This document shows positions 1 to 64,000 of a stretch of 64,000 bases of DNA, in pieces. A program made the translations under genes and the position numbers. Under the pieces are notes generated by a model, which searched no databases, was not told where the DNA came from, and saw only the letters and a list, made by a program, of their open reading frames with translations. How positions within the stretch are numbered: the stretch's first letter is position 1; each line of letters begins with the position of its first letter. Source of the DNA: Ophelia neglecta (lineage: Eukaryota); contig OZ260666.1 of NCBI GenBank assembly GCA_965285935.1, forward strand, positions 45,322,001 to 45,386,000, given 5' to 3'.

Positions 1-1684
1 GCTAGATTATGTTATCCCAAAGTGACTGGGTAATCAATGTTGCCATGTGCATTTCTATTTCCTCAGAACCATTTCATGGCGGAGCACTTAAACTTGGAAT
101 TTATAACTTAAAACATCCATTAAAGTTAATGAAGTATCAGGCTTTCTAGTTAAGTTACATTGGTTGCTTAAAGTAGTAAATGTCTTGTATAAAGACTCGA
201 CTGAAAGGCAAAAAGCAGATCTTGCTGACTTTCTACATGGCAACAAACACCTAGGCAAATAATAGAAGAGGATAATTATCGGTAATTTTTAAAAGCCAGT
301 GGGTGGTTCTGGCTTTTTATTTCGCTGTGATTATTTGGTAAGTCTACTTCTTTTTCCTCTATAGATAGGTTAACAGTCCTTGCTAAAGTAAAATGTTTTG
401 GTGCTAAATTAAAACTCTTGTTTCTAGGAAAGAAAGATGGATCTTTATTGGCTTAAGACCCAATAACCCAGGTATATGCCTTGTCATGAAGGTTTTCAAA
501 GGCAGCAAACATTAGCGGAGAGTGGTTGGGATGCTAGCTATTTGTGTCTTTTTAAGCCTCGGGGGTATTACGAGTCACCACATCTTAGGGTAAGAGCAAA
601 AGTAACCCAGTGCGCATAATGGTAGCACTAAACGCATTAAATCAGGATGCTTCTGATCTAAGTTTTCTTCTCAGGTATCGCCAGCCCACCTAGGCTTTCA
701 GCTCCATTGATATTTTACACCATTCGGCAATTATCCCATGGGAAAACTCGCAGCAAATATGACACGGAGACCAACCGAGCTTTGAGCTATGGGTGATTTT
801 CCATTTTGACTTTTATTAAAATGGCTGGCAAAGGGGGAAGTGCCGCTTCCTCCCATTTACTCCCAGGAACACCAGCCTCCAATTTCCATTGATTCGCCAG
901 CCAGTGTTAAATTTAAAAGCACAAAACATCACCATTGCGAGATGGGAGACGGGATGGCTTTGCTCAAAGAGAGCTGTTTGCAGTGCTAAAAGCTCGCCAT
1001 TTGATAGGGTTTCACTTTAAATTGCCAGCATGCTTTCTGAGCTCAGAAAATGTGATAGAATGAAAGTACTTGGCTAATGGCAAGGCTTTATAGAACCACA
1101 CGAGCCATTATGTAACCTAACTTATATGTAATGGACTAAAAAACTGTTTATTCTCTATATTCCTTGGGAGTTTGATGTCCCCATTATCAGGATTGACTGA
1201 AGAATATAACTTACCGTAAAATGAGAGTGGTTTCTTTAGCTCGCTAGTCACTAGAATATGGAATAGATCAGCAAGCGGTTTGGTTGAGAGATAACAAGGA
1301 CGTCTAAATGATTATTTTCTTCGTTTTCGGGCCATACTTTATTGAAATTTACATCTGCCCAGTAGGTCTCCCTTTTTAATGGTGGAAATATAGAACAACA
1401 TTGTAACACCATAATTTATACGACCGACTGGATCGAGTTAGGACAACACTTAGTGGCTAATATAGAAATAAGCTATACCAATTTCCCCGAACCTTTTTAT
1501 ACCCATTATTTTTTTCATTTGGTAGTATGACCTTTTAATCTAGGCACATTGTGCAAGCATGTCCACCTCGAAGCAATTACCATTCTGTGGGGGCCTCGGC
1601 CAAGCAATCTCGCCATTACTAACTCCGGTAACAGTGATTGCTGCGGAAGTGCGTGGCCATAGGCAGAAGGCATTGTTGATGGTA

Positions 1685-2842
1685 AGAGAATGGGGCAATA
1701 GGCCCATCATGTAAGCATTGGACGCCATTTGACGGGACACTGGAACTTGTACTTAAATTTTGTATTAACTTGTATGTAATTTGCCACTCACGTATACTAA
1801 TTTACACTACTTTATCGAGATATGAGAATAAGAAATATTTAAGATAGTCGAAGTTAAAGAAAGATGTGTGGGAAGGGATTTTTCCCCATACCCTGGGCAA
1901 TAAACCCATGAGATATAGGCTAGGGCTTAACGCCCATATGCCACATTTACGCGAGTTAACACTGTTATGGAAACAATTAGCACATGTTTCCCCTATCCAA
2001 TATAATTTTGAGGGTTCTGGTTTATTTTTTATCTATTAAAGTCACCAACCAATAGAACATTTAATAAATATGTGTCTCCTTAATAGGTCAACAAACCTGT
2101 AAAGCACACGATATCAATCATCTTAAGTCAACTGTTGCTATTAGCTCTAGTTTTTACAACCGAGAATTCGTAGAAAGTTGGTTCGCACAATCGTGGCTAA
2201 CCACAAAATTCTCAAAATTGAGAGAAACATCTCCACGCTAGATTTGGATTTTTGAGGCTTAACAACACCTCGTGTGCCATTTCGTGTCTTAAGTGGGGTC
2301 TAGTTTATATATTATTTATTGTACTGGCTATTTTTATTTACATAGAATGCTAGAATGTGAAAGTAGTGTCAAAACTGATGTAAGAAAAAAACACGGACAT
2401 TGGACAAAAGGCCCATAGCATGGGGCAGAGTCTGTACCAAATTATGACCCGCTTTTTGACCATGGGCGTTTTGCCCCGAGAGGATAAACTTGGATAATGC
2501 ACGTTTTACAAAACTTAGACTGCAGCTGCAAGCTTGGCAAATGCCTCATATCCTAGCCAATAAAATGCTGTTCCATTTGATAAACTCCGCGAGCTGGTTT
2601 GCTCCAAAACTAGTATCAAATATATGATGCCCCTAAAATTAAATGAAAATAGGCAATAGTTTTTCAGCTCCCTGGGAATCTTTCTAACTGCCACCGGAAA
2701 ACTCAGATTCGACTCCTATATAGGTACTTGACCTAACCTTGCCCTAAAAGCCAACAGTGATGCCATCCAAGTAATATTTCTACATTTCCTCGGGGGGTGG
2801 GCTTTTTACCCCATATATGGGCTTATTGCCCCATGTTCCCCT
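1685..2842. mobile_element. Non-autonomous DNA transposon (~1.16 kb) with terminal inverted repeats and TA target-site duplication (Tc1/mariner/pogo-like)
   Basis: ATGGGGCAATAGGCCCAT at 1690-1707 matches the reverse complement of 2817-2834 at 17/18. TA flanks lie at 1683-1684 and 2843-2844. Degenerate internal copies of the TIR motif occur at ~1893, ~2408-2430 and ~2461. There is no transposase ORF. Confidence 0.65.
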
Positions 2843-3528
2843 TAGCAGACGACCGTGTTCCCCGCTTCATTATTCAGGCTTTTAGATTGTTCCCATGTTG
2901 ACAAGAAGGATGTGTTTTAATGGACCCGGATAAGACAGGCAAACAGGGCTCACACAAGATTAATTACCGATATCAGTTTTGTTTTTATGCTACAATAAGC
3001 AGACCGGACAGAGAGGCGATCTTTAGTGTCTGTAGACAATGTCCTTCTTTCCCACTCTCCGCGCGTGCTAATAGTTCGTATAATGCCAGACTCCATCAAG
3101 GTATTTCTGCGAATATTTCACCAGCAGGTCCATTAACAAAATTACCACAACATATGCCAACTCTGGATGTGCATTGTTTCATTAATGTTCCGCGAAGATG
3201 TTGAGCTAAAAGCTTTTTCCGTGCTTCTTAGCCTAAGTGACTTTGTTGTGTGTCTCCGGCTTCAATCGATACGGTTAAAAGTAACACTTGCGTGTGTGTT
3301 TGCTACATGTAATGTTAGATTGTCGAGCGATGAATGTCAAATCTGGTCAGAGGGAGAGCTCAGCAAGAACTCCGAGAAAAGCGTTTGTCGTCAGTAGGCC
3401 TGATCTCCATTCCCCCTTGCACGCATCTACTCCGCATACATATATACATATCTATATGGACAGGCATTGCGAGGACAGTTTGAAACGTTAGAACTTACCC
3501 GCAAATCTCAATTGCCATTGTTTTACAG

Positions 3529-3638
3529 GACAACAATACGTTGATTTCACTTAGAATCATTTCCAAGTCAATTTCTCATCATAGAAGGCAGAAACACAAT
3601 GAAAGGAGCTTCCTAGCGGGAGAATATAGGAACAGTTG
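3529..3638 (+). other. Candidate non-coding 5' exon
   Basis: Acceptor TTGTTTTACAG|G ends at 3528 and donor TTG|GTAAGC starts at 3639. The exon lies in CpG-rich DNA and contains only a 5-codon uORF (ATG 3599). Confidence 0.3.
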
Positions 3639-4188
3639 GTAAGCCTTTTGACTTGTATTATAGTGCAAGAAAATGTTTCTGAATATATGCCTATAGTGCC
3701 TATACAAATATTATCATTTCTTAGTTTTCATGGACATTGGGTTTTGTCAGACATAAACGCGTAAAATATTATTAAGAGAAGCTTTTGAAATTACGAGATG
3801 GTCGAAGATCGAGTTATGATTATTTATTGACCTCCGATATACTTAGCCCCCCCCCCCCTCCCGGCAACCTGGAAAACATCTCTGGATGTTAAACCAGGGC
3901 AAATGACACTCCATTTGACATTTGTGAGAGCATGTTTTTAACAGCTTGGTAAATAAAATAACCAGGTAGGCCTCGTACAATTTCACATTTAAGTTATTCC
4001 CTACATTCCATTTTCTGAATGTTTGTTCTTAATTTTCTTGTAACATAGATCTAGTTGACTATTTTCACAACTTTCTTGTTATTGTCCAGTCATGTCAATT
4101 TCATGGAGGCTTTAAATCAAAGATAAAAAAATCCTTTTTTTCCCCGACATCTTTATGGTGCGCTCTTGCACGCATGCGGAAGTTTACA

Positions 4189-4215
4189 TACAGGGTGTAC
4201 CAAATAAACATGCTC
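4189..4215 (+). mobile_element. Solo Tc1/mariner-type terminal repeat
   Basis: TA-CAGGGTGTACCAAATAAACATG resembles the TA|CAGGGTG terminus of mariner/Tc1 elements. I found no partner end nearby. Confidence 0.25.
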
Positions 4216-7200
4216 CTCTGTTTTGCAAGGAATCATGCACAAAGTTCATAAATGCCGCTTTGTTCATACATGATATATTTGAAGAAAATTATATCGGTAG
4301 ATTTATTTTACCGAATATGATATTCATAAATCAAACATAACGAGTCACGTGGGCTCAAATAAACATGTCAACCCTAAATCCACGTTTAAACCAGACGACA
4401 GAGGAGGGCGTGTCAATAGGTTTGGCTATGTGTGCCCTGTGTTCCTCTGAACCAGTTCAAAATAAATAGATTAGAACTGGATATCGGGTAAAGTTTTGTT
4501 CATTAGCCCACATTTCTCATAATATCTCACTTATAAATAGCTCGTTTGGAACAATGATGAAACGAGCAGTTGGTTATTTTCACTACAATTGTTGTGTATT
4601 TAAAACAAGACGTATACTCAGATTTTGACCATAACATTTAACAAGTTCATAAATGTGTCTTGCAAGAACGTTAATTTGTTTTAAACAAACAATTTTACTG
4701 GAAGATGATAAATATCAAAACGATAAGTCAATTGGATAAAATCACCACACACAAAAACTAATAGTATGAATGATGTATTTGTATTCCAAATATACTTACA
4801 TGGCACTTATTTGATATCAAAGCCGACTTACTCTTGAAAACTAATTTCTAATCTTATATTTACGAGTACACGAGTTTGATTTTCCTGGAACTTCATGAGA
4901 AGCATACCTTTGTGGCGAGGCCTGATCTGAGGAAACCAGTGTCCGTCAGCAAGAATTCGACTTTTACCAGATTTATAGCTGGATTTTTTCCAACTTTGGC
5001 TGAGTTATTGCGCAAACCAGAGTCAGTTTAACATGTATCATGTAAATGGGTTTGGGGTTTGAAAAGTGCCGTCAGCACCATCATTAGTGGACGCTGTGCC
5101 ATGATTTCACCAGCGCTTCCCCGCATACACACTCAAAGTTGGAACATCTGCCCAGAAATCTGGAACTTGAGTCAAATGTTATGATTGACTGGAAAACAGA
5201 TCGTAGGTCAAAGGGCAAAGTTGATATTGAAAACTTTTCAATGAACACTTTGTTTCCGGTTTTTTAAAAACAACTTCTCACAAAAATCAGAACAGATATT
5301 CATAGCTATTTTTATAGGTCAAGAGATTGAATATCACATCTGCTTTCAGTACCGTTACTACTCCACTCTTAATGAAAGTAAGACGGCCCGTAATTAATTC
5401 ACGGATTGTTACCGATGTAACCCTCTTCCCGCCTCCCTTACCACCTCACCCCCCAAAGTTTGCCCTTCCCACCCAACTCAATCGTGCTCTTTATCTCTTC
5501 GTCTCCTACGCCATCCTACCCTTATCATCTCATCATATCCTACACGTGTGACGCGTGCAGGCCGCGGAGAAACCTGGAAGGTCGGAAAATTGTCAGAATA
5601 TGTTACTCTGTTACACTTTATTACTGAAAACATTAACACTTTAACAATGGATTAGGACAGGCACTTTGTTTCCAACAATCTGATTACCAATGGGATGCTT
5701 TGTATGTATAAATGTACCATAAAGTATCATTTGAGTCTCATTTTGTCGGAATCAAACATGGAATAGAACAATGAAAGAAGTTCATACACATTGAAAGATT
5801 TCTAAAAACTTTCAGGTTGGCCCCAATGCAAGGCAGGAATACAACATGCCAAATGGACGTACAAAAGCAAATGGATTTGGTTATTGGCACCCTATTCACC
5901 GTGCGCTGCCATCATCACTTCCACGATGTATAGGCGCCAATACTCTCTTGTTATAGCACATAATTGCTCGAAGATTAGCGGGTGATGTATATATGGAACC
6001 GTAATTTACTGGGGCAAAGGAGGAGTCGATTACTTATGCCGCGGTCACATGAAGAGCCCGGCCAGTTTACCGTCCCCGTAAGGGCCAACAATTGTGATAG
6101 CCCGTGTGGGATCGCACGGCATACCGTACGATTTTTCGAAGACATTTAGACCCGCAAGTGTGCCATATAGCCCTCAGGTGAAACTGAGCATGCACAACAC
6201 TCAAATACGGAGGGCTAGGCGCGACTGATATTATGGGTCTTCCCGGGCCCGTGCGGGATCCGCGTACGGTGCCTGCACGTGCACCCTACGGAACCCGTTC
6301 GATCTCGTGGCAAGGAAAAGTAAAAACACGCTTAGAACCCGCACAGATTGAAGATTGCGGGCAATAGATATATTGGCCACTTATTTTTCAAAATTAAGCT
6401 CATACAGATACATAACATGGGCTATAACCTAGTTACAGTACCTGGCTATCGAACCGTGCTAGTACTACCTCGGGGGTAACGTAAATCCCCAAGACATATA
6501 TTGAAGGTGTTCAGCGTCCAAGTTCTTAATGCATAAGTTGGCCCACGGTCCCCTGTCTGTATATCATCAATAATTTTCCTTGACGGTATTCAGATTAAGA
6601 GTTGATCCATCGCCCTATGATCCTAGTAAGGTTCCGTTTTAACATTTATTTGGCTAAATGGAGCGGAAGCGCCTGTATGTCTGCGCCTATTTCACAGTGT
6701 CGTGCGGCTTGCGCATGTCAGTGCAACAGCGGCAAAGCGCAGCGTTGCATACATTCACCCCTGTTAAAACACATCCCTTTAAGGGCGTCTCGAAAAAAAT
6801 CGCCATTAAAGTATTTGTCGAGCCAAAGTATATCTACAGTGTTAACAGTGGACGTGTTTACACAGCACTTTAAAATGTAGCTAATATTTGTTCGCCTTGG
6901 ATCTAAAGTGAGAATCATAAGTTCAATATAGGTGTGACTATTTCTTTTCGGGAAAATTGGCAAACAATCCCTTTTTTTCTTAAACGCCCCCCCAATATTA
7001 ATATAATGATGCGTTCCTAATTAAATGTTGGTGCCAGAGCCCCCCCCCCTCCCCTCCCCCTCAATGACAAATCACGGCAATATCGGGATGAAGCAAATTG
7101 AGCGCCATTATATGTACATCTGTCAGGAGATGAGATGTACCATTTGTCACTTGGCACCACCTTCAACACCCAGAAATCTCTCTCCCATCATCATCAGAGG

Positions 7201-7329
7201 CACGCATAGGTTTAATCATCAGGCAGCTCCAAGGTTATGATAGGACCTGCCATGGCAATACTTTCATCATATACAGTCAGATAAAGATAATGTCATACTT
7301 TGCCATTAATTATGCCCCTTTTGAAAGTT

Positions 7330-7560
7330 TCACTCACCCTAGTAAATGTTGCGCACAGCGAGTGCGCAGGGAAAATGACTAACTGCGTCTATAAGTTTTC
7401 TAGTCCCATGCGACCCGCTCTCATTAAATCGCAACTAGCTTTGAGACAGCCTCAAGTTCCTCACTCGGCTCAATTTCTCCAGCGTGCGAACCACCGTCAG
7501 ATGCCCTCGGACAGCTTTGTTTTACTAACCTTCCACTCGCATCTACTTGAACGAGCTCGA
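7330..7560 (+). promoter_or_regulatory. Putative CpG-rich promoter of the large + strand gene
   Basis: CpG density is high, and paired TGCGCA half-sites at 7350-7355 and 7363-7368 resemble NRF1/EWG sites. The region sits just upstream of a strong donor at 7665, after which CpG density falls. Confidence 0.5.
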
Positions 7561-7664
7561 ACGGTTTAAAAAAGTGAAGATTAGACGGTGCCGCGCTCTA
7601 ACAAGTACTGAATACCAGTGACACAGATCGAGGAACTTACTCATCGATCCGAGTTTGAGTCAAG
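7440..7664 (+). other. Candidate non-coding first exon (5' boundary approximate)
   Basis: It ends at the strong donor CAAG|GTAAGA (7664/7665). It is CpG-rich and has no long ORF running into the donor. Confidence 0.5.
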
Positions 7665-8121
7665 GTAAGACCGCGGACATTGATATATTCCTGGCATAAA
7701 TGGTGCTTCAATTGGTCTTTATTATTTAGCTTAGCATGGTACTTGATCATGCAGTTTCCAGTATGTCCACCGAGTGTCCGATAGTTATGATAAAGAAAGG
7801 TACATGTTAGCTATGCCAATGTACATGTAAATGAATCTGTAGTCAAGATAGTCTGGTCTAGTTTGAACAGTGGGAGCGATTGAATTCAAAAAATAATGGT
7901 CCCTTATAAAAAAGTGTCAATTAATAACTAATCTCTTTGGTTGTCTTGTCATGGCTTATCTCCATGATAAGGTCTAGACACCCTGACTGTAAAATGGTTA
8001 GGTGAACATGTAGAGAAATGTGTAACATCGCATAGTCCGGTGTGTACAAGCAATTAATTTGCCGTGAAATCTGGAAGCAGACGTTTCCATGTTAGTTTAG
8101 ACCTAGGGCAGGGTTGCTCGG

Positions 8122-8203
8122 TTTTAATGAGGTGTGAGAAGGTGGAGATATCGTAGGGACAGGCTTTTAATGAGGTGTGAGAAAGTTGTGATATGGTAGG
8201 GAC
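8122..8203. repeat. Tandem duplication, period 43 bp, 2 copies
   Basis: TTTTAATGAGGTGTGAGAA(G/A)GT..GATAT.GTAGGGAC occurs at 8122 and 8165. Confidence 0.85.
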
Positions 8204-8419
8204 TGCTTTGTGGCACATAGTCGCCACAACACCAGCCTCTGTGAAACAGTGACTGTTTTAAGAAGGGGTGGGGGTGGGCGAATTTTAATGATCAGTATTT
8301 GGGCTGTGAGACTTCTCATCTTTTTCGTTTGACATTGGTTCAGTTACTTTTTATATGTAGAGATTGCATTCCAACAACATGCAAGCATTTTGAAATTTGA
8401 AGTAATATTTTGATAATGT

Positions 8420-8658
8420 CCATCTTGCCCCACCCCTTGGCCCGTCTTGCCCCATAGCGGGGCAAGACGGGCCAGCTGTAAATTTTTTTTATATAGGATT
8501 CATTTGAATGTCTGTAGATATTATTTGTCCATTATCTACCTATAACTAAACATTAGCCCTAGATTCACTACAAAGTAGTTGGCTCTTGAAAACTTCCTGT
8601 TGTTTATGACATAGTAATGAATTTCATTTTGGGCGCCCATCTTGCCCCACTCTCCCCT
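8420..8658. mobile_element. Truncated MITE end with repeated (CCC)RTCTTGCCCC motif and internal hairpin
   Basis: The motif appears four times, including a perfect 15-bp stem GGCCCGTCTTGCCCC-ATAGC-GGGGCAAGACGGGCC (8439-8473). The terminus CATCTTGCCCCACTCTCCCCT has the same style as the 1685-2842 element end. Confidence 0.55.
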
Positions 8659-8665
8659 TCTTTAA

Positions 8666-8930
8666 CCCATTCCATGACTTAAGAACATTCGTTGACATGA
8701 TACTAAAGCGCCATAGGCGACTATTGTCAACATTTTTTTAAAGTTTACAAGATGATGACCTGCCGTTGATGAGCATGCAGTATCTCACATATGGCTCTGG
8801 TCTTTTTTATCCTACCCACTTTAGTTAACCCAAAAACATTATAAACAATGAGGTATGTGATACTGACATGGATTATATAAATATTCTGCATTGAAATATT
8901 CCCAAAGGTCAGTAATTTTCTTTGAAAGGG
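8666..8930. mobile_element. piggyBac-like MITE (265 bp)
   Basis: The structure is TTAA|CCCATTC ... GAAAGGG|TTAA. TTAA duplications lie at 8662-8665 and 8931-8934, with the CCC/GGG termini typical of piggyBac. The TIR match is short (6/7). Confidence 0.5.
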
Positions 8931-9134
8931 TTAAGTAGTATAACACTTACTGAAATTCTAGCCACCAAGTGGTGGGCAAGCGCAATTATTTTGTCCAGTA
9001 ACAAAATGAATTGTTTTGAGTTGCTCACAAACACAAATGGTTGGCTCAGTTTCAGTTTTTAAGCTACACACTCTGTTAACAATGTGTTAAAATCTTACCA
9101 TAAAAAGAGCTGAAAGAGCCCAGATATAAATAAT

Positions 9135-9162
9135 GAACTATACTTCTCCTTTTCAGGTAATT
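9135..9162 (+). other. Candidate recursive splice site (ratchet point)
   Basis: TACTTCTCCTTTTCAG|GTAATT places an acceptor at 9156 directly before a donor hexamer, with an AG-free zone of ~30 nt upstream. Confidence 0.4.
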
Positions 9163-11017
9163 ATTTCTTTTTATTTGGTATAAGAATCCATAGAGGCTTT
9201 ATGGCTATCTCATTTTTTTGTACCAATTAGTGTCTTAATAGTAGATTAAACCAGTTTAATGGCAACTATTGTATTTGATATGTATATACTGACAGGTGGG
9301 CATGTGTGTCCTGGTATATAGGTTTACAAGGCTCTATGTTGACATTGTGTACTCAGTTTCAATATCAGCATATTAAAGTAGGTTTTGTCATATTGAACAT
9401 GCATTAATGAACAATGGATACCCATTACTCTTAACAGCAATATTCACCATAAAACTATTGTAAATTGTAAAGGAAATGATCAGACCAAAAAACTTCGTGG
9501 AAGAAAACGCAGCCGGTCCACTGTTACATGGGCTGTACTTTGGACAATGTTCGTGTATTGTTTTGTCAGCTATTCACACATTTACTCATTTTCGCAGCTG
9601 AATCCAGGGTGATTTAGAACAAACGGGTCTTTAGCACATTGCTGTGCAGACAATAATTGGTCTGGTAGGGAGGTTTGCCTCGAAGTGGTGGTGTGGCCAG
9701 TGGTGAAGGAAGTGGAGAAGAGGAAATTGGGCAGGACCACTGTGAGCCAGGCCAAGTTCATTTTGTCTCAGCAGGGTGTTGTTAAACACTACATAGAGAG
9801 GGAATACCCTCCCCAATTAGACACATAAAACCACTCAGTAAATTTGCAGCAAAATGCCAGCCTTAATTTGCTTACAGTCTTCTTTCTAGCTTTCACCAAT
9901 AGGCAAATTGACAAGACTCACACCGCATGCAAAGGGAGGTATCAGGGTAGTAAAGCCCCTGGGGGTGGTAGGATTTTGCCCTTCCAAGTTTATGTGATAT
10001 ATTTATATATGCCATACAAACAATCAGTCTCATTCTTTACATTTGAAAAAAGGAAGTTAATGTATATATTTTAAGCCTAAAACCTATCATCCTAACTGAA
10101 ATACTTGTGTCGCCTGCATAACCCATAAGTGACAAAAATGATGCAAGTTTTATATAAAGACTTCTCCCTCAGGACCAATTAATCTGGTGTTGTGAACAAC
10201 TAGCAAGTCAACTCAAACCTCAATTAGCCCCTGGAAAATCCAAGTGGGTAAGTTATGTGTTTTAGACCAGCTTAAGCAAACACATTTTTACGTTCATAAA
10301 TATTAGTTCGATGCAATTAAACTTAATCACATCACAGTTTGTGTAGTTTTTCCGTTGACTTGTGGGTGCAGGGGGTGGCCTCTTGCTCATTAACTGGGTA
10401 AAGGTGGTCTGACATTGTGTAACAGGCAGTGGAGCCCCTCCACGCTGGGTACCCTAGGCTCATTAGCCAAGGCAGGAAGGTTCCGTTTTCACAGTCAGAC
10501 TTCCAGAGAATTTTAATACTCAGATTGAACATCACAGCAAATTGGCTGTTCTTGTGTCTAGAGTAAAGCTGGCAGTGTTTATAGGCCATCTGCAGCACCT
10601 AATTTACTCAAAGTCTAAGTAACACACAGCCTACTCAGACAAAAACAGGAGGCTGGATTTGTATTAGGAAGATAGCATGAATGTCCCTGTATTGAAGGGT
10701 TGAAAGAGGACTTTAGGCACGGTTCATGTCTTCACATCCTTGATTATAAATGGTAATGTATTTAATAATATAAATCTACCATAATGGCTGTAGTTGTCAA
10801 GTCAAGAGTACACCAGTGTGTAGACAAACATATGTACATGAACTAAAATACTGTCACAGGTGAGTAGTAGATATCCAACATGAATCTGCTGTCTGCTTAA
10901 TCTAACTGTCTCTCTTAACATGGTTAATGTGCTCTTGATTATCTGCTAATGAGAAGATTTATTGATGAGTGTTTAGTGTTACCCATTAGGTAATTTTTCT
11001 CTTCCTCTTCATTTCAG

Positions 11018-11197
11018 ATTGAGCCTCTTTGGAAATCTCATCTAGACCAGAAATGCAATACTCTATTGTTGTGGTAGACAAGTTAATGGTTCTTTGCAAA
11101 TAAGAATATTCAACTCAATTAAGACTTTGGACAAGTTACCACAACATCTTGATAAAGAATAAAGAATTAAGGATCCTTTTGACACAAAAAATCTTAG
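11018..11197 (+). other. Non-coding (5' UTR) internal exon, 180 nt
   Basis: Strong acceptor TTTTTCTCTTCCTCTTCATTTCAG (ends 11017) and donor TAG|GTAAGT (11198). All three frames contain stops, and there is a 16-aa uORF at 11053-11103. An upstream donor CAG|GTGAGT at 10859/10860 suggests another leader exon. Confidence 0.6.
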
Positions 11198-13725
11198 GTA
11201 AGTCATTACACTTGTAATACCCAGTACATATATTATTGAATACCGTACTGGTAAGTATAAATGGTACATCTTTCATTAACATGTGTGTCAAATGGACTGA
11301 TGGCAGTCACCTGGAAGGCATAAAGTGCTGGTGCCTGAGTCCTGACCAAGGAATTACATTATACAATAATATCATATATGTTTGGTTTATTCACACCTGG
11401 AGGCAGGCTCAACATCATATCATCACTCCAAAAAGAACAGTGTGACCACAGCATTGTGGTGGCATGTTTTGAATACACTGTTTATGATGGTTCCTGAACT
11501 TTGTTCATTTATATTCTATTATAGTTTTAATAACTTTGTTGCCCGAAGAAGTATTCAGAAAGCAGACTTACTGTGTTTGTTTTTTTTTATAAATGAAATG
11601 AATCCTTTTTGTTGGAAGATATGAAACCAAGCAACAGCCAAAATCCAATGACAATTAATGCTAATTATAAGTGATTATCAAAATTATTATTGACATAATT
11701 AGAGGGTAACAAGGACCAAGACCCTAACATCCCACTTCCCTTTACAGAACTAGCTCCGGACATCCCATTGAGTTGATTGACTTCTTCTATTCAGAGGGGG
11801 TGGATGTGGGTTTACATGTACATCTACCCCCACCCAACACCCCTCTGAGTGAAGGCATATAGCCCTCTGCTCCCCCCCCCCCTCCCCCTCTGACAGAGAC
11901 CCCCATCTCACACCCCTATCATGATTGTAAGCAGACCTCCCTTTTCCAAGCTTGCTAGGACAGGGGCTGCATACCCCATTGAGTTACATTTGAACATTCT
12001 TAGGAGGGTCTAAAACATTATATTGAGATTTAACAAAAGAATTCAGTGACTCATCTGTATTTTTGCAAGTATGGCATAGGCTCCTATAGGGTCAGAGCAG
12101 ATTTGCCAGTGAATTCCATATCCTATCCTAAACATGTGTAGTTGCTATTTATATCAGTCCAATAATTCAACTATATTTTATTTTATTTCAACTAAATAGT
12201 TCCCTTCTGTCTATGCATAATCACTCCTATGCCCCTTAAGTTCACTGATAAGACCCACACCAGTACCTACACAATCAAATCAATGAAGATATACAAAATA
12301 CAAGTCCTTGTCTATTGACATACATCTCATACACTACATGAAAATGAAATTTTGTTCTCCATACATACCAATAAATTCAGATGGCAATGCCACCTTGGAA
12401 AGTTTGGAGATAAACTATACATTTTATGTTTTCATGTTCAGCATCTTTCCACAGTTGATTTTCAACTGATTACATTGTCAACATTGCTATATATCAAACC
12501 TTTGAAGCATGGTAGGGCTGTCAGACTTTCAATTTATATCGTATCATAACAGGGGAAAGTTAACAGAGTTAGTAGGAGCCCATGTTGTTTTGATAGGCTG
12601 TTTTTGAATTTTAGTCTTTTTGATTTAGCTTTCACATAAGTTTGATATGTTTTATTTCTTTTCGAAAGAAATGCCTGTACTAGATTTAGAACCTGCTGTG
12701 TGTTTGGACCATAAATCCTTTCAATTAGTTTTGTAAAAACCCCACTTCCTTTGTTTAAGGCATGTATTGATCATGCTAATTTTACTGGTGCAATGGCATG
12801 ATATATAGGATGTGTCTCTTGCAATTTTGTGGGATAGAAGAGGTTGACTTAAATGTTAGGAATATTTAACTAGAATCAGACTGTCCTTGGCATTTATTTC
12901 ACGGGGCAGCTTGAATATATATTTCTTCACATCTTTCTCGCTGTCAGCAGAGCATAAATTCAATTTTCTTCCAGATCAATCAAGATACATCTGGCAGAAT
13001 GCTTCCAGTTTTCGAGACACCCAAGAAGAGAAACTCTATTCTCCTTATCGTAACTTTCATCTGCCGTGAAATGCCCATTACTCTCTGGTTGATTGAGCGT
13101 AGCCTCCCCATGAAATTACCATGTGGACTGTATTAGTTAAGGCGACTGACTTCGGGATGAATGACAGGGAACAGAGAGAACACTGGGTTTTAATAGAATA
13201 ATTCAGGAACATTGTAATGTCTGTTCAATTAAAGATAGAGCCTGGGAGATAGGGGGAAATGGATCGGTTTACTGACAGCTCTCATACTTCACATTGTGAT
13301 TAGATTACTGTGTGCTCCCTGTGGTGTGAATTCTTAACAATTTGTTATGGCTCACCATCACATGCTGATGATAAGTACTTGATGCAAAAAGTATGTTAAT
13401 TTATGTGGTTATAAGCTTATAATAACATTGAGTCAGATTTTGTAAGGAGAGAGGGCTTTGATTCAAAATTTGTAATCCCTTTAAAAACTACCAAAAAGAA
13501 AACTCCATAGTTAGATTGCCTCAAAGTATTTATTCATAAGAAATACCAAATAATTTTCTTTGATTTTTTTGCCCCCTCTGTCTCATCCCTCCCCCCCTCA
13601 TATTGATTTATGTGTCAAAGCTTTAAACAAAACAGGGATTGCTGAATATTCTTTTTGACTGATAGAGGACCTATCAGAACTATTTTTTTTAAATGTTCTA
13701 CCCTATTAATATTGTAAAGTGCATT

Positions 13726-13780
13726 ATATATATATTATGTATATGTATATGTACATGTATATAAATATATATATATATAT
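13726..13780. repeat. (TA)n/(TATG)n low-complexity microsatellite
   Basis: Imperfect TA/TATG iterations are directly visible. Confidence 0.8.
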
Positions 13781-15213
13781 GGGAACTAAGCTTTGTCATT
13801 TAAGCTAGAAAGACTTCATCCACCCCAGTTATGAATATGTATATGTGTGTGTAAAAAGGAATAAAACTTTGGAAATTGTCCTTCAGCTAGCCTACTGCAC
13901 TTGTTCAAAGTCATTTTATATTGTGAATTGGCCTAGCAAATCCCCTTTATATATGTACATTTGATTGAGGCTGACTTCAATGAACTTTGGCCACCCATGA
14001 TTTCATGTAAATCTCTTATTACATAGCCTTCATTTCCATTATATTTGTCAATTGAATGTTGTAAAATTCCATTGAGGAAAGAAAATATGTGAAACGTTCC
14101 ATGCTGATTTGTCAAACATGCTTCCTGAAAGCTGATGCTTTCAATTTGTTCTTAAACATATATTTACTAGGACCAGACATCTGTAGGACTGTATATTTTC
14201 CCATGTCTATGATTGAAAATTGGATGTTACATTGCTGTATTGAAATTCTTAAGAATCTCCACCATGAATTGCAAATTTCTGTGTACTAATTTGGTAAGTA
14301 AATATTTCCTAATCAAATATACATTTGTACATGTCAGTAGATATGAGGTTTGATTACAGGCATCCAATAATAATCAGCAGATTTACTTCCGCCAATTTGG
14401 CCTCAGGTGGCACTGCTGGTCACTTTTACTGTCATTAATTACTTTAATTACAATCCTTACCAATAGTTAAAGAATGGGAAGAGGGCAAGTCATTTAGGAG
14501 TGGCAAAGGACTTGTTTCACTAGATGTCATAACCAAGGAGGGAGGGGGACAATGGTTGATCATCTAATGATCCTAATGGTGTATGTTGCTAACTTTATGA
14601 TGGGCCATTAACACCACAAGGGAGTTTACAAGTAGCAAGCCCCCAAGTGTAATGTCATTGAACAAAGGCTCATCTCCCAAGGCACAGGACAGCACAGTCA
14701 AATCTGATGACAGTATTAACCCCCCTGCTGCCAAAGTCATTGTGCTTCACTTTCTTCATCTCTCATCTGGGCCTAAGGGGGTTTCACACAAAGTTAATAG
14801 GAACTTTACCACTTTTCCCCACAAACCCATTATTTTGCATGCATGGGTGAGTTTTTGCAATAGAAACTTCATTTTTCTTGTAATGGCCGAAGACAGTAAT
14901 TATAAAACTTGCTGGTTGTGTGATCAGATTTCCTTCCATGTGATCCTCGCACATGTCACCATTTAACCACAGTTTCTCGCTTTGACGATTTTAAAGTTTC
15001 TCTTCCCTGTGATTGGTGAATCTTGCTACAGGCTAAAAATCACAAATATTCATCAGTTTTGATTGTTTGTTGGTCTTTGGTGGATGGTAAGAGAAAAGCT
15101 GGCAGTGACAACAGGAGCTAGAAAGGGCTGTTTTGACCAACCCATTGGAATTGGATCTATTAAACTTTATTTAACTATACTAGTAAAAAGAGAGGCTTAT
15201 TTTACTTGCAATC

Positions 15214-15340
15214 ATGAATATGCAAACACATGAAGAGCCTGGCACTGCTGATATCATAGGAAAAGTGGATCAGTCAAATGCCAAAACAGCTAAAGGTGGT
15301 GGAAAAGCAGCCCCAAAGCGCAGAGGAAGGAAACGAAAAG
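15214..15340 (+). CDS. First coding exon, isoform A, of an unidentified large gene (partial): MNMQTHEEPGTADIIGKVDQSNAKTAKGGGKAAPKRRGRKRK; probable nuclear protein
   Basis: ATG has A at -3 and in-frame TAG TAA upstream at 15181. The exon encodes 42 codons +1 nt and ends at donor AAG|GTACGT (phase 1). It carries a basic NLS/AT-hook-like PKRRGRKRK motif. A possible acceptor TCTTGCTACAG ends at 15031. Confidence 0.6.
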
Positions 15341-15417
15341 GTACGTCTGCAAAGCTGAATTTCCATTGCTTTGGATAAAGACCCAATGGAAAGATATATA
15401 CGTCATAGTGCTGTGGC

Positions 15418-15425
15418 TGACGTCA
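15418..15425. promoter_or_regulatory. Full palindromic CRE (CREB/ATF site)
   Basis: TGACGTCA lies 78 nt downstream of the coding exon, with its CpG retained in CpG-poor surroundings. Confidence 0.3.
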
Positions 15426-17910
15426 ACATTTCTTGTGCTTATGATAATATAGCAAGAAATGCAATCCTTACCATGATGGTTGTATTAAATGAGCTAGAAG
15501 ATATGTAGACAGACATGTACTTTACTTACAAATTGGCACTAATCAATCTTTTAAAACAAATTTCAAGATGGAGGCCCTAAACTTGCCTCTGGAAATGTCA
15601 ATGAATATCTTCCCTCTCAGCATTAGAGAAAATTCCAAAGTTTTCCATTTCTATGAGTTGTTCATGTTATTATTTACATGTAAACATGCATAATCAGGAA
15701 GGTCAGTTTTGATATTTCTTACAATTTCAGTAAGAAAATGCCATTGAAATCTCTTATAAGAGAAATGGTGTAACTAACAGTGAATCCCTATGTGTTGCAT
15801 TGTTTATGACAATCATTCATCTGGTAGTTATTGTGATGGGCTTATTGAATGCCCATTATAGGCTTAAATAAGTTAATATGCTGTGCTTTTAGATATTATT
15901 ATGCTTAATTCTTAGGAAATTCATCATTGACAATTTTATTTTTTTAATTTTATTCAGAGTTGGTATTTGGTTGCAGATCATTACATTCTAACATGAGATT
16001 TGTTAATACTCCTTTACTTGGGAAAAGACTGTAAGTGTAAATAACCTTGAAATGGTCATTAGTTTGCTAATTAAGTATTAGGTCAAATAAATTGAATCCT
16101 GTCAAATTAGAAGCCTGAAGGAGTCAGATAATATATTCTTTATTTGTAAACTAAGATAACCAAGTTTACCAGAGCTATGTGCATGGTTATGCTCATCTTT
16201 TGTTTCCAGTAAACCAACTGACAAGCTAGTGTGCTGCTTAATTGAAGGATACAGCTAATCCTAGTATATCCGGAACTAAATAAGTGCAAATATATTTATT
16301 TTGGTTATAGTGAAACTTATTGAGGTTTCTGATTTACAATAAAGACCTTATTGTAAAATTATAAATTTTCGTTGTGTGGTTTAAAGAAAGAATTCTTCTA
16401 GGTTCTTTCTCTGTCTAAATTGTTCTGTGTATACACTTTGTGGCTTTGTCATAAGATTTGACCTCCCCCCTCGCATCCTTTTTGGTCTCTCTCGTACACC
16501 AGAGAAGTAGAGTTCAAATCTTATTTACAAAAGCTGATTTCTCAAAGCTTTTCCAAGAAAATTTTGGTTGAGTTAACTAACCCACCTCTCCAGGACACTT
16601 AACCACCTTCCACCTCCTCTTTTCTACCTATGATTTTTAAGGTAGCTATATGTAAGCCAACTATAAGAAAATGTAGGTGGCATTTAATATTCGGCATGGA
16701 CCTTAATTTTTTTACTTTCTCCACAATTTCTCAGCAGGACAATTTATTGTAATCTTTTTTCTTGTTTGAAATGCAATATAAGGAAAAGCTGATAACTTCA
16801 TTTAACATCGAGGTTTTGGAAAATTGACGCACATTGAAACTAGTTTTGAATGTTCGGGTAAAAAGAAGATTGCATGAATGTAACAGGCAATTAATTGTTT
16901 TATGCATCATTTTTCTTTGAATAAAGTCATGTAACCCTCAAATATAAGCATTCAAATAAATGAATCCAATTTGGGAGCATGTCTCTGTTTCAATCATTAA
17001 CTGGTGTATGTGATTGAAATGTTGCTACAGTAAGGATTACAATGGTCATAAGCTTTAAATCTTCTTAAAACATCTAGGGTTTTTTGTGGCCATTTTGGTG
17101 GAAACAGGTAAAATGCTGGCTTTGTGCTGTTACCTTTCTGACATGTCAGTGAGAAATTCACTTGTTTTGACTTTCTGCCCTGTTTTTAGAATTCACCTCG
17201 ATAAATGTAGTAGTTAACAAATAAGCAGGTGTATTTAACAACTAGTCATTTGTGAGCACACTGTTTTTATTTCTGAGACATTACTTCGACAAATAAGCAG
17301 CTATGTTTCTTCCTTTGTATGCGATGTGTCTGAGGTGCGCTATGCAGAAAGATCGTACTGATAGCGTCAACTTTACACGAATCTAATATTACCCTTCACA
17401 GATCGCGGAGGATCCTCCCAATGATAAACAATAGGCAAACCTGTAACCAACACCTGGGTGCCATGAAGTACGTTCCTCAGCAGTCAAATCTTCTCTTAAA
17501 GGCTAGCCATTTTGTCAAAATGGGAGAGACCGATAACCGTTTATTTTCATAAGCATCATCTAAAGGCATGAAGCATTTCCTTTGACTGACTTGTCAGTGT
17601 TTTGACAAGTAATTTTGACTCCTTTGAAGTGTGAATATATAATGATGCATATCTTTGCAGGTGTCAAAAGGTAGATTTTGTTCAGAAGCTCTGCTCAGAC
17701 AAAGGGTTACACACACAACCATTCTTTAGTTAATTATCAGTATGCCATACATAGTTTTTTTACTTATTGTAACACATTATATCTCATGTATTTCATTTCC
17801 TTTTCCTACGACCACAAAAAATTCTAAGACAAAAGTAAGACTATAAATTAAAGTTATAGAGTTTGATACAATCTTACTGATAGAAAGATATCGTAGTGAG
17901 ATGTTGCATG

Positions 17911-17991
17911 TTTGAAATTGATATGAACTTGCACACATTTGAAATTGATATGAACTTGCACACATTTGAAATTGATATGAACTTGCATACA
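17911..17991. repeat. 27-bp tandem repeat x3
   Basis: TTTGAAATTGATATGAACTTGCACACA is repeated three times, near-perfectly. Confidence 0.95.
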
Positions 17992-19431
17992 TGGAACCCT
18001 GTTTGATTTATAAGAACAAATAAGATACCAAATAGACTTACTACTTGAAGATTATATTCTTTTTTATCAGATTTAATTCTGATTCAGTTAAGAGGACTTA
18101 TTTAGCAGTGAGTCTGGGTCAATCAGATTGTCCAGAGTTGAGTTATTTGATGCCTCATGGGTGCCTGATGACCCTTGATGAGGTCACTGTCTGGCAAGGG
18201 GGAAAGGTCATGAAATATTGACCAACTTGTCAACTCTTTTACACATCAAGGGAAAATATGAGAGCCATAAAATGAATTGGCTAATCTGTTTCACTGCATT
18301 CCTGAGGTCAAAAATTTGTATTACTATTACTAGTATTAAATATTTAAGATTGGAACTGTGAAATATTGGTGGCATGCAGTGCTGTCATTCAACATCTAGC
18401 ATTGTTTTGAAATTTGAAACACGTTGCCAGGCATATTGGTAGAATGTAAAAAAAAATACAGACCTAACAGTTGGATGACATTGTGGTCTAAGAAGTTAAA
18501 AGTTTCATTTTGACCATTTGATATTCCTCCAATCATAGGTCACTGCAATCGCCAAGTGGCAGGTTTGTCTTGAACTTGAAATAACCCATTTCTAGTTCAG
18601 CAAAATCATACTGATAGGCTGCACAGTTCTGAGAATGTCATTGGAATAAAATCAAAATTTCCTGTGAATAAAATAGAGGATAAAAATCTTAAAGGCTAGA
18701 AACTTCCTATAGGGGCTTGGTATCTCCAGCCAAGGCAAATCTATCGTATTTTAGGAAACTCACCCATTCCATCTAAATAAAAGTTGATCACAAAATGTTA
18801 AAAGTAGCTTTTCACCCAAGCATTTCTTTTGTAAATGGTGTTATAAGAGTTTCCCAAACTTTGCAGGAGCAGGGTTTCTTGGACAACACTTCTCATTTCA
18901 AGTACAAGGTACTGTCCACTCAGATCAGTTCATGGATTAATAAACTAGCTAGGTGACTGCTTACACAATGGGCTCCTGTGGATTTACTTCAAAAAGTACT
19001 TTGAACATATACTTTGGTTTCACATTAAACCTTTGCAGTTCCTATTTAAAGGACCTTTCAATGTTATGAACATTTTAGGGAACTTTCAAATGTACACATA
19101 CTTTTGTACTTTATTTGAGTCTTTCCATTTGGACATATAAAAAGTGATAACACATATTGGTATCACCAGCATCACGAGTAGTTAAAAATTAAATCAGGAC
19201 TCCTGGCAATATGATTAAACTGGATTGGTTTTAAGGTTCCTCACAGTAGTCTTGTTTCCGATAAGTGGCACAGATAACTGCCCAAAGAAAATGATGAAAA
19301 AAGTCAAAGTGTAAAATAAAAATGAATAAAATGCTCCCAGTTGAGTTATTAAACCATGCACTCTGATCATTTTCAATCCAGTATAGACATTAATTTTCCC
19401 AGGTTACCATGACAACTGGTATTCTCATATT

Positions 19432-19612
19432 GAACTAATCAAGATACAATGGCCTAATCTAGACACAATTCAATTGTACCTGGATTATGGCCATTGTGTC
19501 TGGATTAGGGCCATCAATTGTGACAATGATGGGCCCTAATCGAGACACAATAAATGGCCCTAATCCAGACACAAGGGCCCTAATCCAGACATAATTTATG
19601 GCACTAATCCAT
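19432..19612. repeat. Nested direct/inverted repeat of GGCCCTAATCCAGACACAA (foldback/MITE-like remnant)
   Basis: About 8 degenerate copies occur in both orientations, including the hairpin TTGTGTCTGGATTAGGGCC...GGCCCTAATCGAGACACAA (19494-19550). Confidence 0.7.
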
Positions 19613-19693
19613 TAAACTTGAGAATGTTGTTATTCAAAACACTAGATGGTCACTCTTTCTGATATTTGAAATGTGAGCATTAAAGTGAATGTA

Positions 19694-19870
19694 GAGTGGT
19701 CTCTGGAATGTAGGGCCACTCCTAAATACAAGAAAAAGTGGCTCTCCATTGAAGGTGGCCCTCCATCGGAGGTACTTTAACACAGAAAAGATAGTATATG
19801 GGAATTCATAAACTTTCCTGCCATTGCAGGTGGCCTTTCATCATAGGGGCTTTACATCGCAGGGGCCCTG
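19694..19870 (-). mobile_element. Diverged copy of the 23609-23786 MITE family, opposite orientation
   Basis: It aligns end-to-end by eye with the reverse complement of 23609-23786 (shared ATGTAGGGCCA, AAAAGTGG, GGTGGCCCT, ACTTTAACA, GAAAAGATAG, GGGAATTCA, TCCTGCCAT.GCAGGTGGCC). Confidence 0.8.
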
Positions 19871-20633
19871 TGCATGTATGTGAATTAGGCATTATATTGT
19901 AAAAACACAGGCTTTCTTAAATACAATCTAAAAATACATCAAAAAACCATATGCTAAAATAGGTTTTCAAGTAGGCAAAATATAAATGTTACACATTTAA
20001 ACTTACTCTTTATATTCTGTTTAAATGTATGAAATACAGTTGTGTTTGTTGGGACATTGTTGTCACAAATCAAATTTTGAGTTTCTTGCACCACAAGATA
20101 TTGTATGAAAATAAATCTTAATGCTCCATAATTATAAAGATAATTGTGCAGTAATGTATTTGTTCATTCAAGCTTGTATTATGAGCGCTTCCTCTGCATT
20201 TATTGTCAAAGTTTAACTTGTAATTAAATGTTGCAATTCTTTTTTTTACAAGGTCTAAAGGGTATTTGTAACCATAAATTGTTGTGCATACTGACAATTT
20301 AATGCAGGGCCACCTATATGGTTGGCTGTAGCAGATGAAAATGTACAATTATTTCAGCTTTAAGTAGTACTTTTTTGCCATATTCATACCAATACTGCCA
20401 TCTGGGGGATAAATACCGTAGATTACCCCATCATTTTTTATTATATCATGTTTAAATGGAATTTTGTGGTTAACCTTGTTATAATCAACATTGATGGCAG
20501 TAATGTCAGCTTAATGTGAAAAATGACAGGAATAGAGTTAATAACTCAATGTTAAAACCAGTAAGAACATTTATGTCTATGCAATGGCACACCCTTCAGC
20601 ATAGATATGTCATGAAATCTTACGAGGTGCATA

Positions 20634-20920
20634 TTGTTTCCCTGGAGAAACAAAGCATACCATGCTGTTTAATATTTAAATATGGTGTTTCATTGTTTCC
20701 ATGTTTCCTACAGATTTCTACCAGCAGGACAAGTAGTATGGTTTCCCTGGCGTAACAAAGGATACCATGCATTTTAATGTATTTAAATGGGGTGTTTCTT
20801 TGTTTCCCTGTTCCCCTCAAACTCAAAATGTACATAGTAGACAAGAAATAATACACAAACCTGATGCTTAATAGCTATAATATATAAAACGTCTGTTTCC
20901 TGGGAACAAAATATGCCCCT
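20634..20920. repeat. Degenerate ~105-bp tandem duplication (2 copies plus partial)
   Basis: GTTTCCCTGG..AACAAAG.ATACCATGC..TTTAAT..TTTAAAT..GGTGTTTC.TTGTTTCC occurs at ~20636 and ~20741, with a partial copy at ~20894. Confidence 0.7.
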
Positions 20921-23608
20921 ATATGCACCTCGTAAGATTCCATGCCATATATGCTTCAGCACACTCTTCTCCATCCCCCTAAACCAATTGCCACATCCTT
21001 CCCCACACCTGGGTATAATTCTGGTGGTAGGGATTTCCTAAAAGATACTTTAAAACAGTTCACAAGGAATCATCAGGCTTTAATGCTGCTTGCATTTCTG
21101 TTATTGGCAATAAGTGCAACAACTTTAGTAAATGTTCAATTGTACATATACAATGCATATTGAAAAATATTAAAAGCTATAATCCTATCCTCTTGTTTTA
21201 AAAATAATGGCACCATCCCAAACTGATGGATACATTAGAAGATAAAGTGTGCACCTGAGCCAGATTTATGTGATTTCTCCCAGTGATGGACTTTGCCATA
21301 ATGTTCGCTCTCCTATCATTGCACAGTTGATGATTAACAGAGATGGTGGGCATCAAACTAATGTGAAAATGTGTAATATTCTTGCCATGGTGATGGATAA
21401 GGATTATTTTTAATGTCAGTTACAACTGGGAAAGCAATTTTACGGACAATAGGTGGGTTAATGTAGTGATATTGTCCTGAAGGTACGCATATTTGAAGCC
21501 ACATGTAATTATGAATTAATATTGTTCTTATTTATTCTTATTTTGTGTCATTTATGAAAATTATGAATGATAAAGGTGCATAGCAGTTTAAAGAATGTGA
21601 TATTATGCGAGCAACAATCAGAATAAGGAATTGTGTAGACGATCTCTGGATTCTTGGATATGAGGAAAAAAGTCTCAATTGTTGTTGTTTCCAGTTTATT
21701 TAGATTAATCTATGCAAAGTATCAGTACTTTCCCCCTGATGAGAAAAATTACAATTTGCAAAGACTGTACATTGTATATATAAATATATGATGGCTAAAA
21801 TAAATGTTTGAAGCCAAAATGAAAAAATATGTTTCCTAGCTATTTTCAGCGCCAAGACCTGTAGAAACAGCTTTAGCTATTTTCCTAAGTACGGTGTTTG
21901 TTGTTGGATGGTTTGAGCCATGTCTCCAGATGGGAGATGTTTCTGCCCGTTAGTCTGTGGATCAGGTAGCAGGGCCCACAGTAGTCCTATCTCTTTGATC
22001 TATAGCCAGGCGGGATGCGTGACAAATTGTTCAACTGAAGAGATGGGACCTTACTAATTATTATTCCTTGTTATTAATGGTCGCCATAGGGCGAGACAAC
22101 ACACCTTCCCAGGGCAACAGCTCGCTTTTATGGATCCCTTGGTGTGCAGAACTCGTGTTCGATCCATTGTATTTGTGCAATTTCCCAGAATTATCGTCAA
22201 TTTGTTGGCCTATTATGGCGGCACTTGTGACCGTTTACTCAAATTGAAGATGACATTTGTAAATTTAGCCACTTATCTTTCCGTGGCCGTGATTCCAACC
22301 CAGAGGCTCAGCGGTCGTTTAGGGCTCAAAACGACCCTCCTGCGACTCACTGCGCCAATGCAGAGCCATGTTTTAGGGATGAGCATTAAAAAGCAATTTC
22401 AATCAATTTCAGCTGGGTATCAAAGTGCATGATTGCAACTACATTTAGTTGTGTTGCGCGCCAAAAGGTCGCACCCCAAATAAAATGAGGTTAAACGAAC
22501 ACATCTAATGATCATCAGAGTCTGCTTCGCTTCTGATTCCTTGGTTTGATGTCAGGCAATGGCAAAAACGGCATCAATATGTGTTTTATCTTGTCACAGA
22601 ACTAAAATGAACCGTTTCCTTATGGGAATATATGCGATAGGCAAACCCTTCGGGTAATCTATTGCACTTAGGTGGACATGTATGTGTCTCTTCATGTCTT
22701 CATTATCCCTTGTCTGAAATCACTTAAGCACAATGGCTTCCATCATTAATTCTAAATGGGTACTTTGTTCAAAAATTTGAATTGGAAGCTAGAGATATTG
22801 GGTTCTCCCATTCGCTGGCTTTTTTTCTCTTGCTAACTGCTTGGCTTGATGTTTAGTGATCTAGGGATGTGCTGCTATCTGCTGGTCATATGCAAAGTTA
22901 GGTAGTTTGTGGCTGCAATAGCTTTGCAAGTATTGGAGCCTTTGATCTTCAAATCAATATTCTAATATTTACATAGTATATTTTGAGACAGCCAGAATGA
23001 TGCAAATTTAAACAAACTCAGCTGGCTTGATGTATGAGAAAGATTCTGACATTGAGCAGATCCAATGGTAGACCAGCTTATTTGTAAGCCTGCGCAATCA
23101 TGTAAATTTGCTAGTTTCTACATGCTTGATACATAGTCCAACTGGTGCTTTGCATGGTATAAGTCACTATTAGTTTAGGAAGATAATAGCTAAGGTGCCA
23201 CAAGTAAAGATGCATAATTTCCCAGTATACAGTTTACTAATACATGTATACCATAAATACCATGCACCATGGTCCAACAGTCCCTACCTATGAAGTTATA
23301 CATACCTTTTTATTTTTTAAGGCAATTATTTTCTAATTTCTTTCAAAGCAAATTTCAATAAATTTCAAATTTTCATCTGGTCTGTTGCCTTCAACTAATC
23401 AGCCTTTCTTTCTGTAAAGCCTCATTTGAACTTATTTGAATTTATTTGAATATCCCCTAACCTATTGCAAAAGGAGTCCCTGGTTGCTTTTGTTTATTCA
23501 AAAGCACATATTATCATATTAGTGTTTAAAAGTTCAGGGTGAGTGTCACATAAGGTATAAAATGCCATCTTATAAATTTGTTTGTTAATATTTTCCCTTG
23601 TAGGTGTA

Positions 23609-23786
23609 CAGTGGTCCCTGTGATGTAGGTCCCCTCTGATGAAGGGCCACCTGCGATGGCAGGACAGTTTTTGAATTCCCTTGTCCTATCTTTTCCATGT
23701 TAAAGTGACTCTGATGAAGGGCCACCTGCAATGTAGGGCCACTTTTCCTTGGATTTAGAGTTGGCCCTACATCGCAGGGACCACTG
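23609..23786 (+). mobile_element. Tc1/mariner (pogo/Tigger-like) MITE, 178 bp, intact ends
   Basis: TA|CAGTGGTCCCTGTGATGTAGG ... CCTACATCGCAGGGACCACTG|TA gives a 21-bp TIR (20/21) and a TA duplication. There is an internal direct repeat CTCTGATGAAGGGCCACCTGC. Confidence 0.9.
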
Positions 23787-23869
23787 TATAGGACACACAC
23801 TATGATCCCCCAGCATGCACTGCTTATGTTATCTCTATATACACCAGTTTCCACCCCGGTGAGCTTATA

Positions 23870-24475
23870 GGATAGACACCATGAGGATCCTCCCTGAAAA
23901 GACTGAACACTTGGATCAAGGTCTGGTAAGGAGCATTCCCTGTCTAGGATACCTACCTGGAAACTCTTCTGCATGGAGCCTCCCATGTAATGTCCACACC
24001 TCAGGAGCTCTCTGTAAAAGTATATATGCCAGGAGTCCCCTTGTAAAAGTCCACACAGCAAGATCCCTCCTGTAAAACTCCACACATCATTTGCCCCCCT
24101 CCCCCCTAAAGGCTCAAGATCTGTAGCCCCACCACCCTCCCTCTCTGTGAAGGTCCCAACATCAGGAGACTTCTCTGTTAGGTCCATGCATCAGGAGCCT
24201 CACCTCAAAAGTCCACACATCAAGAGCCCATGCTGAAAAAAGTCCACCCATGAAGAGCCCGCTTGTAAAAGTGAATGCATCAGGAGCCCCCCTGTAAGAG
24301 TCCACACAGCAGGAGCATCCTGTACAGTCCACACATCAGGAGCACCTCTGTAAAATTCATACATCTAGAGCCCCCCTGTAAAAGTCCACATATCAGGAGC
24401 CTGGCCTGTAAATTCCACACATCATGAGGCCCCCTGTAAAAATCCACAATGAAGGAGCCTCACATGTACAGTGTA
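23870..24475. repeat. Degenerate minisatellite, ~27-29-bp unit CATCAGGAGCCCCCTGTAAAAGTCCACA
   Basis: About 20 diverged copies. This array contributes to the spurious 200-aa minus-strand ORF. Confidence 0.85.
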
Positions 24476-27400
24476 TGTGGCATACAACTAGGTATAAGGT
24501 TTTATAGTTCCTAGCACTGACTTCATCATTTTGTTGCTGAACCCTTTCAACATCTCCCAGAGGACGAAAAAACACTTTATATCAGATGCTGAGGATTTGG
24601 TTTAGGTCACTTATTGATGAAGCTAGGCTTTCTGGATAGCATTCACCATGACAAGCCACATCAGTAATGGTTACACTCAAAATAGACATCATTAAAGGCA
24701 ATCCTTACAAAAGTAAGTGTCATCTTCATTTCAAGGTTTAATGCATCTGAAAACTGGTTGAAAGCAAGATGGCTTTCTTGGCTATTTTCTTATGCAGCAG
24801 CATGGGGTTTGATGGCATAAACTTGATTAAACAGACTGTAAAGTTCATTACCTTAAAGGTTTTAACAAGCAGTACAAGTTTATTTGCCAAGCATTGCATC
24901 TGCAACAGCTCTGTCACAAATTTCAGTCCTATTTCATAGTCTAATATTTAGGTATATGTATTGTAGAATTGCTTTCTTCCTTCCAATGCTGTTAATTTTT
25001 TGATTTGTGCAGTTAGAAATCAAAAATTATGTTTTATGTGTTTGATTACAAGTAGCAAGAAATCATCCAATGGCACCTAGTCTTTTGGGGAAAACAAAGA
25101 AATGATAGATTCCCCATAGGATTCTGCATTCCCCACTTTTCTTGACCGGTTACCCTGCCAAACTCAGCGTCTTTTAACCTGTCATCAATCACATTGACGT
25201 AAATCTTACTGCTCAGATCACCTAGACTCTTTTGACCTTAGAAATATGATGTCTGTTCTCATTCGGGTGCTTGTGACTTGGTGGAGGGAAATCTAGTGAA
25301 ATCAACAGAAATTGGTGGTCGTTCAAGCATGCTCTGCTAAATAGATCCTTGGCGACGCTGAATTAAACTTTAATCAAGTTGACTGAAATCTGAATGAGGA
25401 GAGGTTTGAGCAGACGACAAGCAGATCACTCTCACTTACCGTGGCCACTGCTGCGTGTGATTCTCAATTGTCTTCCAAGGGGCATAAAACTTGTGGATGA
25501 ATGCTTCGTCAATGACGCTCAAGTGATTATGCATTTCGTACACAAATTTCTTCCTTATTTTGTGACAATTATTGTCCATTTTGTTGCTCTGTTTAATCTT
25601 TTGACTGCCTGGCTCTTGTCTTTAAGATTTAGTGATATTTTATCAATGAATGCTGGCAGATTTATTTAACTCAGGAATGTCAAGAAAACCCTCCCTGGTG
25701 TGTCATGAAATATGCTGTCAAATAAACACCCATACCATGTCATGTACTTCAATAAATTGCACTCCCCCTATTTTTATGGTCACATTGTACCCATGGTAAA
25801 ACTGGCCGATTCTGAGATTCTTTAATGAAGTGGCCATAATGCATCCATCAGGACTGGATAGGGAATAACAAAATACGGCACAGTTAAAATCAGTTCAAGT
25901 TTTTAAGCCCACTGGATACTTATTATATTCACAAAACATTGGGTTTGAGCTTGGCAGTGATACAACTACTCAATCTTTGCTGGTACTTAATATTGATTAT
26001 TGCAGTAATAAAACTAAATTTTTTGTATGTACACATAAGTGATTATGTGTAGGCCGGCCTACTACTCGCCCAACCACTACTAAGGATGCTGGGGTCTGCT
26101 GAGTCGCTGATCACAATCAGGTTGGTCTCAGCGACTTGCCGGATCCTTATCCCTTATCCTCTAGATGGATCCAGTCACCATAATATCGATTGACTATTTA
26201 TGGAATGGCTTTCATCCATGAGAACACCAAACATCATTGTTTGCCACCATTGCCAACTCATCAGACAGGTTCTGATTAGAAATTAATCTTATTTAGATTG
26301 GGATTGGTACATATTTATAACAAGGTGTGTGTTCATGTTTGAGGGAAAGGGGGGGGGGGGGCTAAAGAGTTATATATATATATATATATATATGTATTGT
26401 TTACTACATGGAGATTGGTTTGAATCTGTTCAGTGTTACAAGTCTCTACTTTTGCAGTTGCAGGAGCATGATAATTTTCCCAGGAATGAATATTCCATCT
26501 TGTTTGATAGTTTAAATGAATAATGTACTGCCTATGGAAATTTTAAATGTTCAATGAATTTTATACTGTTAATATAATTCTTAGCTATTATCAGTTAACT
26601 GTCTCTTTATTATATTCTATTAAAGCTAGTAATACCACCAATCCTGCTGTGGATAGCACAATAATTTTATCCTCTATGTATAATTAATTCATGTATATAT
26701 AATTTTGTTTGGTGATGTCACTGATTTAATCTGGGGACTTAATTAAGACAAGTTACCAAAAATAAACCAAATAACTGGATACATGACAGTATTATTTTGT
26801 AATGTGATTCTGGTAATTAATTGCCAGATAATTAATTACCATAATATTGCCATAATCATAATCTTTGTAAATCGCATTACAAGATTTCACTAATCAAAGT
26901 TTCCATGAAAATAAAATCAACCTGATCATGAACACATACAGCTTAACGTGGAAATACACGTACAGTAGGTTTGTTTGTACATATATATTGTTTCATTACC
27001 TAAATGGACAGTCTTTCCAGGTAAAGCTGAAGTGCTTGTTTCAGATGGTTTAAATATTGTTCACATTGTGCAATAATTAGTTTGAAATGGAATCATTGAA
27101 TGAAGGGGGTCAAAGTTCACTTCATCACATGACTTACAGTAATTTCACTTGTAACTTTTGGCATCACTTTCATTTACAATTGAATATTTCGTATTGGAAA
27201 GGTTCCCGAAATTGAAGAAGAACAATTTAATCAAATACATCTGCCACCAAAAGGGACACCACTTTGTGCAATTTAATTAAAAAGTCGGTGTTCCAAATTA
27301 ATATTGCAGTAGCTCTTCAAATTAGTTCATGTAATATTCTTTCCAGTATAATAAAGCCACAATACACATCCTAAACCTGACTAGGGAAATTTAAGGAGCA

Positions 27401-27741
27401 TATATAATATCATATCTGTAGGTTGTTCTCCTTTGTTCACCTGCAATACAAAAAAAAACATAGAATTATTAACTGCCTTATTGCACTTTGTTTTGCTCCG
27501 GTTGTCGTTTGATGTGTTTTCATTTATTTGATGGAAAAATTTAATCATAGTTGGATCCTCTATTTTACATTATATTACCAGTAAATTCATTAAAACTTCC
27601 AGTGCAAAACTCAAATGAAGATTGGCTTTGGCAAATTACCTTGGAAAATCCTTTTTCCAAAGGTTGAAAAAATGACCAAAAAAGGTATATCCAATTTATC
27701 CTTGAAAGATATAACAGAAGGCAAATAGTGCCTGCAGTTAT

Positions 27742-28635
27742 CAAGACCATGGGGAATAATGGTATGTGACAAGACCATGGGGAATAATGGTTTGGGACAA
27801 GACCATGGAGTATGATGGTATGTGACAAGACCAAGGGGAATGATGGTTTTTGACAGTACCATGGGGAATGATGGTATGTGACAAGACCATGGGGAATAAT
27901 GGTTTGTGACAAGACAATGGGGAATGATGGTATGTGACAAGACCATGGGGAATGATGAGCACAATGGTATGTGACAATATCATGGTCAATGATGAGCACA
28001 ATGGTATATGACAAGACCGTAGGGAATGATGAGCACAATGTAAAATGACAAGACCATAGGGAATGATGAGCACAATGGTAAATGACAAGACCATGGTCAA
28101 AGATGAGCACCATGGTACTGTATGTGACAAGACCATGGGGAATGATGAGCACAATGGTATGCAACAATACCATGGGAAATGATGAGCACAATGGTACGTG
28201 ACAAGACCATGGGCAATGATGAGCACAATGGTATATAACAAGACCATAGGGAATAATGAGCACAATGGTATGTGACAAGACCATAGGGAATGATGAGCAC
28301 AATGTAAAATGACAAGGCCATGGGGAATGATGAGCACCATGGTATGTGACAAGACCATGGTCAATGATGAGCACAATGGCATATGACAAGATCATGGTCC
28401 ATGATGAGCACAATGGTATGTGACAAGATCATGGTCCATGATGAGCACAATGGTATGTGACAAGACCATGGTCAATGATGGTATGTGACAAGACCATGGG
28501 CAATGATGAGCACAATGGTATGCAACAGGACCATGGGAAATGATGAGCACAATGTTATGTGAAAAGACCATGGGCAATGATGATCACAATGGTATGTGAT
28601 AAGACCATGGGGAATGATGAGCCTGATGGTATATG
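27742..28635. repeat. Bipartite minisatellite: seven 28-bp units then ~18 37-bp units
   Basis: CAAGACCATGGGGAATGATGGTATGTGA starts at 27742, 27770 ... 27910. From 27938 the unit carries an extra 9 bp (ATGAGCACA). Confidence 0.95.
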
Positions 28636-29640
28636 CTCCAACTATGATCCCTGGCACTTTTGGATGTATGAATCATTGGTCAAATGCTAAACACAGTATG
28701 CCCTGCTCACAAAATACACATACAAAGAATAGCTCCCAAACTCTATGAATTAATTTGGCTCTAAGGGATAAAATGTTGGCAACATTCTAAGCACAAGTTA
28801 TGGTTCCTCCCTTTCGGTGACCTAGCTTATTCACAGCATTCTGGCCTGCTGCTTCCCTAGTAACAATCATGACATTCTGAAATTAGTGCCATTAAATGGG
28901 TGATTGTCTTGAACTGAACTGTTTTGGTAGTGGTGCCCACTACCCAGCAGTATGCCTGAATAGTATGGCAGTCCACTTGATTGCAAGTGCTATACTACTT
29001 TGTTAAGAGTACTTATCCCAACTGATTCAAGGTGAATGCACTATATGCATCTCATGATAAAAGATCTGCCAATGCATGTCCATGGAGCTGTGGAAGTCAG
29101 GGTTTGCTGCTTGCAGCTTTACAGCATCTTCCTCATTATTCTACTCATATTGAATGTTTAGCTGTAATATGAGTGCAGTGTATCCATCATGCCTCTGGTT
29201 TGATGAGGTTTTATAATCCTGGTCAGTATTCTCAGGCACCTGCTCTGATATCAAAAGGCCAGGCCAGAGGATATTACGCTTGATGTATGTCTTGTCCTGA
29301 CCAAGTCACAATATTAGGTTATTAGTATGTGACAGTGGCCTCCTCAGAAATTAACCCTGAGCACCGGGATCAGTGTGGGTCAGTGTGATGTACCTAGGAG
29401 GGTCTTCAAACTACAGCTAAGGGTTCCCCTTTCCTAAAGGATCATGTGTCTCTACAGGCTGGTGCCCGAGCGGTAAATTAACTATAAGCATTGGCTATGT
29501 GCACTGTTATTATTCTGAAGATTAATCACAAACAAAAATCATATGAATATGAATAAATGTGCAATTCTAGTATTGATTTTCAGCCCAATTATTTGCATAA
29601 AAATAATTGTGATCTCTTATATTGTGTCCTGATTTCTCAG

Positions 29641-29683
29641 TCTACTGGGTGTGGTTTCTCAGCATGTAATTTGCGTTTTAAAG
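29641..29683 (+). other. Candidate short non-coding exon (possible leader for isoform B)
   Basis: Acceptor GTCCTGATTTCTCAG ends at 29640, and the perfect donor AAG|GTAAGT starts at 29684. Confidence 0.3.
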
Positions 29684-31730
29684 GTAAGTAATGAGATTGC
29701 CCATCAGATCTTTCATGCTCTTCATCATTATTTACTGGTCCCTCATTACAGGCCAGCTAGAAGATGATGTAGCCACTTGGCCATTATGGAGGAAACCATT
29801 AGCTCTTGTTTGGAAACAAGAGTTATTGATCAACTGGTGATTGGCTTTAATCATGGTTTGATTAGTGTGTGGCGGAGCCCCCTAAAGGATTCTAGTGGCT
29901 CTTCTGTGCTGGAAACCAAGAAAGTTGGGATATGCACAAAAAGAGCTCAATATCTCATTCCTAACATTTCATGCCAAGAGCAATTTCTGTAAGATTCTGG
30001 GATGAATTAGCATTGTTCTACTGTAAGCAATCCCACAGTTATAATACCTTTGTGCTTGGGCCCTTGGCAACAGTTCATGGCAGTATCTCTAAAACATACA
30101 TGTAAATACAGGCTTAATGTAGGTTTATTATGTAAATGTATAAATATAATATGTACATTTGAAACTAATATGACCAAAATTAATTAGCTAAACCAAGATT
30201 CAAGATATCATTTTTTACGGTTATGACTCAAGTTTAAGTCCTGATTAATGAAATGCAGACACAACATTTCATTTGTTCACATACAGCACTTTTTATGGAC
30301 CTTTTTAAGAAGCAACCAAGAAACTGATACCGCAGTTGTAGGAATTTATCAATTAATTATGTCTTATGGCATGCAACCATAACCTGTGAGATCTGTTACT
30401 CAAAATTAAGATGAGTTACTCAATCTTGTTGGGGGATCCTGAGCGCCTGTACTCTGATTGAGTTCAACCGGGGAATTCCAGGCTGCATCAGAAGTCATCT
30501 ATATTCAACCTTTTTTTACCAGCCTAAACAGGTGATATTTTGACCCAAATTGAGAGTTATTTGTTCAATTAAACTGTATATTTAGTGCTCAATCAAAATT
30601 AGGTCGTGGCTAGGAAAGAGCTGTCTGTGTTTCTTTCATCCCATCAAAGCAGTCAGATGTTTTCAGATGATTGATGTTTTGGTCCAAAAAATACAAAATT
30701 GTTAGAGAGACTTTTTATTAATCATATTCACTATGATTCAAGCCACCCTTTCTTTTAATATTAAGGCAAGATCAATATTTAATTAAGATGATGGATAATA
30801 CTAGTACACTAACAGGCTAATAGATAAGATGCTGAATTTTAGAGTACCCACTTCGATAATTAAATGTTGCCGCCAACCTGGAAATATTTTGTTGTTACCA
30901 GTGAGGAAACGAAAAAAATAATTATGCAAAAGCTAATCCCAATGATTGTAATGTCCCTCACTATGCGTTCCAGACTAGAGCAAGCATAAAACAAATGTGG
31001 AATGTTCTCAGACTGGTAGATGAGTGAAATTTTCTCAGATTGGTAGATCTGTGAATTAAATGATCCCAAACTGGTAGATGTTGTCCTGTTAGCCAAAATT
31101 ATAAAAAAGCAGTATTATTTTTCTGTTTGTATTCACAAACATTCACTGTATTCATTCTTATACCACCAAAGTTTATCCCAGCTACATGTACATACCTATA
31201 GGTATGCATATATGCATGCCAATTTATTTCCATTTAGATTATAAAACCAGAGGTTTTCCATCACAGTATTAATTTACTTATGGGTACTGGTATTGAGCTT
31301 CCAACATTCCAGAGGTAACATGTTTAGTTACCACTAGAATATTCTGGCCATTGACATAGTAACTGTACATATTATGCTACTAGTATGAAGTCATAATTGG
31401 CATATTGTCCACAAAAGTCAACATTGGCAGTAAAGGGGTTAGGGATTTTTGAACTGTAGTTAAAGCAGTATTTTACATGTACCAATATAAAGCAGTATTT
31501 TAATCTCAATTGATAAAAAGAGCTCATCTGAAAGAACTAATCTTTATATCTATCTTAAGCTACAGGTAGTCAATGAATCATTAGTTTGTTAAGATTTCAC
31601 TCTTTTTCCAATTTTGTTCGGTTACATTAAACTGATTAGGTTATAAACTTTATGTGAACACTATAAGTAAATACAGGAAGCAACATTTTATTCTGATATT
31701 ACTGAGTACATTCCTTCTAACTGCATGATA

Positions 31731-31911
31731 ACAATTAGACCTGTGTTTGTGGTCACCTGTTTAATAAGGTCACCTGCCCACTAAGGTCACTTATTAATTG
31801 CCCAATCCCCATTTATGCCTGTGTTAACTGGCCTGCCTATTAAGGTCACCTGCATAATCTGATCAGTTTTTTACAGCCCCTTGACTGACCTGATTAGACA
31901 GGTTTCCTGTA
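31731..31911. mobile_element. Degenerate Tc1/mariner-type MITE (~180 bp)
   Basis: The ends ACAATTAGACCTGT ... ACAGGTTTCCTGTA form decayed inverted repeats. Repeated internal AAGGTCACCTG motifs give the same architecture as the 23609 MITE. Confidence 0.6.
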
Positions 31912-32253
31912 TGTGGTTACTCAGGATATATAAAGCTGTATTTCATTCCAGTTTTGTGGATTGTTTAATGGTACTTTTTTTTCTATTCAAAATATAGTAC
32001 AAAGTGAGTACATTAAACAGTAAATTCATTCCTGTTGAACAAAATGTAAGACAGTTTTTCCCAGGTTTTGAAGAATATATAGTGATATATTATAAGGATT
32101 TTACCCTATATATATCAGTATTATTTTAGGAAACATATTGGGCAAATATAAAATTCAAACATGTATAGCATAAATGTAGACTGGTTATTAGGCTATACCC
32201 TATCTGATAGCATAAATGGTTACCCATAGGAACAAATTTACACTTGAAGAGAA

Positions 32254-32320
32254 CGCCCATCAGGGATGTAACCCCAGTCTCCTGACCAGGCCAGGGTCTT
32301 TAACTACTGCCCCTGGGCTA
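32254..32320 (-). pseudogene. Decayed tRNA-like / SINE head fragment
   Basis: The minus strand reads GCAGTAGTTAAAGACCCTGGCCTGGTCAGGAGACTGGGGTTACATCCCTGATGGGCG, resembling A-box and T-arm/B-box sequence (compare tRNA-Asp GGAGACCGGGGTTCGATTCCCCGACGGG) after CpG decay. It is not an intact cloverleaf. Confidence 0.25.
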
Positions 32321-34193
32321 TGGCACACTCCAGCGTGGCTTTAAATGGGTTTTATCTGTGAAACAGACACTATTCAGAAAGTCTGGCACTTTCTAAAGAT
32401 AACATACTGCACTAGAGTACTGGCCAGTCTAATTCATTGTGATGTCTCTGGTGTGAACACAGTAACATGTAATTTAGCAAATGAAATACATTGACAGAAA
32501 CATGAAGATAGAAAACCAGTTAACACACACAGTTCTCACTTTTCAGACACCAAAACCCCCAGAAAAATGGCCAGAAGAAAAGGTTGGTCCATTTTCAAAT
32601 TGAGCCTGGAAATTGAATTTTGATTCACATTTCTGCAAATTGATGATTAGCAGTCCTATTTTTGAGCATGGTTTAAATAAACATGTCAATAGTTTTAACA
32701 CAAACTTAGTCATAATGTAAAAAGAAATGTATTCCCTAAACTATATCATGTTTCTTTCTTTATTAGATTCTATCCTTATACAATGGTTTACTTTTAGTTA
32801 AAATTGTTGCTTTAACAATTTGAAATGTGTTTATCGCCTGCGTACACAGTGTGTTAATGGTTGAGACCACTTCAATATCCTGTTATATCATTTTACATTA
32901 TGATTTTCTTTGAAATGTGAATATGTTCTTTGAACAATTCCAGAAAGTGACTGTAGGATTATTCATACTGGCTTAATTTATTTCATCAAACAACACTAAA
33001 AGAACACATAGCTCCAATGTTATTCAAGCAAGGCTTAAATAAGTAAGTGAGGAGCCTTGGTTCTGGAGTCCAGTTCGTCTTGTCTAGGGGTGGTCTCCCT
33101 CAAGAACTTTGATATCTCTGACCAGGGACAGACCCCTGTAGATGGCTAACTTTTATCAGAACATAAACATTTGACTACTGAGGGGTGCTGCCCTCTTAGC
33201 ATTTTGATATCCCTGTTGACATGACTTATTTGACTTTCAAGGGCCCTGCCATTGGCCTCTGTTTCTTGGCTATTTCTCTCACCAGTTGCTGCCCAGTAGG
33301 GGCCTGTGTCACTTCATGCAGGATTAGAAGTTGGCAGGTTTTAGAAAATTTATCAGCATAACTTCCATACTCTGGTAATGTAACATTAATAGATATAGCC
33401 TTGTTATTTGTATACCCAGAGAATCTTGTTATATGAAATACAGAAACTGTAAATACATATTCAAAAATGTTTAATACAATGTGAGCTAAGGAAATATATA
33501 TTGTAAGTAAGTAGCAGTATATATGTTATACATGTACCAATTTTCATGTTTAATAGTTTTCTGGTACTTCTGGACAAAGTTGAAACAGTTTTTTGTCTGC
33601 ATATATACACACGTATATGATATACGACGTGTAGCCATACATGTTTTATATGAGAGTGAAGTTTGAAAGCCAACTTTCTCTTTGTACAAGTCATCCATCG
33701 TGTTTGTTGTGTTTTAGAGTGATGCATGAAGCCCAAATAAATCCTGGGGCAGGATTTTTAGACTGGACAGCATCAGGTGGTATCTGACAATAGATAATGC
33801 CCAGCAACGATGACACCTGGGCTGTGAACGCTCCAAGGAACTGGTGTTTCTTAACACCTGTGATCAAACTGATATGGCATAGGCCCTAAGACAGCATTGC
33901 CTGAAGATATATCCACCTCAATTGTTTATGTATCTTTCAGTTATGAACATTTAAGTGGTCGCTTTCCTTCGATCAGTCGTTAGACATTTCTTGTCGGAGG
34001 TTGAGCCATACTGGTAAAACCATCTGTGGACCGGCCTTTTACAAATCTCACACATGTAGCAGTAGAGTATCCTTCTACTTGTGGACAATTAACAAGTTTG
34101 GATCGCCGCTGGCATCTGTTGAAAGTGTGAAGGAAAGAGTGATTTGTTATTTTTGGTGATAAATCAAGTGGAAAGTCTGAGTTGCTATAAAGT

Positions 34194-34341
34194 ATGGAGT
34201 CAATCACAAGTAAAAATGTTCCGAATGAAGTTAGCCATAATGAGGTCTCAGTGGACCCAACAGAGAAAGAAATCAAAACGGAGATATTTGACAAATTGCC
34301 GGGGGATCAAGCTGTCACCAGTGGCTCTGCTACATCTACAG
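34194..34341 (+). CDS. Alternative first coding exon, isoform B (partial): MESITSKNVPNEVSHNEVSVDPTEKEIKTEIFDKLPGDQAVTSGSATST
   Basis: Strong Kozak context AGTATGG with in-frame TAA at 34188. The exon encodes 49 codons +1 nt and ends at CAG|GTAATT (phase 1). Exon acceptor TATCTTTCAG ends at 33940. The composition is protein-like, with a psi-K-x-E SUMO motif IKTE. Confidence 0.6.
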
Positions 34342-37300
34342 GTAATTTGATGTTAATGTCAGACATAATGAGACTCCGTAATGGTAAACTCTTACCTAAA
34401 TAGACAGGCGATACATGTTAAACTGCATGATTGTTTTGTAATATCAGTGTCCATCAAAGGGTAGTTTGAGGAATTATCTGTATAATATTTTATTGCAATG
34501 AACAATGTTTAGAAATTTGTCAGATTTTAGAATTGCTGATGGCTAATTACATGACCCATCTTAAAGCACATTATTTTATTTATTATTGCCAAGATAGAAA
34601 GAAGCAACCAACCTGGCAGTATTGAATTACATGTTTATTTGATTGATTCATTCATTGATTGATTTATTGATATTGATTACTATTGATGGATAGATTAAAC
34701 AACATCTGCAATATTCACATGGTATTTTAAACTAACATAGTAATTGGCAACAGCTAGTATAAGTGCTTTTAAGAAAAGACAAATTTGCCAAGATGCAGAA
34801 CTATGTTTAAGTTAATAGTTAAGGGTCAGTATAATAGTAGCAGTAATAATTTAAGATATTAATGACCACCATTTTCCAGACAATGTTCATATTTTGGTCA
34901 CATTATGGAGAAATTATATAATTGACCACTTTGCAAGGCCCCTAAAATATTGTTCTGTGCATTTGACAAAGTTTTGTTATCTTTGATGAAAAATTTGAAA
35001 TTATATTTTCCTTTTAATCAAGGCAAAGTTGCACATTTCAGCATGTTTTCCAAAGAATACTGAGTACGTTTGGAATGATTTTATTTCCAAATGTAGCCCA
35101 TATGTGTAAGCTACCTTGGGGATGACCTAGAAAACTTTCTGAATCCCAGCTCACAGCCAAACCACATATTAATACTAAAATAATTAAAGGTATTTCTATT
35201 GTAGATCACATGAAGAAAGCTTTTAGTATTATAAATTCATCCAAAAACGTGAACTGTGTCTTTAGCACTAGAGGTGCTACTCTATAGTCTAATAACTAGG
35301 TCTTCCTTGTTTGAATTACATGAAAGGCTATACTGTCATGGCAGCTACCATACCTTTTCCCCTCTCACACGAGACACATACCAAGTGGTTGATTAGTTCA
35401 AAGAGAATCCCCTGCCAGTAGGTTTATCGTAGGATCTGGTGTGTTTCATAGCTTTTGCATTTTTACTTGCAAAGCTAACTACAGTATTCTGTATTTAGGG
35501 ACCATCATAATGACTGCTGGACTTATTATTAATTGTTAACTGTTATGTTATATATCTTGTTGACTTTTTAATTTTGCCACTACAATATCAATCTACCAAT
35601 GGAAAAAAAAATGAAAATAGAAAAAGTAAGCCATTAACAATCTGGCAGAACTCTCATTACATTAGGGCTAATTTAGATTGTTTTCAGATAGAACATATAA
35701 CTGGGGCCAATTGGGAATCCAAAATGATTAATTTTTCATTTGGTACATGCAGTACGAATTACAATTTGGTGAAATTATATTACATATCCTCATTTTAGAA
35801 AAACTAATTTGGCAACTTGTGGACTACAGGTTTAATAATTGAACTGATGTGGGTGGCAGTTGCGAGCCTCCATTTTAAAGGTGTTGATTGTAGTGTCAGC
35901 CTCAGAAGAGATAATCATGATTTCATTAGCATTACATTATAATATTAGTGTAATTACATGTTCATGTCAGTGAAATTATGGTGATTGCCAGGATAATTAT
36001 ATAAATTTAATATTTAGACCATACCAAATACTAGTGTGTTTCTCAGGCACAGGTTTTCACTCGTTATCCTGTTTAATATATTTCTGGCGTTAATTGCATA
36101 AGCTAAAATCTAACAGTAGCCATACTGACATTATTGAATATAATTTAATGGTGGTAACTTTGGTTCAGCTGTGAGTTTTTTTTAATTTTGTCCAAAGCAA
36201 TTATCTCATCACAATGGGAATTTTAAAAGAAGTTGTTACACACACACTAATGTTGCATTCAGCTTAAGGATTTTTTTCTCCTCGTAATCACAATTATTTT
36301 GGGAAAAAAGCAATCAAGTTTGTATTTGTAGGGGGAGAGTTTCCCATCATTATTCTTCTATAGTTTGGTTGCTTTTAGTTTTACACTAGTGCTCTCATTC
36401 CACCCTAGTTAGAATGAAACTTCTTGATCAGTCAGCATTATTATTATTTTTGTCCAAACCAATGCATACCATGGGTATGTTAGTTTGGTGCCATCGTTTT
36501 TTACTTTCTGTAATACAACTGAGTGTGAGGTGTGTTTCAAAAGAAAAAGAAACAATCAGAGCAGGAGTTATGACCTGGGCTAGGGCAGATAATTAAGTCT
36601 CATGCCTTAAAACAGTTTAACATAGTTTGGCCCTGATCATTAACAGGTAATGAAATAATAACCTGATTAAGTGCAGATAGAGGCCACCATAGGAGTCCAA
36701 TGAGAGAACAACTAACACGTCCATTTGTCCTCGTAGTTGGAGAAAAACAGGCTTACATGAGCTGGGTTTTTCTGTTCACCAACTTTTGCTTATAAACATG
36801 ATGATGAAGTATGTAAGAGATTCACTTCTGTGTCATATTCCTCCTAAGATAAAGAGATGAGAATGCTATCAAACAATCATGTAAACACTGTTGTGTTTCA
36901 TTGTGCTGCCAGAGCAATGTCAGCGCTTCATTTGGTATTATTGTGCGGTGAGATTGTGGCACAGTAATAACTAGTACAGCATAGACATCGCTAAGACTGC
37001 ACAATAATACTGATTGCCACATTGACCAGTGCACCTTTTATGCTTGAACAATATATAAGCAAATAGACACACTTGAAAAATATTAAAACTTGGTCCATGT
37101 CAATTCATAATGTACCATTGTGTATGCATATATATATGCTATGATTCCACTGTAGTGATGGTTGGTTCTTTGGTTCTAGTCCACCCCCAGACTCTTTTTG
37201 GAAGTGGTTAATCAGAAAACAACATTCTAAACAGATCATGGTGTAATATCATGAAAGCAATTTACTCTCAACCGGCCTGTCATCATTTATTCTAAGTTGA

Positions 37301-38379
37301 GTTTAAATTCTAATTAATTTTGCCATAAATATTGGATGGCCTCTGCTGTCAGTAGCATGCTGATTGTGATCGGTCCATCATTGATAGAGTCACATGATTA
37401 GGGTGTCTGTCAGGGACTGATAAGAACCGGCTGAATGGCTGGCTGCCATGCTGCTTTAAAGGCAGCCAATGTCTACAGCAAGGAGAGCTAGGGGAGCCTG
37501 GCTCAAGGCTACAGACGCAACTGCTTTAGGAAATGTCTAGTTAGGGCCAGAACAATTGGGAGAACCAATTCTGCTGTGCACTTTTTGTTTTGTAACTGGT
37601 ACAGACTTTAAGATTACTTGTGTACGCAAATTGTTCAGTTTTATAATAAAGATATGAGTATAATTCAACAATAGAAAAGACAAAGTTTAATACGTTGTCC
37701 AATAAATTACATTTAACCTTTAAATGCAAGGTCACATTTTCAATTGTTTGTCAATAACAGCCAAATAATGTGAGATACAAGTAGGATTTTCACAAGTATT
37801 GAAAGACTGTCTATATAACTGTGTTGCCACAACATGAATGCTGTCTCCTTGCTTATAGACAGTCTTGTTCGGTGTGTTCTCTTTCTCTTCAGATATTCTG
37901 TGGAAATGTACTGACAGACAGGTTAATTTGTCTACAGATTCAAAACTAGCCATAGTTCACTCTTATATGCATAATACATTGAAATGGCTATAGCATGACT
38001 CTTAAAAGTTAATTTTGAATGAATACTGAAGCAATTCAATTAAATTGTGAATTGATTGGTTAATATGTAGTTTAGTTTCTTTGAGTATATTTATATTAAG
38101 TATATTTCATGATATGTAGCTAGTATCTAATTTGTAGATGAAAAAAATTGTTATTTTAAATTAAATTATGAATTTTGTTTTAATATTCAACATACAAATT
38201 CAATTTAATATAGCGTACATTTGCTCTTCTATAATTGGTAAAATGATATCCACAAAATGAAATGAATAATGTTAATATATGTACAAAATACAAGAAACCT
38301 GCATATCTGCACAGCTCATTTTGTTTTTCATGTAATTTCGTCAAATAAAAAAATGCTTTTTTTTAAACTCTGGCAATCT

Positions 38380-38491
38380 ACCATCTAAAACTGTATTATT
38401 TCATTTTCAGGTAAGTTGTCTGAGCTGACCCAAGTTGTTCTCCACACTTTTACTATTAACATCGCGTGCTGGGTTTTCTAGCCAAGTAAGT
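38380..38491 (+). other. Strong candidate recursive splice site with 75-nt cryptic RS-exon (38411-38485)
   Basis: CTAAAACTGTATTATTTCATTTTCAG|GTAAGT at 38410/38411 has an AG-free zone of ~95 nt upstream. A second donor CAA|GTAAGT lies at 38485/38486. Confidence 0.6.
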
Positions 38492-41400
38492 GACTCAGAT
38501 TAGGAAATATATTCATTGAATTCATAACTATTTTTTATTGATTTATGCAACAATGCTTTCAATATGGTTATTGGTTATTGGGAAATGTTATTGTTGTAGA
38601 AGTTAGGAAGGTCCTGATAAACCTTAAATTCTGGAGATTAATTCAGACCTAATTACAAACTTGTTTTTCTAATGGTATTCTTTTCTGCCATGGTCACAAG
38701 TGTATGTGAATTAATACAAAGTTGATAATACTGATACTTAATCATCTTCAGTGGGTGTAACATGTTGCCTCAGCTGAATGGATGCGATAATTGTAATATA
38801 AAATAAACACAATATCACTTTGTTCACTTTCAAAATTAATCATGTGTGTTCCCACACTTTTGGTCCTACAATGGCCAACTCTAAGTCATTGTAATCTCTT
38901 GCCATTCCCTTTTTGTCAGGATACAACACCCTAAGAGTTTCAAACTGGGGCAGATCCAGAACTTTTACAAGAAAGCTTAGGTCACAGGGAGGCTGAGATG
39001 TTGATCAGGTGGCTGAGTTGCAGATGAGCTGCCCTGTGCGAGAGCTTCCCTCCCTGTCAGCTAACCCCTTCCCACCAATCACTAAACCGAAGTGAGGGGG
39101 TATGAATAGCTTTTCAAAACCAGGGGGGTCTGGCTAACCCCTAGATCGGCCCCTATCATAAGTAGTCTGCTTTGTAACTGTGTATCTTCCCTGCCACCTT
39201 ACAGGGTAAAGGGCCCTTGTTTTGTTATTAATCTTAAAGGCTTCTTCAAGTTGGTCGTCTGCTGATAGCCTCGTGCAGGTTGATGTTTTACTCCAAAGAT
39301 AAGAATGTCTTACGTTCGTGCCTTGAATTTCAAATCTCTCAGGGAATGTGTTTGCATTCACTATAAAGCTAGAATTTGAATATATGTTCATGCTGAGGGC
39401 CGTTTTAATCTTACAATGGCTTATAATTTAAAACAATTTATTCATAAGACAAGTCATTAGATATTTTTTAAATGAAGTTTGCTTTCAGTAATCTAATGCC
39501 TTTGACATTATTAACTCAGCAGTACTTTAATTAAGGTAGTACATGTACATGTTGTTACATGTTTTAGGAGTTATTCAAGTATTAAACAACTACTTTTTTC
39601 CTCAATCCCAGCTAACTAATTAAACCATGCCCATTTAAACCTTTTTGTACAGTGCCATGCCATAGAATACATTTTTGCACAATATTTGTTAATGTAATGT
39701 GACAATAGAACGGAGGGTCATGAGGCTGACATTCGTCTGTCGGTTTGACCTAGGATACCAGTGTTTTAGATACTAGCCTTGATAGCCCCGTAGTGATTGA
39801 CAGCCATTGTTTGTATTATGGTATATCCTGTTTTTGTTGGGAGTAAATCTGTCAAGTCAAGGGCTCACTTACAGGAAAATATGGACACAAAATCACATGG
39901 ATGGCAGATAGAGGCCTCTCAATTCTAGCTTGAGGGGTTCAGCACATCGTAGCTCCCGATTGAGTTTGGGCAGACGTGCTGGGTGTTTTTATTACTGTGT
40001 GGTCCCTCGATGGTCAGTGTTTGTCTAGAGCCGACTAGGTAAGTCAGGTCTGCAATCTGGTACTAAACATTCATATTTGATATTGTTGGTGGCTGATAAA
40101 TTTTGACTTGAGAGTAAAAGGTCATATGGTTCATATTAATGTTTTGTAGAAAGTGAAAGAGTGTTCAAGTAGCAAGTTGAGAGCTGGGGGAAGTGCCTAT
40201 GAAATGAAGTAAAACTCCATCACACACTCACACATATATATATAGCTAGATCAATAGGTAGATCTTTAGCTAGATCTATAGAATCCCACTGCATGGTTGA
40301 TTTATGTTGTTTATTAATCTATATAATTAATTATATTTAGAAGAAAGCAACAACATTAATTATAATTAATTAACTTGTATACATGTAAAAAAATTATACT
40401 CTTCCTTAGTTCATGAAACTGGACTAAACGTACGTTTTGCTAATCGTGTAATGCAAAATTGTGAAGCCTAGTATATTTTATGTAAAACTGCCTTACATGT
40501 AGTTTGCTTTGTCATGTTTTAATGTAAGAACAAAAATCAAGCAAGTTTCAATGCTGGTTGCTCAATTTTACTTGTCAGAATATACAAGCAGCTTTTGAGC
40601 GATATTTGTTTTTTTTTTGAAAATGAAAATCAGAGAAAAATGATCTGACTATTAAGGCTTTCCAATGATATAATATGAAGGTCATAAAACCTAACAATAA
40701 AACAGAGAATGTTTCTTTTAGTCCACCCCTGAATAAGGAAGATATTAAAGCAGCTGAACAGTCAACATCTCCTTAACAGGTGTACATCTACTTCTGGCAA
40801 TAGTCCCGCAATACATCACAGTTTAAAGCACCTGTACTTGGGATTAACTTCTTCATCAGAACTTCTAATTAAAACCTGACCATCTGTAATGTTCTCTGAC
40901 TAATCACTCTTTTCCTCAGCTATATTCTAATGATTTTTCAATGTAAAAAGAACCAATCAAAACCCAAGCCGCTACTGTTAATAAGTTCTTATTGCCTTTG
41001 ATCAAGAGGCATCCTGGGAAGTGGAGGAAAAGGGATCCAATTTGGGAAGAGCTCCTCTCTTATTGGGACCTTTGTAGGCTTGGTCTCTAATGAAAATAAC
41101 TGTTTTTGTAAATGCAAGGAAGTGAGGACTGGTTCGGACGGAGATGATTACAGTTAAAGGAAGAGTTCTCCGCTAATTGGGCCTCACCAAGATTAAAGTG
41201 GGCTGCACATAGGCACTTCCAATCAGCAGTTGGTCAGAGGGGGTTTGCTGATTGGGTCATAACATGCAAGTTTCGAGCACATATATGGGGGCACTTACTC
41301 CAAACTGGATTAAAGGTGTTGATTGGAGGTCATCATATAAGCCATTTATGCAGAATATTGCTGAAAGACCTGAGTAATTGGAAGGTGGTACGATAATAAC

Positions 41401-43994
41401 AGCCATCAAGAATGAGGCTATCAAAGTCCTGTTTTGTTTGAACATGAGTAAGAATTGATTTTCTTTACCATTTGTTTATAGTTCGGGTACACATCCCTGT
41501 AAGGGAATACTCCACCCCTGGAACCACTCTCATTGGTGAGGATTTTTTTGCTGATTGGACTTGTATCCCTTGGGGGCCCCTCTTGCTGGTACTACTAACA
41601 TGCAATCGATTGGCGACCCACTCGCAACCTGACTCATTTACTCAACTAACCAATCTCATTAAACTACACAGTGTCCTTCCACTTGACTGAGAAGGAAGCC
41701 TCAGGGATAATCATACCCTATATGCCAGTATTCTTCTAAATCTGTAGTCAGGACTAGGTTGAATGCGGTAAAAGGCTTGAGTATTCCTAAAACAAGCTTT
41801 GGTAGTTGCTTAATTGCACTTGCTACAAAGAAAAGACAGCAGCCAGATTTTTCTATTGATCACTCATTCATAGATCAACTTACTCTGCCCCAGAAGTGAG
41901 TGTAAAAATCGGCCACTTCCCTAATGGACTGCCACATTTCAGGGCAAGCCTTTTAAGGCACTCCCCGCAAATGGCCTGTCCCCCCACAGCCTGCACTGGT
42001 GCCCTGTCAATCAGCTCCCTGGTGGCCGTGTTCTATGTGTGGCCTGCAATCAGGCCGCATCCAGTCTGCAGTGATAGACCCTTGAAAGCCTTTTCATAGC
42101 CTCTCTGGCTGATTTCACCTCATTACAGTGGCAGCTTGGCCGAAAAACTGGTGCAAAATAATAGGTGAAATATCGCCTAGTCTCGTTAGCCAAGATCTGC
42201 GACAGCTTCCCTGGCTCGGTCGCTTGTCAGGCCAAAGAAACCGCCAATCATCAATTGAATTTTGCCAATTTTGATTTGATTTGGGGCGGCTTGCAGTCAC
42301 AGCATGGTTCATGTCTAGGAATGCAGAGCGCAGGATCTATATAGGACTCTTGTATTGAATCTGGTGCTCCAATAGCTGTCCACAGAAGGCCCAGGACAAT
42401 AAGGGACTATCCATCCTAGGTGCCGTCCACTGCCATCACCATGGTGAATTTTAGGAGACAAATTCTGAAAACAGATGGATCTTTTGATGCAGAAAATTCC
42501 TGTGGACAGGACCTATCTGTCAAGCACTAGGACAGGATCGAGTGAGTATGGTCCTATCAGGGGAGATGTATTGAGGGGGTTTGGCCTGATCACGGAGGCT
42601 TATACTTGCCAGGCTTTACGGTCGGGGACACTCATCAATGGCTTAAATCAGTTAACTGGGATGTATAGACTTGGGATATGCTCCAGTCGGCCGGCATCTT
42701 CTTGTTCAAGTCTTTATAAATTATAATACTTGTTAGAAAATGTATCATGTAGTATGGGTTAGTACATGTATGGTTACGACAACTTGATGCCATTGGCATC
42801 TTTAAGCATGTATGCATGTATGTTTATATATACAGAACTTGCGCCTGCAGTTTTAAAAGGTTTATACATGTTTCTGTACATATAAATATTACATCCTTGT
42901 AAGATGTGCAAATGTTTGAATACAATTTTACATACACATACACTATAGTAATATATACTAAAGTAAGTGACAACTTACACCATATCAAAGTTTTCTTTTT
43001 GTCTTGCATGTATATACATATATAAACACATCCGCTTGTGTGGCTCACAGTTTCTAATTGCTCTAAATGCTGTTGTCACACTTTTGAGTACGACACAATT
43101 TGTCGCCCTGACAGACAGAAAGTGGATTATTCAGAAATCCCTGTTAATCTACCCTACTACTCATGTTAATCCCAACGGCACCGATGCTGCATCAATCTGA
43201 CAACACAAACAGTACCATGCTGTCAGACCGAGCTATCTATTGTGTTACCATTATGTTTTAGTGAGGAGCATCTGTTTAAAGTGTCTAGAAAGGTCTATAG
43301 CATCTATCTGTTGACAACTGTCAGTGGTAAAGAAAGCTGATGGGATGTCTTTTAACTTACAAGACTCTTAGGTGGATGCCTGATCATAACAATTCTTGAA
43401 GTTGAAAATATGATGGGTTAAACTGATTTTATTTTTACCATGCAGACAGCAGCAGCTGAGTTTCTTAACGTATTCAGTATGTCTAAGGTCTGACCATATA
43501 TAAATTTGTTCTGTTATTGATATGAATTGTACATTTTATTTTATTTCTGTGACATTGTGTATTTTCATATAGTGTCACATATTCATACATTTATTTATTT
43601 TACACCCACCCAGCCCCTTAATTTATCACAATTTGATACAATATATATGTATATAAAATACCAAAGTAATATAAAGCCAATAAAGCTTGGCAATGCCTTT
43701 TAGTACCAGTCATATGCATATGGGGACATCCCCAGACAGATCAACAACAAAGATTTGTATCTTCAAAAATTAACCTTTTTGTATACAATAAATATAAAAT
43801 ATGTATGGAAATACATGCTATATGTGAAATATCTACTTTTGAAATCTTTACTTTTCCATACACTCTATTATCAAGAATTTTTATTTAAAAATACCTTTTT
43901 CTATGCTAAACTTGTGTTTTTCTTGTGAAAAAAAACCACAGAATAGAAAATATCGTCCCAAGATAAAGTACAGTATGAATACATCTAGTCCATA

Positions 43995-44705
43995 TAGTGG
44001 TCATCCAATTTTCCTGTCCTTTGGCTCCCCTCCCTTTCATTCCCACTAGTTGAGTAACCATCCAAGTTTCCTATGCTTGGATCCATCCTTTCACACCTAC
44101 TAGTTGAGTAGCCATCCTAGTTTCCTCTTCCATGACCCCTAGCTTTCATTTCTACTGGTTCAGTGCCCATTCTGGTTTCCTCTTCGGTGGCTCCACTCCC
44201 TTTCATTCCCACCGAATGGGTAGCCATCCTTTTCCACTCCTGTGACCCCTTCCCCCCCATTCCCACTTACTAAGTAGCTATCACATTTCCTCTCCTGTGG
44301 CTCTTCCCTGATATTCCAACCCATTAAGTTTATTTGTTCCTGTCTCCTCACCATGGCCCCTCCCTCTCATGGCCATCCCAGTTTCCCCCCTGTGGCCCCT
44401 TCCTCTCGTTCACACCCACTGAATAGCTATCACTTTTCCCCTCCTGTGACCCCTCCCTCTCATACACACTCCCTGAGTAGCTATCAAGTTTCCTCCTGTT
44501 TCCCCATCCTTGTTATCCCAACCCATTGAGTACAGCCATCCCTGTTTCCTCTAATGTGGTCCCCCCATCTCCTTCCCACTAGTGGAGTACCATCCTCCTC
44601 CCACTCCTGGACATGTTGTCCCTCCCTCTCATTCCCAACCACAGCCTAGCCATCCCCCTATCTCCTCATTTGGCTCATCTCAGTCCCACCCACTGAGTTA
44701 CACTC
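43995..44705. repeat. Old pyrimidine-rich minisatellite, ~53-56-bp unit
   Basis: The recurring pattern TAGCCATCC..GTTTCCTCTCCTGTG(G/A)CCCCTCCCT(C/T)TCATTCCCAC..TGAG occurs ~13 times in diverged form. Confidence 0.85.
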
Positions 44706-47700
44706 TTCAGTTCTCTTGTCCACACTGGCCAATTTGACAACCTGAAATGACACTACATCCTAATCTTTCACCTGTAAGATTTGCCCTCATCAGTCACAGC
44801 CTGCAACCTGTTATTAGATGCTGGACTCTTATATGGCTTCTGTTGTGCAGAAAAATAGGAAAGGTGCTTGTATGGTTTCATTACACCGGATATGAAAGGT
44901 AGGCAGCTCCTAAATATGGCCTGCCCATAACACCTATTTCCTTTCAAAAAAGGTGAACTGTTCTATCTGATTTAGTGTGATCTATGCTTTGTAGATATAT
45001 GCAGGGCTGTGTGCAGTTCACTGTAGGCACAGATCCTCTCAGTATTATCCTGGTGCTAAAGTAATATCTTCCAACATATTAAAACCTCATATTAAAGTAT
45101 GAACAAAAGTTGTTGATGAATGAGTTTTTCAGAGTAACAATGCAGTATTGGAAACAGAAGCAAATTTAATCTCCATTGCAATAAATTGAGGAAATTGCAT
45201 CTAGGTTATTATTGCTGAAAACCCGATATAAGTGATTTCATCATGTCTATAGTCTGAAAATATTCCATATCACAGTGTGAAATCCCATTGCAGCTCCTAT
45301 GTTATTTCTTGCACATTGTTGATGCCCAAGGCAATTTATATCCCAGTTTTAAATTGGCAATGTGTAGTTGGGTAGATTTTATTTTACCGGAAATGAGGTA
45401 GGCCAGAATGTAATCAGTCCAGGACTGGAGTACTATTATTATGTGCCAGGGTGTAGTATTAATATACAAGAACATGTCGTATAAAGAACAATTTATAGTT
45501 CTTTATATGTGTTCTTATTAATGTCTGAGTATGCAAGTAAATACTCTGCCATATAAATGTAGATGTAGGTATGATTATGTATGACTAAATTTACAATTAT
45601 ACATTTATGTGAACAACGTTATATACTAAAGATGTACAAAGTTGTACATACACATATGTGTTATGTGTAAAATGCTCTTTTAATATTAAACCCAGCTATA
45701 TAGATCATGAGCTTGCAGAACTTCCAATGTATGATGAATTTTCTTGAATGCAAAAAATCTTTAAGTATTTACCAGCTTTTTGCTTTCTCTGTGTTCTGGG
45801 CAAAAAAATCTTGGGGTGGGGTAGGGTGGGGTGGGGGGGGGGGAGCTCATTCAGGGAATGGGTGCTGAGCAGGAGACGACATTAAGTGGTCAATCTCATG
45901 GCAAATGCACCTAAATATAAACACTACTCTATTTTATCAGCTTACAGAACACCTTGAAAAAGAGGTTCATTATTACAGATTTGAAGAATTTGGTTGTTTT
46001 TTTTCTAGCATAGGATTTTTCTTTTTAGATAAAGGAAAGTGACAGCTCTTGGCCAGATTTAACAACACACATTATATATATATATATACATACACAGACA
46101 TGTACATATATATAGTAAGTAAAATATTGGGGGAGATTGTTGAGATTTATAGTGGAGGGGAGGGGGGGGGGTATGGTTTCTAGTCTTACCAGGAGGGCTA
46201 ATCTTGTAGGTGTGAAAGCATTGAATAGTGGCCCAATCCAGCAGAGGATACTCATGTACATGTAAATGTATATTGTTCCCATATAAGGATGTCCTCCACC
46301 TCCTCAAGGTCATTATCCTGTCATAAGCCATAAAGAGATGAGTCACAAGTCAACAACATAATTCATTTTTCATTATCTGGACAAATTTTTCTTCAAAAGA
46401 ATAATCTTCACATTTTTCTGGTTTTTAACTGAAATCCAATAGAGTTAAAACTAGTTTTATCACTTGTTGCCTAGCTATCTGTTACATATATTATTCTTAT
46501 GCTAGACTGTGCATTTATAATAAATACTAGTCTACTTGGATCATTAAAAAAATAGTTTTGTCGAAAGGCATTATGACCCATTTCTTTTTATCTATATTTA
46601 TATGCACCCAACAAGGTATGATAATAGTTCAGCCATTTTATATGATAATAACTCTTTTACTAATTAATGAGTTAATAAAGGCAGAAAGTTGCACTTAACA
46701 TTTCTCTTGTATTTTGGAACCTTCTGAGAGAGTTTCCTGAGTATGGTGATCTCTGTTTATAGAACTGGGAGCTCAACTTGAGTGTGGTCAAGTTGATTGA
46801 TTTGATTGCTTTAATTGATTATCTGACAAATTGATATAAGGAACTGCTGATCGTCTTAAGCTAATTAAATATCAGTGATTAACAGTTGATATAATCCAGT
46901 GAAAGAGCATTTAGCACTTATTAGCCACTTACCAGAAACACCTGCTTTTATTAGAAATGATAGCTGAATTTTAGCACACAGAATCCTGGCTTGTCAGGTT
47001 ACTATATGCGCTATGATAATCTCCAAACTGCTATACATGTACATGTGGTCACATACAAATCTCTGTGATAACATCTATATTAACTTTGTCATTCTCCTGC
47101 TAGTCAGTTCTCATGGTCAGTTAGAGTGTAGTTCCCATTATCATAGTGTCACTTGTTGATTAGATGAATTTGCCTGGGGGCTGCTTATAGAGAAATTTTG
47201 AATAACACAGTCCTCCCTTCTCTCCTCATCACATTGATTGATTCAATGCTCATCAACAAATTCAATATCTGCTGTCAGTTTTCATCTTGGTGATATATAA
47301 TAACAGACCAATTTTGGTTTCATCCTTGCTCTGTGGGTTGGCCAGTGTGTGCTGTACTCCTGGGGAGGGAGACTGCCATTTGATATGTGAGTGCCGTCCA
47401 CTAAAACAAAGATCACCCTGATGGTATTCCCTACAGATACATTGATTGGATGGGATTAGATTGCACAGCAATATTACTTTCATGATTTTCTTCCTGAATT
47501 TGTATTAATACAAAGATACATGCTCCTTTGTGGCAATATTAATATTGAATTGGTTTTTATAGTAAAAGCAATTGATTCATAGCATGCATAAACTTCATGG
47601 AGGATACAATATTAAATTGATATCTTTTGCATTGTTAAAAGAATATGATGTTTACATTTAGGTTTCACAAGTGTGCAGATTTTAATACCAATCATGGAGT

Positions 47701-50700
47701 TTTCTGCTAAAAGTTCAACCAAAAAACTGCAAGGCTTTGTATTCTTATATATTTTATATCTTAAACAAAAAGTTTCACTTCCAGCTAGTTTTTCCATTAC
47801 TGTAGGAAACCTTTCAACCTTAGGCCTGGCAATGAAATTGAATAGCCCTTCCTAAGTGTCAATTAGCAGGGCTTTCGATTCCTAAAGCTCTCCGAATCTA
47901 GTGAGCATTCATTCCTACCAGAAGTGTTTATGTTCTCTGGGTCAGCATAAGCAGGACTTGGTGTTTAGAAATGTGTCTGAGCATGGAAGTCAATTTGAAT
48001 CGGAATGCTCTGTGAATTATCACCTGTCACCAGGACCACCAGGAACTAGCCTTGTCATCCGGACAAAAAACAAGACATGATTCCATTAATTAATTGTTAA
48101 CCAAGTAATTAATTGCTTCTTGGAATAATATTGGTTTGCTTGGGTGAGACTTTGCTTTGCTGGACAGCTTGGTGGCTAGAAGCTTTGCAAAACATTAATT
48201 TTTACATAAACTCTCAAAACAGTAAAAATACAAATCATACATATCAGGTGGGACAAATGTTGAAACAGTTGTTGCGCATGTAACTAGACTTTTTCTTAAA
48301 GTAAGGGTGTTCACACAACTGTCCATGCGATCTGATGCTGGTGATAGCGCCGCAACCTGAGTAACCCAAGTAACTCTTGTAGACTTGCCCGAAGTCACCC
48401 TTTGAATCTCAGAATAATCTAGTTTATTTCCAGTGTTCCTGTAAAGGAGAACTGCTTCCTGTAATTAGGTTGTCCAACATCAATGTTAATTGCAAATTGT
48501 TATTGATACATGGAGGAAAACCAGGACTAGCCCAGGTTAGGATCATTACTGTTGGGGTGGGGTGTGGGGTTTCTTTTCTCATTTCTTTCGCTGTCCTTAA
48601 CTTGTTATGACGATTACGAGAGCCTTGGCTATAGTATTGAGATATGAATCCCCATGTCTCTATACTGCTTCCAGCCAAGCAAGAAATGGAAATAAATGGG
48701 AAAACATTGTAATATATTTTTCCGGTGGTTGGCTCTCGTTATGAGGTCCTTTTGCCGAGATCAATCAGCAGCATTAGCCTCATGCCTCAATTTGGCTGTC
48801 TCAAAATACTAATATTGGCCAGGCTAATTTATTTTTGGCATCCTGTCTGTGGGCAGGGGTGCTCATTGTTTGGCGGCAAGGTTAAAAATTGCTGCTTTAG
48901 CAAACTGAAATGAAACCCAAGCTTGTCAGGTGGTCGAGGGGAAATGGAAGAAAAAGACCTTGAGCATTGTAATTGGGAGGCAAGTAATTTATCGAGGTCG
49001 TATTTCAGAGCTGACAAGTGGATATTTCTTGGATATAGATCGGGCAGTAATGTGGGATTACAGATTTCATAGGCAGCAGACGATAGGCGGGGAAAGCAAT
49101 GCCAGTGGCAGATCGCCCTCGACAATAAAGCTAATCTGATCTGTCCAGGTCCACAATGAATTTCAATGCATACTGCTACAGATTCAATTAATGAAAAAAA
49201 AACAGCATATCCTCCTTTGTGCTGTCGGAAGTGTTCCCCCCTGTAAGATCAACCTAACTGACAAGATCTGATATCAAGTAGCAATGGCTTCATGTTGGCC
49301 GTAGAATAGTTATCACAGAAGTTGGAAGATGGATGTTGTCATCATTTCGATCGCTCTGATCAGAGCATTGCTTGTTGTGGTTGAATTTGCATCAAAGTAC
49401 ATGCAAGTCATTCTGTAAATAGGTTGTTGTAGAGAACACTGTGAATATCTGACTAAACAAATATCGGTGCTTAACTGTTAGGCAGTGTGATTTTTTCTTA
49501 TCAATCTAAGTTATACTAATATATGTTATTATATATTATAAGATATTCAGCAGTTTTAATATTTTGAAATTTAACATTCGCCTTGTTAGTTGGATATTTA
49601 GGATTTAGGATAAATTTGTATACCAATTCCACTTCTTTAGAGGCAGGTTGAGAATAAACATACCATATCAATGATTGCTCAAAATTGTACCAAAGAGACA
49701 TTTTTTTGGAAAACACAGCCACTTAATTCAATGAGAGATCACGCAAAGTGATTGTGCTCTCCATCCAAGTATTAACATTGCCTATTAACTCCCCTATTGG
49801 ATTACTCTCACTGTCAACAAATATTATAAATCAGTCCAGCCAAGAATCAGTCCAGCCAAGGTGTCAGGCCCAGTCTGGCCCTCCTCATTATGCAGTGACT
49901 GCTGAAAGCTGATGAGCAATGTCCCATAATGAAACTCACTCCAAATAATTGTCCAACCATGAGGAGAAGGCTTAAACAGACTCTAGGGCATTGTTCTGAA
50001 ATGGATTTGGAGCACCAATGACTACCAATATTGGTATCAATAATTTATCAGTTAGTCATGTGGATTTATTTCTAAGTGAAGCTTTTCATGATAAAGTCAT
50101 AATATTTGAAAGAAAGTATCATAAAAGTTTATTTTTGTTTTAATTCTTTGTCATAACACTAAAGTTAATATTAACTTTTCTATTGCTTGAAAAAAAGGCC
50201 AATGGTCCACATTTACCTCTTTAATTGTTGAAAATCGTTATGTTATATATATGAAAATGAGATACTTACATGATTAGATTATGAAATATGGAAATAAGTG
50301 TTCAGTTTGCTACATTTGACCTTGGTGGATTTAGTTATAATAGCTTCACTTTAAAAATAATATTATGTTCAGATCAATAATTCACCAAATTATACAAAAT
50401 ACTAAAAACAGGTGACAATATTTTGAATGGAATGGTTCACATGTGACAGGATCCAGAACAAGGGAGATTAAAAATAAACTGTTATTATTAAATTTATAAA
50501 AATAAATATCTCTTATGACACTGATTTATTCCCAGGTTATTCATCTCCAGGAAAAGTGGATATAGGGGATTTTATCAAGAATTCTTCATATATATAAGAA
50601 AACATTAACTCTTGCACTGACAAAGGATTTCTCAGCTACATTTGCCAATTTATTTCCATTTAAATATATAAAACTGTAGGTTTTACCAATATGGTATTAA

Positions 50701-51539
50701 TTTTATCATAGGTATTGGTATTTGGAACATTCCTTGGGTAACATGTTTAGCTACATGTGGAATATTCTGCCCATAATAACTGTACATATTATGCTACTTA
50801 ATATGACATCATATATGGCAATGAAACATATTGTCCGCTTCCTTCGATTTCTGTGAAAAGGTAATGTACACAAAAGTTGACAATCCAAACCTTTTAGATA
50901 AATAGCGTAGTGTTGGAAACTGACCCAGAATCTGTCATATAGGAAGCCAACATTTGAACCTCCATACCACACTAGAGCAGAGCATAGCATCATTCAAGTT
51001 CAAAATTGACTTAACTAATTTATTCCATGAAAGCTTCCAGGTAAAGTAGAAAAATTGGTGTGGTGGAGGATATATATGCATACAATAACAATTTGAGCTC
51101 TTCTTCTTTTGTCTTGACCAATTTGCTGCAACCAAATGACTAAATGTGAGAGGGCTAATTTTAAGTCTGTAGATTTGTGCAACAAATCCTGGCACTTTCG
51201 GTCAATTCTCCTAAGGATAGAACCCTCCATGGCTGAATAACCTATTAGAGGGTGTGTGCGCTGCCACCTGGTGACTAATAACCTTAACACCCTGTATAGG
51301 CACATCTCATTTACTAGGATATGAGTGATCCCTCACAGACTGTGAGGTGGGGAGCAGTGTCACTCGGGAGCTTCAGGAAGTGTGGTGTTGTAATAACCAG
51401 CGGGACTCTGAGCAGATTGTGCAGGGTACCACGTTAGTCCGAAAAACTCTGCACATGGTCAAGTTAACTGGAACTGGTCAAACAAACGAGAACTGGTCCA
51501 CTTTTCTTCATATAAGGCACAAACTCACCATAGCTCATT

Positions 51540-51582
51540 GATTTCTGTTGGTGGTGTTCTTCTGCATGTTCTGCAGGTAAAA
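51540..51582 (+). other. Weaker candidate recursive splice site
   Basis: GTTCTTCTGCATGTTCTGCAG|GTAAAA at 51576/51577 has an AG-free zone of ~40 nt upstream. Confidence 0.25.
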
Positions 51583-54443
51583 GTGGTAAACATTTCTAAG
51601 CTTCCAGTTCATATTAGAAGGCTGACCTGAACTTTCATTTCATAAAATTTATACAATAATTTGGCAATATACTCTTTATATGAGTATAATGTTTTTGCAT
51701 TTAACTTTCTGTGTATGTGTCCCTTGAGGTTTTGTTAGCAAGTTCGTTTTGCACCATCTTTTAATATTCATTTGATAATGACTACTTACTCCCACTTCTT
51801 GCCAGATGGCAAACAGCATCTGATAAAAAACAATTATTGCAAAGCTCACATCGGATTTGTTGTGTATTGTATATTGGTAGAAATGAGAACATAATTATGA
51901 ATAACAAACTCTGTTTGAATCAGTGAGCTGATCCCTTGTTCAGAAACCATATGCTCCCTCCTCTGTTGCCCTTAATGATGACCTATGTGAATCCATTATC
52001 ATGGTAAATTGAATATGGTATCGCCCATTGTGCATGTTAATGGGAGAATTGCCCAAACAACCAAATTGGTTTAGAAGGAATGTAGGAAGAGTGAGGAACT
52101 GGGCTAGAGAACAAGCCATCCAGAATCTTATTTCATTATCACTGCTTTTCGTCTGAAGAAGGCATTGTTGGGTGAAAGTCTATCTATGGTCTTGCAAACG
52201 ATAACTGTGTTAGGTAACTTTTGCATGCCTTTATTAAGTGAGGAGGGAAATTAAAAAATGAATCTGCAGGGCCAAAGAAAGAGAAACAATGTTTTATCTT
52301 CTGTGGAGGACGTTTATGTACATTCAACATACAGGAGGGGATATGATGGGGAAATTAGAAATAATATAATAGATGATCTAAATGCATGAATTGTTGCCAT
52401 GTTGGCAGGAGCAAGGAGGAATGCTTGATGTTTGCCTGGAAGAGCCAAGGAAATGTTTTTAATAACCCTCTCTGTGTGAGGAAATTGTTCAAGGGATTAG
52501 CATGTGGTAACGACAGGCGAGCCTGTTGATTTATAGCGACGATCGCGCAGAGCAAAATTGACAATTTTGGTGAAAAGAAATCGGACATTGTCGCTCAGAG
52601 CTGCTGATTTCCCTTGCTGATTCGGCACGCACTTTGGAAATGGAACTCGCAAGTCCATTTTCATCTCGCCAAGCATTATTAGGGAGTTTATGAAATGTTT
52701 GTGATTTATGTTGGCACCATTAAACTGGTGAGAAGGGTGGGAGGGTTCATAATGAACTATAGCCAGAAAATTTCCACCTAGGGAGTGGGCAGGCAAGGTT
52801 CATTTTATTTCAGAAATTATTCATGGCTGTGAAAGAAAGAGAGGAAAACTTAATGTAGTAAATATAGTAAGATAATCCTGTAAAAATATTTGAAGGCAAA
52901 TATACACAGCCTGAATATGCTATCCTTTAAACTGGATATTAGGTTGAAATATATTTTCAACTGCTTGAGGAAAGTTGCTTTAACAAATGTGAAAAACAGT
53001 AATATTTGGCAAATGCATATTATTGGTAGAAAACACCTGTTTCCCAATGATAACAGTCACCATTAAAGTAATACTTCCTCTGGCCCCAGTTAATGTCTAT
53101 TTTTGGCAGTCCAGTGATTTCCTTCCCATTTCCTCTCTCTCCCTCCCTACGACTTCTGAGGATTACATTAAAGAACCAATTGAAACTCCAGCTTTCCGCG
53201 ATGTCAGTGGCAAATGCACTTGGTCGAATCTTGCTCTGATTTATGCTTGAGCGATGTATATGAAATTCATGAAATCGCAAGCGCAATTTCCTCTGACCAG
53301 TCCAGGGCTGCTGTATCATGCGTGATGAGTTGTTGCCAGGAAATGAAGAACTTTGGGGAACAATTATGAAGGGTGGTGGTTATGATCAGAATGGCTCGAC
53401 TTGCCATAGTGGGGCATATAACTATTTAGGGAAGTAATAACAAAATGATAATATGTAATCTACCACTGGCTCAACAATATTGGTCTTAAATCTCAACAAT
53501 GGTGTGGATTTAAGTAGCCATTATCAAGAAATGCATATTTACTGGAAGCACCTAGCAATGTGTGATAGGATATCCCTCAAAATCAGAATTTGGAATGTTC
53601 TGGTTGGTTAGAATCTTGACACCAGTATATTTAAGATATGCCATTTATCTAGTCTTAATATGCTCCTCAACTTTGAGAACTAGCCCCCATAATCTTATTA
53701 TTAAGGCACTCCATGTAAATATATTGATCTTTTAGACAGGCGGAGCATCTAGCTACCAAATTGGCATTGCAATTTGATTCCAAATTGACTGATGAGGACA
53801 ACTGTAACGAGAATGTGGGCACTCATTTCTATGCTGTCTGTTTGGCAATGTCTCCTAATGGCATTTTCTTCAGGACATGAGATTTGAAGGAAACAACTGC
53901 TAGGACTTTTCTTTTCATGTTTTTTTTTTAACAAATTTTTATATTTAACTTTACGTTAAACAGGCTGTTTAGATACCTAGGTACCAAACACAGATTTTAA
54001 TGATTGAAGTATGTAAACATATGAATACATTACAAATTTGTGGAGAACTCCTTTAATGAGAAACAAAATGATATATGTACCTTCATTACGTATATATAAC
54101 TACACAGAAGATGGAGAGTGCTATCAAAATACATTTTGTGTTTCTGATACCTACTTAATCATTCGGCAAATTTAATTTATCTTTATTGATGAGCTGAGTT
54201 AGAGAATGTACAACTATAAACCCACTGATTTGTAGATCTAAGCCTCTGGGGAGGTGACAATGCAGATGATATTTGGATGATAACAGATGAAAAGTCTTTT
54301 CTCTTACTTGAATACATGTTATGAAGGGAATATTGGAGAGAAATTAAAAGCTAGAGATCTTATAATTATTGCTCTGATATCTCCATCATGATGCTAGGCT
54401 GTGTGACATGGAGTGGCCAAAGGCAAGGACTGTGACAGACTGA

Positions 54444-54772
54444 GCTTCACAGTGAACCCAAAGAAAGGCAACTGAACACAGCAGTAGAGTCCTTACTGAC
54501 CTTGACTATCTGATGACATAGCTCTGCAGTGAACCCACAGCGATGCAGCGAACACTAACATAATGGTGCTTTACTTCTGACCTTTGCTTTCTGATGACAT
54601 AGCTATGCGGTGAACCCTCAGCAAGGTAGCGGAATACTAGCAGTGTGGTGCTTAATATTGATCTTGACTTCTGTTGATGTAGCTCGGCTGTGAACCCACA
54701 GCAAGGCAGCTGAACACCAGCAGTATAGTGCTTACTGACCTCGACTTTCTGATGACATATAGCTCTGCTGTC
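54444..54772. repeat. Tandem repeat, ~76-81-bp unit, 4 copies plus partial
   Basis: AGCT...GTGAACCC.CAGC.AGGCAGC.GAACAC...GTGCTTACTGACCTTGACTTTCTGATGACAT starts at ~54444, 54520, 54601, 54681 and 54761. Confidence 0.9.
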
Positions 54773-56947
54773 CGTGGTAAAAGCATATAAAAACAGGCCC
54801 AGGGACTGCTGGACAGGGTGGATGGCATAGCTCAGTTAGTGAGACAAGGTATTCCAATACAGCAACCTTGAAAACATCACCACGAAGACAAATACATGTA
54901 TGACCAGGAACTGTAGAAAATCACAATTTACAATTACATCTAATCATTGGTGGGTTCCAATGATTTAGAACCACACAATGATTTAACAACCTGCTTGGCA
55001 AGATCCTGGTAAAATGCAATGGAATGGACACCATGCATGTAGGTCAGTGAATGTCAGCTTGATAGTGTGCTGGTGGAAGAAGCAACTTTGTGGATGCTGA
55101 CTCCTGAACACTGGAGCTGAACCTGAACTACTGCTGTACCTAAAGTCATGCAGAAACCAGTGGTCAGTCCAAAGAATAAGTGATACCCTCTGGAGGAAAC
55201 ACCTAAAGCTGGCAAGTCCTGTTTACTTAGAGAAGAACCAGACAGCCTCTGTCATGGCTTTATCAGCCAAGCACTAACAGAGGGAAAAAGACACCTACAT
55301 GAGTCGACCTAATAGAAGCCAGTCATGAAGCAGCTGAGCAATGGAACAGCTTATAGGGCTTGAAGGCTGCAAAACTTGCAGGGTATTGCTACACCAGGCA
55401 AAGTGACATTTGATCATCAGCTGATCCTCTAATGATGGTCGAAAACATGACAATGAGGATGATAATTATATGGAAAAAAGTCACAATGGTTAACAAAACA
55501 GTATTCAAGTAGCTTCAGTAGATTTTGTCATGAATGAAAAGGAGGAACTTGTATTGTTTTACCAGGACTGTATTGGATTCTCAGTATTCATGCTAGTACT
55601 TTCTCAGGTGCTTGCAGGCGTTAATGGCTGTACGAAGGTGGCGCTGAAGGTACGAGAATCGACCACTATGTTTAAAATGAAGATAGCAGAATTAATGCCA
55701 AAAAGATGCAGTCACAATTTCGATACAGTATGCGAATTTTCCAGTACAGACATGTCAAATTCAGGTGTTCATATGGTATGTGTGACAGTCAGAAGTGTAT
55801 AAACTTTTAAAGTAGCTGCCATATTGATAAAAGGACAACACATCAAATGATATTGAAATCAAAGGATGCCCCTTGTTCCAGGCACATCAATACCTGTGAA
55901 ACAAACTTCAAGATTACCAAAGGTGGCCTTCGAGTCTTCGACACCACTAAACGGTATCTAACTAGTATGTTGTAAGGATGTTAATGCTGGCTAATAATCA
56001 ATATGTATCAGGTTATAAGAAGTACACCAGCTATCTCTGTAAGGCCCAAAAAAGATCAGTTTTATTTTACAATGTTGACTCTAGAGATTTTGGCAGAATT
56101 TACAATTGCTTTTGGGAGACATCCTTGAGAGACATGTACAGGATATTCAAGTATTATAGGCACATACTACTAGTTTGAGGTATCTTGGAAACTGACAATA
56201 TAAAAGGTGCAAGAGGCAGTCTTATTTTTTTTTAAATGTGATGGAAAAAAACGAGGAACTTGTATTTTATTACCAATAAAATATAAATTCTATTACTGTA
56301 GGTCATTCCAATGAAACTCCAACAAATTGTATGTAATTACAATGATGGTTTCGTCAAGTACTATATTATTTGAATGTTATAAGAGATGCTTGTTTATTTA
56401 GCGATGAGACTTTTTCCTGGGTAATGCAATCTGTATTTAAACAGGCATTTAGAAACCCATGACTCCTAGGAATAGTGAGTCTAAAAGATAGGAGTGCTTT
56501 ATGGTATGATGCCTGAGTAAGTCAAAGCAATGGGTGACCTTGGGTGGTAATAGTGACATTGATGGTAAATGTGTAGCAGCTAAATTAACACATATGGCTC
56601 AACTGCAATCAACTAATGCATATATAATATAGGACGTGTAGACATGTACATCAAGATGGAAATTACAGGCAAAAGTTATGCTAGAACTATGAATTTTATT
56701 ATTTTATTGACCTTTGTGTGCCCACGATGCCTTTTTAAGACCATCTTTGAAAATGAAGCAGAAATAAGCATTATTAGAATTAACGTTGTTAGTAGCAGCT
56801 GGATGACTTTCAAGGTCAAGGCCAAACCTGAAGGGTAAGGACACCTTCCGACTTGAAACATGTGATATACATATGTGATATTCAATGTATGTTTATATGT
56901 TCTCAATACTGATATACACTGCCAGTTAAAGAAGCTTGATAGCATAG

Positions 56948-57081
56948 GCCACTTCGGGTGCTGTACGAGCCATTTTGGGTGCTGTAAAAGCCATTTTGGG
57001 TGCTGTACGAGCCATTTTGGGTGCTGTACAAGCCACTTTGGGTGCTGAATGAGCCATTTTGGGTGCTGTATGAGCCATTTT
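56948..57081. repeat. 21-bp minisatellite x6
   Basis: The unit is GCCATTTTGGGTGCTGTACGA. It produces the KWLVQHP repeats in the ORF track. Confidence 0.95.
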
Positions 57082-60000
57082 GTTTCCAAAAATAGGCCAA
57101 AACTATAAGTTCACGAGAGTCATCACAGGTTGTACTGTATGATGGCAATCTTTTCAGTAAGTTGCAAGGCTTTCAATTTTCAGTTAAATGTCGCTGCCAA
57201 CATATTTCGTAAAACAAAACGATAAATTACAGGTATTTATAAAATTTATATCAGCATGGTGAAATTAATATCAGCATGCAAAACCATTCTGAAACTGCCA
57301 AGTCATGCAATAAACAACATAATATCAGCTTTCTTCTTCAATAAATTTAAAAGTTATAAATAACATACATTTACAGCCGCATATAAGTATTGTACTTTCA
57401 GACTGGAGAGATCTCTAAACTGATTTGTATCACACACAAAAAGTGTAAAACTTCTTTAGGTAGTAGCTACTGCTGTGCATTCCAACTCAATTTTGCAAGA
57501 CAGTGTTCTGGCAAGGGTTGATTACACCAAATTGGCTCATAGAATCTCATGGTTGCTGGGGTATAGTGTAATTGTGTCCATGATATAAATTTTGAAGGCT
57601 ATTGATACAGGAGGGCTGCTGGTAATGTGCCTGTCCGATTTCGAAGCATCGTTATTCCGTCCACTGACAGGCTAAAGGCAGAATAATGGTGCTGGGAAAT
57701 GAATAAACGGAATTAATTTCCTTTTATGTCGGCCACTTTCCACTTGGCATTACATTTATACACTGCTGCAAATGTGATTAATATAATGGCATTAGTTTTT
57801 CATTATGTAGATCAGGCGGTGGCACTTTACATGATGAATCTAGCGTCTGGTGACGATACGGAATAAGAGAATTGGGTTTCAGTCTCAACCAAGTTAAGCT
57901 GGGTACCAGTCGCAAAAAGCCAGATCATTTGGAGAGGAGATTCTAAACTGGTCACGGCATTTTGATTGTCAAGCCAGCTGAGGCAGTCCATGGACTTTGT
58001 GATAAAACAATACCAATTAATACATTGTAACGTGGTAGTGAGCTGCTTAGACTCAGGATATTGTCATTCTCTCTGGAAGAGATGCATACAGATTGATTTG
58101 TACTTTGTACTTTGAGTCTTCGTCTGAGATTGGATTCATTGGTTAGTAGTCTTTTATGTATTGCATTAGCATGAATAGACATGTAGTAAGACTTTGATTA
58201 AATTGTCTTGCCAATTATTTTTGAAAGTCTTCATAATAATTAATCAGTCTGATAATGCAAAGCTAGGTTTAAAAAAGTGTACAGAATCAAAATGCATGAT
58301 GTTATAGATATAAGGCCAATGGGTATCAGCCATTAAAGTTATATTGTGTTTTGGACCTGTATGCTGTGCCCTTTTTGTGGTCTCATATTGCTCACCGCTG
58401 CCCTGTGGAGAGGGTGACAAGGAGAGGGTAATCCCCGCCACCTGACCTGATAACCCCTGACCTTAACCTCTCTCTGAGTAACCAGACGGAGCACTAAATC
58501 GTTCCTGCTGTTTCTGTGCTGCAATCCTTAACAGCTTTTGCTGCTGTGCTTTGCCAACTACCATTTCAGATCAGGCTCACATTGTCGATCTGATGTGGAT
58601 AGCTGATTAAATTGCCTTCCAATCGGAGACAGTGGGTTTTCCTCTGTTGATTAAATTTCTGAATTAAGAAAAGTATCGCTTGCACAAGGAGGAAAATTAC
58701 TTGTGGCCATTAATGAGAAAGGAAACCCGTTGCATGAGCAATTTTCTAGAGGAGGAGGGAGAGACTTCAGGGAAATTACAAATGAGCTGGAGCAATTACT
58801 GCAGGGTAATAGGAGCTAAAGCTGAGGTGTGTGGCCGATGGAGGGACGGACAAGCTGAGTGGACCTGCTGCTCAACATATTAATACCACAATTATACAGC
58901 CATGATAAACAGGGAGGTGTAAGAGATGGACAGACACATGATGGGCTAGGGATTGATACTTTGATTAAAAACTCATCGGGCAAAATGAAACTTGTATATC
59001 TATTAATGAAAACATTGTGTACGTAGATCATATTAACCCAAAGGTAATGGCAAAATACATGTTTTTCATCAAATTATAAATCTTTTACTAGATTAAGAAC
59101 CAATTTGAAATGGTCACTAAGAATTTCTGTGCAGGGAACAAAGATTTTTTGCCAAAATTTAAAACTGAGAATCGTTAAATAATACAGATATGCCAAATAT
59201 TTCCTCTTGAAAGGTTTCCTTGAAATAGTTTTGTTGTTTTTCGGACATTTATAGCCTATGGAGATAGGTATCTGACAACCTGTGCTAGAATTAGCTCAAG
59301 CAAATCTTTGTGTCTGGGTGATTCCTGCACCACCTGCACCCCATTGCCATCAATTACAATAAAACATTTTCCCCATGGCTAACCCTGACATCAGCTAGAA
59401 CCCACAACTATTTCCATCACTTTATCATCGCATCGATGTGAGCATCAAATAAATACAGCATACTCGCTCGCTAACCACCGAGCAACCACTACATGTGAAC
59501 ATGCAGCTGTGTGAATCCTTAGTACTGTAAAGAGCCACCATTTGCCTTCAGCATTGTTTAGTGTAGTTTGATTAAACTACCATCAATTGCCTATTGTCAC
59601 CACATTCTTGTGATGGGGTCTCTGAGCAAGGAGAATGTGATGACTTCCTGGCTCAGTGAGCTCCCTGACCCAGTCTGTCTTTACCGGAGAGTGAACATGT
59701 CTCCTGGAGGTCCTGGGTCAAACAGGGAGTCTACCGACAAAACCATTAAAAAATAAATATCACATTTGTTGCAGCTAACAATTCTTACCAGTAATCTGGT
59801 ATGTTATAATGTACAGGTTACATCTTTTAAAAAGGAGAAGAAACTTCTCACATGGACTTAATAATTTACTCTTGCCCCAATGCCCATTAGTGTGCAGCCA
59901 ACTGCAATTCTTCTACATGAAGAAAGTTTCCTTCAAACATGGCACAGCACACCTCAACTGGCTCTAAATGGAGACTTGATAGACATCAACAGGCACAAAA

Positions 60001-62020
60001 TGAAAACATGACTAGGTTTACAATCTAAAATGATGGTCTGGCTATAAAATGGCTAAGAAATCTATAATAGCTTGTGCCAGATTCTGGGGAGTGATAGCAG
60101 ACTTTGCTGGTCGACTCTGATTATTGGGGTGATAGCGCCCCCTTCAACTGCTTTCACTTGCCATATTTTCTCGCTAAATTGGATGCTGTCAAGCTTCAAG
60201 CCTTGGGATTGAAATAGGGAGATGTGTTTCACTCCAGTTCATGTTCATTAGCAAATGTAATTCTGAGTGGCAGGTATAGGATGGCTGCAGATCAAAGTGT
60301 CCATTGTTTGTGTATCAATTCACGTCAGCTTTGTTAGAGCGTCAATGGACAAGTTTTTCCCATAAAAAGGTGATTGCATAATGATTGGTTATGCCGTTAT
60401 TGCTTATTGTTCAGCAAATATTAAAATTGTCAAACCCATTTCACACAGTTGTGGAATAGTCATTAATAATGTAGCGTTGTGTTAGCTTGTTCACATGGAA
60501 GAGTATTTTTGTTACTCAACAGCTCTTTGAGATGTGCCATCTACATACTACTCATTTCATCATGTAGCTCAATTATGGGGTTTCTCTAAGTAATTGTACA
60601 CCCACAATGCTGTCAGAGCCATTTCCAAGATCAGGACAAAGTGATTACTATCTTGCCCATCTTCCGCTGTCCTGAAAAATCTCCCCGAACAAATGGAGTA
60701 CAGCAAAATAAATGGCGGTGACAAAATGAATCACATGGAGCTGGCTCATTGGCAGCGCATGAGCACCCTGCTCCCTCACGCTGAGCGCAATGGAAATTGG
60801 AGGTTTAGAAACTAAGTTCTCAGCTAAATTGAAAAGTAATGAAAGGCAATGAAATTGACATGGGCGGATTTCCCGAAATTGATGCAGTCCTCTCCCTCCG
60901 TCAGCTTGCTCAGCCTGTGTTGTTTGGTGGGTGGTGATAGAACTGTACAGTAAATTTAATCAATTGATGTCTTATTCAGTGCTCATTTCATGCTGAAAAT
61001 GGCAGACTGGGCACCTGTAATTTCAATTTCATCGTCATTACAGTGCATTGGTGCAGGCTGGTGCATCTGTTCACTAGCTTCCTTCGTTATTAGGCCAAAC
61101 TGGTTTAGTTCTATGCTGCAAATTTTCAGATCATGATCATCCCTCCAACGGTCAGTCCAAATGTTTTGATACTGTAGCAATTCAAGGCCCGAAAATTACT
61201 GTCTAATGGGTCCTATCCATTTTGGTTTAATTTTTTTTTTTGGCAAAGTTTGTATTTGTAAGCTTAATATACATGTGTACGGTATTGTAAAACCTGAAAG
61301 TCTAAATATATATATTGCCACAGTCTGCCCTACCTTAAGAAACTTTGAAAAAATTAAATACTACTGGTATGCTTTTCCCCAATTCTCACAAGCAAGTTCA
61401 GAAATGCCATTTTTAATGTCACTATTTTCTGCTCATGCCTTTTGAGTCTTAGAAGTGTTTATGGTGAAAGTTTACTCTTTTCAGCTTTGCTTGATGTTAA
61501 GTTTGCGTGCCCTAGCCGTACCATAAATCAACTAGCCGCCTGCTGCAGTGGCTTTCATGTGTCAAGACCAGGAAATTGCTATGTGGCAGGGTGTATGTCC
61601 CTTCCAGATCTATGGCTTACTAAATCTCAGATCATCTTTCCGTTCAATTCTCCACCGTTTTCCTAATCACACACATCACCTGACCTGGTGGAGGTGAGCC
61701 ATGGCTGCCTCAGTTGATGGCCATGAGGCTGTGAGAGCATTGACTTGACTGGGGGTGCAAATAACAGTCAGCCTTCAGTGACTTGTATTTAGTCAAACTG
61801 TCACATTCATAAAGAAAATCCAGCATGAATAGTTGACTTCCCATTATTATTAGTGCACAAGTTTTCTACTTCAAAATAGAAACAGTTTCATGCACTACCA
61901 GAAATTTACTGAATGCACTGCTAGAAACTGGCCTCAAATGCAGGAGTTGAATATTCTAATAATGAAAGCAGAAATGATATACACAATACACCTAAACTCT
62001 GGGCCTTCAGGGCCTTCCAG

Positions 62021-62730
62021 CCCAGGCCATACTCAGTGTCCAGTCAACATGTCTTTCCATCCCAGGCCATACTCAGTGTCCAGTCTTCATGTCTTTCCAG
62101 TCAAGGCCATACTCAGTGTCCAGTCTTCATGTCTTTCCAGCCAAGGCCATACTCAGTGTCTGGTCTTCATGTCCTTCTAGCCCAGGCCATACTCAGTGTC
62201 CAGTCTTCATGTCCTTCTAGCCCAGGCCATACTCAGTGTCCAGTCTTCATGTCTTTCCAGCCAAGGCCATACTCAGTGTCTGGTCTTCATGACTTTCCAG
62301 CCAAGGCCATACTCAGTGTCCAGTCTTCATGTCTTTCCAGTCAAGGCCATATTCAGTGTCCAGTCTTCATGTCTTTCCAGTCCAGGCCATACTCAGTGTC
62401 CAGTCTTCATGTCTTTCCAGCCCAGGCCATACTCAGTGTCCAGTCTACATGTCTTTCAGGCCAAGGCCATACTCAGTGTCTGGTCTTCATGACTTTCCAG
62501 TCCAGGCCATACTCAGTGTCCAGTCTTCATGTCTTTCCAGCCCAGGCCATACTCAAGTGTCCAGTCTTCATGTCCTTCCAGCCAAGGTCATACTCAGTGT
62601 CCAGTCTACATGTCTTCTCTTGGCCATGTCTTTTTCCTGTATGTTCTTGCAGCACCAGCCATACCTTGTGTCCAGCCTACATATCTGTTCCCCTTAGCCA
62701 TACTCAGTTTCTCACCTTCAAGTCCTTCTG
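62021..62730. repeat. 40-bp minisatellite, 15 well-conserved copies (62021-62620) with a decayed tail
   Basis: The unit CC(C/A)AGGCCATACTCAGTGTCCAGTCTTCATGTCTTTCCAG repeats at an exact 40-bp period. Confidence 0.95.
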
Positions 62731-64000
62731 GCATCTAGGGTGTTCTTGCAGAACACACCTGTACTCAATTTGCATACAGAAGTACAAAAGCTTGCCATGT
62801 AAATGATTCAATATATGACTGTAAATGCACCATTAGCACAAATTAAATATGAACAAAGTTCTTTTTAAATATTGATAGTAGGAACTTTTTTACTTCCCAT
62901 GTTGGTATCCAGTATATATATAATTTTGAATTGTTATCATCCAAAATGTTTGAATTTGTTGTCTGCCTGGCAAGGTGATAAAATGGAGGTGGATGGACTT
63001 AGAGAAACAAGTGAAGCCATTGAAATGGTTGTGATAGAGGGATGCTTGTAGTTTGCTGTTGTCCTGTAAGACGACAGCTGTGGGCTTGTGCCGAGTTCCC
63101 TCTCATGCCTGCGAGCACTCAGACGTAAACCTTTTAGCATAGTCTCCCAGATTGGCTGCACTTTCTCTGTCATTTGGGCTTTGTCTTCTGTACTCTCAGC
63201 AATCAGCGTGACACGGCAAAGCTCTCGCAGACACCAGCCATATATTGCACCTCGCCGTATTAAATGTTATTTTCATGTCAACATTAGAGCTAGCTGCTAG
63301 AGTTTCTCCCCACTAATGGTAAACTGTGGTTAGGTATAATGCATTGGCTTTGCTTTAAGTGGTTGGGCCAGCGATGGTAAAACACAATTCTCACTACCAT
63401 TGGTTTTTCTGGAGTGTATTTTCCACAACTGATTCAGATCACCTTCAGCAATTGACTGAGCGCTGAGAGCCATACTCCTAATCCATCAAATAGGTATCGA
63501 TCAATACACTCAATTATGAGGCTTTTCATCGGCATAATGTGACTACCATATTGATCGATTAATCAAGCTGGGATGAGCACATGACACAAAGGGGGCCAAT
63601 TACACTCCGTCAATATTATTGAATGTTGCTTAAAATCACTTGATTGCCTGGTGATTAGAGCCAAAAACCAATCAGAGCTTCACGCAAAGGCTGAGCATTG
63701 AGCTCATCTTGATCATCTCAGCTGCAGGAGGCCAACTGAGAGGCTGATCAGCTTGTGTTAGAAAAGATGATGAAGTGCACCGTCCAGGAAGGATTGCCAT
63801 TTTTACAAGTATTAATAGTATGATCCTTTCATCTAGCACACACAATCAATGTCACTTCTCCAAGCAAGGTGCCAATTTAACATTCAATTTGGACATGAAA
63901 ACCACCCGCTCATTTTATTGTGCTATGCTATTATGAAGGTTGTTTTGCTATTATTCTCTTGAAAAGAATTGTATCCTCCACTGCACCCATACCCTGCAGT

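Follow-up and report, generated by a model that had tools for sequence, protein, structure and literature searches.

Recursive splicing, the stepwise removal of long introns, is documented by experiment in Drosophila and in vertebrates, and RS-exons in vertebrate long genes were reportedly described by Sibley et al. in 2015. In Drosophila, more than 500 intronic ratchet points are on record, including those of Ubx and kuz; the RS-exons that follow them are variable in length, around 50 nt, and usually disrupt the reading frame; of the two competing donors, that of the ratchet point is stronger than that of the RS-exon (PMC8605326). For mammals, only nine fully suppressed intronic sites are noted definitively, and most RS-exons are given as expressed (PMC8605326). 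The closest described counterpart of the locus considered here is Bx (Beadex, dLMO), the single LMO gene of the fly (PMC13615689). In the long isoform of Bx, intron 2 (~31 kb) contains a validated ratchet point and, downstream of it, a cryptic RS-exon within the 5' UTR (Joseph et al. 2018, as cited in Joseph et al. 2021; PMC8605326). CRISPR alleles that weaken nothing but the ratchet-point donor keep the intermediate and switch completely to inclusion of the RS-exon; the ratchet-point mutants are viable (PMC8605326).

In the annelid Ophelia neglecta, a similar arrangement is present in a window (the whole stretch of DNA that was analysed, 64,000 nt) at position 38410|38411. This site is a credible and, on balance, probable intronic recursive splice site with a cryptic 75-nt RS-exon; its host is an LMO gene with a long 5' intron. 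The anatomy proposed in the first-pass annotation of the window is confirmed, and its reading as recursive splicing is partly supported: the elements fit the Drosophila-type combination of ratchet point and cryptic RS-exon (PMC8605326). The LMO identity of the host gene is new information beyond that annotation. The annelid and fly sites share the gene family, Bx being the only LMO of the fly and the host gene the only LMO1/3-type gene of its genome. Both are located in a long 5' intron that a distal promoter uses, with the compact LIM-coding exons farther downstream, and both combine a juxtaposed acceptor|donor with a short cryptic exon that has its own, weaker donor. The intron is 63 kb long here as opposed to ~31 kb in the fly and, unlike the fly RS-exon, which lies in the 5' UTR, the annelid one follows a coding first exon, so that its inclusion would add a stop. 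Features shared with the fly ratchet points in general are the pyrimidine tract with AG|GTAAGT, the long-intron host, often a developmental regulator, the frame-disrupting cryptic exon and the regenerated donor that is stronger than the RS-exon donor. Apart from the lineage, the difference lies in the evidence: fly sites were recognised by sawtooth RNA-seq profiles, by reads across the junction and by a deeply conserved core, and RT-PCR together with CRISPR alleles proved the one in Bx; the annelid site is a candidate predicted from its sequence. Exon definition, donor competition and premature stops in the RS-exon are also common ground with the vertebrate RS-exons; in contrast, the dense ladders of candidate sites in the Ophelia neglecta genome are closer to the fly pattern.

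The host gene is best assigned, on sequence comparison, to the LMO1/3/Beadex class of LMO genes, which encode two tandem LIM domains and little else. The LMO exons were searched individually, not as a joined model. Exon 2 was found in 120 kb of sequence downstream of the window (G000:C9:45400667-45400886, or 78667-78886 in window numbering extended past its end), 40,256 nt past the site and 14.7 kb past the window end. It has a strong acceptor (ttccattgcag|GT), is entered in phase 1 and has a translation that starts G-PMQISQQ. Pfam LIM domains are recognized in exon 2 (LIM1, 1e-14) and exon 3 (7.5e-10), and exon 4, the last one, completes LIM2 and closes the open reading frame. The closest solved structures are those of LMO2 (4e-24) and LMO4. 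Altogether, 374 database proteins match at E<=1e-10; among the matches listed, the named ones are mostly rhombotin-1 (LMO1) or LMO3, with identity of up to 79-84%, and the cluster of one close match includes a protein of the annelid Paralvinella palmiformis. The gene is the sole LMO1/3-class copy in the genome, the next-best LIM1 match being 60% identical; a second LMO-like gene is located at C2:75568968. Within the window itself, a crude acceptor/donor/ORF scan for the next coding exon yielded only five poor candidates, all of which were rejected.

The exons and intron segments that define the context of the site are the following:

15214..15340, plus strand: exon 1a, opening with ATG, 127 nt, 42 codons, phase 1, ending ...CGAAAAG with donor AAG|gtacgt
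34194..34341, plus strand: putative exon 1b, opening with ATG, 148 nt, 49 codons, phase 1, ending ...CTACAG with donor CAG|gtaatt
15341 to exon 2, plus strand: the whole predicted intron, 63,326 nt
15341..38410, plus strand: segment between the exon 1a donor and the site, 23,070 nt (36% of the intron)
38410 to exon 2, plus strand: the site to exon 2, 40,256 nt

Both upstream exons had been taken as coding in the first-pass annotation, and this stands for exon 1a but is doubtful for exon 1b. The homologue of exon 1a, P0127, is a single match among 1.84 billion representative proteins (E 1.7e-4); it is a 51-aa ORF call on a 1.7-kb Logan contig from another organism. The two sequences are identical in 28 of 40 positions, and the likeness runs to ...APKRRGRKRKG and stops exactly at the exon 1a donor. 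Judging from this boundary, exon 1a is a real coding exon, because intron DNA would not be so conserved. Its phase 1 matches the entry phase of exon 2, and from this match together with the absence of other coding exons we infer the link between the two. With exon 1a real and its phase fitting exon 2, the site would therefore be on the sense strand of a 63.3-kb intron, 36% of the way in, which agrees with the long intron that had been suggested earlier.

Exon 1b has no Pfam match and no homologue by a word search that, for this query, covers only proteins of 27-86 aa and whose blank thus carries little weight; as a conserved exon it was rejected on these two results. In the contigs of sequencing runs X2 and X3 (not X1), an A>T change at 34212 converts codon 7 of exon 1b from AAA to TAA, so its standing as a coding exon is doubtful. 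A second change in the same exon, G>A at 34223, leaves the encoded residue unchanged. By itself, an open reading frame that begins with ATG and ends at a phase-1 donor is no evidence for an exon because 12 such ORFs of at least 40 codons are found in 368 kb, and only three of them are real (PDZ exons of a neighbouring gene). Furthermore, a first step from exon 1b would excise only 4,069 nt, so that the logic of stepwise removal of a long intron applies mainly to exon 1a.

The candidate ratchet point and its cryptic exon consist of the following elements:

38315..38410, plus strand: acceptor side, an AG-free zone ending ...tatttcattttcag (from the sequence)
38409..38416, plus strand: candidate ratchet-point core AG|GTAAGT, with the junction at 38410|38411 (from the sequence)
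38411..38485, plus strand: putative cryptic RS-exon of 75 nt, with stops in 3/3 frames and without ATG (from the sequence and its translation)
38486..38491, plus strand: putative RS-exon donor CAA|GTAAGT (from the sequence)

The earlier description of an acceptor that is AG-free over ~95 nt is borne out, the AG-free stretch being 94 nt long (38315-38408; the nearest upstream AG is at 38313-38314). The final 15 nt are pyrimidine-rich, and farther upstream pyrimidines are mixed with A; the pyrimidine content is moderate, 0.65 in both the -23..-4 and the -43..-4 interval (T content 0.425 in -43..-4). The tract is mediocre and is a weak point of the site. The acceptor end (ttcattttcag, or TTTCAG) is fused directly to GTAAGT at 38410|38411, and the second GTAAGT is located 75 nt downstream, at 38486-38491, precisely as had been reported. 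The phase-1 reading of the 75-nt unit, KLSELTQVVLHTFTINIACWVF*, indeed ends in a premature TAG upon translation, and the remaining two frames also contain stops; the length of the unit is a multiple of 3, yet its inclusion would disrupt the frame via the stop. Because both upstream exons end in AG (at 15340 and 34341), a further point that the sequence bears out, ligation would regenerate AAG|GTAAGT with exon 1a or CAG|GTAAGT with exon 1b. Since CAA|GTAAGT, the putative donor of the RS-exon, has no G at -1, the regenerated donor surpasses it: a crude score gives 8.9 for the regenerated ratchet-point donor and 4.9 for the RS-exon donor, a difference of ~4 bits in the direction that the donor-competition rule demands, where these scores rest on self-set approximate consensus weights and are neither NNSPLICE nor MaxEnt values nor the output of trained models. 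The features of Drosophila-type sites that are found here are thus the fused acceptor|donor, the predicted position on the sense strand of a long intron, the closed short exon, the stronger regenerated donor and the disruption of the frame.

Two other origins of the motif were considered and dropped. An Rfam search of the whole window gives no match at the gathering score, and a structured RNA was dropped as an explanation. Derivation from a repeat or transposon was rejected because a search of the assembly, which skips very common words, returns no second copy of 38200-38700, 38287-38418 or 38085-38286.

The core by itself is only mildly unusual in the window because YYYYYAGGTAAGT, which is matched once as opposed to 0.07 expected, is found at least once in 7 of 100 shuffles of the window. 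The longer form CAGGTAAGT occurs once on the plus strand and is absent from the minus strand of the window; AGGTRAGT occurs five times on the plus strand and never on the minus strand. A further pattern, YYYYNYAGGTRAGT, is one base out of register with the site, so its 0 matches are meaningless. When all 1358 AGGT positions on both strands of 184 kb are ranked by a crude score of our own, the site comes second; the position ranked first has an AG 4 nt upstream and is without a downstream donor. The 80 kb upstream that were scanned contain no site comparable to 38410|38411 which is, once sites with an AG just upstream are excluded, the best RS-like site on both strands of 264 kb. The remaining 40 kb toward exon 2 contain no second RS-like site that would subdivide them.

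Several other elements are found in this region. The junctions at 29682 and 40037 (plus strand) show the consensus AG|GTAAGT without a preceding pyrimidine tract (gcgttttaaag|gtaagt and gccgactag|gtaagt, respectively) and may be donors of further alternative first exons. At 11018-11250 (plus strand), the best acceptor of the region (ttctcttcctcttcatttcag|ATTGAG) opens a stop-filled unit for which two GTAAGT donors are available, one following 11197 and the other, 53 nt on, following 11250. This unit looks like a non-coding 5' exon of a plus-strand transcript with two alternative donors, possibly one that starts from a still more distal LMO promoter. The long intron also contains minisatellite arrays at 27742-28622, 62015-62616, 24139-24448, 54452-54771 and 56948-57082, with periods of 28/37, 40, 29, 80 and 21 nt, respectively, and up to 19 copies; these arrays give rise to the long repetitive ORFs of the window.

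The signature of the site was also counted across the whole genome (762 Mb). The 12-mer TTTCAGGTAAGT alone is found 268 times compared to 174 times in the reversed control, that is, only 1.5-fold above the control. The excess is greater when a GTRAGT follows: 21 sites against 6 in the reversed control for a GTRAGT 20-50 nt on, 12 against 2 for 51-81 nt (the studied site included), and 9 against 2 for 150-211 nt. In the 51-81 nt bin, several of the 12 sites are copies of one another. Composite sites, defined as TTTCAGGTAAGT with a GTRAGT 20-81 nt on, amount to 32 distinct ones against 8 in the reversed control, so about three quarters of them are beyond chance and roughly a quarter may be chance occurrences. 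As a class, the composite signature is statistically real in the genome of Ophelia neglecta.

The acceptor features of the other 31 composite sites were compared with those of 40 plain 12-mer sites, namely the first 40 non-composite ones among the first 100 listed of the 268 12-mer sites, all of them on one contig (C1). Neither the AG-free zone nor the pyrimidine content was used in the selection of the composite sites. All three features are higher in the composite sites: the median AG-free zone is 42 versus 16.5 nt (one-sided p 2.6e-4), the median pyrimidine content in -23..-4 is 0.80 versus 0.60 (one-sided p 1e-6), and that in -43..-4 is 0.675 versus 0.55 (one-sided p 2.8e-7). Among the first 100 listed of the 268 12-mer sites, adjacent pairs less than 100 kb apart include 10 on the same strand and 4 on opposite strands, with ~3.5 expected in all. 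The units of the composite sites are mostly 28-55 nt long, with a tail of 59-79 nt.

Some of the composite sites form same-strand ladders of three or four, spaced by 17-110 kb, with the donor 28-79 nt past TTTCAGGTAAGT. Such ladders are located at G000:C5:87523562-87609670 (minus strand), C8:6300540-6447031 (minus strand) and C5:14035651-14114453 (plus strand). Two units of the C8 ladder and one unit on C12 are recognisable copies of one another.

Compared with this class, the site in the LMO intron is typical in some respects and less so in others. Its AG-free zone of 94 nt is high, being reached or exceeded by 4 of the 31 composite and 3 of the 40 plain sites. Its pyrimidine content of 0.65 is at or below the composite medians in both intervals, and its T content of 0.425, as opposed to a composite median of 0.525, falls between the composite and plain classes. 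The score of the RS-exon donor (4.9) is typical of composite sites, and the 75-nt RS-exon is at the long end of the range in this genome. A joint threshold of an AG-free zone of at least 50 nt and a pyrimidine content of at least 0.65 is passed by the site, by 14 of the 31 composite sites and by 2 of the 40 plain ones. Gaussian likelihood ratios on the acceptor features of the site are equivocal, ranging from 0.38 to 6.9.

Given that the fly Beadex gene removes its long intron in two steps, stepwise removal is, by analogy, probable here too. Under this scheme, transcription would begin at the distal promoter, and exon 1a (15214-15340) would be spliced first to the acceptor at 38410, excising 23.1 kb. 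This acceptor would be recognised by exon definition, via the downstream donor at 38486. Ligation to exon 1a would make AAG|GTAAGT, a consensus donor stronger than CAA|GTAAGT, and this regenerated donor would then serve to remove the 75 nt and the 40.3 kb that still separate it from exon 2 (LIM1, phase 1), such that the finished mRNA would bear no trace of the RS-exon stop. If the weaker donor at 38486 were used instead, the 75 nt would be retained, with the TAG falling 23 codons after exon 1a. Both the use of the site and the order of the steps are predictions from its sequence features.

The simplest alternative is that the motif is an unused acceptor- and donor-like sequence which arose by chance in an AT-rich intron and came to attention because many windows were read. 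This explanation is unlikely, and several of the observations above are nevertheless consistent with it: the reversed controls are not empty (174 for the 12-mer and 8 for the composite signature), at nine sites the GTRAGT follows as far on as 150-211 nt, the core is matched in 7 of 100 window shuffles, and the pyrimidine and T contents of the site are intermediate between those of the composite and plain classes. Chance would, however, have to account as well for the sense orientation in a 63-kb intron of a conserved gene, for an AG-free zone of a length reached by only 3 of the 40 plain 12-mer sites, and for a downstream donor at the distance of an RS-exon together with upstream exons that end in AG; moreover, the counterpart gene of the fly has a proven ratchet point (PMC8605326). 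A different and still less probable reading is that the 75-nt unit is an ordinary alternative cassette exon whose initial GTAAGT is incidental. This unit would be a 5'-UTR exon if translation starts at the exon 2 ATG, and a poison exon after exon 1a. It does have its own acceptor and donor and is without an ATG; exon 2 carries an ATG (G-PMQISQQ) and relatives keep (M)QISQE there, so short isoforms that start in exon 2 are plausible, and expressed RS-exons are known in flies (PMC8605326). Against the cassette exon, use of the acceptor would recreate a consensus donor stronger than the exon's own and, in Bx, the stronger donor wins completely (PMC8605326). By our own estimate, ordinary exons that start with GTAAGT after TTTCAG should be very rare, and a cassette exon therefore fails to explain the 32 composite sites.

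It is barely plausible that 38411 is a mere donor, either of an ordinary upstream exon (e.g., 38315-38410) or of a first exon ending at 38410. CAG|GTAAGT is a consensus exon-donor junction too, and the AG at 38313-38314 could act as the acceptor of such an exon; however, only ~50% of the positions before this AG are pyrimidines, the stretch 38315-38410 is rich in T and A, contains runs such as A7 and T9 and resembles the end of an intron, and the second GTAAGT 75 nt on would be left unexplained. The recursive splice site with a cryptic RS-exon thus remains the preferred reading of the locus.

The mechanism itself is already known, and the site represents a concrete, testable candidate for recursive splicing in an annelid genome. 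A full-text literature search for recursive splicing in lophotrochozoa, annelids and molluscs made no dedicated paper apparent, judging by titles and incidental mentions; recursive splicing of the vertebrate LMO1 and LMO3 is not mentioned in the literature searched, a search that is uninformative on this point. Of wider interest is that the site may parallel the Bx ratchet point at the level of the gene, or may even be orthologous to it. That the annelid site and the fly one derive from a single ancestral protostome site, with recursive removal kept for more than half a billion years, is a speculative and rather improbable scenario; if true, this would be the first case of orthologous recursive splice sites in different phyla, and it would show that ratchet-point ladders of the fly type are widespread in Lophotrochozoa. 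The comparison opens the question of whether recursion is tied to particular genes across phyla or arises wherever introns lengthen. Since a coding exon precedes the cryptic exon, the isoform of the distal promoter would be cut short if the second step failed; the donor-competition rule would accordingly have a protein-level consequence here that is absent at the fly 5'-UTR site.

Contigs of three sequencing runs of one sample cover the region; they are DNA-like, as depth is level between exon and intron and joints are absent. The main contigs extend across the entire region around the site. Some others agree with the reference over part of it, either as far as 38286 or 38418 or else starting at 38085 or 39246, and continue into unlike sequence; these breaks, of which the one at 38418 is 8 nt past the candidate ratchet-point junction, may be due to another haplotype or to a structural variant of minor frequency. 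The 555 nt around the site (38094-38648) contain none of the 40 single-letter variants listed out of 54 in 6 kb; this may mean nothing, as the other 14 are outside the listing.

Further open reading frames are found on both sides of the LMO gene. On the minus strand, 41-67 kb past the window end (G000:C9, loci L006-L008), there are four long open frames, each with a near-identical PDZ-domain-like stretch, which look like a NHERF-type multi-PDZ gene on the opposite strand, downstream of the LMO gene. Upstream, a block of LINE-type endonuclease and reverse-transcriptase ORFs extends from -78 to -34 kb relative to the window start, followed by tetraspanin-like ORFs on the plus strand at about -31 to -20 kb (G000:C9, loci L014-L019; read from translations), which places the start of the 5' territory of the LMO gene downstream of about -20 kb.
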